The position numbers and the translations under genes were made by a program. The notes under the pieces were generated by a model. That model saw nothing but the letters and a program-made list of their open reading frames with translations, ran no database searches and was not told the origin of the DNA. This document shows, piece by piece, positions 1 through 64,000 of a DNA stretch of 64,000 nt. How positions within the stretch are numbered: position 1 is the stretch's first letter; each line of letters opens with the position of its first letter. The DNA lies in contig CAWFZW010000004.1 of the NCBI GenBank assembly GCA_963820485.1, forward strand, positions 61,743-125,742. The letters run 5' to 3'. This stretch comes from Candidatus Nealsonbacteria bacterium (GTDB lineage: Bacteria; Patescibacteriota; Minisyncoccia; Minisyncoccales; JBGOYX01).

Positions 1-186
1 AAATTCGCAATTTGGCCCAGTCCGACTAACTGCAGAACCATCAGGACAAATCTTTGCCTCTTGAGTGCAAGCAACTGGTTTTGGTGCCTTCTTTACCAAA
101 AAATAATACGTTCCTCCTCCTAAAGCAAGAACTCCAATAATTATTAAGACTATTAAAATTGGTGCAACGCCTTTATTGTTTTTCAT
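1..186 (-). CDS. small exported/membrane-anchored Cys-containing protein, 5' part only (gene runs off the window start)
   Basis: ATG at 186-184. Translates MKNNKGVAPILIVLIIIGVLALGGGTYYFLVKKAPKPVACTQEAKICPDGSAVSRTGPNCEF with no stop before position 1. Hydrophobic N-terminal anchor. Junction module copy A lies 9 nt upstream. Confidence 0.45.
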   Translation of the reverse strand, partial: MKNNKGVAPILIVLIIIGVLALGGGTYYFLVKKAPKPVACTQEAKICPDGSAVSRTGPNCEF

Positions 187-195
187 ATTATTTGA

Positions 196-292
196 TTTTA
201 CCAAAAAACCGCCTTCTTGGCGATTTTTAGGCCTCTCGGTCTCTCGATAAAAAATGTTGATGGCTCGCTCTAGCGGACGATTTTAGAACTTT
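196..292 (-). repeat. junction module copy A (hairpin + TTTTTTGGTAAAAT) plus 3' element AGTTCTAAAATCGTCCGCTAGAG
   Basis: Minus strand reads AAAAATCGCCAAGAAGGCGGTTTTTTGGTAAAAT. The -10-like hexamer ends 9 nt before the ATG at 186. Confidence 0.7.
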
Positions 293-378
293 GAGATGGG
301 AGGAAGTATATAAATATCCTGAGGTAGCTTTAGGACAGATAAGGGAATTGATTGGACGACGTTATAACCTATTTGGCC

Positions 379-870
379 TTACAAACTAATTAGTTTTTGA
401 GGGTCATCAGGTAAATGGTCAATTCCCTCAAATTCTTTTACTACAATTGATTTTATTCTTTGTTTAATTTCTGGCCTAACGAAAGTGATTGTCATTTCTT
501 TTTCTCCGCCAATACTTTCACAGTCATCTTCAATTAACACATCGGGGATAATTTTTTCAGCAATATCTTTATAAGATTCTCCATCTTGGCGATAAAAAAT
601 TTGTCCTTTTGGAAAATTATATTTTTCTAAAACTGATTTATCTTTTTCAACATCATCAGAATTTTCGTGAGAACTTAAATAGATGATTTCTGCACCCTTC
701 ATTTCCCAACCCTTTAACTTTTCAACCGCATTACCAATAGGAACATAAGAAGCAAAATCAAGAACAGATGCTTCGTCTTCAGTAACTTGTTTAGCTATGT
801 CTTCCCTTCTATGCCCCATTCCACCCTTATGCATTATCGTTGTTCCGTGTAGAAATGCTAAAATCTTCAT
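379..870 (-). CDS. hypothetical protein (cassette ORF, function unknown)
   Basis: 163 aa ORF in the track. Module copy B is immediately upstream, with TAGAAT ending 6 nt before the ATG. Confidence 0.6.
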   Translation of the reverse strand: MKILAFLHGTTIMHKGGMGHRREDIAKQVTEDEASVLDFASYVPIGNAVEKLKGWEMKGAEIIYLSSHENSDDVEKDKSVLEKYNFPKGQIFYRQDGESYKDIAEKIIPDVLIEDDCESIGGEKEMTITFVRPEIKQRIKSIVVKEFEGIDHLPDDPQKLISL

Positions 871-876
871 ATTCCC

Positions 877-945
877 ATTCTACCAAAAAACCGCCTGCTT
901 GGCGATTTTTGTTGGCTCCCCTGGTTGGACGATGTTAGAACCTGG
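877..945 (-). repeat. junction module copy B
   Basis: Minus strand reads CAGGTTCTAACATCGTCCAACCAGGGGAGCCAACAAAAATCGCCAAGCAGGCGGTTTTTTGGTAGAAT. Confidence 0.7.
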
Positions 946-977
946 TTAGATGAAATAAATGGGTTTTTATCTAAGAC

Positions 978-1394
978 TTACAATATAGATTTCTTTAACC
1001 AATAATAGCTGCTAAAGAAAAGTACAACATCAATAAAAATAAGTTTTCCTATCTGGCCAAAATTAAATAGGCCATATATCACAGTTACAATAGTTTGAAT
1101 TATTACGAAAACCATTGTTAGTCCAATACTAATTTTAACAATATCTGCCCTAGGAATAATAGCTTTATTGAGGACTGTTCTTATTCCGACTTTAGACGAA
1201 TAAAAGAAAACAGCGGCTATAATTAACCACTCTAAAATACTTAGAATATTCTCACCTAAAAAACCAGACAGTAGCCAAGAAATTATCCTCCAAATTATTC
1301 CAACAACAATTAAATAGACAATGATGTATGACCAAATATTAGCAATAACCCAAAATTTACTTTTTTGAGGTTTTTGTGAAGTATTCTGTTCCAT
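978..1394 (-). CDS. hypothetical integral membrane protein (cassette ORF)
   Basis: 138 aa ORF with several long hydrophobic stretches. Module copy C is upstream. Confidence 0.6.
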   Translation of the reverse strand: MEQNTSQKPQKSKFWVIANIWSYIIVYLIVVGIIWRIISWLLSGFLGENILSILEWLIIAAVFFYSSKVGIRTVLNKAIIPRADIVKISIGLTMVFVIIQTIVTVIYGLFNFGQIGKLIFIDVVLFFSSYYWLKKSIL

Positions 1395-1442
1395 TATTTT
1401 AATTTATTAAGATTTTATCTATTATAGTTACGACCTTCCCTC

Positions 1443-1549
1443 ATTCTACCAAAAAACCGCCCAAAGAAATAGGCGGAATTATCAGCTCCCCTGGTTGGAC
1501 GATGCCTGCCCCGTAGACAGCTTCGCTGTTCTACTGGGGTTAGAACCTG
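1443..1549 (-). repeat. junction module copy C, with a 35 nt hairpin inserted in the 3' element
   Basis: Minus strand reads CAGGTTCTAAC[CCCAGTAGAACAGCGAAGCTGTCTACGGGGCAGGC]ATCGTCCAACCAGGGGAGCTG...CCGCCTATTTCTTTGGGCGGTTTTTTGGTAGAAT. Confidence 0.7.
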
Positions 1550-1575
1550 TTTTTTAGATATAATTATCAATTAAA

Positions 1576-2190
1576 TCACCACTTTATTAAAAATTCGTGA
1601 TATTCGTCCCCTCTGTGGACACACTTTGTTTCTTCTCCTATTGTCTCTTTTCCAGTTATTACCTGGATTATACTGGAATAATATCCTGTAAGAAAATAGC
1701 AGTAATCACGCGGCGAGTTAATCGGATAAACAGGATAGTCTTTAAGCCTGAGAATTGCATATTTTTTTTCTTCGCTATATTCTGGCACCGTAAACTCTCC
1801 GACTGTAAAGTACATTCTGTACATCTTCGAACTTAATTTAGCAGCCTTCTCGATAGAAATTAGATATTTTGTCCAAATCGTTATAATATTAGGAAACTTA
1901 AAACAAAACTTTCCCATTTCTTGAAATTTTTGTTCATCGTAATGAAAAAGCTTTCTAAGAAGTACAAAGGTAATAACACTCCACCATAGAGGATAAAAAG
2001 CCATCGCTTTTAACTTTTCGTATTTAATCGGACAACCGAGGCTTGACATCGCTTCTTCTAATTTCTTTAGCCCTTCTTTTTTATTTTCCCGAAGAATATA
2101 TTTTCCGTAGTTTTTTAATGCTAATCCTCTTATTTCCCCCTTAACATTCATTATTTTTTCTAATTCTTCCTTGGATATTATTGGTTCCAT
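1576..2190 (-). CDS. hypothetical protein (cassette ORF)
   Basis: ORF 1576..2244 in the track begins at a TTG inside the module. ATG at 2190 (MEPIISKEELEK...) lies 8 nt after the TAGAAT of module copy D, so the start is placed there. Confidence 0.6.
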   Translation of the reverse strand: MEPIISKEELEKIMNVKGEIRGLALKNYGKYILRENKKEGLKKLEEAMSSLGCPIKYEKLKAMAFYPLWWSVITFVLLRKLFHYDEQKFQEMGKFCFKFPNIITIWTKYLISIEKAAKLSSKMYRMYFTVGEFTVPEYSEEKKYAILRLKDYPVYPINSPRDYCYFLTGYYSSIIQVITGKETIGEETKCVHRGDEYHEFLIKW

Positions 2191-2198
2191 ATTACCCC

Positions 2199-2267
2199 AT
2201 TCTACCAGAAAACCGCCCCAACAATAAGGCGGTATTATCCACAAGCTGACTCCCCTGATCCAACGCC
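2199..2267 (-). repeat. junction module copy D
   Basis: Minus strand reads GGCGTTGGATCAGGGGAGTCAGC...CCGCCTTATTGTTGGGGCGGTTTTCTGGTAGAAT. Confidence 0.65.
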
Positions 2268-2452
2268 TTGCTCGTCTGAATTTTTAATAAAGGAGGGATA
2301 TTAAAACATGTTTTACTACCTAAAAAATTCGGCGATGAGACCACCTTCTAATAGCTTACGTTTTATAGTGAGTAGGACGCTCAATATACCGGGCGGCGTA
2401 CCGCCCGTTATAAAGATTTTTAATTTTTGTAAACAATAGAACTTCTAATTAT

Positions 2453-3199
2453 CTAATCAGTAACTTTTATTGTGGTCGTATAAACCATCTCGTCGTTATA
2501 ATAGATATTTAAATCAAATTCTCCTTTTCCAACTATCCTGGGTAAATCTGAGCCGGTTCCTGTGTCCCTTCCTTCTAACTTTTGTTTGTAGCCTGAGGAA
2601 GTAAACGCAACTTCTCCAGTAATCTGATTTATTGCTTCATAATATGCTTCGCCCTTGGCTGTGGATTTCACGCCGACAAAATCAATTTCTATGGCATCAG
2701 TTGTTTTAAACTCGGTTGTCGGTATAGGAATATTGTTTGGACCTGGTGGCATTCCCAGCTTCATTTTAGAGATAACAATCTTGTTAAAATATTGAGAATA
2801 AGAAGGGGGTTCGGAACATACTTCTTTCTTACAGAATAATCCTTTTTCGCAGTCTTTGTATGTTGAACAAACATCTTTTTTCTTCCCTTCTGTACACTTA
2901 CCACTTACGCAATAATTTGTTAAACAATCTACTTTAGCAATACAGGGGTCACCTCTTTTTCCTTCAGTGCATTTATTGGTAACGCAAAAATTAGTTTTAC
3001 AATCTGCTTTTATTTCACAATTTGATCCTGCCTCGCCAGAAGAACAAATTTTATTCGCGCATTTTAATCCTGTTTCACAGGTTTCTGTACTTTTACAGAC
3101 CGCACCCTCTGGAAGTTTTCTCAAGAAAAAATACCATCCCCAAAGCCCAAGCACTGCTAAAATAACGATAACAAAAATAATAATAACTATTTTTTTCAT
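2453..3199 (-). CDS. secreted/membrane-anchored cysteine-rich repeat protein
   Basis: 248 aa. N-terminal hydrophobic anchor (IIIFVIVILAVLGLWGWYFF) followed by five CxxxxC(x)nC modules (for example GDPCIAKVDCLTNYCVSGKCTEG). Module copy E is upstream. Confidence 0.7.
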   Translation of the reverse strand: MKKIVIIIFVIVILAVLGLWGWYFFLRKLPEGAVCKSTETCETGLKCANKICSSGEAGSNCEIKADCKTNFCVTNKCTEGKRGDPCIAKVDCLTNYCVSGKCTEGKKKDVCSTYKDCEKGLFCKKEVCSEPPSYSQYFNKIVISKMKLGMPPGPNNIPIPTTEFKTTDAIEIDFVGVKSTAKGEAYYEAINQITGEVAFTSSGYKQKLEGRDTGTGSDLPRIVGKGEFDLNIYYNDEMVYTTTIKVTD

Positions 3200-3238
3200 A
3201 TTTTTATTAATTATATTTAGTAGATGACCTTTTCTTCT

Positions 3239-3280
3239 ATTCTACCAAAAAACCGCCCTCTTGAGAAAGTGGCCGAAATC
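3239..3280 (-). repeat. junction module copy E
   Basis: Minus strand reads GCCGATTTCGGCCACTTTCTCAAGAGGGCGGTTTTTTGGTAGAAT. Confidence 0.65.
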
Positions 3281-3307
3281 GGCTCCGGAGGTAGGATTCG
3301 AACCTCT
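3281..3307 (-). other. tRNA 3'-end fragment (T-loop + 3' acceptor strand only), candidate att-type remnant
   Basis: Minus strand reads AGAGGTTCGAATCCTACCTCCGGAGCC. GGTTCGAATCC is the canonical T-arm signature. No D-arm or anticodon arm precedes it, because the nrdG stop is 7 nt upstream. Confidence 0.6.
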
Positions 3308-3314
3308 TTAAAAA

Positions 3315-4010
3315 TTACCTTACCTGACAAATCTCAAAAAATGGCGCGATGACTTTTTGAATTTCCAATAGAAATTCTTGAGGATAGGGTTTTATTTTTT
3401 CAAATTTGGGGTTAATTGTTTTTTCCGGCCGAAAATTCTGCAAATAGTATCTTTTAGCTCCTCTAATCCATTTTGCCATTTCTATTACATCTTCTTTTTT
3501 GTGTAAAGTAGGAACAATAGTGCTTCTAAATTCATAATCAACTCTCTCTTCTTTTAAAATATCAATGCTTTTTTGGATTTTTTTTATATCAACTTTTGCT
3601 CCGGAAAAATCACTGTATCTTTCTTTTGGCCCTTTAATGTCCATTGCAATATAATCAATTAATTTTTGGTCAATTAGATTTTTTAATAATTTTGGGTCTG
3701 AACCATTGGTATCTAATTTTACCAAAAATCCCATTTTCTTTATTTTTTTAATGAGCGGCACCAAACCCTTAGTAGTTGTCGGTTCTCCGCCGCACAAAAC
3801 TACGCCGTCAATCAATTCTTTTCTTTCCTTTAAAAAATTAAAAAATTCAATTTCTGAAATTTTTGGTTGATTTTTTATTTTTTCCGGTAAAACAAATTCA
3901 GAACTGTAACAAAAAGGACAGCGAAAGTTACAGCCAGTAAGAAAAACAGTGGCCGCCAAGCGACCCGGAAAATCAATAAGAGTTAATTTTTGAATGCCAG
4001 CTATTTGCAT
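3315..4010 (-). CDS. nrdG: anaerobic ribonucleoside-triphosphate reductase activating protein (radical SAM)
   Basis: 231 aa. CNFRCPFCYS is the CxxxCxxC radical-SAM motif. Sits directly downstream of nrdD. Confidence 0.9.
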   Translation of the reverse strand: MQIAGIQKLTLIDFPGRLAATVFLTGCNFRCPFCYSSEFVLPEKIKNQPKISEIEFFNFLKERKELIDGVVLCGGEPTTTKGLVPLIKKIKKMGFLVKLDTNGSDPKLLKNLIDQKLIDYIAMDIKGPKERYSDFSGAKVDIKKIQKSIDILKEERVDYEFRSTIVPTLHKKEDVIEMAKWIRGAKRYYLQNFRPEKTINPKFEKIKPYPQEFLLEIQKVIAPFFEICQVR

Positions 4011-4023
4011 TTAAGCTCATTGA

Positions 4024-6175
4024 TTACCATTCTAAAGTTTTCGTAATTTTGAATTCTTTTCTTTCTTTAAATTCTTCTTGTTTCCCTTCATTCCATTGAT
4101 CACCGGCCTTAAATACCCCACTACTCTTGAATAAACTTCGCAAGGCTGTTTGATTGTGCATTCTCGGACAAAAAAGTGTTCTCCTTCCAGATAACCATGA
4201 CTGGGACAAATTGAAAAAGTCGGAGTTAAAGTGATATAAGGCAAATGGAAATTTTCAAAAACTTTTTTAATCAAATTTTTAACCGTCTGGATATCAGAAA
4301 TTCTTTCTCCCAAAAAGAGATGTAAAACTGTGCCGCCAGTATATTTACACTGAATTTCATCTTGAAGTTTTAAAGCCTCAAAAGCATCATCGGTGTAATT
4401 ACCGGCAATTGGCTGGAGTTTGTATAATAAGGAACTTTTTTTGTTCCAGCACGAAATAATGTCCGGATATTTTTCTTTATCTTTTTGAGCGAAACGATAA
4501 GCAGTAGATTCGGCTGGCGTTGCTTCTAAGTTATAAATATTGCCAGTTTCTTTTTGATATTCAATTAATTTTTCTCTCATAAAATTTAAAATTTCTAAAG
4601 CAAATCTTCTTCCTCTTTTTGAAGCGATATTTTCTCCCAATAAAATTCAAAAGGGCTTCGTTCATTCCTACCAAACCAATGGTTGAAAAATGATTGGCAT
4701 AATAACCTCCTCTTGTTTTTTTAATCCCTGCAAATAAAATTTTGAATAAGGATAAAGACCTTTTTCAATAAAATTTTCCAAAGTTTTTCTTTTGATCTCC
4801 AAACTCTCTTTTGCCAAATCCATCATTTTCCCAAGTCTTTCAAAAAATTCTTTTTTGGTTTTTGACAAATAGCCAATTCTGGGCAAGATTCATTGTTACA
4901 ACGCCAGAGACTGCCAGTTAAGCTGCCGCTCCAAACAATCCTCCGCCGCCTCGGTTATAAAGTTCGGTTAAATCTCAAACTGAAGCCTGCAGCACATTGA
5001 CCTTACATCATCTGGTTTCATTTCGGAATTAATGTAATTGGCGAAATAATTTGTGCCGTATTTTGCCGAGGCCTCAAAAATAAGATCAAAAGCCGGGTCA
5101 TCCCAAGGAAAATCTTTAGTGATATTAATGGTGGGAATGGGAAAATGAAAGGGCCTTCCTGATTTATCTCCTCCTACCATCGTTTCATAAAAAGCCTTAT
5201 TAAAGATTTTCATTTCTTCTTCAAATTCCCGTAAGTTTCATTCTGAGGTTTCCGCCAATAATCACAGGTTGTTTGGCGAAAACTGGAGAAGGTTTAAGGT
5301 CTAAAGTAATATTAGTAAATGGACATTGAAATCCGACCCGGGTAGGAACTGCCATATTAAATAAAAATTCCTGTATAGCTTGTTTTACTTGTTGATAATT
5401 TAAATTGTCATAACGAATGAAAGGAGCAACAAAGTGTCAAAATTTGAAAAAGCAACAGCGCCAGCCGTTTCGCCTTGAAGAGTATATAAGAAAATTTACT
5501 GCCTGGCCTAAAGATTACCCTGAAAATGTTTTGCGGGTTTTGATTCAATTTTTCCCGGAACTCCTCCAAAACCTTTAAGCAATAAATCATACAAATCCCA
5601 TCCGGCACAATAAGGACCGAGAGTATCTAAATTATGGATATGAAAATCTCCGGATTCATTTGCTTCTCTGATTTCTTTTGGATAAATTTTGTTAAGCCAA
5701 TATTTTTTAACAATGTAAGAAACTCCGTAATGATTTAATCCCTGCAAAGAAAAAGCCATGTTGGCATTTTCTTGAACTTCCCAGTCAAGTTTCTCCAAGT
5801 ATTGATCAATTTTTCAACTGCCTCTTCGGAAAACTGTCACTGCTTCCCTGATTCTTCTTCTTTGTTCTCTGTAAAGAATATAAGCTTTCGCAGTTTCAAC
5901 TAAGCCTTCCAAAATTAAAACTTCTTCTACGAGATCTTGAATCTGTTCAACATCAGGAATTTCTTCTTGTGTGCGACCAAAACGGCGATTTAAAATTTTA
6001 ACAATCGGCGATTTAAAATTTTAACAACTTTTTCAGAAATTCTTTTTGATTTTTTCCCATCGCCCTGGCCGGTAGCTGTTATGGCTTTAAAAATAGCGTT
6101 GGTAATTTTTTCTTGGTCGAAGTCAACAATAGTTCCGTCTCTTTTTTTAACTTTAGTAATTTTATTTTGAGCCAT
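4024..6175 (-). CDS. nrdD: anaerobic ribonucleoside-triphosphate reductase, interrupted by several frameshifts and a 23 nt tandem duplication
   Basis: Fragments 5990..6175 (ATP-cone, KKRDGTIVDFDQEKI), 5508..5798, 4968..5213, 4668..4886, 4032..4640 and 4024..4209. The C-terminal glycyl-radical region is RVVGYLRPV / WNEGKQEEFKERKEF. Confidence 0.85.
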
Positions 6176-6366
6176 GGCGATAAAAAACGCACCTTTTTTA
6201 TATCTTATAACAAACTGGCGATATTCCTTAAAGGTGCGGTATAAAAAAATCTCTTATAAAGAAGAATGTTATTTCATTTTAACTCAATAAAAAACTCCGT
6301 CAAATGGAGTCAAATTCTGTTAAAAATTGGAGTTATACACACCTTCAAAAACCCCGTTTAGCGAGG

Positions 6367-7297
6367 TCAAAAACCAGTAGCAATGACACTTACCTTTATT
6401 TCTCCTTCTTTCAAATTTTTATCTTTTAAGGCTCCAAAAATTACCTTAGCTTCTGGGTTAATTTCTTGGGTAATTAATTTAGCCACTTCGTCTATTTCAG
6501 AAAGGCTTAAGGTCGTCACCTCCTGAAATATTAAATAAAACTCCTTTTGCTCCTTTGCAAGATATATTAAGCAAGGGAGAATTAATTGCCCGCTTTGCTG
6601 CCTCAGTGGCTCTGTTTTCTCCACAAGCTGAACCTATTCCAAACAAAGCTGTGCCAGAATTTTTCATTATTGAATAAACATCAGCAAAATCAACATTTAT
6701 TATGCCAGGTAAAAAAATTAAATCAGTAATTCCTTGAACTGCTTGTCTTAAAATATCATCGCAAACCCAAAAAGCGGCAGAAACAGAAGTTTTAGGATCC
6801 AGATTTTCCAATAATTTATCATTTTCAATTGTAATCAAACTATCAACTTTTCCTTTTAGTAGTCTTTCAGTATTCTCAGCAATTTTCCTACGGAAAATTC
6901 CCTCAAAGGAAAAAGGTAGAGTAACTATTGCCACGGTCAAAGCTCCTGAATTTTTGGAAATCTCGGAAATAATTGGCGAAGCTCCGGAACCCGTACCTCC
7001 GCCCAAACCACAAGTAATAAAAACCATATCAGAATTTTTTAAAACTTCTTGAATTTCGTTTTTGCTTTCCTGGGCTGCCTTTTTTCCAATTTCAGGATTC
7101 ATACCGGTTCCTAAACCCTGAGTAATATTTTTCCCAATTCTTAATTTGAAATCAGCTTTAGTTTTCTTTAAATCCTGGTCATCGGTATTAATAGCAATCA
7201 ACTCAATTCCTTTAATTTTAGCTTTCCTCATTCTTAAAATGGCATTACATCCTGAACCTCCAACCCCTACTACTTTAATTTTGGTAATAGATTTCAT
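6367..7297 (-). CDS. ftsZ: cell division protein FtsZ (one frameshift near 6500-6620)
   Basis: Fragments 6497..7297 and 6367..6624. Motifs GVGGSGCNA and GLGGGTGSGASPI (tubulin signature). Confidence 0.9.
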
Positions 7298-7394
7298 AAA
7301 TTTATTGCCGAATCAAGGTTCTCGCCGTAGGCGAGGTTCTTATTTTTGTTATTGTTTTCATGGTATAAAAATTTAACCGCTAACGTAGAAATTT

Positions 7395-8616
7395 TCATGG
7401 TATAAAAATTTTAAAAATTCTTTTAATTTTTGTCCCCATCCCTTCTCCAAATTCAAAAGTTTTTCCTTCTGCCAAATCTGTTCCTAAAAGAACCAATCCG
7501 CCGCAAACTGCCAAAGCGGGGTCTTCTAAATTGGAAATTCCCTGGGGTTTTCCTATTTTAACCGGCAACTTTAACTCTTTTTTAGCTAATTCTGCTATTT
7601 TTGGCAATTTTGCCCCTCCGCCGGTTAAAACCACGCCAGCAGGCAATAGTTTTTCCTTGCCAATTTTCTTTAATTCTTTATAAATTTGACTGAAAATTTC
7701 AGAAACCCTTGGTTCAATAATGTTTGTTAATTGTTTCTGAGAAAAAATCAATGGAGCATCTTCGCCTATTTCAATTTTTTCTTTTTTTCTACTAACAGAT
7801 TTTTTATTATTCCCCTTTAAAGAACAAGTTCCGTATTCTATTTTTATTCTCTCTGCAATGTCAATGTCGGTTTTCAAACCAATAGCAATATCATTTGTAA
7901 TATTAGCGGAACCGATTGGTAAAATTATTAGATGAATTAAATCTCCTTCTTCAAAAACAGCTAAACCCGTAGTGCCTGCTCCAACATCAACTAAAGCCAC
8001 TCCCAATTCTTTTTGTCGGGAAGTTAAAACTGCTCGAGCTGAAGCTATTGGCGAAGGAATTCTGTCTAAAATTTGAAGGTCAGAATTTAAAACGGCTTCA
8101 GTCAAATTTTTTAAATAGGGTGAAAAACCGCCCAAAGCTAAAACGTCAGCTTCTAATCTCACTCCTCGAAGTCCTAAAACTTCTTTTATTCCACCTTGGC
8201 CGTCAACGATGAATTCTTTGGGAGAAACATCAAAAATTTCTTTGTTCGAAGGAAGAGAAAACGTCTGGGCGGCTTGAAAAACTCTTTCTATGTCTTCTTC
8301 AGAAATTTTTTGGTCAGCTCGGGAAACAGCTACCGTACCATGAGAAGAAGCAGAAAAAATGTGGCCGCCATTGATATTAAGAAAAACTGAATCAATTTTT
8401 AAACCATTATCATGCTGAATTTTTTCCAAAATATCGGTTAAGACAGTCAGAAACTTCTTCCATACCGATAACCACTCCTTTTCTGACTCCAGCCGCAGGT
8501 TCCTGAATTAAAGACATAACTTCTAATTCTGATTCTTTTGGTTTTTTTGAAGCAACTAAAATCTTTATCGCGCTTGTTCCAATATCTAAGCCAGTTATAA
8601 TAGATGGCTTTGCCAT
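7395..8616 (-). CDS. ftsA: cell division protein FtsA (frameshift near 8410-8430)
   Basis: Fragments 8410..8616 (ITGLDIGTSAIKILV) and 7395..8429 (actin-like ATPase, VDVGAGTTGLAVF). Lies directly upstream of ftsZ. Confidence 0.88.
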
Positions 8617-8621
8617 AATTT

Positions 8622-9033
8622 TTAAATTTTAAATTTTAATTGAGATAAGTAATAATTTTCTTTTTCCTCCATATCTTTAGCTTTTTTTGCCGACTTTTCG
8701 TGGTCCCGGCCTAAAAGGTGTAAAATTCCGTGAATTAAAACCCGACTTAATTCTTTTTTAAAAGCTGATTTATATATTTTAGCATTCTTTTTAACTTTTT
8801 GAGGACAAATAACTATTTCGCCTGAATTTATATTATATATATATGAAAGTATATCTGTCGATTTATCTTTTTTGCGATATTTTTTGTTTAATTTACGGAT
8901 TTTTGCCGGATTTATAAAGGCAAGAGAAATTTCTGTTTTTTTCTTTCCGTTCGCCTTTCAAAACCCTTTGAATTACTTTTTTAAAAAATCTCTTATCAAT
9001 CTTTATCCTGCTCAAATTATTAATCTCAATCAT
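8622..9033 (-). CDS. ybeY: rRNA maturation endoribonuclease YbeY (frameshift at the T7 run 8936-8942)
   Basis: Not in the ORF track because both pieces are under 60 aa. Hand translation gives MIEINNLSRIKID...VLKGERKEK / ISLAFINPAKIRKLNKKYRKKDKSTDILSY...HGILHLLGRDHE (the H..H.....H zinc motif). The 412 nt length is not a multiple of 3. Confidence 0.75.
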
Positions 9034-9068
9034 TTTACAATTTTACCAAATTCGGCCCTGAAAAACAA

Positions 9069-9099
9069 ATGGCGCCCCCCGCGACGCGGGGGGCGCCAT
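9069..9099 (-). terminator. GC-rich perfect palindrome, intrinsic terminator after the YqeY-like gene
   Basis: ATGGCGCCCCCCGCG-A-CGCGGGGGGCGCCAT, flanked by an A-run and a T-run. Confidence 0.75.
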
Positions 9100-9121
9100 G
9101 AAACATTTTTTAAAATGTTAT

Positions 9122-9632
9122 TCAGTTTGAGGAAGTAAGTAATTCTTTTACAATTTTTGAAACTAAACTGCCGTCAGCTTTGCCTTTGACTTTTGGCATT
9201 AATTCTGCCATTACTTTTCCCATTTCTTTTATTTCTTTAGCGCCAACTTTCTCAATCGCTTCTTCAACGATTTTTTTAATTTCTTCTTCTGATAATTGCT
9301 CTGGCAAATATTTCTCTAAAATTTCTAATTCTGTTTTTTCTTTTTTTACTCAAATCTTCTCTGTTGCCTTTTTCAAATTCCGAAATTGCTTCTTTTCTTT
9401 TTTTGGCTTCAGAAGAAATTACTTCAATAACCTCCTCGTCAATTAATTGACTTTCTTTTTCAATTTCCTTTTCTGTTAATTCCGGTTTCCCCTTGCTTAT
9501 TTTATATCTTTTTTCCTTTTCTTTATTCACTATAGCCGCACTAAGCATTCTTAAAGTTGAAAGCTCCGCCTCTTTTTTTTCTTTTAAGGCCTTTCTTAAT
9601 TCTTCTTGGATTTTTTGTCTCAAGGAATCCAT
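9122..9632 (-). CDS. GatB/YqeY domain protein (frameshift near 9300-9350)
   Basis: Fragments 9276..9632 and 9122..9307. The C-terminal part [32 protein letters not shown] is typical of the YqeY family. Confidence 0.75.
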
Positions 9633-9647
9633 AAATATAAATATTTA

Positions 9648-9869
9648 TTACTCAACTGGTTTCCCTAATTTTTTCAACATTTCATATTTATTTTTTCTCT
9701 CTTCCCTTGTTTTAGCTGCTCTTTTTTGCATTGTTCCAGATTTTTTTCTTTCTTTAAACCTAATTTTTCTTGCTCTAATTAAAATGCCGCTGCCCTGGAC
9801 AGCTTTAGTAAACCGCCTAACTAAACTTTGGGTTGTTTCTCTTTCTTGTTTTTTAATTTCTAAAACCAT
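9648..9869 (-). CDS. rpsU: 30S ribosomal protein S21
   Basis: 73 aa, very basic. SLVRRFTKAV...ARKIRFKERKKSGTMQKRAAK fits the S21 pattern. Confidence 0.7.
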   Translation of the reverse strand: MVLEIKKQERETTQSLVRRFTKAVQGSGILIRARKIRFKERKKSGTMQKRAAKTREERKNKYEMLKKLGKPVE

Positions 9870-9873
9870 AATT

Positions 9874-10212
9874 TTAAATATTTCGCAATGGTATTTTTTT
9901 CTTCCAGCCGCCTATTAAATGTAAATGAATATGGGTAATGTGTCCGGTTTTTCCGACATTAAAAATCAATTTACAGGCTGAGAAAATATTTTTCTTTTGA
10001 GCAACTTTTTTTGCGGCTAAAATTAATTTGTTAAAAATAATTGAATTTTTCGTTTTAAATTTATTTTTCCATTCAATGTGTCTTTTGGGTATGAGTAATA
10101 AATGAATTGGCGCTTCTAGTCTGGACATTTTTAAAACCCAGAATTTCTTTATCCTCATAAACTATTTCAGCCGGTATTTCTTTTTTGACAATTTTACAAA
10201 AAACACAGTTCA
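9874..10212 (-). CDS. HIT (histidine triad) family protein with two homopolymer frameshifts
   Basis: ATG at 10212 (MNCVF); the frame is lost at the A5 run 10198-10202. ORF 9874..10158 carries APIHLLLIPKRH and the triad HITHIHLHLIGG. Confidence 0.75.
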
Positions 10213-10218
10213 TAATAA

Positions 10219-11502
10219 TCATCTTTTTATTCTTTTTACCATTTCTCTTACCACCTTATCTAATTTTACTGTTTCTTGTTTGCCCTTTTCCATATCTCTA
10301 ATAATTATTGTTCCTTCCAAAGCCTCTTTCTGTCCTAAAATTAAAGTATATTTTACTTCGGCTTTGTCAGCCTTATTTAGTTGGGCTTTTAAAGAATCGC
10401 GGCCGAGAGATTCGGTAATTTGGATTTTTTCTTTTCTAAAATCTTCCATTAACCGCAAGCTCTTTTTTTTGGCTAAATCTCCTAGTTGAGCTAAAAAAAC
10501 CTTAGGCAGTGACGGTTGGGAAAGCCGAATCTTTTTTGTTTTCATTAAATTTATCAATCTTTCTACCCCGCAAGCTCCGCCACAAGCAGGAGTATCTTTT
10601 CCTCCCAAGAGCTTTACCAAGTGGTCATATCTCCCGCCACCTGGCAGAGATCCTTGGGCTTTTCCTTCCGGAGAATCTTCATAAATTTCAAAAACCGTCT
10701 TTGTATAATAATCCAATCCCCTGACCAAATAAGGATTTAAATGATAAGGCATTTCAATTTCATCTAAAAATTCCAAAACTGACTTAAAATGTTTGTGGCA
10801 TTCCTCGCAAAGATGGTCAATCATTTGGGGAGCAGCGGCTTTGACCGGCTGACACTTTTCATCTTTGCAATCTAAAATTCTCAAAGGATTTTCTCTTAAT
10901 CTCCGCCGGCAATCGGAGCATAAAGCCATTTCTCTTGATCTAAAATAACTTGCCAAAAGTTTTTTATAATAAGGACGACATTGTGAATCGCCAATACTAT
11001 TTACTTCAACAACTAAATTCTTAAATTTAAGCTCTTTTAAGATATTATAAAAAATCTGAATAATTTGGGCATCAATTACCGCATTTTCTTCTCCTAAAAC
11101 TTCAAAACCAAATTGCCAAAATTGACGATATCTGCCTGCTTGCGGGTGTTCATAACGAAAATAAGGTCCGAAATGCCAAAGTTTTACTGGTTGAGGAAGA
11201 TTTTGCATTCCGTGTTCAATATAGGCTCTAACCATTGATGCTGTTTGTTCCGGCCTCAAAGTTAAATAATCTCCTCCTTTAGTTCTGAAAGTAAACATTT
11301 CTTTTCCAACAATATCAGTAGACAATCCAATCCCTCTTGAAAAAAGTTCAGTTTGTTCTAAAATCGGCGTTTCAATTTTTTGAAATTGATAAAAATCAGC
11401 TATTTCTTGCACCACATCATAAACTTTCTGAAAATATCGTTGTTCTTCTGGCAATATATCGTGCATTCCGGTCGGCGATTGAAATTTTGGTTTTTTACTC
11501 AT
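10219..11502 (-). CDS. hisS: histidine--tRNA ligase
   Basis: Intact 427 aa ORF with class II HisRS motifs (RPEQTASMVR, FRYEHPQAGRYRQFWQFG, GGGRYD). Confidence 0.93.
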   Translation of the reverse strand: MSKKPKFQSPTGMHDILPEEQRYFQKVYDVVQEIADFYQFQKIETPILEQTELFSRGIGLSTDIVGKEMFTFRTKGGDYLTLRPEQTASMVRAYIEHGMQNLPQPVKLWHFGPYFRYEHPQAGRYRQFWQFGFEVLGEENAVIDAQIIQIFYNILKELKFKNLVVEVNSIGDSQCRPYYKKLLASYFRSREMALCSDCRRRLRENPLRILDCKDEKCQPVKAAAPQMIDHLCEECHKHFKSVLEFLDEIEMPYHLNPYLVRGLDYYTKTVFEIYEDSPEGKAQGSLPGGGRYDHLVKLLGGKDTPACGGACGVERLINLMKTKKIRLSQPSLPKVFLAQLGDLAKKKSLRLMEDFRKEKIQITESLGRDSLKAQLNKADKAEVKYTLILGQKEALEGTIIIRDMEKGKQETVKLDKVVREMVKRIKR

Positions 11503-11522
11503 AAAAAGACTGGTATATTAAG

Positions 11523-12071
11523 TTAAAAACCGCTGTAATTTGGAATTTCAATTTTAGCCAAAGCAGCAAAGGGCCATGCTCTTACAAATACTCTGCCAAT
11601 GATGTCTTCTCTGGGAACGGTTCCCCAGCGCCGAGAATCAGAGGAATGAAGACGATTGTCTCCTAAAACAAAATATTCGTTTTCGCCCAAAGTAATTTTT
11701 GTAAAACCAAAATCTGGTGTGAAAAAATTCGGTGATAAATAACTTGTTTCCTCTAAAGCTTTTCCGGCAACAAAAATCTTTCCATCTTTTATTTCCACCG
11801 TTTCACCGGGCAACCCGATTATTCTTTTTATGTAGCGCTGAGAAGTATCTTGAGGGTATTTAAAAACTACCACTTCTCCCCTTTGAGGGTTTGAAAATTT
11901 ATAACTAATCTCGTCAACAATTAAATAATCGCCGTTTTCAAAGGTTGGCTCCATAGATTGACCTTTTACTAAAAACGGCTGAAATAAAAAATACCTGATA
12001 GGCACAACTATCACCAAAGCAATAACAACTATCTTTAGCGTTTCAAAAAGAAAAGAAAGAAAGTTTTTCAT
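11523..12071 (-). CDS. lepB: signal peptidase I
   Basis: The track ORF extends to 12242, but ATG at 12071 (MKNFLSFLFE...) lies 9 nt after a TTGCCA-17-TATAAT promoter. Motifs GQSMEPT, RGEVVVF, YIKRIIGLPGE, GDNRLHSSDSR. Confidence 0.9.
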   Translation of the reverse strand: MKNFLSFLFETLKIVVIALVIVVPIRYFLFQPFLVKGQSMEPTFENGDYLIVDEISYKFSNPQRGEVVVFKYPQDTSQRYIKRIIGLPGETVEIKDGKIFVAGKALEETSYLSPNFFTPDFGFTKITLGENEYFVLGDNRLHSSDSRRWGTVPREDIIGRVFVRAWPFAALAKIEIPNYSGF

Positions 12072-12080
12072 ATTACCGTA

Positions 12081-12109
12081 ATTATAGCAGATTTCCTTTA
12101 ATTTGGCAA
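12081..12109 (-). promoter_or_regulatory. sigma70-type promoter of lepB (TTGCCA-17 nt-TATAAT), 9 nt from the ATG
   Basis: Hexamers read directly: attata at 12081-12086 and tggcaa at 12104-12109 on the plus strand. Confidence 0.6.
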
Positions 12110-12129
12110 TGGTTATGATAAAATCAGTT

Positions 12130-12180
12130 AATAAGAACCTCGCTTTCAGCGAGAACCTTGATTTTTTCACTTCGTTCAAA
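12130..12180 (+). promoter_or_regulatory. conserved AAGAACC-hairpin-GAGAACCTTGATT 5' leader motif, copy ii (upstream of pth)
   Basis: AATAAGAACCTCGCTTTCAGCGAGAACCTTGATTTTTTCACTTCGTTCAAA. Related copies at 7311-7345 (minus strand) and 58181-58285. Confidence 0.5.
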
Positions 12181-12183
12181 ATT

Positions 12184-12768
12184 ATGTTGCTTATCGTAGG
12201 ATTGGGTAACCCGGGAAATAAATATGAAAAAACCCGCCACAATATTGGCTAGAAAAGTTTTAATCAATTGGCAGAAAAGAGTTGGTTTTCCTGATTTTAA
12301 ATTTCAAAAAAAATTTAACGCCCTAATTTCAAAGGGAATTTTTAACAAAAATGAAACTGTTTTAGCTCTTCCCAAAACCTTTATGAATCAATCTGGAATA
12401 GTATTAAAAAAGTTAATTAGACTAATTAGCAATTAGACAATTACAATTTATTGTAATTCATGACGATATAGATTTTCCTTTAGGAAAAATCAGAATTGTT
12501 AAAAATCGGGGCTCTGCTGGCCACAAAGGAATAGAATCAATAATTAGAGAGTTAAAAACAAAAGATTTTATTAGATTCAGAATAGGAATTAAGCCAAAAA
12601 TGGAATCCGCCAGCTGGCGGATTAAAAATCCTGAAAAATTTGTTCTTCAAAAATTTAATAAAGAAGAAGAGAAAATTGTAAAAGAAGTAATAAAAAAAAC
12701 CGCTGAAGCGATTGAAATGATAATAAAAGAAGGAATAGAAAAAGCAATGAATACATATAATAAATAAA
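12184..12768 (+). CDS. pth: peptidyl-tRNA hydrolase (at least 2 frameshifts)
   Basis: ATG at 12184 gives [22 protein letters not shown]. The sequence continues in ORF 12224..12436 and then in a third frame ([28 protein letters not shown]). Confidence 0.85.
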
Positions 12769-13205
12769 AAGCCGTGGCCACGAGCAAGAAGCTTATTCTC
12801 GCTTCACTCAAACATAAAAAAGCCGATGGCTATGAATCGAACATCTTAACCTCGGCTATACGTCAGGAACCTGACGGCCTCTTCTATCGGGTTCTACCAA
12901 TACTATATCAGAAGCTCGTTCAAAACAGGTACAGAATCTCCTTGTAAATTACCTCCGCTTCTGTACTATAACCAACTGTTACCCAATCTGACCAAGATTT
13001 CCGATTTCGCCAGTCACATGAATAGTTACAGGATCACGAATTGACTTACATTTTCACATTCAACTGCCATGCCTTAGTGCCTCCTTTCTTTTTAATATAC
13101 TCCGAGAAGACTTTCCAAAGTAATCCCTTTGATCACTCGGGGCGATGCCATTAAAGATTTAGCTTCCTGGCTATCTGGATCTCTGACATTGCGCCTTTTT
13201 TTCTT

Positions 13206-13336
13206 CTATATTTTCTTTATCTTCTTGATCGCTGCTCCCAAAGGAATCAAGATAATCCAAGTAAGAATCATAAGATAATGAACCAAAAAATATAAAAAGC
13301 CAATTCTATCCAATTATTAAAAATCCCTGACATCAT
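13206..13336 (-). CDS. candidate small hydrophobic peptide (about 43 aa if one frameshift is bridged)
   Basis: Strong SD AAGGAGGT 6 nt before ATGATG at 13336. Translates MMSGIFNNWIELAFYIFWFIIL(stop/frameshift)ILTWIILIPLGAAIKKIKKI. Below the track cut-off. Confidence 0.3.
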
Positions 13337-13380
13337 TTAATACCTCCTTTTGAAATTGTAAGAGCAAAAATTTTTGCCCT

Positions 13381-13527
13381 CCAGTCTACCTGTGAGCGTT
13401 AGAGATATAAAACATAAGTTTTAATCCGTAACCTAAGGCCCTAAGTTTAAGGAGGGATTACTCAGGTTTTGTCCCCTTCACTTTTGAAAAGCAAAGGTGA
13501 AGGGCGAGCCACTCACAGGTAGGCTGG
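13381..13527 (-). ncRNA. unassigned structured leader element (multi-stem junction closed by a 16 bp helix)
   Basis: CCAGTCTACCTGTGAG (13381-13396) pairs with CTCACAGGTAGGCTGG (13512-13527). Internal hairpins CCCTTCAC/GTGAAGGG and TAATCC/GGATTA. Lies between a minus-strand TTGACA-17-TATAAT promoter and the SD of the small ORF. Strand is uncertain: one G-U pair favours plus, the context favours minus. Confidence 0.4.
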
Positions 13528-13564
13528 AAAGCAAAATCACTAAATTTTTAATTCCATTAAAATT

Positions 13565-13594
13565 TTGACAATCGGTTGAATAATGTATTATAAT
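13565..13594 (+). promoter_or_regulatory. promoter of mfd (TTGACA-18-TATAAT), 8 nt before the GTG start
   Basis: ttgaca at 13565-13570 and tataat at 13589-13594. Confidence 0.6.
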
Positions 13595-13615
13595 TTATTT
13601 TAGTGAATTTGTCAA
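13587..13615 (-). promoter_or_regulatory. divergent minus-strand promoter (TTGACA-17-TATAAT) overlapping the mfd -10
   Basis: Plus-strand attata at 13587-13592 and tgtcaa at 13610-13615. Confidence 0.5.
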
Positions 13616-15560
13616 GGGTTGATAAAGCTTTAATCGTCAGTATCACCCCCTACTTTTTGGAAAAGGGGAATTTTTGGTTTGAACAAAATATAAAACAAAT
13701 TTTAGAAGCAAAGAAAACACAATCTTTTTTTGAGGAAAATATTACTTTATATTTAGAAAAAAACCAAAATTATAATTTCTCTCAAATTTTAAGAAAATTG
13801 GATGAAATGGGTTATGAAAGGGTTTGGCAGGTTTCAGAACCCGGCGAATTTTCCCAAAGAGGCGGAATTGTTGATGTTTTCCCAATAAATCTAAATTATG
13901 CATTCCGTTTTGAATTTTTAGGAAATAAAATTGAAAAAATTGAGAATTGCCGATTAAGATTGAAAATGAAAAAGAATCAAAAGAAAGATTAAAAAGAAAA
14001 TTAAAATCCCAAAAATTATTTTCTGATTTAAAAGGATTAAAACCAGGCGATTATTTAGTTCATTTGGACCACGGAATCGGAATTTACAATCAACAGTTGA
14101 TAATTAGATAGTAAGCATATTATGTAATAGAATATGATCAGGGAGATAAATTTTATGTGCCGGTTGGACTTGGAAAGAAAATTATCAAGATATATTGGCT
14201 TTACCGAACCTAAAATTTCCCGACTTGGTTCTTCTCTCTGGCAAAAAGTAAAAAGAAAAATTAAAGAAGAAACTGAAAAATTCGCCAAAGAACTCTTGGA
14301 AATTTATGCCAAAAGAGAAATTGTCACTCGCCCTCCATATTCGAGGTGAAGATGAAATTGATTTTCAATTGGCTTCCAGTTTTAAATATGAAGAAACGCC
14401 GGACCAAGCTGAAGCGATTGAAGAAATTAAAAAAGATTTGGAAAAAGACATCCCAATGGACAGAATTGTTTGCGGCGATGTCGGTTTTGGAAAAACAGAA
14501 GTGGCATTAAGAGCAATGGTAAAAGTGGTAAAATCCGGTTTTCAAGTGGTAATGATTTGTCCGACAACATTTTAGCCAATCAGCATTTTCAAAATTTCAA
14601 AGAAAGATTGAAAAATCTGCCAATCAAAATTGCGATGCTCTCGCGCCTGCAATCAAAAAAAGAACAAAAAGAAATAATTGAAGGACTGAAAAACGGAAGA
14701 ATTGACATTGTTATCGGCACTCACCGATTACTTTCCCGTGATATAGAATTTAAAAATTTAGGACTTTTAATTATTGATGATGAACAAAGATTCGGGGTTA
14801 AACAGAAAGAAAAATTTAAAAAAATAAGAGCTTCTCTTGATGTTTTATCTCTTTCAGCCACCCCCATCCCCCGAACTTTATATATGGCTTTATCTTCTTT
14901 AAAAAATATCAGTTTAATTCAAACTCCGCCTTGGGCAGATTGCCGGTAAAAACTTTTATTTCGCCCTTTAAAGAACGAAGTTAATTAAAAAAGCGATTGA
15001 AAATGAAATTTCAAGAGATGGCCAGGTTTATTATCTGCATAATCGCGTTGAAACAATTGAAAAAGTTAAAGAATTTTTAGAAAAATTATTTCCGAAAGTT
15101 AAATTCGGTATTGCTCACGGAAGAATGAAAGAAAAAGAATTAGTAAAAGTAATGGAAGATTTCCAAAATAAAAAAATAGATGTTTTAATTGCCACAACAA
15201 TTATTGAAAATGGTTTGGATTTACCAAATGTTAATACTTTAATCGTAGCGACTGCACCCGTTTGGGTTTATCCAGGCATATCAAATCCGAGGAAGAATTG
15301 GCAGGTCCCATATTCAAGCTTTTGCTTATTTTTTATATCCCAGGCGATCTTTCAGAAAAAGCAAAAATGGATTAGATGCCTTAAAAGAAGCTGAAGAATT
15401 GGGTTCGGGCTACAAAATCGCCTTAAAAGATTTGGAAATTCGCGGAGCGGGAAATATTTTAGGCAGAGAACAATCAGGAAATATTAATAAAATAGGATTG
15501 AATTTATATTGCCAAATATTATCAGAAGCTATAGAAAAATTAAAAAAAGAGCAAGTTTAA
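13603..15560 (+). CDS. mfd: transcription-repair coupling factor (Mfd), compact form, many frameshifts
   Basis: Fragments 13603..13992, 14134..14349, 14306..14575, 14470..14949, 15125..15394 and unlisted pieces. Motifs [30 protein letters not shown] (Walker A), [10 protein letters not shown] (DEAD-like), SATPIPRTL, and C-terminal [16 protein letters not shown]. Confidence 0.85.
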
Positions 15561-15598
15561 CTTGCCACTCCAAAAAATTGAATTCCTATATTATTTAA

Positions 15599-15915
15599 TT
15601 AAGACACAGATTTAGATTCGGGTCCCCAGAAGTCATTTCCGATTTTCTTTTTTCTCTTGCTGTTTTTTTTGCTTCAAAAATGCGCTGAATTTCTTCTGCC
15701 GAAGGTCCAACAAATACAACGATTTTACAAGTTGGGCAATAAGCGATGGGATGTTAAATCTTCTGAACCCAACTACGAATGGGCGAACCTATAGGAGTAT
15801 TCATTGTGAAGGGTTCAGTTTCTTCGTGTGCTTCAATCACTCGGACAAATTCCTTTCCTTCAATGTTACAAACATGACACATTATTATTAGTTTGGGTTT
15901 GAGTTGATTTTCCAT
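15599..15915 (-). CDS. hypothetical zinc-ribbon protein (one frameshift)
   Basis: SD GAAGGAG before the ATG at 15915. Translates MENQLKPKLIIMCHVCNIEGKEF...PIRSWVQKI / HPIAYCPTCKIVVFVGPSAEEIQRIFEAKK. CxxC...CPxC pattern. The 317 nt length is not a multiple of 3. Confidence 0.45.
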
Positions 15916-16025
15916 TTTCTACTCCTTCTTTAGTTTTAGAGAGCAGTCCCTCCACTTACGACATAAAATATTATAATCTAATTGTCAATGATTTTTAAAT
16001 TTTAAAAAATGAGTAAAGTTATAAA

Positions 16026-16899
16026 ATGATTGAAGAAATAAAAACGATTTCCGTTAATGACGAAAATTATCCGAAATTTTTAAAAGAAATTAAAAATCCA
16101 CCGAAAGTTCTTTATTATAGAGGAGAATTAAAAAATAAAGAAAATTGTTTTGCAATTGTCGGAACGAGAAGATATTCTTCTTATGGCAAACAAGTGGCTT
16201 TGGAAATTACTGGAGATTTAGCTGAAGCGGGATTAACGATTGTTTCTGGTTTGGCGCCGGGAATTGATACTTTCGTCCACCAAGCTAGCCATAGAAAGAA
16301 ACGGAAGGACAATTGCTGTTTTAGGTACTGGTTTAGATGAAAAAAGTATTTATCCAAAAGAAAATATAAAATTAGCAAGAAAAATTATTGAAAAAGGCGG
16401 ATGTTTGATTTCTGAATATCCTGCAGGGACCCGAGGAACCCAATTTACTTTTCCTCAAAGAAACAGAATAGTTGCCGGGCTTTCTTTGGGAGTATTGGTT
16501 ATTGAAGCCAAAGAAAAATCTGGCGCTTTAATTACGGCTAATTGGGCGAAAAAATACGGAAGAAAAGTTTTTGCCGTTCCAGGACCCGTCCATTCTTCCA
16601 ATTCAAAAGGGCCGCATAAATTAATCAAAGAAGGGGCGAAATTAGTGGAAAATGCCAACGATATTTTATCAGAATTAGACCTGCCTGAAATAAAAAAACA
16701 ATTAGGGAAGATAAAAGGAGAAACTGAAGAAGAAAATTTAATTTTGAGCGCCTTAAAAGAAGAATCTTTATATATTGATAAAATTATTGAAAAAACTAAA
16801 TTAACTGCGGCTGCTGCCGCTAGCACTCTTGCTATTTTGGAAATAAAAGGTAAAGTAAGAAACTTAGGAGGAAACGTTTATGCAATTAGTCATCGTTGA
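16026..16899 (+). CDS. dprA: DNA processing protein DprA/Smf (frameshift near 16290)
   Basis: Fragments 16026..16340 and 16240..16899. Motifs VGTRRYSSYG, SGLAPGID, FPQRNRIVAGLS. Confidence 0.88.
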
Positions 16900-18937
16900 A
16901 AGTCCAACTAAAGCAAATACAATTCAAAAATTTTTAGGCCCTGACTATAAAATATTATCTTCTTATGGCCATATAAGAGATTTGCCAAAGGGTGAATTTG
17001 GAATTGATGTAGAAAATAATTTTGAGCCGAAATATGTCACTCCCATTAAGGCGAGAAAAACCATTCGGCTTTTAAACGAAGAATCAAAAAAAGCGCAACT
17101 GATAATATTGGCAACTGATGAAGACAGAGAAGGAGAAGCCATCGCTTGGCATTTATCTCAAGTTTTAAAATTAGACGGAGAAAATCCTTATCAAAGAATT
17201 GTTTTTCATGAAATTACAAAATCAGCCATTGAGGAAGCATTAAAAAATCCAAGAAAAATTGACGAAAATTTGGTTGACGCCCAGCAATCCAGAAGAATTT
17301 TGGACAGAATCGTCGGTTATAGATTATCGCCTTTTTTGTGGAAAAAAGTGGCTCGGGGTTTATCGGCAGGCAGAGTTCAGTCGGTAGCCGTAAGATTAGT
17401 TGTAGAACGGGAAAGAGAAATAGAAAAATTTAACCCTCAGGAATATTGGACGATTGAAACTCTATTCAAAAAACAAGAAAAAGAGTTTACCGCTTTATTA
17501 ATCAAAGAAGACGGTAAAATAATTCCGAAATTGGGAATTAAAACGGAAAAAGAGACAGAAAAAATTGTCAAAGATTTAAAAGGCGCAGCATATAAAGTAA
17601 TAAATATTGAAAAAAAAGAAACAAAAAGAAATCCCCTGCCGCCTTTCACTACCAGCACTTTACAACAAACAGCTTGGCAGAAATTTCGTTTTCCGGCAAA
17701 ACTGACAATGAGAATAGCCCAAAATCTTTACGAAAAAGGTTTTATTACCTATCACCGGACAGATTCTTTGAATTTGAGCGATTTATCTCTTTTTGCCGCT
17801 AAAAAATTTATTATCAGTCAATATGGCGAAAATTATTGGGCGGGGTTTTTAAGAAAATATAAAGCCAAAGGAAAAGTCCAAGAAGCTCATGAAGCAATAA
17901 GGCCCGCCTATCCGGACAAAGAACCATCTACTTTGCTTACTAAAGCTGCGACGGACAATGAAAAGTTGGACGAAAATCAGTTTCGGCTTTATGATTTAAT
18001 TTGGCGGAGATTTATTGCCTGCCAAATGAGTCAAGCTGTTTTTGATTCAACCGCTGTCGATATTTCGGCAAAAGATTATATTTTTCGAGCAACGGGACAG
18101 GTTTTAAAATTTGACGGATTTTTAAAGGTTTACCCGATTGGGCTTGAAGAAACAGAACTGCCTTTATTGGAAAAAGACGAAATTTTAGAATTAATAAAAA
18201 TTATTCCCTCCCAGCATTTTACTCAACCTCCACCCCGTTACAACGAGGCTACCTTAATTAAAACTTTGGAGGAAAATGGAATCGGCCGGCCCTCAACCTA
18301 TGCGCCAATTCTCTCTACTGTTCAAGAAAGAAATTATATTGAAAAAGATGAACAAAAAAGGTTTCGACCAACTGAAATTGGAATCGTGGTAAATGATATC
18401 TTGGTAAATCATTTCCCGGAAGTCGTTGATATCGGTTTTACCGCTCAAATGGAAGAAGATTTGGATGAGGTTGCCGAGGGCAGAAAAAAATATATTGAAG
18501 TAATAAAAGAATTTTATATTCCCTTTGATGAGCATCTGCAAAAGAAATATCAAGAGGTTTCAAAAAAGGAATTTACCGAAAAACCTACCGAAAAAACTTG
18601 TCCAAAATGCGGAGCTCCGCTTTTAATCCGGCTTGGCAGATACGGCCAATTTTATGCCTGCTCTAATTTTCCGAAATGTAAACATACTGAATCTTTAGAA
18701 AAAAATAATTTAGGAATAAAATGTCCGAAATGTGCTCAAGGAGAAGTTATGGAAAAAAGGACGAAAAAGAGAAAAATTTTTTATGGCTGTTCAAATTGGC
18801 CGGATTGTGATTTTGCTTCTTGGGATAAACCGACCGGCGAAATTTGTCCAAAATGCAAATCATTTTTGGTAAAAACAAACAGAGACCAAATAAAATGCCC
18901 CAATAAAAAATGCGATTACAAATTGACAAAAAGGTAA
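16880..18937 (+). CDS. topA: DNA topoisomerase I with C-terminal zinc ribbons
   Basis: Intact 685 aa. TOPRIM (LVIVESPTKA, ATDEDREGE), active-site region ITYHRTDS, and four CxxC...CxxC fingers at the C-terminus. Confidence 0.95.
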   Translation: MQLVIVESPTKANTIQKFLGPDYKILSSYGHIRDLPKGEFGIDVENNFEPKYVTPIKARKTIRLLNEESKKAQLIILATDEDREGEAIAWHLSQVLKLDGENPYQRIVFHEITKSAIEEALKNPRKIDENLVDAQQSRRILDRIVGYRLSPFLWKKVARGLSAGRVQSVAVRLVVEREREIEKFNPQEYWTIETLFKKQEKEFTALLIKEDGKIIPKLGIKTEKETEKIVKDLKGAAYKVINIEKKETKRNPLPPFTTSTLQQTAWQKFRFPAKLTMRIAQNLYEKGFITYHRTDSLNLSDLSLFAAKKFIISQYGENYWAGFLRKYKAKGKVQEAHEAIRPAYPDKEPSTLLTKAATDNEKLDENQFRLYDLIWRRFIACQMSQAVFDSTAVDISAKDYIFRATGQVLKFDGFLKVYPIGLEETELPLLEKDEILELIKIIPSQHFTQPPPRYNEATLIKTLEENGIGRPSTYAPILSTVQERNYIEKDEQKRFRPTEIGIVVNDILVNHFPEVVDIGFTAQMEEDLDEVAEGRKKYIEVIKEFYIPFDEHLQKKYQEVSKKEFTEKPTEKTCPKCGAPLLIRLGRYGQFYACSNFPKCKHTESLEKNNLGIKCPKCAQGEVMEKRTKKRKIFYGCSNWPDCDFASWDKPTGEICPKCKSFLVKTNRDQIKCPNKKCDYKLTKR

Positions 18938-18958
18938 ATTTTGATAATTTTTAATTGT

Positions 18959-19042
18959 GCCCGGGTGGCGGAATTGGTTTACGCGTACGACTCAAAATCG
19001 TATGAGAGCAATCTCGTGTGGGTTCGAGTCCCACCCCGGGCA
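18959..19042 (+). tRNA. tRNA-Leu (anticodon CAA), CCA not encoded
   Basis: Acceptor GCCCGGG/CCCGGGC. Anticodon arm TACGA-CTCAAAA-TCGTA. Long variable arm. T-arm GTGGG-TTCGAGT-CCCAC. Discriminator A. Confidence 0.9.
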
Positions 19043-19055
19043 CTATTCAATAAAA

Positions 19056-19085
19056 AGTGGCGGCGCATTGCGCCGCCACTTTTTT
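19056..19085. terminator. bidirectional intrinsic terminator between tRNA-Leu and the convergent membrane protein gene
   Basis: AGTGGCGGCGC-ATT-GCGCCGCCACT flanked by A- and T-runs. Confidence 0.75.
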
Positions 19086-19110
19086 AAAATATTAAATTTT
19101 TACTATTTTA

Positions 19111-19455
19111 CTATTTTTCAGTTTGTTTTTCTGAAAAATCACCTACTATAGGTAATTTAAACTTTTCCCCTTGGTATGTTTTAGCTATTAATATTAACCA
19201 AAGAATCAATCCAAATATCCATATAAGCGCGGCAAAAACTGCACCGATAAAAGGAATCACGCCAATTATCCAAGCAACTAACATTATTGGTAAAAATGTT
19301 GCCAAGGATTGCATTGCATGAAATCTGACAAATTTATTCTTTTTTTCAATGGCTAAAAAGACGATGCCCGTTACCCAACCTAAAACATAACATAATAAAC
19401 CTTCAATATTTTCATTTATACCTAAAGCTGTTTTAGTTTTTTGTTCTTTTTCCAT
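19111..19455 (-). CDS. DUF4870-like small membrane protein
   Basis: 114 aa. FHAMQSL motif between TM helices, typical of the family. Confidence 0.65.
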   Translation of the reverse strand: MEKEQKTKTALGINENIEGLLCYVLGWVTGIVFLAIEKKNKFVRFHAMQSLATFLPIMLVAWIIGVIPFIGAVFAALIWIFGLILWLILIAKTYQGEKFKLPIVGDFSEKQTEK

Positions 19456-19513
19456 AATCTATTGTCTTTTTTGATTTAACCGAAATTCGACCTTTTTAAT
19501 ATATTTTATCATC

Positions 19514-20038
19514 CTAATTTATCTTTTTTAATTTTGTTTTTGTCAATTTTAAAATTAACCAGCCGGAAAAAACGCCAACCAAAGCGCCAGCTATTATATC
19601 CAAAGGCCAATGTACTCCAACGAATACTCGAGAGATAGAAATTAAAAAACTGGCAATAAAAAAGAAAATACCGGCTCTCTTATTATATGAATAAATAACC
19701 GTTGACAAAGCAAAATAAAATGCGGCATGACCAGAAGGAAAAGAAGATTCATTTATTTTATTTAAAAGTAAATTGACATGATTTTCGACAAAAGGACGAG
19801 TCCTCGGAAAGAAATAACGAATCAATTCCACAATTCCGAATCTCGCCAAAATAGCTGCTAAAAAAGATTGAAAAATTAATTTCCATCCCGCCTTTTTATA
19901 AAAAAGTAGGATTAAAAAAATTAAAATTATCAAGAAATATTCAAAATACTTGGCAAAAAAGATCCCTATATTATCTAACCAAATCCATCTTCCAGCGAAT
20001 TGATTAATTTGTTGAAAAATATAAAAATCTATATTCAT
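19514..20038 (-). CDS. PAP2-family phosphatase (undecaprenyl-diphosphatase-like)
   Basis: 174 aa membrane protein with PAP2 motifs RTRPF, SFPSGHAA, SRVFVGVHWPLD. Confidence 0.85.
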   Translation of the reverse strand: MNIDFYIFQQINQFAGRWIWLDNIGIFFAKYFEYFLIILIFLILLFYKKAGWKLIFQSFLAAILARFGIVELIRYFFPRTRPFVENHVNLLLNKINESSFPSGHAAFYFALSTVIYSYNKRAGIFFFIASFLISISRVFVGVHWPLDIIAGALVGVFSGWLILKLTKTKLKKIN

Positions 20039-20888
20039 TTTTTTGATAGGAAGTCGAGGGCTTTCTTTTCTTTGAAAGTTTTACTAAATTTTCAAGTAAA
20101 CAGGCGACGGTCATGGGACCCACGCCGCCAGGGACTGGCGTAATAAAACTTGCTTTCTTGGAAACAAACTTAAAATTAACATCGCCTACTAACTTTCCTT
20201 TTTTTATACTTGTACCAGCGTCAATTACAATTACCCCGTTTTTAACCATATCGCTTTCAATTAAATTTGGTTTACCAACGCCCGAAATTAAAATATCGGC
20301 TTTTCTGGTAAAAAAGGGGGTATCTTTTGTAAATTCGTTTAAAACTGAAAGGGTGGCTTTTTCTTTTAAGAGTTGAATGGCTAAGGGAAAACCAACCAAT
20401 CTTCCCGCTCCCACAATAACAATGTTTTTACCTTTTAGTTTAATTTTATAATTTTTCAAAAGAAATAGAATTCCACTGACAGTGGGGGGTAAAATTTTAG
20501 AGTTCCCTGATAAAATTTCCCCAAGCTTTTTTCTGATAAAACATCAATATCTTTTTCTGGCGGAATTAAATTTAAAATCTCTTGGGTATCAAATTTTTTC
20601 GGAAGAGGTAATTGGATTATTATCCCTGAATTATCAAAGTTTTTAATTATTCTTTTAATTCTTTCTTTTATTTTTTTAGAGCTAATTTTTTCCGAAAATT
20701 TAAATAACTTAAAATCAATGCCTATTTTTTCACAAGCTTTTCTTTTCTGTTTTATAAAAATTTTAGAAACTGGATTATCTCCAACCAAAACCGCCGCTAA
20801 TCCTAACTTTAAATGGCGTTTTTTAATCTCATTTTTAAGTTCCGTCTAAAATATTCTCTGATAATTTTTTACCATCAAGAATTATCAT
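20004..20888 (-). CDS. folD: bifunctional methylenetetrahydrofolate dehydrogenase/cyclohydrolase (2-3 frameshifts)
   Basis: ATG at 20888 overlaps the glyA stop (ATGA). MIILDGKKLSE, then fragments 20456..20788 and 20004..20459 (VIVGAGRLVGFPLA, TPVPGGVGPMTVA). Confidence 0.85.
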
Positions 20889-22114
20889 GGAATGGGAAAT
20901 TTTTTACAGAGTTTTTTAACTTCTGTCTTTATTTTTTTTACTGAAGCTGGATTAGAAATTACTTCATTTATCAAAGAAGCAATTTTTTTCATTTCTCTTT
21001 CTCTCATGCCTCTGGTAGTTAAAGCAGGTGTCCCCAATCTAATACCAGAAGGATTATAGGGTGGTCTCTTATCATAAGGAATAGCGTTTTTATTTAAAAC
21101 AATTCCTGCTTTTTCAAGAATAATTTGGGCTTCTTTGCCAGTGATATTTTTATTAGTTAAATCAACTAAAATCACATGATTATCGCTTCCACCGGAAACT
21201 AATTCAAATCCGTATTTTTTAAGTTCTTCAGCTAAAGCTTTCGTATTTTTTATAATTTGCTTGGCATATTTTTTAAACTTTAGAGTCATTGCTTCTTTTA
21301 AGGCAACGCCAATAGCGGCTATTGTATGATTATGAGGACCGCCTTGTAGTCCCGGAAAAACTTTTGGGAAAATTTTATCTCTTAATTCTTCCCGGCAAAT
21401 AATAATTGCTCCCCGTGGCCCCCTTAAGCTTTTATGAGTAGTGGTCATTACTACATCAGCAAAGGGAAAGGGGCTTGGATTGCTTTCCCCTACTACCAAG
21501 CCTGCAATATGAGATATGTCTGCCAAAAGATAAGCTTTGACTTTTTTAGCGATTTGGCTGAATTTTTTAAAATCAATTTTTCTCGGATAGGCGGTATAAC
21601 CCGCAATAATCAATTTTGGTTTTTCTTTTTTTGCTATTTTTTCAATTTCTTTATAATCTAAAAATCCTTCTTTGTTTAAAAAATAATTAACCACTTTGAA
21701 ATCCTGTCCAGAAAGAGAAACCGAAGCCCCGTGGGTCAAATGTCCTCCATGTGAGAGAGGTAAGGTTAGAATTTTGTCGCCAGTTTTTAAAAGTCCTCTT
21801 AATACGGCATAATTTGCCGGACTGCCAGAATACGGTTGAACATTAACCGCCCATTTTTTAGGATTAAGTTTGAAAATTTTTTTTACCCTTTCTTCAACCA
21901 ATGTCTCTAAGTTATCAACATTAACCTGACCAGCATAATATCTTTTATATGGCCTGCCCTCAGAGTATTTAGAAACAAAAAGAGAGCTGAGCGCTTCCCG
22001 TACGGCTTTTGATGGATAGTTTTCTGAAGCAATTAAATTCAGAGTCTCTTTTTGGCGACTATTTTCTTTTTCAATCAGTTCAAAAATTTTAGGGTCAGTT
22101 TTTCTTAGAGACAT
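20885..22114 (-). CDS. glyA: serine hydroxymethyltransferase
   Basis: Intact 409 aa. PLP lysine region TTTHKSLRGPRG. Confidence 0.95.
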   Translation of the reverse strand: MSLRKTDPKIFELIEKENSRQKETLNLIASENYPSKAVREALSSLFVSKYSEGRPYKRYYAGQVNVDNLETLVEERVKKIFKLNPKKWAVNVQPYSGSPANYAVLRGLLKTGDKILTLPLSHGGHLTHGASVSLSGQDFKVVNYFLNKEGFLDYKEIEKIAKKEKPKLIIAGYTAYPRKIDFKKFSQIAKKVKAYLLADISHIAGLVVGESNPSPFPFADVVMTTTHKSLRGPRGAIIICREELRDKIFPKVFPGLQGGPHNHTIAAIGVALKEAMTLKFKKYAKQIIKNTKALAEELKKYGFELVSGGSDNHVILVDLTNKNITGKEAQIILEKAGIVLNKNAIPYDKRPPYNPSGIRLGTPALTTRGMREREMKKIASLINEVISNPASVKKIKTEVKKLCKKFPIP

Positions 22115-22116
22115 GT

Positions 22117-23161
22117 TTATATTCTTAGATTAGCATTAGCTTTTATTTTTTTCCAGTTTTTTGTAGCTTCTTTCCGATGAAAATATGCTGTTATCGCAAT
22201 CATGGCCGCATTGTCGGTGCAAAATTTAGAATCTGGAATTAGAATTTGGAATTTGGCATTTCTTTTTTAACCTTTTCTCCAAATTGCTTTCTTAATTCAT
22301 CGTTGGCAGTCACGCCGCCCCCTAAAATTATTGATTTTACTCTATAATCTTTGGCAGCTTTTAGGGTTTTATGGATTAAAACATCAATAATCGACTGCTG
22401 AACTTCTTTTGAAATTTCTCCGATGTATTCTTTAGCTTTTCTAACTTTTGGCGGCCTATTTTTAAAATCATATAAGACGGCTGTCTTCAAACCGGAAAAA
22501 CTGAAATCGTAATTTTTCTGATATATCATCGGTCGGGGTAATTTTATTTGAAATTTGGATTTTTGTCCGTTAACTGGTGGATTAAATTTTTCCGCCTGCC
22601 TATCAATAATTGGTCCTCCGGGATACCCCAATCCTAAAATTCTGGCAACTTTGTCAAAACATTCGCCAGCCGCATCATCGCGAGTTTCGCCTAATTAATT
22701 TATACCTGCCGACATCTCGCATTAAAATTAATTGAGTGTGCCCACCACTCACAACAAGACATATGGCGGGAAAACAATTTTTAATTTCTTCGTCAATAAA
22801 ATTGGCGAGTAATGTGTGCTTCAATGTGATTTACCGGAATTATTGGTTTTTTAAGCTTTTCAGCCAATTCAATTGCGAAATTTATCCCCTGCCACAAGCA
22901 AGGCTCTAATCCCGGACCTGCAGTTACTCCAATTAAATCAATTTTTGAGATATCAATTCCCTTGGTGGCTTTTTTGAAAACAACTGGTAAATTTCTCTGA
23001 TGTTCTCTTTTGGCCAAAAAAGGATAAACTCCACCGTATTTTGCGTGGAGTTTAACCTGTGAAGAAATAATATTAGAAATAAGATTAAATTTTTTATTTT
23101 TCACTTCTAAGACGCTGATACAAGTATCGTCGCAAGAAGTATCAATACTAAGAATTATCAT
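22117..23161 (-). CDS. tsaD: tRNA N6-adenosine threonylcarbamoyltransferase TsaD (several frameshifts)
   Basis: Fragments 22793..23161 (ILSIDTSCDDTCISV, VNHIEAH) and 22239..22631, plus a hand-translated C-terminus IPDSKFCTDNAAMIA ending at 22117. Confidence 0.85.
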
Positions 23162-23745
23162 GGTCGTAAGACTTTAGGCGGATTAGTTGTTAAATCAATA
23201 AGTTTTGATTGTTTATTCTCTAATACACCTCCATCAATTATTAAAGTTGGCTTATTTTTCTTCTTATCAAACATTTCCAGCGCCTCTTTAATATTAATTA
23301 CAGGAGGTTCTCTGGAAATATTCGCTGATGTTTGAACTAATGGAAAATCCAATTTTTCTAATAGAATTTTAAGAAATTTGTATTTTGGAATTCTCAGGGC
23401 AATTGTTTTTTTATCAACTCCGTATAGTTTTTTATTACCTTTTCGTCTTAATCTAATCGTTACTTTACCTGGCCAAACTTTTCTTAAAAATTTTTCTTGG
23501 TTTTGGTTAATTTTAGCTATTCTTTTTGCCATTTTTATATCTTTTACAAAAATCGGAATGGGTTTTTTGAAAGAACGTTTTTTAATTTGGAAAATTTTCT
23601 TTACTGCCTTTTTATTGGTAGCATCGGCTATTAATCCATAAACGGTATCAGTCGGACAGATTAAAATCTTGCCTTCTTTAATTGATTTTCCTGCTATTTT
23701 AGTTATTTTCCCAAAATTTTTTTTCGTAAGTTTAAAAATCTCCAT
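23158..23745 (-). CDS. tsaC: L-threonylcarbamoyladenylate synthase (TsaC/YrdC/Sua5 family)
   Basis: 195 aa. ILICPTDTVYGLIADA. Adjacent to tsaD. Confidence 0.85.
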   Translation of the reverse strand: MEIFKLTKKNFGKITKIAGKSIKEGKILICPTDTVYGLIADATNKKAVKKIFQIKKRSFKKPIPIFVKDIKMAKRIAKINQNQEKFLRKVWPGKVTIRLRRKGNKKLYGVDKKTIALRIPKYKFLKILLEKLDFPLVQTSANISREPPVINIKEALEMFDKKKNKPTLIIDGGVLENKQSKLIDLTTNPPKVLRP

Positions 23746-23787
23746 ATTTTTATTTTATCATTTTTAAAGTTTGAATTAAATAAAAAA

Positions 23788-23811
23788 GGCTGGCGACTGT
23801 AAGCCGCCAGC
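23788..23811 (-). terminator. intrinsic terminator after the 23826..24341 gene
   Basis: GCTGGCGGCTTACAGTCGCCAGC followed by CTTTTTTATTT on the minus strand. Confidence 0.7.
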
Positions 23812-23825
23812 TGTCGAAAAAAACG

Positions 23826-24341
23826 TTAGTGGCCGCATCCGCAAGAAGGAGACCACTGAGGAGAATGAAAATCACAGGACGGAGGATCCGGCCAGCCATC
23901 TTGCCTATGAGTACTGTACCACATCCACCAGCAGTTCCGGCATTCCGCCCAACTACCTAACTGGGAATAATTTTCCGCTAAGAATTTCTGAATGGTATCA
24001 TTTATCCCTAGTTGATAACCCTCATTTTTTCCATCATTCTCACCGACGGCATAACCTCGATTATATCCCTGGTCTTCACCTTCGGCCTTACCGCGTTGAT
24101 AACCTTCGCTGTCACCAACTTTCTTTCCTGCGGCAAACCCCAATACCTTTCCTTCTTCTAATCCGGCTCTATGGCCCGTCTTCTCGCCGTTTTCATTGCC
24201 CTGCTCATAGCCTTCGGAGTGTCCTCGCGCATATCCTTGAGCATCTCCCTGCTTTTCACCAAAATACAAACCAACAACAAAAGAAGCAACCACGGCGACG
24301 ATTATACAACACGTTGTTATAGCAACTTTCCATGGTTCCAT
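23826..24341 (-). CDS. membrane-anchored protein with (E/D)GY-x-x-G repeats and a Trp/Cys-rich tail; G+C-rich relative to its neighbours
   Basis: 171 aa. SD GGGAGGTGA 6 nt before the ATG. TM anchor, 11-residue-like repeats (GYARGHSEGYEQGNENGEKTGHRAGLEEG...), and C-terminus CRNCWWMWY...SCGCGH. Confidence 0.7.
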   Translation of the reverse strand: MEPWKVAITTCCIIVAVVASFVVGLYFGEKQGDAQGYARGHSEGYEQGNENGEKTGHRAGLEEGKVLGFAAGKKVGDSEGYQRGKAEGEDQGYNRGYAVGENDGKNEGYQLGINDTIQKFLAENYSQLGSWAECRNCWWMWYSTHRQDGWPDPPSCDFHSPQWSPSCGCGH

Positions 24342-24429
24342 TTTATGTCACCTCCCTTTCTTTTTTTTGTTTTTTTTAAGTTGTTCAAGAACTAAATAAA
24401 TTATTAATCACCTCCTTTGAAAACTAATA

Positions 24430-24457
24430 TATCATACCAAATGAAAGTTTTTTGTCA
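24430..24457 (-). promoter_or_regulatory. promoter (TTGACA-16-TATGAT with a TG extension) for the 23826..24341 gene
   Basis: Plus-strand atcata at 24430-24435 and tgtcaa at 24452-24457. Confidence 0.55.
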
Positions 24458-24473
24458 AGAGCGGGCCTACAAA

Positions 24474-25135
24474 TAAAAAACGGTCCGCACAAGAGGTGGA
24501 ACCGTTCGAGGAGGTGAGGCCTTGGGTAGTGGCGCAAGCGCCACTACCCAAACCAATAAATCGGCTTAATCGGGCTGTGCCTTTTAACCCTACTTATCTT
24601 CTTCGGGCTTTTTCATAGGCTTCCCTGCTGTGGAGCTTTATAGTCCCACCTTGAGCCGGTTTACCAAGTCGGCAGTTACGAGGCTACGACGTGAACCACT
24701 TCTGCCGAAGCCAGAAAGATACAATCATATATCACATCACCTCCCTTAGAAAAGAACCATGTGGGGTAGCCCATGACTACACAACTACCCTGCCACCCAA
24801 CGAGCGGAGGACTACCCCTGAAATGTAATGTAATGTGCTGTAATGACGGGGAGCCTCAATTTTGCTCTCGCCTCTTCCTCACTCCTTCTCTAATGAGCTC
24901 AGAGCGCTCCAGCCGTGTGATGGTGGCACAATGGGATTGTGCAGCAACTAGGCATAGTGCCTAGAGCTAGGCATGGTGCCTAGACAGAGTCGGTGTGCGC
25001 TACACGAGGTAGTTGCCGGACTTCTAATGCCAACCATACTGCTCTACTTATCCTCCTCCTTTTTTGAAAAAAGGAAACCAACCGACCTTGGTTTGGCTAA
25101 TGGTTTTTACCCATTATTCCTTCTTTCTTTTTAAT
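24474..25135 (-). ncRNA. candidate large (~660 nt) structured non-coding RNA, family unassigned
   Basis: Markedly more G+C-rich than the flanks, with stops in all six frames. Many perfect hairpins, including UUCG-looped CTGGC-TTCG-GCAG, a 14 bp stem TTGGGTAGTGGCGC/GCGCCACTACCCAA, and twin hairpins CTAGGCA-NNN-TGCCTAG. Own promoter at 25142-25169 and a terminator hairpin + T-run at 24474-24504. Confidence 0.5.
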
Positions 25136-25141
25136 TAATAA

Positions 25142-25169
25142 ATCCTATCAAAAATAAAAACCCTGTCAA
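25142..25169 (-). promoter_or_regulatory. promoter (TTGACA-16-TAGGAT) upstream of the candidate large RNA
   Basis: Plus-strand atccta at 25142-25147 and tgtcaa at 25164-25169. Confidence 0.45.
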
Positions 25170-25198
25170 TAATGGAAATTTCACCACAGGATTAATTT

Positions 25199-26452
25199 TT
25201 ACTTCTTTTTTATAATTCCTTCAAATTTTGTCAAAAAATCAATATTATCTTCAATATTTTCAAAAACAACCGTATTGGGACCAATATTACAATTATTTCC
25301 AATTAAAACCCCGGGCATCAAAGAGCAATTTATACCGGTTCTGGAATTTTCTCCCATAACCACCCCTAAAGAATCCAGACCTGTACCGATTTTTTCTCCC
25401 TTAACAATTGATTTTATCTCTCCCCTGTCAATTCTAACATTGGCAGTTATTGTTCCCGCTCCTATTCTGCAACCTTTACCGAAAATTGAATCGCCAAAAT
25501 AACCGGAATGAGTGTGAACATCTTCTTGAAAAATACATCTTGTTACTTCGGCTAAAGCACCGATTAAACTATTTTGTTCCAAATTGGTGTAATCTCTGAC
25601 CAAAGAATTATTCCCGATAACACAGTTATCGCCAATATAACAAGGTCCTTTAATTACTGCTCCTTCATAAATTTTTGCGTTTTCGCCGATAAAAACCTTA
25701 CCTTCAATGATGACGTTTTTTGAAATTCTGGCGGTTTTGGCAATTTTACCTTCTAAGTATTTGTCCATTAAATATTTTGTTACTTCAAATAAATGCCAAG
25801 GATATTTAAAGGCCAAAGTTTTTTCCTTGATAATTACAACTCTCACATCTTTTTCTCTCATATAAAGAGATAGGACGTCCTCAAAGGCATACATATGCTC
25901 TGGAACTCTTTGGTAATAATCTAAAAATTCTTTCGGCAAAAAGTAAATTCCAACAACTTTTATATTTGACGCCTCTTTCCCCTTTTCCGGTTTTTCAATC
26001 AGATTTTTTGCCTTATCTCCTTCTAAATCTAAAATTCCAAAAAGCGAAGGATTTTCAGTTTCAGCCCCCAGTAAAACCATTTTCGCTCCCGAAGATTTTT
26101 GTTTCTCTAAAATAGATTTAATATAATCCTTAACGTCAAATCTTTCGGCATTCAAAACAAAAAATTGGTCCTGTAAAACATTTCTTGCCTGAAAAAGAGC
26201 GTTTCCCATCCCTTTTGGTTCTTCCTGAATCACATATTTAATATCAATCCCTAAATTATAATGCTTCAATTCTTCTTCAACATCTTTTTTGGGCCCCTGA
26301 ACAACAATAATATCTTTAATCCCGGCCCTTTTTAAGCTTTCAATTGTATACCAAATCAAAGGCCTCCCCATTATTTTCAGAAGGGATTTATGCTTTATGT
26401 TTAATGGCCAGAAGCGAGATGACTCGCCTGCTGCTAAAATTAATGTTTGCAT
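25199..26452 (-). CDS. sugar-1-phosphate nucleotidyltransferase with a C-terminal left-handed beta-helix acyltransferase domain (GlmU-like)
   Basis: Intact 417 aa. N-terminal [13 protein letters not shown]...K nucleotidyltransferase signature. C-terminal hexapeptide repeats ([13 protein letters not shown]...). Confidence 0.8.
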
Positions 26453-27447
26453 AAATTTACTATAATTTTCGCCAATTTATTAGAGTCATGAAGAACCATT
26501 GTTCTTCTGTTTTCTTTTTTAACAAGAATATCCGAAGGATTTAATGGCTGGAGACGGCGATCTAAAATATCTGCTCCAATATAATTCTTATTTTTTAATA
26601 AATTTTTATCGTATTTAACGAAATCTCCTTTGGGGAAAACTTTTTTTATTTTTTTAAATAAAGCCTTGGGTAATTTTCCCGTGTTAAAAATCACATAATC
26701 AACGGAATTTTTTCCTAAATATTTTTCCAAAACAGTTAAAAAATCCTGTACGCTGAAATTGTCCGTATTGCCGCCCTGCGTCATTAAATTACAAATAAAA
26801 ACTTTTTTAGCTCGGGAACTGCGGAAAGCTGTTTTTATCCCTTTGACCAAAAAATTGGGTAAGATGCTGGTATAAAATTTCCCAGGAGCAATAATAATAC
26901 AATCTGCATTCTTAATTATTGAAATAGCCTTTGGGTTGGCTTTAACTTGAGGATTCAAATACAATTTTTTAATGCCTATTTTTGATAAATACCCGCAATT
27001 TATAATATTTTCTTCACCCTTTATTCTTTTTTTATTATTCAACAAAACTTCTATATCGGCATTGTTTAGGGTTACAGGAATTATTCTGCCTTTAATATTC
27101 AATAATTTTCCCATAATATCTACTGCTCTTTCTAAACTTCCTGCCATCTGCCCAATTCCAGCTATCAAAAGATTACCCAGATTTTGGCCTTTCAGCGTTC
27201 CTTTTCCAAAACGATAGTGAAGAAATTTGGTAAGGTTGCTTTCATTTGCTAAAGCAACCAAACATTGTCTTATGTCTCCGCAGGGTAAAACATTTAATTC
27301 TTTTCTTAATTTGCCGCTGGAGCCTCCGCTATCAAACATTGTTACAATAGCGTTTAAATTAAACGGGTATTTTTTTAGTCCGGATAAAACAACTGAAGAG
27401 CCAATACCTCCGCCAATAACAACGATATTTTTAATTCTTTTTGACAT
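26440..27447 (-). CDS. yvcK: YvcK/CofD-family (UPF0052) gluconeogenesis/cell-shape factor
   Basis: 335 aa. [17 protein letters not shown] and [12 protein letters not shown] motifs. Confidence 0.8.
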
Positions 27448-27476
27448 ATATTCTTCTATATATCTAAAATAAATTA

Positions 27477-28778
27477 TTGATTATGGCAAATAGTTTTCTT
27501 ATTAAAGGAGGCTTTCCTCTTTCAGGAGAGGTTGAAATTTCTGGCTATAAAAATTCAGCTGGCGCAATTTTGGCGGCTGTTTTGCTTTCCGAAGAACCAT
27601 CTATTATTGATAATCTGCCTCAAGTCACCGATGTTTTGGACCAAATTGAAATTTTAAAACAGATGGGTGCAGAAGTTGAATGGCAGGGAAAAAGAAAATT
27701 AAAAATAAATACAAAAAATATAAATCCTGAAAAAATTCCTATTAATCTTTTTGAGAAAATGAGGGTATCGGTACTATTTATCGGCCCCTTGGCCATCAGG
27801 TTTAAAAAGTTCAAAGTTCCCCATCCCGGCGGGGATAAAATCGGTTTAAGGCCGATTGTTACTCATCTGGAAGCTCTTGAAAATTTCGGCATAAAAACCG
27901 AAGAAAAAGACGGCTTCTATCATTTCCAAGCTCCCGAAAAACTGGAAGGTAAAAAAGTGGTTCTAAAAGAGTTCTCTGTAACCGCCACTGAAATTATAAT
28001 GATGCTGGCGAGCCGGGCTGCAGGAATTACTAAAATTGAAATTGCCGCCGCCGAACCCCAAGTTCAGGATTTGGGATTTTTTTTAAGAAAAATGGGGGCA
28101 AAGATAGAAGGAATCGGCACCCACACCATTAAAATTGAGGGAAAGGAGAAATTAGGCGGCGCCGAATTTTCTTTGTGTCCAGATTTACTGGAAGCCGGAA
28201 CGTTTTTTATAGCTTTAGCGCTGACCGGCGGAGAAGGCAGAATAAAAAACATAAATCCCGACCACCTCACATTTTTTCTGGGGAAGATGAAAGAAATGGG
28301 AGTAAATTTTGACATCTTAGACAACCCCAAAGGAATTCCTTTGGAATCCTACGGAACAAGTGAAATTTTAGTTAAGAAATCTAATGATTTTAAGCCAGCC
28401 AAAATTCAAGTCCTTCCTTATCCCGGATTTCCGACCGACTTGCAGCCCCAAACATCAGTTTTATTAACACAAGCTCAAGGAAAATCTTTAATCCACGACC
28501 CTCTATATGAAAATCGCTTCCAGCATTTGCACGAATTAAGAAAATTGGGGGCTGATATTGAAATCACCGACCCTCACCGGGCTTTAATTTTTGGAAAAAC
28601 GGAACTTATCGGGAATAAAATCAACGCCTCAGATATAAGATCGGGCGCAGCTTTAATTTTAGCGGGTTTAATTGCTAATGGCCAAACTACAATTGAAAAT
28701 ATTTCTCAAATTGAACGCGGCCACGAAGAAATTGAGGAAAAATTACGAAAACTCGGAGCACAAATTGAAAAAATATAA
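27477..28778 (+). CDS. murA: UDP-N-acetylglucosamine 1-carboxyvinyltransferase
   Basis: Intact 433 aa (an ATG at 27483 is also possible). EPSP/MurA fold motifs: GAKNSA-like YKNSAGAIL, PGGDKIGLRPI, YPGFPTDLQPQ. Confidence 0.93.
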   Translation: MIMANSFLIKGGFPLSGEVEISGYKNSAGAILAAVLLSEEPSIIDNLPQVTDVLDQIEILKQMGAEVEWQGKRKLKINTKNINPEKIPINLFEKMRVSVLFIGPLAIRFKKFKVPHPGGDKIGLRPIVTHLEALENFGIKTEEKDGFYHFQAPEKLEGKKVVLKEFSVTATEIIMMLASRAAGITKIEIAAAEPQVQDLGFFLRKMGAKIEGIGTHTIKIEGKEKLGGAEFSLCPDLLEAGTFFIALALTGGEGRIKNINPDHLTFFLGKMKEMGVNFDILDNPKGIPLESYGTSEILVKKSNDFKPAKIQVLPYPGFPTDLQPQTSVLLTQAQGKSLIHDPLYENRFQHLHELRKLGADIEITDPHRALIFGKTELIGNKINASDIRSGAALILAGLIANGQTTIENISQIERGHEEIEEKLRKLGAQIEKI

Positions 28779-28782
28779 TTAA

Positions 28783-28807
28783 AAGAGGGCGTCCAAAACG
28801 TCCTCTT
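28783..28807. terminator. bidirectional hairpin between the convergent murA and MetE-like genes
   Basis: AAGAGGGCGT-CCAAA-ACGTCCTCTT. Confidence 0.6.
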
Positions 28808-29510
28808 ACAAACCCAATAGCAACTCTCTTGTGATTTGTTGAAGATTGTGAAATACTGGTTCGCAATCTTCAACCGTATATTCCAACGGGCTCAAGCCGC
28901 ACGGTGGCGTGATCAAATCGCCTTTTTGGAAATCTTTAACATCTTCTCTCTTTTCTATACCCCAAGCAATTTTCTTACCGCCCCTATAATGGAGGTACTT
29001 TGTAATATCGTATTGAGATGCATTGAAACTTATAATTTCAATGGCTTGCGATTGAAAAATGACATCCCAATCCATATTTCCGCAGCAATGCACGCCTGGT
29101 ATTACTGAGAAACTCTTGAATATCGGCGTCCATAAGTCCTCAAAATTAAATCCTGCTTGGCCCAGACCGGGTTCGTCTAAGATAAGAATAATTTCCTTTG
29201 CTTTAAGGGGCTCCATAATTAAGGAAATATATTTTACTATCTTTCCCACTGCCTCATCTTCGCTGTAGCCACGCATAACTAATGTTGCTGGTCCGGGAGC
29301 CTGAATTTTTACGGTAGTAAATTCGTTTTTGCAGAATTCGGATAAACAACTTGGGCAAATGAGTTCCTTAATCCAATCCAGCATGAATCCATCCAGCTTC
29401 GGAAGTTCTGGTAAAAAAGGTTTACCATGTCTCAAGCTATACTTTACGGCTTGTTTTATCTTTTTAAAGGGCAATGAGCCAATTTGAGTAATTGGTAATA
29501 TATCCTGCAT
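28806..29510 (-). CDS. MetE-like (cobalamin-independent methionine synthase / UROD-like fold) zinc protein; G+C-rich inserted gene
   Basis: 234 aa. SD GAAGGAGGTGA. TQIGSLPF N-terminus, and GVHCCGN and PPCGLS resembling the His/Cys zinc ligands of the MetE family. Confidence 0.55.
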   Translation of the reverse strand: MQDILPITQIGSLPFKKIKQAVKYSLRHGKPFLPELPKLDGFMLDWIKELICPSCLSEFCKNEFTTVKIQAPGPATLVMRGYSEDEAVGKIVKYISLIMEPLKAKEIILILDEPGLGQAGFNFEDLWTPIFKSFSVIPGVHCCGNMDWDVIFQSQAIEIISFNASQYDITKYLHYRGGKKIAWGIEKREDVKDFQKGDLITPPCGLSPLEYTVEDCEPVFHNLQQITRELLLGL

Positions 29511-29582
29511 TATTCACCTCCTTCTTAATTATTAGAGTAGTAATTCTAAAATATGTGATATTAATAAAAAAATCAAGGCCAG

Positions 29583-29645
29583 CGCGGCCACGAAGAAATT
29601 GAGGAAAAATTACGAAAACTCGGCGCCCAAATTGAAAAGATTTAA
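29583..29645 (+). pseudogene. orphan second copy of the last 20 codons + stop of murA
   Basis: 59/63 nt identical to 28716-28778. All 4 differences are synonymous third-position changes, so both copies encode RGHEEIEEKLRKLGAQIEKI*. Confidence 0.85.
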
Positions 29646-29664
29646 ATAAATTAAAATAAAAATT

Positions 29665-29745
29665 AAAAAATCGTCCGACCTGTAAGGTATAGGGCGATTT
29701 TTTTATTTGGCAGGTCGTCTATCGGACAATGTTAGATCCTGTCTG
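29665..29745 (-). repeat. junction element copy J (3' element with exact ATCTAAC core; hairpin variant; no -10)
   Basis: Minus strand reads CAGGATCTAACATTGTCCGATAGACGACCTGCCAAATAAAAAAATCGCCCTATACCTTACAGGTCGGACGATTTTTT. Confidence 0.6.
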
Positions 29746-29746
29746 G

Positions 29747-30367
29747 TTATAATAGGCCCAATTTAATTAACTCTTTCCTTAATTGCCCTGGTGCCTGAAA
29801 AACAATTCCGTACATCCCTAATTTCTCCGCCGTTTCAACATTAACCTTTTTATCGTCTACAAAAACACAAGCTTCGGGTGGAAGGTTCAGCCTTTTAAGT
29901 GCGATTTCGTAAATCTTTTGGTCAGGCTTCTTAAAACCTTCTTCGCAAGACCAAATAAAAGTTTCTACTCCAATGTCTCTAAGCCTCTGAAGCCTTCCCA
30001 TTTCTTCATCAGCCAAAAGAGAAGTTTTATTTATATTTGCTAAGACAGCTAAACGAATCCCTCTTTTGTGTAATTCGCTTAGAATATCCCATGATGGCTT
30101 GATATCTTTAGACCACTCTTTATACGAGTTAAACCAGAAATTATCGGTAAATTCTTTAGATAATTCAATCCCTCTCTGTATTTTAATTTCATTCCAAAAA
30201 ATACTTTCATCAATCTCCCCCTTACCCCATCTATCAAAAAGCGGCTTAACGATTTCTTCTGTTTTCTCTGTGCCGATGTTTAATTCATCGGCGATCTTTT
30301 TATACAATACCGTCCAATTTTCTGTTGCCAAAACTGAACCTAAATCAAAAATCACTGCTTTTATCAT
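29747..30367 (-). CDS. HAD-superfamily hydrolase (YihX-like, IFDLGSVL motif I); cassette ORF
   Basis: 206 aa. Motif I VIFDLGSV and motif IV FVDDKKVN. Module copy F has TAGAAT 6 nt before the ATG. Confidence 0.8.
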   Translation of the reverse strand: MIKAVIFDLGSVLATENWTVLYKKIADELNIGTEKTEEIVKPLFDRWGKGEIDESIFWNEIKIQRGIELSKEFTDNFWFNSYKEWSKDIKPSWDILSELHKRGIRLAVLANINKTSLLADEEMGRLQRLRDIGVETFIWSCEEGFKKPDQKIYEIALKRLNLPPEACVFVDDKKVNVETAEKLGMYGIVFQAPGQLRKELIKLGLL

Positions 30368-30373
30368 AAATTT

Positions 30374-30457
30374 ATTCTACCAAAAAACCGCCTTCTTTTA
30401 AAAGCGGCTCCCCTTCTGTGAGGGCTAGTCAGGGTGGCTAAGCAGATTCAAACCAGT
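30374..30457 (-). repeat. junction module copy F
   Basis: Minus strand reads CTGGTTTGAATCTGCTTAGCC...CAGAAGGGGAGCCGCTTTTAAAAGAAGGCGGTTTTTTGGTAGAAT. Confidence 0.65.
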
Positions 30458-31010
30458 TTAGCCTTTAGCTAATTCAAACGCCTTGAGATTTAATTCCAGA
30501 AATTGAGCTGGAATTATTTTTTTAATGGCGGTTTTAATCGATTCGGATTCCAGAGGGATTAAATTTTTGGAAACAGCCAAGCTCATCAGGTAAATGCCGG
30601 AAAAACCTCTTTTCCAAGTTTTTCTTGGCAGATTTTTTCTGCCGGGAAACCGATAATGCCTTTACTAATTTTTTTTAGCTTATTTAAAATTTCTTTTTCC
30701 GACAAGGGTTTTTCCGCGGGAATTGGAAAAACATATTGATTAATCAAAAAATTGGTCTTCGAATTGGCAAAATAAATTCCGTTTAAAGTTTCTTGCTCTT
30801 CCAGACCTAAAACTAAATCGGCCTTTCCTTGAGATACCATTGGCGAAAAAATCTTCTTGCCGAATTTGATATGAACTTCCACCGAACCTCCTCTTTGAGC
30901 GAAACCGTGAAGCTCCGAACTTATAACGTCATAACCTTCCAACAGGGCGGCCTGATTTAAAATCTGCAAAAGAGTAATCAACCCCTGTCCGCCACTCCCA
31001 TAATTATCAT
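30458..31010 (-). CDS. iorB: indolepyruvate/2-oxoacid:ferredoxin oxidoreductase beta (gamma-like) subunit, frameshifted
   Basis: ATG at 31010 gives MIIMGV; one G is missing in GGQG. ORF 30586..30981 carries ITLLQILNQAALLEGYDV...HGFAQRGGSV. The C-terminus was recovered in another frame. Confidence 0.75.
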
Positions 31011-31032
31011 ATTAAATTGGTGGGTTATTTTT

Positions 31033-32651
31033 TTAATTTATTACGAATTTACAGGGATGTTTGGCAATGATTACCGAAACTTCTTCTTTATCCAAAAAAT
31101 TCTTTAACCGTATGGATAAATTCTTCCTGATTTATCGGGGTCGATTGTTTTTAAATTTTTTACTCCGCAGGCTGAACCAGAGTTTCAATTTCTATTGGCT
31201 CTGCCACGCCGACGGCAGCCGGATGAGGTTGATGACCGGTCATAGCCGTAGTTTCATTATTTAAAATAATAATTAAAGGATTTGATTTGTTGACAACGGC
31301 ATTAATTAAAGCCGGAATTCCCGCGTGAAAAAAAGAACAATCGCCGACAAAAGTAATCAATTTTTGACTGGTGGCTTTCTCAATTCCGTGGGCAATTCCC
31401 ACCGAAGAACCCATACAAGAGAAATAATCCTGCAAATCAACTGGCGAATTGCCAAAAAGCATATAACAGCCAATTTCTCCGCCAAAAATTACTTCCTCAG
31501 GTTAACCGCTTTTTTTATAGCTGAAAAACCAGCCAATAAGGGCATCCGGGGCAGAGTTGAGGAAACGTTTGGCGCGAATTTTTGATTCCGTTTCAATTTA
31601 TAATTTTTGTTAGCGACTTTGCCAATAGCCGAAATGACATTTCGGGTTTTGATTCGCCGACTTCGGCAATAGATTTTTCCCAAAAATTGAAGTTTACGAT
31701 TTACTTCTTTAGCTAAACCTTTTACCCATTGTTCCAAAGATGGCTTCCAGTTCTTCTACAATTAAAACTTTTTTAAGTTTCCTTATAAAATTTTTAGCTT
31801 TTTTATTGGGAGAAGGATAAAAAAACCCGAGCTTCAAAATAGGAAGGTTGAGATTCAACTCTTTTAAATTTCTTCCACATATAGATAAGAGATGGCTGAA
31901 GTTATAATTCCTATTTTTGATTTTTTGCCAATTTCAATCTTATTTATTTTTGTTTTTTCTGAAAACTCTCTTATTTTTTCAATTTTTTCAAACAACTCTT
32001 TTTTCATTTCCAAAACGCGTGGCGGCAAGTCACACATCGTTTGACGTCTTTAATAAATTTTCCTTTATTCTTAATTCCTAATTCATACTCCCCAATTTTT
32101 ACCGGCATTCTCTGATGGGCCACTCTTGTGGTAGTTCTTATCATCACTGGTATTTTAAATTTTTCTGAAATTTGAAAACCTAATTTGATAAAATCTAAAC
32201 ATTCTTGCGGGTCGGATGGCTCTAAAATCGGAATATGAACAAGATTTTTAATGGGTCTCGTATTTTCTTCTGACTGGGCTGAACTGTGACAGGAAGGGTC
32301 GTCAGCAACAATAATCACGGTCGGCCCCTTTGTGCCCGTATAAACAAAAGGAAATAAAGCGTCCAAAGCAACATTCAAGTCCGAAATTTTTCATTGCCAC
32401 TAATGTTTTTAAGCCGGAAAAAGAGGCGCCGATGCTAGCTTCCAAAGCTACTTTTTCATTGGTGGAAAATTCAAAATAAACTCCAGCGTCTTTTGCAATT
32501 TTATAAAAAATATTGCCGATTTCCGAAGCCGGCGTACCAGGATAAGTGGAGATAAAATTGACGCCCGCTTCCAAGGCGCCTCTAACAATAGCTTCATTTC
32601 CCAATAAAATAATTTTTTTATTGGAATTATTTAATGAAGAATATTCTCCAT
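31033..32651 (-). CDS. iorA: indolepyruvate:ferredoxin oxidoreductase alpha subunit (TPP-binding), multiple frameshifts
   Basis: Fragments 32302..32604 (GNEAIVRGALEAGVNFISTYPGTPASEI), 32004..32378 and 31160..31462 (GDCSFFHAGIPALINAV, TAMTGHQ). Confidence 0.75.
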
Positions 32652-32662
32652 ATATATATATT

Positions 32663-34483
<1,821 letters not shown>

Positions 34484-34488
34484 GTATG

Positions 34489-36937
34489 TTAAATTACTAT
34501 ATTAATTAATTTTCCGGGGACAAAAATTACTTTTTTAACCTTTTTCCCTTCTATCCATCTTTTAACTTTTTCTCTTTCTAATGTCAATTTTTTAGCTTTC
34601 TCTTCTGAAGTATTAGCATCAACCTCAACTTTATCCCGAACCTTGCCATTTACCTGGATTACCAAAGTTATTATTTTTTCTTTAAGTAATTTTTTGTCAT
34701 ATTTTGGCCACGATTGATTGTGAATACTTTCTTCATGCCCCAGTTGATGCCACAATTCTTCAGTAATATGGGGAGCAAACGGCGAAAGTAAAATCAGCGT
34801 TTTTTTAAGCGTATCTCTGCCGATTTCTGATTTATTTTCTGATGCAAAATTAATAAATTCCATAAAAGCTGCGACTATTGTATTAAATTTTATCGCTTCC
34901 AAATCATTATCTATTTTTTTATTTAATTTGTTTATCTCCCTTATTGCGCTTTTGCTACTTTTCTTATTATTCTGACAATTCTAAAAATAATTTCCAAACT
35001 TTTTCCAAAAACCTGGAAACGCCTTTTACTCCATGAGTACTCCAAGAAATGGCTTGGTCAAAAGGCCCCATAAACATTTCATAAAGACGCAGAGTATCTG
35101 CTCCGTATTCCTTGATAATATCATCGGGGTTAATTACATTTCCGAAAGATTTTGACATTTTCCTACCGTCTTCCGCCAAGACAATTCCGTGAGAAGTCCT
35201 TCTTTTATAGGGTTCTGGCTGCGGAGCTATACCAATATCAAAAAGAAATTTATAGATAAATCGTGAATATAAAAGATGTAAAGTAGTGTGTTCGAAACCG
35301 CCATTGTACCAATCGACTGGAAGCCAATATTTTAATTTCTTTTTATCTGCCAAAACTTCATCATTTTTGGGGTCGGTGTATCGCATAAAATACCAGTTAG
35401 AACCTGCCCAATTAGGCATAGTATCAGTTTCTCTTTTGGCGGGACCTTTGCAGTTTGGACACTTTGTATTTACCCATTCAGAAATTTTAGCTAAAGGCGA
35501 CTCACCCGTTCCGGTAGGTTGATATTTTTCTATATAAGGTAGTTCAACCGGCAAATCTTTTTCCGGCACTGGGACTTGACCGCATTTTTCGCAATGGATA
35601 ATCGGAATCGGTTCTCCCCAATAATGCTGTCTGGAAAAAATCCAGTCTCTTAATTTATAGCAGATCGTTTTTTTGCCTGAATTTCTCTTTACTAAAAATT
35701 CGGCAATTCTCTCTTTGGCAATTTTTGAGTCTAATCCGTCAAATCTTCCTGAATTTATTAAAATTCCTTCTCCTTCATAAGCTTTCTCAAAAGTCCCGCT
35801 GGAAACCACTAAGGGCGCCTCTTCCGGCAATTCTTCTTCATGGGGTTTTATTACTTCAATCATTGGCAAATTATATTTTTTGGCAAAATCAAAATCTCTC
35901 TGGTCGTGGCAAGGAACGGCCATTATAGCTCCCGTGCCATAAGAAGATAAAACATAATCTGCAATAAAAATAGGAATTTCCCGATTATTTACGGGATTTA
36001 CGGCTTTTACCCCCTTAATTTCTACCCCGCTTTTCTCTTTTATTTCAGAAATTCTTTCTCTTTCGCTTTTTCTTTTTGATTTTTCAATATAATCTTCAAT
36101 AAATCTGTAATTTTTAATTTGAGGTTTCAATTTTTCAATAATAGGATGCTCGGGTGCCGCCACTAAATAAGTGCAACCAAACAAAGTGTCCGGCCTGGTG
36201 GTAAATACCTCAATTGAAAATTCAGAATTAATAATCGAAAATTTGATTTCAGCTCCTTCCGATCTCCCAATCCAGTTTATCTGCTGAATTTTAACCTTTT
36301 CCGGATAATCAACTTTTTTTAAATCGTCTATTAATCTATCGGCGTAAGCTGTAATTTTTATCATCCACTGTTTTAATATTTTTTCCCCCACTTCTGCTCC
36401 GCATCGTTCGCATTTTCCATCTACCACCTCCTCGTTGGCTAAACCGATTTTACAGGAAGGACACCAATTAACCGGAATTTCAGCCTGATAAGCTAATCCT
36501 TTTTCAAAAAGTTTCAGAAAAATCCATTGGGTCCATTTATAATATTTAGGATCGGTGGTGTTTATTTCTCTAGACCAGTCAAAAGAAAGACCCATATTTT
36601 TTATTTGTTTTTTAAAATTAGCTATGTTTTTTTCGGTGGCTATCTGGGGATGAATTCTTTTTTTAATGGCATAGTTTTCCGTTGGCAGACCGAAAGCATC
36701 CCAACCAATGGGATATAAAACATTGAAACCTTCCATTCTTTTTTTCCGTGAAATGGCATCTATGGCGGCATAAGGACGAGCATGACCGACGTGGAGTCCG
36801 TCTCCTGAAGGATAGGGAAATTCAATCAAAATATATTGTTTGTTCTTCTTTGAAAAATCTTCGGCTCTATAAAATCCGTGTTGTTCCCAATAACGCTGCC
36901 ATTTAGATTCTATTTCATCTGGATTATATTTTTCCAT
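34489..36937 (-). CDS. leuS: leucine--tRNA ligase (one frameshift near 34900-34970)
   Basis: Fragments 34967..36952 (start refined to ATG 36937, [10 protein letters not shown]; HVGHARPY = HIGH; KMSKS present) and 34489..34902 (anticodon-binding/C-terminal domain). Confidence 0.93.
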
Positions 36938-37013
36938 ATTGCATTGCTTCAATATTTTTCACTTTATCATAAAAAATCGGCTTTCTCAAGCCGATTTTTT
37001 AATTTTTAATACT

Positions 37014-37899
37014 TTATTCTAAATTAAATAATTTTTTGGCATTTTGGGTGGTAATTTGAGATATTTTTTCAAAACTTTCTTCTTTTAATTCAGCAATCTT
37101 CTGGATTACGTGTTTAATATATAATGGCTCGTTGCGCCCATTTTCTTGTGGAGGTGTAAGATAAGGACAATCTGTTTCAATTAAAATTTTTTCCAAAGGT
37201 ATTTTTTTTATTATTTCATTTGAATTTAGTTTAAAAATTATTCCGTTAAATCCGAGATAAAATCCCATTTCTAAATATTCTTGTGCTTCCTTCAAAATGC
37301 CGACAAAACAGTGCACTACACCGCTGTAAATCTGGCCAATTAAATTCTTTTATCGCGCCAATTAAGTCGTTATGCGCAACTCTGCAATGAAAAATTACCG
37401 GTAAATCCAGTTCTTTCGCCAATTCTAATTGTTTTAAAAAAACTTCTTTTTGCTTTTCTTTAAATTGTTCCAGTTTAATCTTGGTTTTCGGCCGATAATA
37501 GTAATCCAAGCCGATTTCGCCTATTGCTACTACCCGCCTCATCGGCGGGTCGCCGATGAGGCGACTTGTTAATTCCCTGTATTTTTCGTAATCAAATTCT
37601 TCTTCTTTTGTTTTAAATTTTATTTCTTCAGTGCTTGCCCCGTGAATTCCCGAGGGTAACTCTGCGGGGTCTATTTTTGTTTTAAAAATTCCACTTGATA
37701 AATGAATCGGATGAAGACCAACGGCAGCATAAATTCCTTTCTCATATTTTTCTGCAATTTCCACCGCTCTTTTACTTGTTTCATAAGTTGAACCGACATT
37801 TATCATCCAAATATCATTATCCAAAGACCGACGAATCACTTCGTCGGCATTGTCTCTGAAGGCATTAAAATTAAGGTGTGCGTGAGTATCTATTATCAT
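37014..37899 (-). CDS. tatD: TatD-family metal-dependent hydrolase (frameshift near 37250-37320)
   Basis: MIIDTHAHLN, AIGEIGLDYY, and HCRVAH/HCF motifs across fragments 37246..37899 and 37014..37316. Confidence 0.88.
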
Positions 37900-37978
37900 A
37901 AAAGCGTTGAAACTTGCCCCGTAGGGAAAACGAAGTTTTCTCCTTTGGGGTTTAAGTGAGCATGAGTATCAATAAGCA

Positions 37979-38887
37979 TTATTTTTTAAGTATTTCTTAG
38001 ACTGCCAAAAAGCAATACCGACAAGTAGAATTGTAATTAATGTCGGAAGATATTCCGGGATAGCCGCTCCGAAACTTTTGACGATAATAAAAACTCCCAA
38101 AAGTCCGATTGAGGTCATTGCTCCGTTTTTTAAAAAGTTATATTGAGCACTTTTTCAATACTTTTAATAGTTAAATCCCTGACAATTAAAGCGCCGATTC
38201 CGTTTCCTATTAAGAATCAAAGGACTGAAGTGGTAAAGGCAAAAGCGCCCATCACTCCGTCAAAACTAAAAGAAGCATCTAAAACTTCAAATAAATAAAT
38301 TTTGAAAAATCACTAAATCTGTGATCCTGTCTTTTAATATTTCTTCTTGTTTTCGGCTTGTTCGCGAAATCCATACATAATAAAAAAAACAGCATTACCA
38401 ACAGCAGCAGAAAGCATCAAAAACGGAGAATGCCGGGCCAAATAAAGCAAGAGCAACTAAAATTATGGCAGCAAAGGCAAAAAACCAAACTCCATGATGG
38501 GGTTTTATAAATTTATCAATAACAAAAAGAGGATCTTTTTTCTTCCAAAAATAACCAGTGTAAATATAAAAGTAAAAGAAAAACGCCGGCTCCAATCAAA
38601 ATTATTCCTTTTCTTGCTTCCATAAGTTCAGCTATTTCCGGCTTTGAATGAAACATTGCTTCAAATGCGCCCAGAAATCCAATTTCGGGCACAGACAACC
38701 AAACAACCAATAAGGGCAAAAGTCCTCTCATAATAAAAACGGCGGATAAAATCCCCCAAAAAAGGAAAATTTTCCGCCACTTTCCGGCTCATTGTTTTTA
38801 AAACATAGCATTAACAATGGCATTATCAATGCTGTTCACCGCCTCAAAAACCATCAATCCCAAAATTATAATAATAGCCGTAAGCAT
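37979..38887 (-). CDS. DUF475/TerC-like integral membrane protein, many frameshifts
   Basis: Hand translation from ATG 38887 gives MLTAIIIILGLMVFEAVNSIDNAIVNA... and later LEVLDASFSFDGVMGAFAFT. Track fragments 38516..38731 and 38395..38595. Confidence 0.6.
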
Positions 38888-38912
38888 GTTTTAAATTTTC
38901 AGGAATAAAGGT

Positions 38913-40318
<1,406 letters not shown>

Positions 40319-40385
40319 AAAACAAAAAAAGGAAGTTTAATTCCTCTAATTTTAACACAAAGTCGGCTTAATTTAAACTCGTTTT

Positions 40386-41069
40386 TCACTTGCCCACCAT
40401 CACTACAAATTCTCCTTTAATTTTGTCTTTTTCAATTTCTTCCATTACTTTTCCGATATTTCCCATATAAATTGTTTCAAATTTTTTAGTTAATTCGCGC
40501 GCCACAACCATTCTTAAATTTTGATTTAAAATCTTCAATTCGTTTAAGGTTTTTAAAATTCTGTGGGGCGACTCATAAAAAATTACAGGATATTTTAAGT
40601 TCGCCAGCTGGCGGATTATTTCTTCAAAGAATTTTTTTCTTTTTCTTTTTGCGGGCGGAAAACCCATAAAAATGAATTTATCCACTGGAAAACCGGAAAT
40701 ACTGGCTGCTGCCGTCACTGCCGAGGGGCCGGGAATTGGAACGACTTTTACTAAATCACTCAATGACTCAATTACTTTTTCCACCAACTTATTTCCCGGA
40801 TCAGAAATTCCCGGGGTGCCGGCGTCTGAAACCAAAGCTAAGTTTTTTCCTCGTTTTAAGAGATTAATAATATAATCAATTTTCTGAAGCCTTGAATGTT
40901 GGTGATAGCTTAAGGTCGGCGTTTTTATCTGGTAATGCTCTAATAATTTCTTAGTGGTTCTCGTGTCTTCGCATAAAATTAAATCAACCTCCGTTAAAAT
41001 ACGGAGGGCTCGCTTGGTTATATCTTCCAAATTACCAATAGGAGTAGCGACAATATATAGTGCGCTCAT
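40386..41069 (-). CDS. rsmI: 16S rRNA (cytidine1402-2'-O)-methyltransferase
   Basis: Intact 227 aa. LYIVATPIGNLEDIT and ILCEDTR motifs. Confidence 0.9.
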   Translation of the reverse strand: MSALYIVATPIGNLEDITKRALRILTEVDLILCEDTRTTKKLLEHYQIKTPTLSYHQHSRLQKIDYIINLLKRGKNLALVSDAGTPGISDPGNKLVEKVIESLSDLVKVVPIPGPSAVTAAASISGFPVDKFIFMGFPPAKRKRKKFFEEIIRQLANLKYPVIFYESPHRILKTLNELKILNQNLRMVVARELTKKFETIYMGNIGKVMEEIEKDKIKGEFVVMVGK

Positions 41070-41084
41070 AACGGTTTTAAAATA

Positions 41085-42114
41085 TTACAAAACAACTGTT
41101 TTTTCTTCTTGTTTTTTCTTTAAGAAATCCTTTATAAATTCAAATAAAATTCCAAAGAGAGGAATAGCCAAAACCGCTCCTAAAAATCCCCAAAGAGTTC
41201 CGCCGATAGCCAAAGCAACTAAAACTAAAGCTGGCGGCAACCCCACAAATTTTCTGGTTAATATTGGCGTAAGAATATTGCTTTCCAACTGTTGAATCAG
41301 AATAAAAACCAATAAAACAAAAACTGCCTTCCAAAAATTATCAATCAAAACAACAAGAAAAATAATGATTCCGGCAATTAACGGCCCGACTATCGGAACA
41401 AAGTTGGTAACTCCCGCTAATAACCCCAAAGAGAAAGGATATTTAGTATTAAAAAGTAAAAATGTAAGATAGGAAATTAATCCTACAAACAAAGCGCCTA
41501 GAATTCTTGAAAAAAACCAGCCGTTAACTTTAGTTTGGCATCTATGCCAAAGAGAAAGAATATATGCCTCATACTTTTTAGGAAAAAGCAAACTTAAACT
41601 TTTCTCAATCGGTTTTTCTTCCAAAGATAAGAAAAATAGCAATAGTTAAAACAAATATGGTTGAAAATATGCCTCCGAAAATAACAAAAAAGGCATTTAA
41701 AATATTAGTTGCTATTTTTTCAATGTGTCCGCTTAAAAGATTGATAAAATTCTCTAAATTCTCAAAAGCTGGTATCCCCAAACCTCTTAAAGAAGGAGAA
41801 ATTTTCTCAAAATATTGGGGGAAAATCTTGGAAAAATTAGAAATCTCAGAAACAAATACGGAACTGGTTGAATAAATAAAAAGGGAAATTAACCCAAAAA
41901 CAAAAAAGTAGATAAAAATCGTTGCAATTACCCTTGGAACCTTTCTTTTCTGTAAAAAATCAATTGCTGGATTAAATAAAACAGAAATTATTAAAGCGAA
42001 AATAAACCAAACAACGATATCCCGAATTAAATAAAGAATATAAAAACCGAGAACGGCTATGGCTATTTTAAAAATTGATTCCCAAGAAATATCCAATATT
42101 TTTTCTTGACTCAT
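41085..42114 (-). CDS. AI-2E family transporter (PerM/UPF0118), one frameshift near 41620
   Basis: Fragments 41605..42114 and 41085..41642. Multi-TM, with the C-terminal pattern PALVLVALAIGGTLWGFLGAVLAIPL. Confidence 0.8.
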
Positions 42115-42128
42115 AATTTAAACGCTTC

Positions 42129-43431
42129 CTATAAATTATATCGAATGAAGTTCACTATAATTTTAATAATTTTTGAAATTTCTGCTTTTTCTTTAAAAGG
42201 TCCTATCAAAGCTAAATTTAATTTTTTTGGCTGGAAAATTTCTTTCGCTACTTTTAGAATATCATCTTGGCTGACTTTATCAATCTTTTGACATTCTTCT
42301 TCGGGAGTAGAAATTTTATTCTCTAAAATCTCTTGAGAGCCGAGATAAGCCGCCCAAGCATCGGAAGTTTCCAGACCCAATAGAATATGTCCTTTAATAT
42401 TGTCTTTTGCCTTTTGAAGTTCTTCTTTCGGGACCTTTTTTTCTTTGAGTTTTTTATATTCTTTCAAGATAATTTTTATCGCTTCTTCGGTTCTTTTGTT
42501 ATCAATTCCGGCGTGAGTAACTAAATATCCCGTGTCGGTGTAATCTTCAGCCATTGTCCTGATATAATAAGCCATTCCTCTTTTGTCTCTGATTTCAATA
42601 AACAGCCGGGAACTCATAATTCCGCCCAAAAGATTGGAAAGAACGGCTAAGGGATATTTTTTAGGTGAAAAAATATTATAAGCCCTGACGCCCAAAGTTA
42701 AGTGAGTTTGATCTGTTTCTTTTTCCTGGAGCAAAACCTGGGGAGATTTTTGCTTTTCAATGACCGGTTTTTTGGATAGGGTTTTAATTTTTTTAAATTT
42801 CCCGAAAAAATTTTTAATTTTGAGAATTGCTTCTTTTTCTTTAAAATTTCCCGCCAAAACAATAACAACATTCTTTGCTCCTAATTGCGATTTAAAATAA
42901 TTTAAAATATCTTTTCTGGAAATTTTTCTGACCGTTTCTTTTTCTCCGAGCAATTGGCCAGCCCGCCGGCTGATTTCCGTATAAAAGCTCTTCCCAAAGA
43001 TTTAAAATATGGATTTGAGGAGTATCTAAAAACATATTAATTTCTTCAATAATCGCCATTTTTTCTTTTTCTATTTCTTTTTCTTGAAAAAGAGAATTAA
43101 AAATCATATCAGATAAAACATCGCAGGGTAAATCAAAATGTTTTGAATCAACTTTAACCCAAAATCCCATTAATTCTTTACTTGTAAAAGCATTATAAAT
43201 ACCACCCACCTTGTCTAATTCTTTAACAATATCTAAGGTTTGGGGTCTTTTTTTTGTTCCCCGAAAAACAGTATGCTCTATTAAATGGGAAATGCCGTTT
43301 ATTTCCTTTTTTTCATATTTTGAACCGGCGCCAACCAATATTAAAAGAGTAATAGCTTTGGTACTCTCCATCGGAAAAGTAATAATTCTTAATCCATTTT
43401 TAAGAGTAGTTTTACGAAACATTTTTTCCAT
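42129..43431 (-). CDS. M16-family zinc peptidase (insulinase-like), one frameshift near 42920
   Basis: Fragments 42892..43431 (the HLIEHTVFRGT inverted zinc motif HxxEH) and 42129..42953. Confidence 0.85.
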
Positions 43432-43527
43432 TATACCCGATAGTAAAAATTTGACAAATATTTATTTTTTGCAAAAAAGTCAAATTTTCACTACTGGGTT
43501 ACACTTTATAATTCTATGAAAAACAAA

Positions 43528-43556
43528 ATGCGCCCCCCCGCTTAGCGGGGGCGCAT
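43528..43556 (-). terminator. GC-rich hairpin terminator after the pilin-adhesin gene
   Basis: ATGCGCCCCCGC-TAA-GCGGGGGGGCGCAT followed by TTTTGTTTTT on the minus strand. Confidence 0.7.
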
Positions 43557-43585
43557 TAAAATGTTATTTTTTAATTTTACTTTTT

Positions 43586-45882
43586 TTATTTCAATAATCC
43601 CTTTATTTTAGCTATTAAATCTGTTATTAAATCGGTAATCATTTGGACAACAGAAGCCAATTGACTTTCTTTGTTTTGTGGCTCAAAACTACTTCCGCCG
43701 CAATTTGCATCACAGGTCGCTTTAGAATTTGTTATAAAACCATAACCGCCCCAGGCAGCAGCGCAACAATAAGGCGCAGATGACGTTGCGGTATTATATA
43801 AACCACATCTGCAGGGCAGTACGGCATTAGAATATTGGCATGAAGAGTAAGTACAGGTTGGTGTTGGGGTTGAGGTAGGCGTGGGGGTTGGAGTGGCTGT
43901 ACCACAATTTGCATCACAGGTTGTTTTAGAATTTGATGTAATACCACTACCGCCATTACCAGCAGCGCAGCAATAAGGATAAGATGCTGTTGCGGTATTG
44001 GATGAACCGCATTTACAGGGCAGTACGGCATTAGAATATTGGCATGAAGAGTAAGTACAGGTTGGTGTTGGGGTTGGAGTTGGAGTTGGGGTTGGAGTAG
44101 GGGTTGGAGTAGGAGTTGGTGTTGGGGTTGGGGTTGGGGTTGGAGTGGGTGTACCGCAATAAGAATCGCAGGTCGCTTTAGAGTTTGTTACAAAACCATA
44201 ACCGCTCAAATAAGAAGCGCAGCAATAAGGATAAGATGCTGTTGCGGTATTGGATGAACCGCATTTACAGGGCAGTACGGCATTAGAATATTGACATGAA
44301 GAGTAAGTACAGGTTGGGGTTGGGGTTGGGGTTGGGGTAGGGGTAGGGGTTGGTGTTGGAGTGGGTGTTGGAGTGGGTGTTGGGGTTGGGGTTGGCGTTG
44401 GGGTTGGCGTTGGGGTGGGGGTTGGGGTTGGGATTGGAGTTGGAGTGGGGGTTGGAGTTGGGGTGGGGGTGGGGGTAGTAAGATTGAACATAGTCCCAAC
44501 TGAAGTGTCAGAATTTAAAGTTAAGGTACAAATATTATTAGTGCTACCAGAGCAAGCTCCCGACCAACCTGCAAAGATGGAACCAGAAAAAATAGAGGCG
44601 GTTAGAGTAACTTGTGTTCCTTGAGTATAGTTTTCTGAACAATCTGTTCCGCAGTTAATACCTGAAAGAGAACTAGTAATATTGCCGGAACCTGTTCCTA
44701 ATTTTGAAATATTTAAAGTATATGTGGTACCGCCTACAAGATTAAACGCAGCTCCAACTGAAGTATTGGAATTTAAAGTCAGAGTGCAGGTGCTGGTACC
44801 GGAGCAAGCTCCTGACCAGCCAGTAAAGGTGGAACCTGCGGCCGGAGAAGCGGTAAGAGTAATTTGAGTTCCTTGGTTGTAATCTTCAGTACAATCTGTG
44901 CCGCAGTTAATACCAGAGGGGGAAGAAGTAACTGTTCCTGAACCTGTGCCTGATTTGGAGAGAGTTAAGGTATAGCTTGTGGGTAGTAGTAAGATTAAAG
45001 GCAGCTCCGACTGAAATATTAGAATTCAAAGTAATAGTACAGGTAGTTTTAGTACCCGAGCAAGCTCCTGACCAGCCTGCAAAAGTGGAACCTGTGGTTG
45101 GAGTGGCGGTTAAGAGTAATTTTAGTACCAGAAACAAATTTAATACTGCAAGTGCTTCCGCAGTTAATACCAGAAGGAGAACTATTAATAGTTCCAGAAC
45201 CTGTGCCTGATTTGGAAATCGTAACGGTTTTTGAGTTGTTGGGTTGGTGTTGAAGAGGGTTTAGGTGTCGCTGTCGGAGTTGGAGATGAAGGTGTGATGT
45301 TGGAGTTGGAGTAATTACGGGGGAAAGGTTGGTGTGGGTTCGGGGGTAAGTGATGGAGTGATTGTTGGCATTGTAAAACCTTTGCTTCCGGGTTGATTAA
45401 GATTAGAAACACAATACTCTTGTTTGGTTCTTTCTAATTTATTAGCGCAAATTTTCCAGGAACAACCTTTTGTCTGCTTGACAAATATTAAAACCTTCGC
45501 CATTGTCTGGTTCAAAATAATAATAGTAAGGATTGCGATCTATGGGGTCAATCGGAAGTTTGGCAATCAAGTCTGGCAGTAAAACTCTTAAATCCGTCCT
45601 GTCGCACCAATTATCCCCATCAGGCAGGGTTTGATCATCACTGCACCCCATACTGGTGTCAAAATAATGATTTTCTTCGGGATATTTATCGTATACTGAC
45701 CAATACGTTTCCAAAGCGTCGGCTATTTGTTTTACATCTGCTTCTCTTTTTGCGTCTCTCTTTTTTTCATTAATAGATTTGAGATTCATAAAAACTATGG
45801 TACCCAAAACAGCAACAGCTATTAACACCCAAACCACGCTTAACCCTTTTTGTTTCAACACAGTTGTTGTTGAAATTTTCAT
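43586..45882 (-). CDS. mosaic surface protein: pseudopilin-like N-terminus + Pro/Thr linkers + 3 InlB-type B-repeat domains + 3 eight-Cys modules (several frameshifts)
   Basis: Fragments 45442..45882 (hydrophobic N-terminus, then [27 protein letters not shown] as in GspG/pilins), 45315..45515, 45185..45412, 44907..45137 ([38 protein letters not shown]) and 43586..44491 (TP repeats; [18 protein letters not shown]...YCCA...CDxxCG three times). Confidence 0.7.
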
Positions 45883-45886
45883 ATTT

Positions 45887-47251
45887 TTATTTTTCTAATT
45901 TTTCTTTTAAAATATTGATTAATTCATCAATTTTAATTCTTTCTTGTTTCATTGTGTCGCGGTCTCTCAATGTCACATCATTTTCTTTTAAGGTTTCAAA
46001 ATCAATTGTAATAGCGAAGGGTACTCCGATTTCATCCAATCTGCGATATCTTCTGCCGATTGAACCCACTTCATCGTATTGGCAAGTAAAGTGGGGTTTT
46101 AAAAGATTATAAACCTCTTTGGCTTTTTCAACTAATTCTGGCTTATTTTTAACTAAAGGTAAAACCGCTACTTTTATCGGAGCTATTTTTTTATCTAATT
46201 TTAACAAAACTTCAATTTCTTTTGCGGCTTCGGTTGTTTCTGTTCTGCCACCCTTTATTTCTTCATAAGCATCGCACAAAACTGCCAAAATCGCTCTTTC
46301 TAATCCCATTGTAGGTTCTATCACATAAGGAAAATATTTTTTATTTTTCTCATCATCATAATATTGTAGGTCCTGGCCGGAAAATTGACTGTGTCTTTTT
46401 AAATCAAAATCTGTTCTATTTGCTACTCCAGCTAATTCTGACCAGCCAAATGGAAATTTATACTCAATATCAACCGTTCTTTTTGAATAATGAGCTAAAC
46501 TTTTTTTCGGGTGTTCAAAACTTCTCAAATTTTCTTTTTTTAATCCTAAATCTAAAAAGAATTTTTCCCATTTATCCAACCAAGCCTCAAAATATTTTTC
46601 ATCTTTTTCTGACTCAACAAAATATTCAATTTCGGCAAGATCAAATTCCCGGGAACGAAAAATAAAATCGCCGAGAGTAATTTCGTTTCTAAAAGACCTG
46701 CCAATTTGAGCAATACCAAAAGGTAATTTCAATCTCATTGAATTTAAAACATTCTGAAAATTAGTAAATATTGATTGGGCAGTTTCCGGCCGTAAATAGG
46801 TTTCGTGGGTTTTATCTTCTACCGGACCTAAAAAAGTTTTAAACATTAAATTAAAAAGACGCGGTTCAGTAAATTCATTTTTACCGCAATTTGGGCATTG
46901 ATTCTTGGTCTTGGCCTTTCCCTGACCAGCGAAACGGCCCGCTGCCATATGGTCAGCCCGATAACGAAAATGACAATTTTTGCATTCAACTAAAGGATCT
47001 GTGAAATTTTCCAAATGGCCTGATGCTTCCCAAGTTTTAGGATGCATTAAAACTGTGCCATCAATTAAAACAACATTTTCTTCTTCCAAAATAAATCTTT
47101 TTATCCAAAATTCTCTTAAATTATTTTTCATTAAAGCTCCTAACGGGCCCAAGTCCCAAAGCCCCTCCACCCCGCCATAAATCTCCGAGGATTGAAAAAT
47201 AAATCCCCGTCTCTTACAAAGTGATACAATTTTTTCCATTAGGTTTTCCAT
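45887..47251 (-). CDS. glyQS: glycine--tRNA ligase (class II, dimeric type)
   Basis: Intact 454 aa. RRGFIFQSSEIYGG, FRNEITLGDFIFRSREF, and anticodon-binding C-terminus. Confidence 0.93.
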   Translation of the reverse strand: MENLMEKIVSLCKRRGFIFQSSEIYGGVEGLWDLGPLGALMKNNLREFWIKRFILEEENVVLIDGTVLMHPKTWEASGHLENFTDPLVECKNCHFRYRADHMAAGRFAGQGKAKTKNQCPNCGKNEFTEPRLFNLMFKTFLGPVEDKTHETYLRPETAQSIFTNFQNVLNSMRLKLPFGIAQIGRSFRNEITLGDFIFRSREFDLAEIEYFVESEKDEKYFEAWLDKWEKFFLDLGLKKENLRSFEHPKKSLAHYSKRTVDIEYKFPFGWSELAGVANRTDFDLKRHSQFSGQDLQYYDDEKNKKYFPYVIEPTMGLERAILAVLCDAYEEIKGGRTETTEAAKEIEVLLKLDKKIAPIKVAVLPLVKNKPELVEKAKEVYNLLKPHFTCQYDEVGSIGRRYRRLDEIGVPFAITIDFETLKENDVTLRDRDTMKQERIKIDELINILKEKLEK

Positions 47252-47256
47252 ATTTT

Positions 47257-48963
47257 TTATTCCTCACCCGTCGGGCTGGATTTTAAAGAAGTATCAATTG
47301 CCGGAACCGTACTTTCTATTAGAGTTGAAGCCCAATTGTCTTCGGCTGTGATTGTGGCTTGCCCTACAAGCTGAAAAATCTGATTACCTTGAGAAAAATC
47401 AGGAGTAATGGCAACTTGAAAAGTAACCTTTGGAGCTGAGTTTAAAATTCCCGCCCCGACTCCCAAATCCCCAATTTCCCAAACGATTTCTCTTGACTGG
47501 GAGTCAAAAGTTAGTCTTGAATCTTCCGGGATGATTTTGCCGGTTAATTTAACTTGCGACGGCAAAACGGCTTTCACTTTTACATCTTTTAAATCGTTAT
47601 AATAATTATTAACTTCCCAAACTATTGCGTAAGTGGTGGTCTGGCCGACTTGGGGAGGAATTGGTCCTATATTTTCAAAGCCATCCAGTTGGGCATATCC
47701 TTTTTGAGAAATTTCCAATTTTGAGTTTATTTTAGTTGTAAATTCTTCCTGAACTTGGGATATATAAACCCTATTTTTAATAACCGGATTTCTATCTTGT
47801 GAGCCGGTAAATGATAAATTATTTTTTAATTTTACCCAAAAATCAATCTTTCCCTCTTCTTGAGGAAGCAAAAGCTGAAGCTTTGAAACTCTTTTCCAGT
47901 CAAAAACGACCGAATTATCTCCCGCATTAAAGTCTCCCAGTTCGGACTTTAAACTTTCCAAATCAAAAGCTGCTCCATCCAAAGTTGCCACTAAAAACAA
48001 ATAATCGGACTTTAAACTTTCTAAATCAAAGGCTGCTCCGTCCAAAGTTGCCACTAAAAATAAATTTGTCATAGCTTCCTGACTAAGGTTTTTAAAGAAA
48101 ATTTCATAATGAAGATTATCTCCCAGATTGGCGACGTATTGAGGATTTCCGTTAATCATTTGGGAAATAAAAATGTTAGGCTGGGCGATTTCTACTCCCT
48201 TGGTTGTGTCTTTTAATAAAATAAATTCTCCATTCTGTAAAACACCCAAACTTGCTCTAAAAATTTTCTGTCCTCCTACGTCTCCCCTAAGAATACCTGA
48301 AATTTCAATTCTTCCTCCCTCGGCTTTATTTAAAAGGGGGATTTCCCACTCGGTTTTATCCAAAGCAGTAGGGTTGGAATCAATAAATTCAAAGTCAGAA
48401 GGATAATCGATTTTTACTCTCAAGTTGGAAAGAGGATAATTTGCATTTGAAAAATAATTTAACTTAAAATTGGTCGTTTTACCGGATTCTATTTTTGAAG
48501 GAATATCAAACTCAAAGGTGATGGGAACTTTTTTAATAATTGTGGTGAAGGTGGTGGTTACTTCATAACGAGCACTTAAGTTTTTTGGCTTAAAATTCAA
48601 CCAAGCTTTGGCTTCTTTGGTTTCATTTTCTTTTCCAAATAGTCTTGCTTTAAAAGAATAAGTTTTTTCTTGACCGGGATAAATGGGTTCTAATACGATT
48701 TCTTTTCTTAAAAAACTTTCCCCCTCCACAATTGAATATTTTGGATATTCAAAAATAAGCTTTGGCTCTTCTAATTTAAAATTGCCGTTGTTTTTATATT
48801 TAACAATGTATTCAACCTCCTCGCCAAGGTCTGTTTCATTGGGTCCTAAAATTTCCAATTTCAAAACTGATTTTGAATAGACGTTTCTTTGGTAATACCA
48901 AAAACCCAAAACTCCCAAAATTACCGCAAAAATTATAAGAAAAAAAATGATTTTTTTACGCAT
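47257..48963 (-). CDS. large membrane-anchored hypothetical surface protein with an internal 21-aa tandem duplication
   Basis: Intact 568 aa. N-terminal TM (IIFFLIIFAVILGVLGFWYY). Beta-rich repeats. Duplicated LFLVATLDGAAFDLESLKS. Confidence 0.75.
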   Translation of the reverse strand: MRKKIIFFLIIFAVILGVLGFWYYQRNVYSKSVLKLEILGPNETDLGEEVEYIVKYKNNGNFKLEEPKLIFEYPKYSIVEGESFLRKEIVLEPIYPGQEKTYSFKARLFGKENETKEAKAWLNFKPKNLSARYEVTTTFTTIIKKVPITFEFDIPSKIESGKTTNFKLNYFSNANYPLSNLRVKIDYPSDFEFIDSNPTALDKTEWEIPLLNKAEGGRIEISGILRGDVGGQKIFRASLGVLQNGEFILLKDTTKGVEIAQPNIFISQMINGNPQYVANLGDNLHYEIFFKNLSQEAMTNLFLVATLDGAAFDLESLKSDYLFLVATLDGAAFDLESLKSELGDFNAGDNSVVFDWKRVSKLQLLLPQEEGKIDFWVKLKNNLSFTGSQDRNPVIKNRVYISQVQEEFTTKINSKLEISQKGYAQLDGFENIGPIPPQVGQTTTYAIVWEVNNYYNDLKDVKVKAVLPSQVKLTGKIIPEDSRLTFDSQSREIVWEIGDLGVGAGILNSAPKVTFQVAITPDFSQGNQIFQLVGQATITAEDNWASTLIESTVPAIDTSLKSSPTGEE

Positions 48964-49105
48964 ATAATTATCTTATTTTAACATAATTTAACTAATTACC
49001 GCTACCTATCGACTTTTTTATAGCAAACTTTAGTTTGATATATCAAAGTTTCCCTTTGCTATAAATAGAAAAAAGTAATCCGAAATTATTTTTAAAGTTT
49101 TTAAA

Positions 49106-49772
49106 TCAGTCGGAATTAACCTTTAGTTTTTTCGCGGTTTGCCAGTCCTTTTTAAGGAAAATTCTGATAATTTTGATTGTTTCTTGCTCAATTTTTTTAC
49201 CCTGCTTGTTTTTATCTAAAACAAGAAGCACAAATTACTCCTCCTTCTTCCGGGTCAAAGTATAGGTTTCCAGCGGCCAATTTCTTTTGGCAAATGGAAC
49301 ATTTGTATAATTCGGGTTCATATCCAAGAATGGAAAGAAAATTCCAAAGGAAATAATAATATAGTAATTGTAAGTTATAGATTGTAAATTGGAGATTATT
49401 TAGTTTGTCAAAAGTTTCATCAAGTAAATTCCACAACTTTTCGTCTCTCTCTTGGCCTTTAACTAATTCATCAAAAACTTCGGAAATTTTAGAGGCGATT
49501 TTTAATTTCCTTAAATTTTTTCTTATATTTTCAAATTTTTCAATTAAAATGGCGTCGGTTAAGGTTTTGTGAGTTTTTCCCTGAATGAATTCAATGTCCG
49601 ACAAATAGAAAATATCTATCCCCGATCTTAATTTTGAAGAAATTTTCCGAATCGCTTTTCCTAAAATTTCCAATTTTCCGAATCTTTTTGTATAAATCGT
49701 AAATAACTGGTTGCTTTCGCCCCGGTTTTCTTTTTTCAAAACAAAACCCTGACTCCTGTAATGAACGAACAT
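49106..49772 (-). CDS. recO: DNA repair protein RecO (frameshift near 49215)
   Basis: ORF 49212..49772 (OB-fold N-terminus, CSICQKKL...VICASC zinc motif). C-terminal 35 aa recovered in another frame, ending at 49106. Confidence 0.8.
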
Positions 49773-49773
49773 T

Positions 49774-50124
49774 TTATTTACCTAGGAGTTGTTGTTCAAT
49801 TAATTTATATTCTCTTTGCCTTTTTATTCTTTCGGCTGGGTCAGGAGTTTCGGAAATTCTTCTTTTTTCTTTTTGTAAAACGAATGGTATTTTTTGTTTT
49901 GTTATAAAATCACCATGATCCTTTCTTAATCGATCGGATAGATTTTTCATATCTCCAAGAGAAGATGCTCCGGGGTAGCCAGGGACAATACGAGGAGCAT
50001 ACCGAAACGCTCCTGTTTTAAAATCCTGCCTTCCACGAAATATCGATTTGTCTGGAGGAGGAACAACTGGTTTTGGTGGAACTCCACCTGGCCTTCCCGG
50101 TTGTTGAGGTAATGGTTGCGGCAT
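49774..50124 (-). CDS. proline-rich hypothetical protein
   Basis: 116 aa ORF abutting recO. No recognisable motif. Confidence 0.5.
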   Translation of the reverse strand: MPQPLPQQPGRPGGVPPKPVVPPPDKSIFRGRQDFKTGAFRYAPRIVPGYPGASSLGDMKNLSDRLRKDHGDFITKQKIPFVLQKEKRRISETPDPAERIKRQREYKLIEQQLLGK

Positions 50125-50231
50125 AGTTTTTTAATATTTAAAAATTTAATATTCGACCTTTACCCCTACACCATAACGAATATCATGCTCTATTTAGTTA
50201 AATATTATTTATATTTATTTGGTGCGGATTT

Positions 50232-53117
50232 TTAATTCTTTTTTATTCCAATATAATGTTTTTTCCCCTCTAATTCTATTTCTTTTTTAACATCAACATC
50301 TGTCATTTCGTTTTCTGTTTCAACTTTTATAAATTCTTTTGCTCCCGTTTCTTTTTTAAATTCTTCTTCTGGCATATATAGCGGCACAATGCTAACCGTA
50401 GAAGTTATGCCGCTAACCATATATTGAGGAGATAAACCGAGTTTTTTGCGTAAATCTTTAATATTTCTAAGGATTTCTCTTTTTTCTCCTTCTTTTCTAA
50501 GCTCTGGCGTAATTTCTGTATTTAATTCAATTTCTTTTTCTAACTTTTCGTCAAAAACTATTTCTTTTACATTAACTTCCTCTTTTACTAAATCCAATAA
50601 TTCTTCATTGTTTTTAATCTTGAATTTTTTATCTTTAATTTTAATCGAAGCGAGGGGTTGTCTTACTTTTATTCCGGTTTGTGCTCTTTCAGCTAAAGAC
50701 AAAGCAACGATTTCTCGCACTTGTTTCATTTTTTCTTCTAATTCTTGATTTATCAATTTTTTTTCTGCTTTCGGCCAGTCGCAAAGATGAACTGATTCTG
50801 GCATATTTTCTGTTTTTAGTTCCTGGTATATTTCTTCGGCTAAAAAAGGCATTATTGGAGCAATAATTTTTATTAAATTTAAAAGAACGTAATAAAGCGT
50901 ACAAACCGCTTCTTTTTTTTCTTCTTCATTTTTCGGCTTTTGGAAACGGCTGCGCGACCTTCTTATATACCATAAAGAAAGATCCTCTATAAAAAATTCC
51001 TCAATAGCCGCGCTGGCAGCTGCGCTGTTATATTCATCTAAGTTCTTGGTTATTTTATCAATAAGATTATTTAAGCGAGAAATAATCCACTTATCCAAAA
51101 TATTATTAGTTTTGGGAAAATTTTTATCTTTTAAAAATTTCTCTTCTCCCATATAAGTTTTAAAAAAGATAAAGCTGTTCCAAAGGGTTAAAAGTTTTCT
51201 TTTTGTTTCTTTGGCAGCATTATAGCCGAAAAGTAAATTTAAAACGGGATTTTGTTTTACATACATCCATCTCATAGGGTCTGCTCCTATTTTTTCCACT
51301 GCCTCGTCAAACCAAATGGCGTTTCCTTTGGATTTGTGCATTTCTTCTCCTTTTTCGTCGCGCACCAAAGCGTATCCAAAAATAGTTTTCGTAGGATTAG
51401 TTTTTTCCAAAACCGTGCTCATCACAATTAAAGAATAAAACCAATTCTTAAATTGACCGGGAAAAGATTCGCAGATAAAATCAGCCGGAAACCATTTTTT
51501 CCAATATTTTTTATCGCTGAAAATATCCCATGGTTGAAAAAGGCACGATACCGGCATCCAGCCAGGGATTTCCAACGTCAGAAATTCGGGAAACCAATTT
51601 TCCGCATTTTGAACATTTGATTTTCACTTTATCAACCCATGGCCTATGAGGCGAATTGCCTTCAAATTCTTCCCACCCCTCAACCGCTCTTTCTTTTAAT
51701 TCTTCTTTTGAACCGATAACTTCAAAATTTCCGCATGAACATTCAAAAATCGGCAAAGCCAGCCCCCAATATCTTTTTTTGGAAATCAGCCAATCCTGCA
51801 TATTTTTCAGCCAATCCAGTTCCCTTTCCAATCCAAAAGAAGGAATCCATTTTATTTTTTTTGCCACTTCCATCAATGGTTTCCTCAATTTTTCCATTGA
51901 AATATACCATTCATCAACCAAACGAAAATCAATTCTTCTTTACAGCGCCAGCAGGTCGGATATCTATGTGTATAATCTTCAATTTTATAAACAAATTTTT
52001 TATTTTTTAAATAATCAAAAATTAAATTATTCACTTCTGTTGCTAATTTTCCTGCCAAAAAATCAAATCCTTCTTTATATTTGCTTTCATCATCTAAAGG
52101 ATCAATGTAGGGTAAGACCTGATTCTTTACTAAGTTTAAAATCTTCCTGACCGCATCCTGGAGCAATATGAACAATACCAGTACCTTCTTCTTCTGAAAC
52201 TTCGTCCCATAAAATAACTTTATGATCGTTAAAATTTCCTAAGTTTTCTTTAACTGCCGGTAATTCATCAAATATTCCTTTATATTCCAATCCTTCTAAT
52301 TCTTTTCCCTGAAAATTCTCTAATTATTTTCCCGTCTTCTACAATTCCTGCTTTGCTTTTAAAAGAATAAAAATATTATCGTTTTTATCTTTAGCTTCAA
52401 CATAAATTAATTCTGGGTTTACAGCTACGGCCACATTTGCGGGAAGAGTCCATGGAGTAGTTGTCCAAATTAAAAGATATGTTTTTTTTCGTCCGATAAC
52501 AGGAAGTTTGATAAAAACTGACTCATGGGTAATTTCCTGATATTCTTCGGTCAAAATTTCGTGCTGGGAAATGGCTGTTCCGCAACGAAAACACCAAGGA
52601 ACAACATCATTGCCTTTATAAAGCAATCCTTCTTTCCAGCATTTTTTTAAAAAATACCAAATGGCGTAATTATTTTCGTCAGACATCGTGTAATAAGAAT
52701 TCTCCCAGTCCATCCATTGGCCCAATCTGATTGATTGCTCTGTCTGAATTTTAGAATATTTTCTAACCCTTTCTTTGCATTTTTCCACAAAATTGGCTAT
52801 TCCGTATTTTTCAATATCTTTTTTATTTTTAAAACCGAGTTCTTTTTCCACTTCCACCTCAACCCAAAGTCCCTGGCAGTCAAAACCATTCTGAAATCTC
52901 TGGTCAAAACCCTGCAGGCTTTATACCTTTGAAAAACATCTTTATATGTTCTTCCCCAGGCATGATGAACGCCCATGGGATTATTGGCGGTAATGGGACC
53001 ATCCAAAAAAGACCAATGTTTTTTATTTTGGTTTTTTTTTCTGAGTTTCTCAAAAATCTTATTTTCTTCCCAAAACTTTAAGATTTTTTTTTCAATTTGA
53101 GGAAAATTTAATTCCAT
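50232..53117 (-). CDS. ileS: isoleucine--tRNA ligase, at least 6 frameshifts
   Basis: Fragments 52797..53117 ([16 protein letters not shown] = HIGH), 52339..52857, 52102..52290, 51885..52175, 51511..51921 (zinc CSCG...CSKCG) and 50232..51575 (KSKGNAI = KMSKS). Confidence 0.9.
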
Positions 53118-53118
53118 A

Positions 53119-53700
53119 CTAATTAATTTTTCTCAATTCACCCACTTTTATGTAATTTTTCTTTAGAAAAATTTCGTCTAAAAGTTCTCGGTTGGTCATC
53201 CCTTTAATTATACCTTCCAGTATCCATAAAGGATCTCCGTGGCCAACAATTAAAATCTTTTTGTTTTTGTATTTTTTATCAATATTTTTTAAAAAACCTG
53301 TCATTCTTTTTTTAAGGTCGTCCCAGCTTTCTCCTTTTGGAGGTTTTGTAGAAAATTTTCTTTTTTTATAGCCGACGAACTTATAAAATTCTTCTTTTCC
53401 CCTGCCGTGAAAAACGCCCATATTTATATCTCTAAGCCTTTTATCAAAATTGATTTTCTTAATACCCAATTCCCTTAAAGCAATCTTTGCGGTTTCCTTT
53501 GTTCTGTAAAAATCGGAGGAATAAATAAAATCTATTTTTTCTTTTTTTAGTTTTTTTAAGCCTTTTTTTACTTGATTTTTTCCTCCTTTTGTTAATTTAA
53601 TTGAATTATTGTCCTTTAAGGGATAAGCATATCCTCTTTTTTTTACCCTATAAACGTTTTCTCCATGCCGCAAAAGAAAATAATGGTTTTTTAGCTTCAC
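53119..53700 (-). CDS. histidine phosphatase (phosphoglycerate mutase-like) family protein
   Basis: 193 aa, GTG start. LLRHGEN (RHG motif), ILIVGHGDP. Confidence 0.8.
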
Positions 53701-53831
53701 CCCGTTAGAAGTCTGTCTTTATATAACAACACGTTAATTTCAGACAGCTTTCTTTTTTCTATTAATAACCCCGTTTGTTTAGTTGTAGAAAAATTTAATT
53801 AAAATTTTTCTACCAAAAACTTCTAACGGGG
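53701..53831. repeat. 131 bp element bounded by a 13-14 bp inverted repeat (ACCCCGTTAGAAGT / ACTTCTAACGGGGT) with two internal palindromes
   Basis: ccccgttagaagt at 53701-53713 versus acttctaacgggg at 53819-53831. Internal CTGTCT...AGACAG and GTAGAAAAATTT-AATT-AAAATTTTTCTAC. Confidence 0.6.
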
Positions 53832-54007
53832 TTCATATTATTAAGATTATCATTTTAACCGCCTTTTTTCAAATAAAAAGAACGTCTAAAAAAGAGGCGA
53901 TGCTAACGCCTGTACTGCTTGAATAAATTTATTACCAGAATAAATCTCAGTCGCCTAATTATGATGAATATTAATGGAAATTCTCCTTTTTGTCTTGCTG
54001 AAGATTT

Positions 54008-54220
54008 TTACGAAAGAATCTTTCGTATCTCTCCTGCCAACATAAAACTATAGAGTGCACTTATTCCAACCGGGAAAGCCGCGGCCAAAAATCCATTCGG
54101 CCAAATAGGATTACTCTTTATCAGAGCGATGATCGCGACGATAAGGGGAATAATAATCCAATAAACAATACCCCAATAACCAACGTCCCAATTTTTAAAA
54201 ATCAATTTTAATTTGAACAC
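54008..54220 (-). CDS. small two-TM membrane protein
   Basis: 70 aa. SD AAAGGAGGAAAAAAC before the GTG start. Confidence 0.55.
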   Translation of the reverse strand: MFKLKLIFKNWDVGYWGIVYWIIIPLIVAIIALIKSNPIWPNGFLAAAFPVGISALYSFMLAGEIRKILS

Positions 54221-54308
54221 GTTTTTTCCTCCTTTTCTATCTTTATTAAAATAAAAAGAGCTTTTACCCTCCTTTTTTCTATATTACTATTTCAACTAAA
54301 AAGTCAAA

Positions 54309-55902
54309 CTACATCTTTTCCGGAGCGGAAATACCCATCAAAGACAAGGTATTTTTCAAGACAATTTTAGTCGCTGAAATTAAACCTAAACGAGTCTGGG
54401 TAAGATTTTTATTTTCTGAAATTACCTGACAGTCACGGTAAAATTGGTGAAACGAAGTTGCCAAATCCAAAGCGTATTGCGGAAATCTTTGAATTTGATA
54501 ATCTTTCGCCGTATCTTCAATAATTTCCGGAAAACGAATCAATTGTTTAACAAGTTGTAATTCCGATTGGTGGGTTAATAGTTTCAAATCTGAAATATTA
54601 AATTTAAAACCTGGCGCTTTGCGTAAAATACTGCAAATTCTGGCATGGGCATATTGAATGTAAAATACCGGATTTTTTTCCGATTGCTCTTTGGCTAAGT
54701 CCAAATTAAAATCTATATGAGTATCAACTGATTTTGCTAAAAAGAAAAATCGAGCAACATCCGAACCGACTTCATCTATTAACTCTTCCAAAGTAATAAA
54801 AGTTCCTCCCCTTTTACTCATTTTCACTTCTTTACCTTTTTCAACTAAACGGACAAATTGACCGATAATAATATTCAATTTTCGGTCAAATCCTAAAACT
54901 TTGGCTGCCGCCATTAAGCGTGGTTTATACCCGAAATGGTCGGCGCCCCATCCATCAATCATTAAATCGTATTTACGCAAAACTTTATCTAAATGATAGG
55001 CTATATCAGAGGCAAAATAAGTTGGTTCGCCATCTGCCCTAACTAAAACCCTATCTTTGTCGTCGCCGAATTGGTTGATTTAAACCACAAAGCACCTTCT
55101 TTTTCATAAGTAAAATCTTTTTTTTCTAATTCTTTTATCGTTTTTTTAACTAAATCTTTTTTATATAGTGTTTTTTCGGAAAACCAAATATCAAATTTAC
55201 CCTTATTCTTCTAAAAGTTCTTTGGTCTCGTTTAATATTTGCTTTAAGCCTATATCTGTAAAAATATTAATTCTTTCTTCCTCTGATAATTTTAAATATT
55301 TGTCTTTGTCCCTTTTAATAATTTTATTTACAATATGTTTAATATATTCACCTTTATAAAAATCTTCTTTCATTTCTACTTTTTCGCCTAAAATTTCTCT
55401 GTAGCAAGCGTCTATTGATTTCCCTAACAATGAAATTTGTTTTCCATAATCATTGATAAAATATTCTCTAGTTACTTTATAGCCGGCTTTTTCAAAAATA
55501 TTGGATAAGACATCTCCCCAAAAAGCCCCCCGGCCATGACCCAAATGCAAAGGACCTGTCGGATTTGCCGAACAAAATTCAATATTTACTTTTTCTCCTT
55601 TTCCGATTTTTAAATTGCCGTATTTTTCTTTTTCCTTCAAAATCTCTTCAACTCTGTTTTTGTAGATATTCTTTTGAAATAAAAAAATTAATAAAGCCGT
55701 TTTTTACTTCTACTTTTTCTAAAATATCCGATTTTATTGAATCGACGATCTGCTGAGGATTTTTCTTAATCACCATCGCTATATTTGTGGCATAATCGCC
55801 AAAAGCTGGCTCTGCAGGTCGATCTATCTCAACTTCAACCTCTTTTTTATATAAGGTTTTTATTGCTTTTTCTATTAAATTTTTAATTTCTTCCCTTATC
55901 AT
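54309..55902 (-). CDS. argS: arginine--tRNA ligase, several frameshifts
   Basis: Fragments 55648..55902 (N-terminal Arg_tRNA_synt_N), 55203..55640 (EFCSANPTGPLHLGHGR = HIGH) and 54309..54980 (DALR anticodon-binding; ends ...APEKM). Confidence 0.9.
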
Positions 55903-56253
55903 TAATTTAATTTTATCTTAATTCTTGCTAAAATTAAAAGTATTTTAAAAAATAAAAAAACCGTGAAGTGGCGGTATTCAAAAATGATGTAGAGCCTCTG
56001 ATGTTAGTAGGGCACACAGAGGCTCTTTTAGTTAATTATGTGATTGTTCTACACTAGTTGTCAAGCGAAGAATTGGAGAACTTTTGTCCATGCGGCCTCT
56101 GGGATGAGGTTTGATCTTTTTCCCAGCTTTCGGTGGGAAGAATTGTCACCAGCCCTAATTTATACCATAGAGTTCGGAGACACTGACGTCCTATAATTTT
56201 GTCGCCACGAGATCTGAACGTCTGATTCGTGGTGTTATCTAGGACCTAAATCC

Positions 56254-56649
56254 TCAAGAGGACCGCGTCTTGTGGCGATCTTTGTACTCTGCATGAAATA
56301 CTGACATTGATACGCCCTTTAGGATTACTTGGGGATAAGTATCTTGTAAGGAAATATCCCCGACAAGATCGGCCAATGGAGAAGGAATGCGATCACCTAA
56401 ATCCAGGTTAATATAGATTTGTCCCTTCTCTCGGTACAAATCTAATACCAGGAAGAGAATATTCTCTCCCGATTCGCGTCCGTCCCTGTTTTTTATTGTT
56501 TGAGTTTTAAAACCTTGAACTTTTTGTATCTCATCGTTTAAATATACGTGAATCACTTTTTCTCCTTTTTCCGTCCGGGTTTTATTTACGCCGTTCTTCA
56601 CGGTCGCAGACCACAGTACGGTATGAAATGAGCTTTGTCTTCCTACCAA
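56254..56649 (-). CDS. hypothetical protein of unknown family in a G+C-rich block (more likely starts at GTG 56556, ~100 aa)
   Basis: 131 aa track ORF begins at a TTG right after the promoter. SD AAGGAG 5 nt before GTG at 56556 (VIHVYLNDEIQK...). Coding status is unproven. Confidence 0.4.
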   Translation of the reverse strand: MVGRQSSFHTVLWSATVKNGVNKTRTEKGEKVIHVYLNDEIQKVQGFKTQTIKNRDGRESGENILFLVLDLYREKGQIYINLDLGDRIPSPLADLVGDISLQDTYPQVILKGVSMSVFHAEYKDRHKTRSS

Positions 56650-56660
56650 GACAATAATTA

Positions 56661-56689
56661 ATTATACATCTTATTTTTAAATTTGTCAA
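56661..56689 (-). promoter_or_regulatory. consensus promoter TTGACA-17-TATAAT driving the 56649..55903 transcript
   Basis: Plus-strand attata at 56661-56666 and tgtcaa at 56684-56689. Confidence 0.6.
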
Positions 56690-56711
56690 GAACGAATTTT
56701 TATGCTAAAAT
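56683..56711 (+). promoter_or_regulatory. smpB promoter TTGTCA-17-TAAAAT, ending 5 nt before the ATG (leaderless)
   Basis: ttgtca at 56683-56688 and taaaat at 56706-56711. ATG at 56717. Confidence 0.6.
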
Positions 56712-56716
56712 AAAAA

Positions 56717-57167
56717 ATGAAGGTATTAGCTGAGAATAAAAAGGCATATTTTAATTATGAAATCCTGGAGAAGTTTGAAGCAGGGATTTCTTTGATTGGA
56801 CAGGAAGTAAAATCAATTAAAACCAAAGGGGTAAATTTAGCCGGTTCTTATGTGGTTGTAAAAGATGAAGAGGTTTTTTGGATTGGGGCAAGAATTCCTC
56901 CTTATCAGCCAAAAAATGCGCCCCCTGATTATCAACCGGAGAGGTCGCGGAAACTTCTTTTGAGAAAATCAGAAATTAAATATTTAATCGGAAAATCCCA
57001 GCAAAAAGGCTTGACTTTGATACCTTTGAAAGGTGTATAATAAAAATGGTAAAATCAAATTTGAGTTTGGAATAGCAAAAGGAAAAAAGGAATTTAATAA
57101 AAAAGAGTTAATTAAAAAAAGGGAGACAGAAAGAGAAATTAAAAGAGAATTAAATTTACGGGGATGA
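56717..57167 (+). CDS. smpB: SsrA-binding protein SmpB (frameshift near 57035)
   Basis: ORF 56717..57040 (KAYFNYEILEKFEAGISLIGQEVKS, RSRKLLLRKSEI). The C-terminal tail KIKFEFGIAKGKKEFNKKE... is in another frame and stops at 57165-57167. Confidence 0.88.
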
Positions 57168-57507
57168 AAAAGAATCGATGAAAGATCTTTATAAAATATG
57201 CAGGCTGAGTTTACTAGAATCTCAAAAAACTTCTGGTAAAAAGAATAAATGCCAATTTATTCAAACAACCCGCTTTAGCTTACGTCTAAAGCCATCTAAT
57301 TTAGTGATTCTCGATAGCTAAAATTAGGTGTCATATTATCGAGATAGATGGTTCTTTTGTCTCGCGAACTTATCAAAGCAACAGAGACAATTAGTACTAG
57401 AGCTTTTTTCTGTTTCTAATCTAGTATTTCAAAGTTAAACAGAATAATCCTGTAGAATTATTTTAAAAAGACTTTCAGATGTGGGAGCATCACCCACCAT
57501 CTCCACC
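57160..57507 (+). ncRNA. ssrA: tmRNA (SsrA)
   Basis: 5' GGGGATG pairs with 3' CATCTCC, including the G3-U pair. T-arm GTGGG-AGCATCA-CCCAC. Discriminator A + CC. Candidate tag frame GCC AAT TTA TTC AAA CAA CCC GCT TTA GCT TAC GTC TAA (ANLFKQPALAYV) at about 57251-57289. Lies next to smpB. Confidence 0.85.
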
Positions 57508-57508
57508 G

Positions 57509-58021
57509 ATTTTGTTCAAAAAACCATTAATCAACAACCAAATAAGGGCTCGTCAGGTAAGAGTAATTGATGAAGCCGGAAAACAGTTAGGCGTTGTTTC
57601 GTTAGAGGAAGCGCTCCGCATGGCCCAGGAGCGCAATTTAGATTTAATCCAAGTTACGGAAAAAGTGGAGCCGCCCGTTTGCAAAATAATGGATTATGGG
57701 AAGTACCTTTATCGCGAAGAAAAAAAAGAAAGAGAAACAAAAAAACAAAAAGGGGGAGAAGTTAAGGGAATAAGATTATCATTTGGCATTTCTTCTCATG
57801 ATTTGGAAGTTAGAGCCCATCAGGCGGAAAAATTTTTGAAAGAAGGAAATAAAGTTAGAATAGAATTGATTTTAAGAGGCCGAGAAAAAGCCCATTTGGA
57901 TTTTGCAAAAGAAAAAATTAAGAAATTTTTAGAAACCTTGGAAAATCAAATTCCGATAAAAGTTGAGAGGGATTTGAAAAAAGAGTTCAAAGGGCTCATA
58001 ATGATAATCTCAAAACTATGA
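57509..58021 (+). CDS. infC: translation initiation factor IF-3 (probable ATT or TTG start)
   Basis: The track ORF 57479..58021 overlaps the tmRNA 3' end. The conserved IF-3 N-terminus INNQIRARQVRVIDEAG begins just after ATT 57509 / TTG 57512. IF-3 genes commonly use AUU. Confidence 0.85.
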   Translation: MLFKKPLINNQIRARQVRVIDEAGKQLGVVSLEEALRMAQERNLDLIQVTEKVEPPVCKIMDYGKYLYREEKKERETKKQKGGEVKGIRLSFGISSHDLEVRAHQAEKFLKEGNKVRIELILRGREKAHLDFAKEKIKKFLETLENQIPIKVERDLKKEFKGLIMIISKL

Positions 58022-58201
58022 AAACAAGGAAATCAATTTTAAAACGTTTTAAAATTCACAAAAACCGGTAAGATATTAAGAAGACCTACCGGTCTTGATC
58101 ATTTTAGGGCAAAAAAGTCAGGGAAAAAAATCAGAAAATCGCGAAAGTGGATAAGAGTTTCCCCATCCGAGGTTAAAAAAATAAGAACCTTACTTAGGTA
58201 A
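58018..58201 (+). CDS. rpmI: 50S ribosomal protein L35 (frameshift at about 58065)
   Basis: ATG overlaps the infC stop (ATGA). MKTRKSILKRFKI / TGKILRRPTGLDHFRAKKSGKKIRKSRKW... Confidence 0.8.
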
Positions 58202-58285
58202 GAACCTTGATTTCTTACAAAAATAAGAACCTTACTTAGGTAAGAACCTTGATTTCTTACTTCGTTCGAAATTCAAACATTACTT
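58177..58285 (+). repeat. 42 nt tandem duplication containing the AAGAACC-hairpin-AAGAACCTTGATT motif (copy iii), rpmI-rplT spacer
   Basis: ATAAGAACCTTACTTAGGTAAGAACCTTGATTTCTTAC at 58181-58218 and again at 58223-58260, followed by TTCGTTCGAAATTC. Confidence 0.8.
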
Positions 58286-58292
58286 AAATAAC

Positions 58293-58640
58293 ATGGTTCG
58301 CGTTAAAAGAGGAAAAACAGCTCACAAAAGAAGAAAGCATTTATTAAAATATGCCAAGGGTTTTCGTTGGGGAAGAAAAACAAAGTATCGTCAGGCAAAA
58401 GAAGCCCTATATCACGCTTGGAGATATGCTTTTAGAGACAGAAAAGCAAAAAAGAGAGAATTTAGAAAACTCTGGCAAATTCAAATTAATGCTGCCTGCC
58501 GACAATTTGGTTTATCTTATTCTAAATTTATTGCCGGTTTAAAGAAAAACAAAATTGAGATTGATAGAAAAATTCTATCTCAACTCGCCCAAAATCATCC
58601 TCAAATTTTTGAAAAAATCGTAGAAAAAGTAAAGAGTTAG
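58293..58640 (+). CDS. rplT: 50S ribosomal protein L20
   Basis: Intact 115 aa. MVRVKRGKTAHKRRKHLLKYAKGFRWGR. Confidence 0.95.
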   Translation: MVRVKRGKTAHKRRKHLLKYAKGFRWGRKTKYRQAKEALYHAWRYAFRDRKAKKREFRKLWQIQINAACRQFGLSYSKFIAGLKKNKIEIDRKILSQLAQNHPQIFEKIVEKVKS

Positions 58641-58662
58641 AAAAAACAAAAACTAGAAAATT

Positions 58663-58703
58663 AGCCCATCTAAATTAATGGTATTAATAGGTGGGCTTTT
58701 TTG
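58663..58703 (+). terminator. intrinsic terminator after rplT
   Basis: AGCCCA...TGGGCT stem followed by TTTTTTG. Confidence 0.65.
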
Positions 58704-58917
58704 TTTTAGGAGATTTATCTAAAGTATATTTACTATGGATATTCGGTAAATCTCCCGAATCGGATGTTTTGGCCATAATAGAAAACCAGCAACCATTTCA
58801 TCATTAAACTCTAATATTTAATTCTTCTATTAATTAGGTTTTTAAATTTCGTACTACCGCATAGTGAAAGATAATTTCCTTCTGAGACTGGTCAATCTTA
58901 TCTTTTTCTCTTAATAG

Positions 58918-59356
58918 TCATGGCTTGGAACAACTTAAAGCAACACATTTACTTCCTTGAGTAAACACAGATAGCCCACATTTTTCACATTGTTTCAGTC
59001 TTGGCATTTTAATCTCGAAAGATTCCGTTCCGCCACTTTTCGCCTCCTTATTAAAATTTTGAACCCTCCAATTTTTTATTATCATACCTTCTTTTTTTAG
59101 TAAAGCAACTTTTCTTTTTGACTCCTTTATTATATCCGCCGATTTTCCCATCCGATTTTATTACTCGGTGGCAGGGAATTTTCGGATCTCTGTTTTTATT
59201 TAAAATATTTCCTACTGCCCTCCAAGCCCGAGAAGAACCAGTTAATTTCGCTATTTCTTTATAGCTCAAAACCTTCCCACGAGGAATTTTTTTGACAATA
59301 TCATACACTCTTTTTTGAAAGAAAGTCGTTTGCTTTTTTGAGGATTTTTTTGGCAT
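58918..59356 (-). CDS. ogt: methylated-DNA--protein-cysteine methyltransferase (frameshift near 59100-59150)
   Basis: ATG at 59356 (MPKKSSKKQ...). IPRGKVLSYKEIA and the active site IPCHRVI. The tail continues in ORF 58918..59151 (VALLKKEG...). Confidence 0.8.
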
Positions 59357-59745
59357 TTTGAAATTTGAGTTGTTCCAAAGATTCTTCATAAGGCAACCAT
59401 TGATATCCTATATGCTCTCCAGAAATTTTTACATCCTTTGTTTTGGTTTCGGCTAAATAAAAGGTAACAAATTTTAAAATATTTTTTCCTTCAAATTTAA
59501 AAAAATACTTTATTGTCTCTTTAAATCCTTCAATAATTTTAATGTCTTTTAAGCCCGTTTCCTCTTCTGCCTCTCTTTTTGCGGTGTCTTCTAATTTTTC
59601 TCCTTTTTCAATATGTCCTTTTGGGAAAGTCCCAATAATCTTCCGAAGCCCTATGGCTTAAGGCAGGATAATATAAAAGAAGATAAAAAAATTTATCTCC
59701 TTCTTTTTTAAAAATAATTACTCCGGCTGATTTTTCTATTGGCAT
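59301..59745 (-). CDS. NUDIX hydrolase (frameshift near 59650); its 3' end overlaps the ogt start in another frame
   Basis: Hand translation from ATG 59745 gives MPIEKSAGVIIFKKEGDKFFYLLL... with the NUDIX box GHIEKGEKLEDTAKREAEEETG. Not in the ORF track. Confidence 0.7.
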
Positions 59746-59748
59746 ATT

Positions 59749-60240
59749 CTAAATCTCTAAAATTAAGGGAATTTCATTACAATTAAAAGGGAATCTTGGG
59801 CATTTAACGCATTCTTGCCAAATTTTTTGCGGTAATCCTGATTTTTTAACAGTTTTAAAACCTAATTTTTTAAAAAATTTTATATTCTTTTGAACGGTTA
59901 AAGTAAATATTTTATTTATTTCCATTTTTTTCGCTTCGTTAATACATTCTTTTATCAATTTCGTCCCGATTCCTTTTCCTTGAAAATTTTTGGCAACAAC
60001 TAATGACCTTATCTCGGCCAAAATACACTCTCTGCCCCCAGGTTTATATTCCTTGCCTAAAATATGTAAGGCGCAACAACCGACGACTTTTTCCCCAACT
60101 TTAGCCATGAAATAATCTCTAATCTCGCCATAAATTTCATAAATCGGCCTAAAAAGCATAATTCCTCTTTTGGCATAAAAGTCAGTTAATTTTTTTATTT
60201 TTTCAGCATCACTGATTTTCGCTTTCCTAATAGTAAACAT
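59749..60240 (-). CDS. GNAT-family N-acetyltransferase
   Basis: 163 aa. Acetyl-CoA motif VAKNFQGKGIGTKLI. Confidence 0.85.
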   Translation of the reverse strand: MFTIRKAKISDAEKIKKLTDFYAKRGIMLFRPIYEIYGEIRDYFMAKVGEKVVGCCALHILGKEYKPGGRECILAEIRSLVVAKNFQGKGIGTKLIKECINEAKKMEINKIFTLTVQKNIKFFKKLGFKTVKKSGLPQKIWQECVKCPRFPFNCNEIPLILEI

Positions 60241-60249
60241 TTATTAACT

Positions 60250-61982
60250 TTATTTAAAAAATTTTAACATTTTCTCTAATGGCCAGCAATTTATTATATC
60301 TTCTTTTTCCGCCCAGCCTCTTCTCGCTTGAGCAATACCAAACTCCATAAAACGCATTTGGTCTTTATGATGAGAGTCTGTGTTTATTATCATTTTTACT
60401 CCAACTTCTTTTGCCCGACGGATATTTTGGTCATTCAAATCTAATCTTTCTGGCCAAGCGCTTATCTCCAAAATAGTTCCCGTTTCTTTTGCTACTCTTA
60501 AAATTTTATCAAAATCTATTTGATATTCGTCTCTTCTTTTCAAGATTCTGCCAGTTGGATGGGAAATTATGTCCACATTGGGATTTTTCATTGCTTTTAT
60601 TATTCTTTCTGTCATTTTTTCACGAGGCATTTTAAAACTTGAGTGGATTCCAGCAATAACAAAATCTAATTTTTTCAGTGTTTCGTCATTAATATCAATT
60701 GAGCCATCGTTTAAAATATTCGTTTCAGCTCCTTTAAGAATGCGGAAATTCAATCCGCCGACCGGCAGATTGAATTTTTCATTTAATTTATCTATTTCTT
60801 TGTTCCGCTGGATAATTCTTTTTTCGTCTAAACCGTGTTCAATTCTCAAAAATTTCGTATGGTCGGCAATTCCCAACATATTCATACCTCATTTTTAATC
60901 GCAGCTTTCGCCATATCTACAATTGAATTTGCTCCCCCGTCCCAATCCGAATGACAATGTAAATCTCCTTTAATATCGCCGTAATCAATAATTTTAGGAA
61001 GTTTATGTTTTAAAGCGACTTCAATTTCTCCTTGATTTTCTCTCATTTCCGGCGGCGGGCACTGCATTCCAAGAGCTCTGTAAATTCCTTCTTCATTCTC
61101 GCCAGCTATCATTCTTGCTCCTCGAAAAAGACCGTATTCTGAAAGTTTTAAACCCTTATCAATGGCAATTTTTCTCAAAGCGATATTGTGTTCTTTTGAA
61201 CCTGTGAAATATTGCAAAGCTGCTCCGTAAGATTTTTTAGGCAAAACCCTGATATCCATATCAAATCCCTCTCTCATTCTGATAGAAGCTTTTGTGCTTC
61301 CCTTGCCCCAAATTTTTTCTATACCCGGCAAAGAAGTGAAAAAATCCATTACTTTTTCCGGTTTTTTTGAAATGACCAAAAGGTCAACATCGCCAATTGT
61401 TTCTTTCATTCGTCTTACAGAGCCCGCTGTTGAGATTTCTTCTACTTCTTTTAAACTTTTTAATTTTTCAAAAACTTCTTTAACGATTGGTAAAATCTCT
61501 CCCAATAAAAATCTTCCTTTTGACCTTTTCAAAAATTCAATTCCTTCTAAAATATTTTTTTCAGTTTTTTCGCCAAAACCGAATAAAGGGGCGATTTTGT
61601 GGGTTTTAGCTGCTTTTTCCAAGGTTTTTAAATCCCTGATGCCCAATTTTTGATAAAGAATTTTGACTTTTTTGGGACCCATTCCTTCAACCCTTATTAA
61701 TTCATCCAATTTCAAGGGAAGCCGTTTTTTAAATTGCTCATAGTATTTTATCTTGCCGGTTTTTATATATTCTTCAATTTTTTCGGCAATACTTTTTCCT
61801 ACGCCGGGAATTCCTTCTAATTTTTTAATTCCTCCTTTTTTGTAAATATCCTCAACATCTTCTTCTAAGGTTTCCAAATTAATAGCTGCTTTTTCATAAG
61901 CATAAGGTTTAAAAGCCACCTCTTCCATTTCAAGAAAAGAGGCAATTTCGTAAAATATCTTAGCTATTTCTTGATTCTTCAT
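60250..61982 (-). CDS. polX: family X DNA polymerase with C-terminal PHP domain (frameshift near 60885)
   Basis: Fragments 60882..61982 (HhH motifs GIPGVGKSIAEKI and GMGPKKV; catalytic GDVDLLV) and 60250..60885 (PHP histidinol-phosphatase-like domain). Confidence 0.88.
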
Positions 61983-61991
61983 AGAAAAATT

Positions 61992-62393
61992 TTATTCTAC
62001 TATTTTTATGATTATCTCTCTTTCTCTTGGTTGATTATCAAAATCAATAAGAACGATTTGTTGCCAAGTACCCAAAACTAATTTTCCATTTTCAATGGGA
62101 ACAGTCAGAGAAGGCTTCATTAAAGCCGCTCTGATATGGGCATAACCGTTACAATCTCCCCACTTTTTACAATGCTCATAATTCTCATTCATTGGAGCTA
62201 CAATTTCCAAGGCTCTTTTTAAATCTTTGATGGCTCCTTCTTCATATTCAATTGTGGTTAGAGCACAGGTTGAATGGGCGACAAAAATTAAACAAACCCC
62301 TTCATCAACTTTTGATTTTTCCACTTCTTTTTCTACTTGATGAGTAATATCAACAACATCTGTAAATCCCTTAGTATGAATTGAAAATCTCAT
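61992..62393 (-). CDS. yjbQ: YjbQ/UPF0047 family protein (secondary thiamine-phosphate synthase-like)
   Basis: 133 aa with a family-typical pattern (HSTCALTTIEYEEG, NGYAHIRAALM, GTWQQIVLIDFD). Module copy G has TAAGAT 7 nt before the ATG. Confidence 0.8.
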   Translation of the reverse strand: MRFSIHTKGFTDVVDITHQVEKEVEKSKVDEGVCLIFVAHSTCALTTIEYEEGAIKDLKRALEIVAPMNENYEHCKKWGDCNGYAHIRAALMKPSLTVPIENGKLVLGTWQQIVLIDFDNQPREREIIIKIVE

Positions 62394-62400
62394 ATATTTT

Positions 62401-62473
62401 ATCTTACCAAAAAACCGCCTTTAGGCGATTTTTTGTTCGGCAGGTCGTGTCTAGCGGACGATGTTAGAACCTG
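62401..62473 (-). repeat. junction module copy G
   Basis: Minus strand reads AACAGGTTCTAACATCGTCCGCTAGACACGACCTGCCGAACAAAAAATCGCCTAAAGGCGGTTTTTTGGTAAGAT. The first 12 nt are the last codons (N R F stop) of ORF 62464..62895. Confidence 0.7.
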
Positions 62474-62895
62474 TTTAGTAATAAAACAATAAAATTTACC
62501 ACTAAAAAAGATAAAATGGAAAAAATAAGTAAAATAATTATACCAGAAAGTGTTGAAATCGGTTTATTCCAATGGAAGCGTGGATAAAAACAAGAAACAA
62601 AAGCAATAATTGCGGTAAGTCCAAATAAAAATAATGATTGAATAACAGCATCGGTATCATAATTAAAAATCTTTAAAAAATACCAACCCTCATTTAAAAT
62701 AAATATCCCATTTACAAACCAACTAACTCTATCTCCAATGGTTGGATTTTCTTTAACAAATACCAAACCATCTTTAATAAAAATTCCGGGAAGTCTCTTT
62801 CCTAAAGCTAAATAAAACAAACTTATGTATAAACCAATTGGAGTTAAATAAAGTAATCTTATAATTAAATTTACGAAAATATCTATTAATTTCAT
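62464..62895 (-). CDS. hypothetical integral membrane protein (cassette ORF)
   Basis: 143 aa, 4 hydrophobic segments. Module copy H has TAAAAT 6 nt before the ATG. Confidence 0.6.
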   Translation of the reverse strand: MKLIDIFVNLIIRLLYLTPIGLYISLFYLALGKRLPGIFIKDGLVFVKENPTIGDRVSWFVNGIFILNEGWYFLKIFNYDTDAVIQSLFLFGLTAIIAFVSCFYPRFHWNKPISTLSGIIILLIFSILSFLVVNFIVLLLNRF

Positions 62896-62901
62896 TTTTT
62901 C

Positions 62902-62936
62902 ATTTTACCAAAAAACCGCCTGATTGGCGATTTTTT
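62902..62936 (-). repeat. junction module copy H
   Basis: Minus strand reads AAAAAATCGCCAATCAGGCGGTTTTTTGGTAAAAT. Confidence 0.7.
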
Positions 62937-62958
62937 GTTTACAATTACTCGCTGAATT

Positions 62959-63414
62959 TTATATACCAACATTTTGCTGAATTTGGCTTTCGGTTTTTTC
63001 GGTATTTTGGATATATTTTTTACTAATAATATAGAATAGAAAGGCTGCAATAATAAATCCGACGAAAGAATATACAAGAGCTATACCGGTTGCTTTTCCT
63101 ATAAGAATATTGAGTAAAATATATCCTCCATTTAGAACAACAAGATATGTTGTTGCTAAATTTATAATCTTATCTTTATTTTCAATAATATAAGTTTTCT
63201 TAAGGTAATTTGCAGAATAAATTGTTCCAAGCCAAATGGATAGAATCCTTATCACTAATAAAAATACCATTATTAAAAGTGATGACCCAAGTTTAATTAA
63301 CGGTAATAAAATAAAAGTTGCGACAAGACCTATTATAAATGGTATCGCAAAGCCAGCTGTTAGATAATGGGTCGCTGCAATATACCAATTAGATGATTTC
63401 TTTTTTTCTTTCAT
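62959..63414 (-). CDS. hypothetical integral membrane protein (cassette ORF)
   Basis: 151 aa, 4 hydrophobic segments. Module copy I is 45 nt upstream. Confidence 0.6.
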   Translation of the reverse strand: MKEKKKSSNWYIAATHYLTAGFAIPFIIGLVATFILLPLIKLGSSLLIMVFLLVIRILSIWLGTIYSANYLKKTYIIENKDKIINLATTYLVVLNGGYILLNILIGKATGIALVYSFVGFIIAAFLFYIISKKYIQNTEKTESQIQQNVGI

Positions 63415-63459
63415 TTTATGTAAATGTGATCATCTTAATAATTAACCGACCTTTACATA

Positions 63460-63490
63460 ATCCTACCAAAAAACCGCCTTCTTGGCGATT
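63460..63490 (-). repeat. junction module copy I
   Basis: Minus strand reads AATCGCCAAGAAGGCGGTTTTTTGGTAGGAT. Confidence 0.7.
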
Positions 63491-63615
63491 AAACCCTTAC
63501 TTCCAACTCAAACTTTGGCTAATTCCCTTCTCCCCTCCCAAACTTTTTTACTTACCTCGCTTCTTGAAAGTAGTTCTACTTTTGTAAACACCCTGAATGA
63601 TTCTTCTTTACAACC

Positions 63616-63644
63616 AATCCCTTAGTGTGAATTGAAAATCTCAT
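63616..63644 (-). pseudogene. orphan second copy of the first 29 nt of yjbQ
   Basis: ATGAGATTTTCAATTCACACTAAGGGATT versus ATGAGATTTTCAATTCATACTAAGGGATT at 62393-62365 (28/29). Lies 10 nt downstream of the UPF0104 gene stop. Confidence 0.8.
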
Positions 63645-63654
63645 GGCTTGAAAT

Positions 63655-64000
63655 TTAATGAAAGTTTTCTTCAGAATGATAAATTTTTGTAAAATTGTCT
63701 ATCTTTTTAAAAAGCATGTTTTTGATTATCTTAACTCCGAAATGGAATAAAATCACCACTCCAAACAAAGCTATAAATAATTCAGCCCCCCTGATAATCA
63801 TAGTAAAAGCGGTGGCGGTAGGAAGCCCCAATTTAAGAGAATTAAAGGCGAAAGTTTGAATTGCTTCATGAGAGCCTAAGGCCGTTGGGATAGGAATCAT
63901 TGATGCTAAATAAGTAAAACCTAATATAGATAAAGCAGGTAACCACCCGATATTTTTTCCTAAAAAAAGTATTAAAAACCAACCCCTCAAATACATTACG
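63655..64000 (-). CDS. UPF0104 / flippase-like (lysylphosphatidylglycerol synthase TM region) membrane protein, C-terminal part (5' end outside the window)
   Basis: ORF open to the window end. ASMIPIPTALGSHEAIQTFAF and IIRGAELF patterns typical of the family. Confidence 0.65.
   Translation of the reverse strand, partial: VMYLRGWFLILFLGKNIGWLPALSILGFTYLASMIPIPTALGSHEAIQTFAFNSLKLGLPTATAFTMIIRGAELFIALFGVVILFHFGVKIIKNMLFKKIDNFTKIYHSEENFH

Follow-up and report, generated by a model that had tools for sequence, protein, structure and literature searches.

In a stretch of 64,000 nt of DNA from an uncultured member of the Paceibacteria (hereafter the window), the first 29 nt of the gene yjbQ occur a second time 1.25 kb upstream, and the question raised by this locus is how the block between the two copies came to lie there. 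CPR/Patescibacteria genomes are tiny. To our knowledge, these bacteria are not known for many classical mobile elements, and their exchange of accessory genes is poorly understood. The reading preferred here, to which we give about an even chance of being right, is that the block is a mobile cassette island that lacks an integrase, recombines at the 29-nt core and exchanges its cassettes at short modules, much as e14 behaves in icd.

Duplication of the yjbQ start

The 29-mer ATGAGATTTTCAATTCA(Y)ACTAAGGGATT is present in exactly two copies in the 64 kb, at 62365-62393 and 63616-63644, both on the minus strand. The copies are identical at 28 of 29 positions, the single difference (CAT/CAC) being synonymous, and both repeat edges are sharp. 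The number of matches expected by chance was 0.00 (100 dinucleotide shuffles), which bears out the original observation that the yjbQ start is duplicated 1.25 kb upstream. The upstream copy had also been placed 10 nt beyond the stop of a UPF0104 gene; the coordinates agree, and the gene is identified by its Pfam match. This spacing is the same as that at the empty site of the closest relative, L001. The features of the locus are as follows.

61992..62393, minus strand: yjbQ (UPF0047/YjbQ), intact (Pfam E=4e-38; 95% amino acid identity to L001)
62365..62393, minus strand: downstream 29-nt copy, the real yjbQ start, attR-like; N-terminal allele MRFSIHTKG (P-type)
62401..62434, minus strand: module G (A6, TCGCC-TAAA-GGCGG, T6, GG-TAAGAT; yjbQ ATG 7 nt further on)
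62441..62475, minus strand: tRNA-3'-end-like boundary motif AACAGGTTCTAACATCGTCCGCTAGACACGACCTG of family D9; homologous motif at L152 4921-4955
62464..62895, minus strand: cassette gene 2, predicted membrane protein of 143 aa; no Pfam family
62902..62936, minus strand: module H (A6, TCGCC-AATCA-GGCGG, T6, GG-TAAAAT; ATG 6 nt further on)
62959..63414, minus strand: cassette gene 1, predicted multi-pass membrane protein of 151 aa; no Pfam family
63460..63490, minus strand: module I (hairpin AATCGCC-AAGAA-GGCGGTT, T-run, extended -10 TGGTAGGAT; terminator-like call)
63494..63615, minus strand: conserved left end of the island (left arm), 122 nt, beginning GGTTGTAAAG
63616..63644, minus strand: upstream 29-nt copy, the yjbQ pseudo-start, attL-like, 10 nt past the UPF0104 stop
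63655..63999, minus strand: 3' part of the UPF0104/LPG_synthase_TM membrane-protein gene, which runs off the window (Pfam PF03706, E=4e-6)

The UPF0104/LPG_synthase_TM gene is the conserved left neighbour of the insertion site. Two N-terminal alleles of yjbQ are distinguished here: the island-linked P-type, MRFSIHTKG, and the common B-type, M(K/R)F(N/T/K/R)(I/L)STKGF. Among 120 yjbQ homologues, MRFSIHTKG was found in the window and the L152 lineage only, and an exact-match look-up of the window YjbQ protein returned no record. The likeness of the 29-mer to the tRNA-like motif (AGATTTTCAATTC versus AGATTTGAATC) is too weak for a claim.

Contents of the island

The 1.25-kb block, which lies inside the first 29 bases of yjbQ, brings a replacement yjbQ start and two small genes for membrane proteins, both equipped with a terminator-promoter unit of their own. 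The content had been described as two module-plus-ORF units and module G, and both ORFs and three modules were indeed found. Since the yjbQ ATG follows module G after 7 nt, module G is now the promoter of yjbQ, which is leaderless. The promoter call in module H is sigma70-like (TCGCCA, 17 nt, TAAAAT, with TG). Module I belongs to a long-leader subclass, is followed by AAAGGTCG, and corresponds to the L159 module without a 69-nt tRNA-like segment.

Cassette gene 2, whose stop codon is overlapped by the D9 motif, has only 4 homologues (56-63% identity), and an exact-match look-up of its protein gave no record. In the case of the L148 homologue, the upstream gene is a different one, and the bounds are again a D9 motif, a hairpin and GGTAAAAT.

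The left arm contains a 35-codon frame at 63511-63615 (GCKEESFRVFTKVELLSRSEVSKKVWEGRRELAKV*) that has no start codon, followed by a tail of about 17 nt. It is 92-94% identical in L152 and L159/L160, where a remnant of the yjbQ 5' end adjoins it at the identical junction, and the dN/dS of its frame is about 0.06. Two other interpretations of this segment were rejected. As a structured RNA it had weak RNAalifold support and a single-sequence z of +0.85 against shuffled sequences; a protein search for a longer gene of which it might be the 3' part returned just two small ORFs, of 47 and 57 aa, and nothing of full length. In Rfam, the whole window yielded only tmRNA and tRNA-Leu at the gathering threshold and no family for the module, D9 or the left arm; the best hit in an E-value search of 62300-63700 had E=0.14.

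The module and its boundary motif

The module is a composite terminator/promoter that drives leaderless genes. Its components are an A-run, a hairpin, T6 and TGGTAGAAT, and a -35-like TCGCCA lies 17 nt upstream; TCGCC-N5-GGCGG followed by T6 is its sole conserved hairpin. Each cassette thereby has its own -35-like/extended -10 promoter, 6-9 nt before the start codon. The module is common to at least 120 metagenome stretches, and in the window its copies are confined to three variable sites. It was rejected as a general promoter of the host because core genes use ordinary TTGACA-17-TAnAAT promoters.

A degenerate tRNA-3'-end-like boundary motif, D9 (AACAGGTTCTAACATCGTCC), is located 40-60 nt upstream of 74 of the 192 module copies. 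A complete tRNA precedes only 7 of 150 modules and may be tRNA-Glu, -Gln, -His, -Asn, -Asp or -Gly; one specific tRNA was rejected as the anchor of the arrays. In L121, a tRNA-Asn is followed by four modules, one of them with a tRNA-like fragment. The arrays of the window begin after protein genes and show only tRNA-like fragments, with no complete tRNA at an edge. The tmRNA and tRNA-Leu were discarded as sources of these fragments, since their 3' ends do not match.

In about 20 pairs of loci, 60-660 nt downstream are shared from the module onward and the upstream DNA is unrelated; about 9 pairs show the reverse pattern. Where module pairs have recombined recently, the breakpoints lie at varied points between the tRNA-like fragment and the 3' arm of the hairpin, a spread more in keeping with exchange by homology than with a single fixed crossover. 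Among viral contigs, a 19-mer was found in one contig and a D9 20-mer likewise in one (L167), where an AT-rich flank ends in D9 and adjoins DNA of 52% G+C; no integrase was found in L167. The specificity of a 15-mer search of viral contigs was too low for use.

Empty, occupied and alternative alleles in relatives

The 1.25-kb block is an insertion. In L001, the UPF0104 stop is followed by 10 nt and the yjbQ ATG, exactly the empty site that had been predicted, and UPF0104 adjoins yjbQ in seven more distant relatives (L002-L005, L007, L008 and L161). The site is also filled in other ways, as had been anticipated: L152 bears a DUF4760 gene and L159 another, aminotransferase-like gene at the position where the window has its two transmembrane proteins. 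This finding of empty and differently filled sites suggests an undescribed, integron-like shuffling of single genes. The additional 650-1600 bp between yjbQ and polX in L002-L012 was rejected as a cassette, being a conserved MFS-like gene that was lost in the window lineage.

The junction ...GGATT|GGTTGTAAAG is the same in three lineages, the window, L152-L157 and L159/L160, which were assembled independently, and it occurs in at least nine independently assembled contigs (JGI, ENA and Logan samples). L152 has the same left and right island ends as the window, and L159/L160 the same left end. The switch of cargo between lineages falls directly after the -10 box. The left context differs in each occupied lineage, with a spacer of 10 nt in one, a TAATG overlap in another and a spacer of 52 nt in the third. 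With these separate left contexts and different pseudo-copy alleles, the three may represent independent integrations at one point or, equally, a single ancestral event. By UPF0104 nucleotide identity to the window (L001 96%, L159 89.5%, L152 82.5%, empty outgroups about 75%), L001 groups with the occupied lineages in a single clade. A single old insertion with one loss in L001 explains the shared junction equally parsimoniously, without site specificity.

The yjbQ fragment left behind in L152 and L159 is of the host-like B-type, and that of L159 agrees with the genuine yjbQ start of L001 at 23 of 27 positions. In the window, unlike in L152 and L159, the upstream copy is itself of the island type (P-type). 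From GGCGG, the 3' arm of module G, to nt 26 of yjbQ, the window and L152 are identical at 52 of 52 positions, and the adjacent 3.2 kb have 81% identity. The 52-nt identity may partly reflect functional constraint on the promoter and the leaderless 5' end.

Silent divergence of the left arm is 0.15-0.28 against 0.47-1.41 for the flanks, figures that rest on about 22 silent sites only. The dS was 0.21 between the window and L152 and 0.15 between L152 and L159, against 0.74-1.41 for flanking genes; it is 3-7 times below the flanks in comparisons with L152 and about 1.7 times below for the window and L159. For L001, the dS of the flanks is 0.06-0.085. With a left end that has accumulated far fewer silent differences than the host flanks, the island looks mobile, and this end looks younger than the host backbone.

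A second duplicated gene end and other candidate sites

Another duplication of the same topology, listed below with the first boundary and the modules of a third cassette array, lies at the end of murA.

28716..28783, plus strand: genuine murA 3' end and first of two direct repeats of 68 nt (copy 1)
28784..29582: insert at the murA end, with a terminator hairpin and the ORF 28806..29510
28806..29510, minus strand: ORF of 234 aa in this insert; no Pfam match, own SD, no module
29583..29650, plus strand: displaced murA 3' fragment, copy 2, in the ancestral right-hand context
3281..3307, minus strand: tRNA-3'-end-like fragment AGGTTCGAATCCTACCTCCGGAGCC, 13 nt past the stop of an nrdG-like gene; first boundary of the third array
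3228-3272, 2192-2217, 1436-1461, 866-910 and 184-228: modules of the third array

The murA repeats agree at 63 of 68 positions, and all four coding differences among the five are synonymous; the context of copy 2 comprises a hairpin and the reverse-complemented D9 of a convergent HAD cassette. The murA-end duplication that had been likened to that of yjbQ is real and of the same topology (28716-28783 versus 29583-29650). The fragment at 3281-3307 had been counted as a further instance of this signature, and here the inference needs correction: it matches 21 of 23 nt of the real tRNA-Asn 3' end in L121 and is the generic boundary motif found at 74 of 192 modules; it does not duplicate the end of any adjacent gene. 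Further candidates for bracketing gene-terminus repeats are present among about 150 loci, for example in L103 (1599-1636 and 5277-5314) and L048 (311-335 and 940-964). The differences between repeat copies are synonymous (4/4 in the murA coding part, 1/1 in yjbQ), which is compatible with two alleles that each evolved in a functional gene and less so with a filled-in target duplication.

A possible mechanism

The 29-nt repeats would be the two junctions of a small cassette island without integrase in the yjbQ 5' end, its cargo comprising the conserved left arm, variable single-gene cassettes and a conserved right arm. The right arm would consist of the tRNA-3'-like motif, module G and an island-borne copy of the initial 26-29 nt of yjbQ. 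Recombination of this copy (attP-like) with the resident yjbQ start (attB-like) would insert the island downstream of UPF0104 and ahead of yjbQ, leaving the resident start as a dead fragment beside UPF0104; yjbQ itself would be rebuilt with a start and a leaderless promoter supplied by the island. The murA 68-nt repeat may reflect the same event at a 3' end. The incoming intermediate could be circular or linear, and the crossover presumably took place at the right end of the 29-mer. As the upstream copy of the window is of the island type, an extra step is needed, for example an earlier excision with re-integration, or a conversion.

Cassettes would subsequently be gained or replaced by recombination within the terminator/promoter modules of about 35-90 nt. 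The original proposal of cassette insertion at a core of about 29 bp is in this respect only partly upheld: the core delimits the entire island, but individual cassettes were probably not each inserted there, given the conserved ends and the swaps at modules.

The enzyme had been predicted to lie outside the window, and no integrase, recombinase or transposase domain was found in the 64 ORFs of the window, including the insert. A XerD probe detected nothing in the window and one of 1533 ORFs in about 150 module-bearing loci, unlinked to a module. No recombinase was present among the best 25 of the 154 Pfam families that occur in at least two of 148 module-driven genes, and neither a replication module nor a tyrosine recombinase was found within the element. 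Among the genes of the window are those for DprA and RecO. We infer a dedicated site-specific enzyme, and as catalyst a trans-acting site-specific recombinase appears preferable to RecA acting on short homology after natural transformation.

More tentatively, and with clearly less than an even chance, the locus may belong to a previously undescribed gene-cassette system of the Paceibacteria (Patescibacteria/CPR), made of single, self-promoted leaderless genes with a composite boundary of 35-90 nt and moved in trans into hot spots that include the ends of housekeeping genes. The boundary element would combine a tRNA-3'-end mimic, a terminator hairpin doubling as the -35 and an extended -10, and incoming DNA would rebuild housekeeping-gene ends at a few chromosomal hot spots. 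Movement in trans could be due to an unlinked recombinase that reads the tRNA-like motif and gene-terminus cores, or to transformation with modules as portable homology. Such a system would be an integron-like solution, independently evolved in ultra-small streamlined genomes.

The yjbQ locus provides a nucleotide-resolved insertion into a housekeeping gene without disruption, with empty, occupied and alternatively occupied alleles and a compact boundary element. If the wider system is real, it would explain strain-level variation in gene content in Paceibacteria; the module and tRNA-like motif would be a signature for flexible genes in metagenome-assembled genomes, and the module a natural, very short terminator and leaderless-promoter part.

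Alternative explanations

The main rival, less probable than the mobile island and rather unlikely in our estimation, is a scar of one illegitimate recombination event in the ancestor of the window, L001, L159 and L152, followed by vertical inheritance. DNA of a relative with a cassette array upstream of yjbQ would have entered by transformation and been joined by homology inside yjbQ at one end and illegitimately after nt 29 of the resident copy at the other, with the duplication as a by-product of such homology-facilitated illegitimate recombination and no site-specific enzyme. Deletion between the repeats in L001 and homologous swapping of cassettes between modules would have come later. 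The single clade with empty outgroups agrees with this, as do the failure to find a recombinase, the DprA and RecO genes, the scattered module breakpoints and the resemblance of the left arm to a truncated coding sequence. One repeat edge lies exactly at a gene boundary (the yjbQ ATG; the murA stop) and the other within the gene, as expected if donor and recipient share the gene and not its neighbour. There is also a possible G(R)GATT microhomology between the junction and a stand-alone copy in L158, and the likeness of the L001 yjbQ start to the L159 pseudo-copy is expected if L001 arose by deletion between repeats. However, both window copies are of the island type and 28/29 identical, whereas the orthologous pseudo-copies of L152 and L159 are of the host type. 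Point mutation cannot account for 7 changes within 29 nt after the divergence from L001 (dS about 0.07), and conversion across a 29-mer identical at 22 of 29 positions is unlikely. In addition, strict vertical co-inheritance does not predict a left end less diverged at silent sites than its flanks, and among 5.8 billion proteins no full-length donor gene for the truncated left-arm frame was found.

An improbable explanation is local tandem duplication of the 29 nt of yjbQ, or of a longer, since eroded segment, by slippage or unequal crossing-over, with cassettes filling the gap later. In its favour, the repeats are direct, their flanks are intact, and the site lies where varied cassettes are taken up. 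It is disfavoured because in L152 and L159 one copy is a host-like allele and the other of island type, because a conserved foreign segment and not yjbQ lies to the right of the upstream copy, and because murA shows the same topology with synonymous differences only.

Least probable of all is a transposable element with target-site duplication (29-nt staggered cuts and fill-in) or an assembly misjoin at a short repeat: direct repeats do flank the insert and the many split essential genes in the window suggest an error-prone, probably long-read assembly, but no transposase is present in the window ORFs, a reading of the island ends brought no terminal inverted repeats to light, the duplications (29 versus 68 nt) are unequal and far above known target-site duplication sizes, the copies differ synonymously and the pseudo-copy allele of relatives differs from the real copy, and indel errors cannot make a 1.25-kb insertion with one junction in at least nine independent contigs.

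Comparison with known systems

The mobile-island reading has its closest counterpart in e14, which carries an alternative icd 3' end and leaves an icdC fragment, the copies recombining upon excision (PMC13626634). As in e14 and phage 21 in icd, the insert lies in a housekeeping gene, provides a replacement end that keeps the gene intact and displaces the native end to the far side; the copies differ mainly by synonymous or conservative changes. The flanking direct repeats correspond to attL and attR, one of them completing yjbQ, with the same arrangement in murA, and the uninterrupted target (attB) is seen in L001 and the seven other relatives. The murA 68-nt repeat is a close match to icd, and yjbQ is its mirror image at a 5' end. 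Unlike these prophages, the island has no integrase, excisionase or phage genes, the inserts carry only 0.8-1.25 kb of cargo, and the interior is a variable cassette array; moreover, the yjbQ island must supply a promoter and does so (module G).

Prochlorococcus tycheposons have a tyrosine recombinase, usually replication genes, and a length of kilobases (10.1101/2020.12.28.424599). In common with them and the tRNA islands (10.1101/2020.12.28.424599) are a streamlined genome that lacks classical mobile elements, a concentration of flexible genes in few islands, pieces resembling tRNA 3' ends scattered in the manner of remnants of successive integrations, and plug-in gain and loss of cargo. In contrast, the units described here are single genes without recombinase, D9 mostly follows a degenerate, 5-nt-longer consensus (AACAGGTTCTAACATCGTCC..GGAGC) instead of copying the neighbouring tRNA, and a complete tRNA is the exception before modules (7/150).

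With integrons and CALIN (attC clusters without integrase), the arrays share single-gene cassettes in one orientation, content that varies between close relatives, and a short recombination-prone separator with conserved ends around a variable middle. The boundary motif frequently overlaps the stop codon or comes after it, and, as in CALIN, no integrase is nearby (window; about 150 loci), so that a CALIN-like state is conceivable. The left motif of the module, GTTCTAAC, resembles attC R'' (RYYYAAC), and the right end is invariantly TGGTAGAAT; left-motif variants (GGTTCGAAC, AGTTCTAAT and others), judged by reading the copy listings, have no compensating change at the right end. Unlike attC, the module has a short perfect 5-bp G+C stem with T6 and ends in an extended -10 instead of GTTRRRY. 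Moreover, intI was not found at the array heads, each cassette is self-promoted and not promoterless, and arrays occupy several chromosomal sites beside gene termini.

Neisseria Correia elements, enterobacterial REP/BIME and the 'minimal mobile elements' exchanged by transformation form a further comparison class. Like them, the module is a short, highly conserved intergenic hairpin repeat with terminator and promoter, and may act as portable homology that reshuffles neighbouring genes in a naturally transformable organism. It differs from Correia elements in having neither terminal inverted repeats nor a TA duplication, and from this class more generally in that its orientation is strictly tied to the flanking genes and that it is associated with tRNA-like fragments and duplicated gene termini.

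Two copies of the yjbQ start bracket a 1.25-kb segment

The window has just two copies of the 29-mer ATGAGATTTTCAATTCA(Y)ACTAAGGGATT, each on the - strand and with a sharp edge on either side. They are identical at 28/29 positions, and 100 dinucleotide-preserving shuffles gave no match. The duplication of the yjbQ start 1.25 kb upstream, as originally noted, is thus real. Three copies of the module, a repeated A-run/hairpin/T-run/extended -10 unit that precedes cassette genes, lie between the two repeats, and the features of the locus are as follows.

63616-63644, - strand: upstream 29-nt copy, starting 10 nt past the stop of the UPF0104/LPG_synthase_TM ORF
63494-63615, - strand: left arm of the island, 122 nt
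62959..63414: cassette ORF, small hydrophobic protein without Pfam match
62464..62895: cassette ORF, small hydrophobic protein without Pfam match
62365-62393, - strand: downstream 29-nt copy
61992..62393, - strand: intact yjbQ ORF (UPF0047, Pfam E=4e-38), opening with the downstream 29-nt copy

The second cassette gene (62464..62895) has four homologues only, and in the locus L148 it stands behind another upstream gene.

Empty and occupied sites in relatives

A YjbQ protein scan with one genome per species yielded 26 loci. The closest, L001 (a Candidatus Paceibacteria MAG; YjbQ 95% identical, flank dS 0.06-0.085), has the gene order UPF0104-yjbQ-polX-PHP-GNAT in common with the window. In L001 just 10 nt separate the UPF0104 stop from the yjbQ ATG, which is the empty site that had been predicted. 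yjbQ directly adjoins UPF0104 also in the related loci L002-L005, L007, L008 and L161. Variable alleles, likewise expected, were found in L152-L157 and L159/L160, which carry other gene contents at the site; in L159/L160 the left arm was detected by using the 35-codon frame as a protein query.

Occupied alleles of the site, from left to right
Window: 10-nt spacer and 29-nt copy of the window's own (P-type) yjbQ start; left arm, 122 nt; two membrane-protein genes; right end with the tRNA-3'-end-like D9 motif, module G (the copy now serving yjbQ) and yjbQ
L152-L157 (YjbQ 86%): 18-nt remnant TGTTCCGACAAAAGGATT of the common (B-type) start after the UPF0104 stop; left arm 92% identical to the window's; tRNA-like fragment, TTGACA promoter, DUF4760 gene and terminator; right end AACAAGTTCTAACGTCGTCC... 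(D9 motif), module G homologue and yjbQ
L159/L160: 52 nt, intact B-type pseudo-start ATGAAGTTTACTATTTTCACAAAAGGACTA; same left arm as the window; tRNA-like fragment, module and aminotransferase-like gene; contig ends

Comparison of these three occupied lineages showed that the site is variably occupied with one shared junction, ...GGATT/GGTTGTAAAG, next to three different sets of genes. The 1.25-kb segment before yjbQ is an insertion.

A conserved MFS-like membrane-protein gene (~213 aa) lies between yjbQ and polX in most relatives (L002-L005, L007, L008, L010, L012 and L161), and is absent from this position in the window, L001 and L152. This distribution indicates a lineage-specific loss beside the insertion site.

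A second duplicated gene end and the history of the repeat copies

A duplicate of the 3'-terminal 68 nt of murA likewise lies 867 nt downstream, with 63/68 positions identical and four coding differences, all synonymous.

28716-28783, + strand: first copy of the murA end
28784-29582: insert comprising a terminator and an opposite-strand ORF of 234 aa, without Pfam match and without module
29583-29650, + strand: second copy of the murA end

The relatives L036 and L129 have neither the duplication nor the 234-aa ORF, and the displaced murA fragment has GGCGCC in common with L129. L036 bears different cassettes at the murA site within the same bounding elements.

At yjbQ, the start MRFSIHTKG is confined to the window and L152; the other 118 closest homologues are all B-type, M(K/R)F(N/T/K/R)(I/L)STKGF. 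The N-terminus in L001 is MRFTISIKG. The stretch spanning the module G 3' arm and the first 26 nt of yjbQ is identical between the window and L152 (52/52 positions), against 81% over the next 3.2 kb. The fragments left behind in L152 and L159 are host-like, that of L159 being identical at 23/27 positions to the true yjbQ start of L001. The single coding difference between the yjbQ copies is synonymous, as at murA. Finally, dS is much lower in the left arm than in the flanks, with binomial tails, calculated by hand over only ~22 silent sites, of ~0.002 (window vs L152) and ~0.0002 (L152 vs L159).

Synonymous divergence of the left arm and flanks
Window vs L152: left arm 0.21; flank 0.74-1.41
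L152 vs L159: left arm 0.15; flank 1.02
Window vs L159: left arm 0.28; flank 0.47

Taken together, these five lines (start alleles, the 52/52 match, host-like fragments, dS and synonymous differences) say that the repeat copies are a pair of alleles, each with a past as a working gene, and that the island arms are younger than the host backbones.

The left arm evolves like coding sequence: between the window and L152 its amino acids are identical (35/35), with four synonymous changes and one non-synonymous change. The 35-codon frame GCKEESFRVFTKVELLSRSEVSKKVWEGRRELAKV* has a dN/dS of ~0.06 and no shared start codon. In each of the three occupied lineages it continues the reading frame of the UPF0104 ORF upstream, from which one or two TAA stops separate it. 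No full-length homologue of the frame and no RNA structure of the arm was found. Copies are located at 63494-63615 (-) in the window, 4219-4345 in L152, 1589-1715 in L159 and 3631-3745 in L158, a locus in which the arm stands alone between two terminators.

Modules and their boundaries

The 19-mer GGCGGTTTTYTGGTARAAT was found in at least 120 metagenome stretches and one viral contig. The 188 distinct module copies give the consensus AAAAA-TCGCC-AAnAA-GGCGG-TTTTTT-GG-TAGAAT; the 5' arm is complementary to GGCGG in 174 of them, 114 with a 5-nt loop. A spacer of exactly 17 nt separates TCGCCA from TAGAAT, TG stands before TAGAAT, and the start codon lies 6-9 nt past the -10 box in 88 of the 148 ORFs downstream of modules. 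Our interpretation is that the module is a putative composite of an intrinsic-terminator-like hairpin and a -35-like/extended -10 promoter of leaderless genes. Core genes of the window have canonical TTGACA-17-TAnAAT leaderless promoters. Module-downstream genes are highly diverse (154 Pfam families, 148 proteins), the commonest classes being methyltransferases, HAD, HD, GNAT, NUDIX and EamA; no recombinase families occur among the best 25 of these 154, counting families of at least two module-driven proteins. The window's nine module copies are confined to three places.

Place 1: downstream of the nrdG-like gene
Place 2: between the POR-gamma-like gene and murA
Place 3: between UPF0104 and yjbQ

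A module subclass with a longer leader has a conserved AAAGGTCG ~10 nt past the -10 box (window 3228-3240, 1436-1445 and 63445-63455, -). Since AAAGGTCG also follows a canonical promoter in the relative L094 (11335-11345), it may be an element of 5'-UTRs or start sites throughout the lineage.

In about 20 module pairs, 60-660 nt are common downstream from the module on while the upstream sequences are unrelated; about nine pairs have the converse pattern. In the most recent pair (L041/L050), 661 nt are 98.9% identical, starting exactly at GGCGG. In L108/L117 the identical sequence starts at the hairpin 5' arm, and in L070/L124 already at GGAGC in the tRNA-like fragment. By these patterns, modules are junctions of reshuffled DNA.

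In 74/192 copies the module core is preceded, at a distance of 40-60 nt, by a T-loop-like motif. Some boundaries have a true tRNA 3' end (tRNA-Asn in L121, tRNA-Gln in L086 and L118, and others); the commoner form, the D9 motif, is degenerate, with the slightly longer consensus AACAGGTTCTAACATCGTCC-N6-8-GGAGC. In some D9 copies (window 1497-1555, -; L113 ~4781, -; L131 8866-8901) a ~30-nt hairpin, CCCCAGTAGAACAGC-GAAG-GCTGTCTACGGGG, separates GGTTCTAAC from CATCGTCC, so the motif seems to have two halves that tolerate the insertion of a stem-loop. At 275-376 (-) in the window, two D9 motifs stand 79 nt apart without an intervening ORF, an 'empty cassette' of ~110 nt that is 82-88% conserved in L054, L074, L076 and L090.

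At the end of the viral contig IMGVR_UViG_3300009529_003397 (L167, 14600-14819), AT-rich DNA contains a terminator and ends in a perfect D9 motif, ...CCCGGAGCC, directly after which DNA of 52% G+C starts. This boundary might be where a larger element joins a tRNA-like site, or the contig might be chimeric; no integrase was found in the adjacent 5 kb. In the window, smpB is immediately followed by a tmRNA gene (Rfam 81 bits; 57160-57508, +, and 56717-57037, +), which was rejected as the source of boundary fragments, its 3' end being unlike them.

Mechanism

We give an even chance to a mobile, integrase-less cassette island. The 29-nt core would be its recombination point, yjbQ would be rebuilt with an island-supplied start and leaderless promoter, and cassettes would turn over at modules. 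A circular or attP form would carry the join ...GGTAAGATAAAATAT-29mer-GGTTGTAAAG. In the way it works, such an island would come closest to a gene-end replacement of the e14 kind joined with an array like that of integrons. The element e14, or phage 21, supplies an alternative icd end while the native end stays as icdC (PMC13626634), and the topology at yjbQ is the same. The island differs from a classical integrative element in having no integrase and scattered module breakpoints. The defining features of integrons, tycheposons and IS families were tested and found wanting, and the island is therefore assigned to none of them. As had been anticipated, no integrase, recombinase or transposase domain was detected in the 64 window ORFs. 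A XerD probe, used for screening only, gave one match, unlinked, among 1533 ORFs of the window and ~150 loci. In the searchable literature, neither the module nor arrays of this kind were found described for Patescibacteria.

The main rival, less probable, is a one-off scar of homology-facilitated illegitimate recombination, inherited vertically. Identity of the UPF0104 3' end to the window is 96% in L001, 89.5% in L159, 82.5% in L152 and ~75% in empty outgroups; given this clade structure, one ancient insertion and one loss in L001 are as parsimonious as repeated integration. The scattered rather than fixed module breakpoints also favour a scar, and since DprA and RecO are encoded, uptake by transformation and then homologous or illegitimate recombination would be a viable path. 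The upstream copy in the window is an island-type allele, and therefore both the mobile island and the scar need one more recombination in this lineage, with island-type cores as both partners; the 28/29 identity is taken as a sign that this event was recent. Transposition and simple tandem duplication are unlikely, and so is misassembly, against which the junction is present in at least nine independently assembled contigs.

DprA (truncated or split) and RecO are located at 16240-16896 and 49215-49772 in the window, and L094 has a ComEC-like gene after the nrdG region. These genes would fit the uptake of cassette DNA by natural transformation.

Split genes and other repeats in the window

Numerous genes that are essential or conserved are broken up into at least two adjacent ORFs: NrdD, UvrB/Mfd-like, FolD, TsaD, POR/ior-like, LeuRS, TatD, AI-2E transporter, M16 peptidase and polX, and also MetRS. 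The spans of the first ten are as follows.

First half: 4035-5798, 13603-14946, 20007-20788, 22242-23161, 30589-33365
Second half: 34492-36952, 37017-37899, 41088-42114, 42132-43431, 60253-61982

Relatives keep these genes as single ORFs (e.g. polX, 574 aa in L152). The splits are probably indel errors of an unpolished long-read assembly and not real pseudogenes, and exact homopolymer lengths (e.g. T6) may therefore be off.

A large block of repeats at 43653-45231, each 252 nt long, has long GTTGGN 6-mer runs and is C-rich on the ORF-bearing - strand. Its ORFs (e.g. 43589..44491) have no Pfam match, and the product is probably a repetitive surface protein. A 63-nt tandem duplication (47942-48065, 93% identical) lies inside a 568-aa DUF11-containing ORF (47260..48963).
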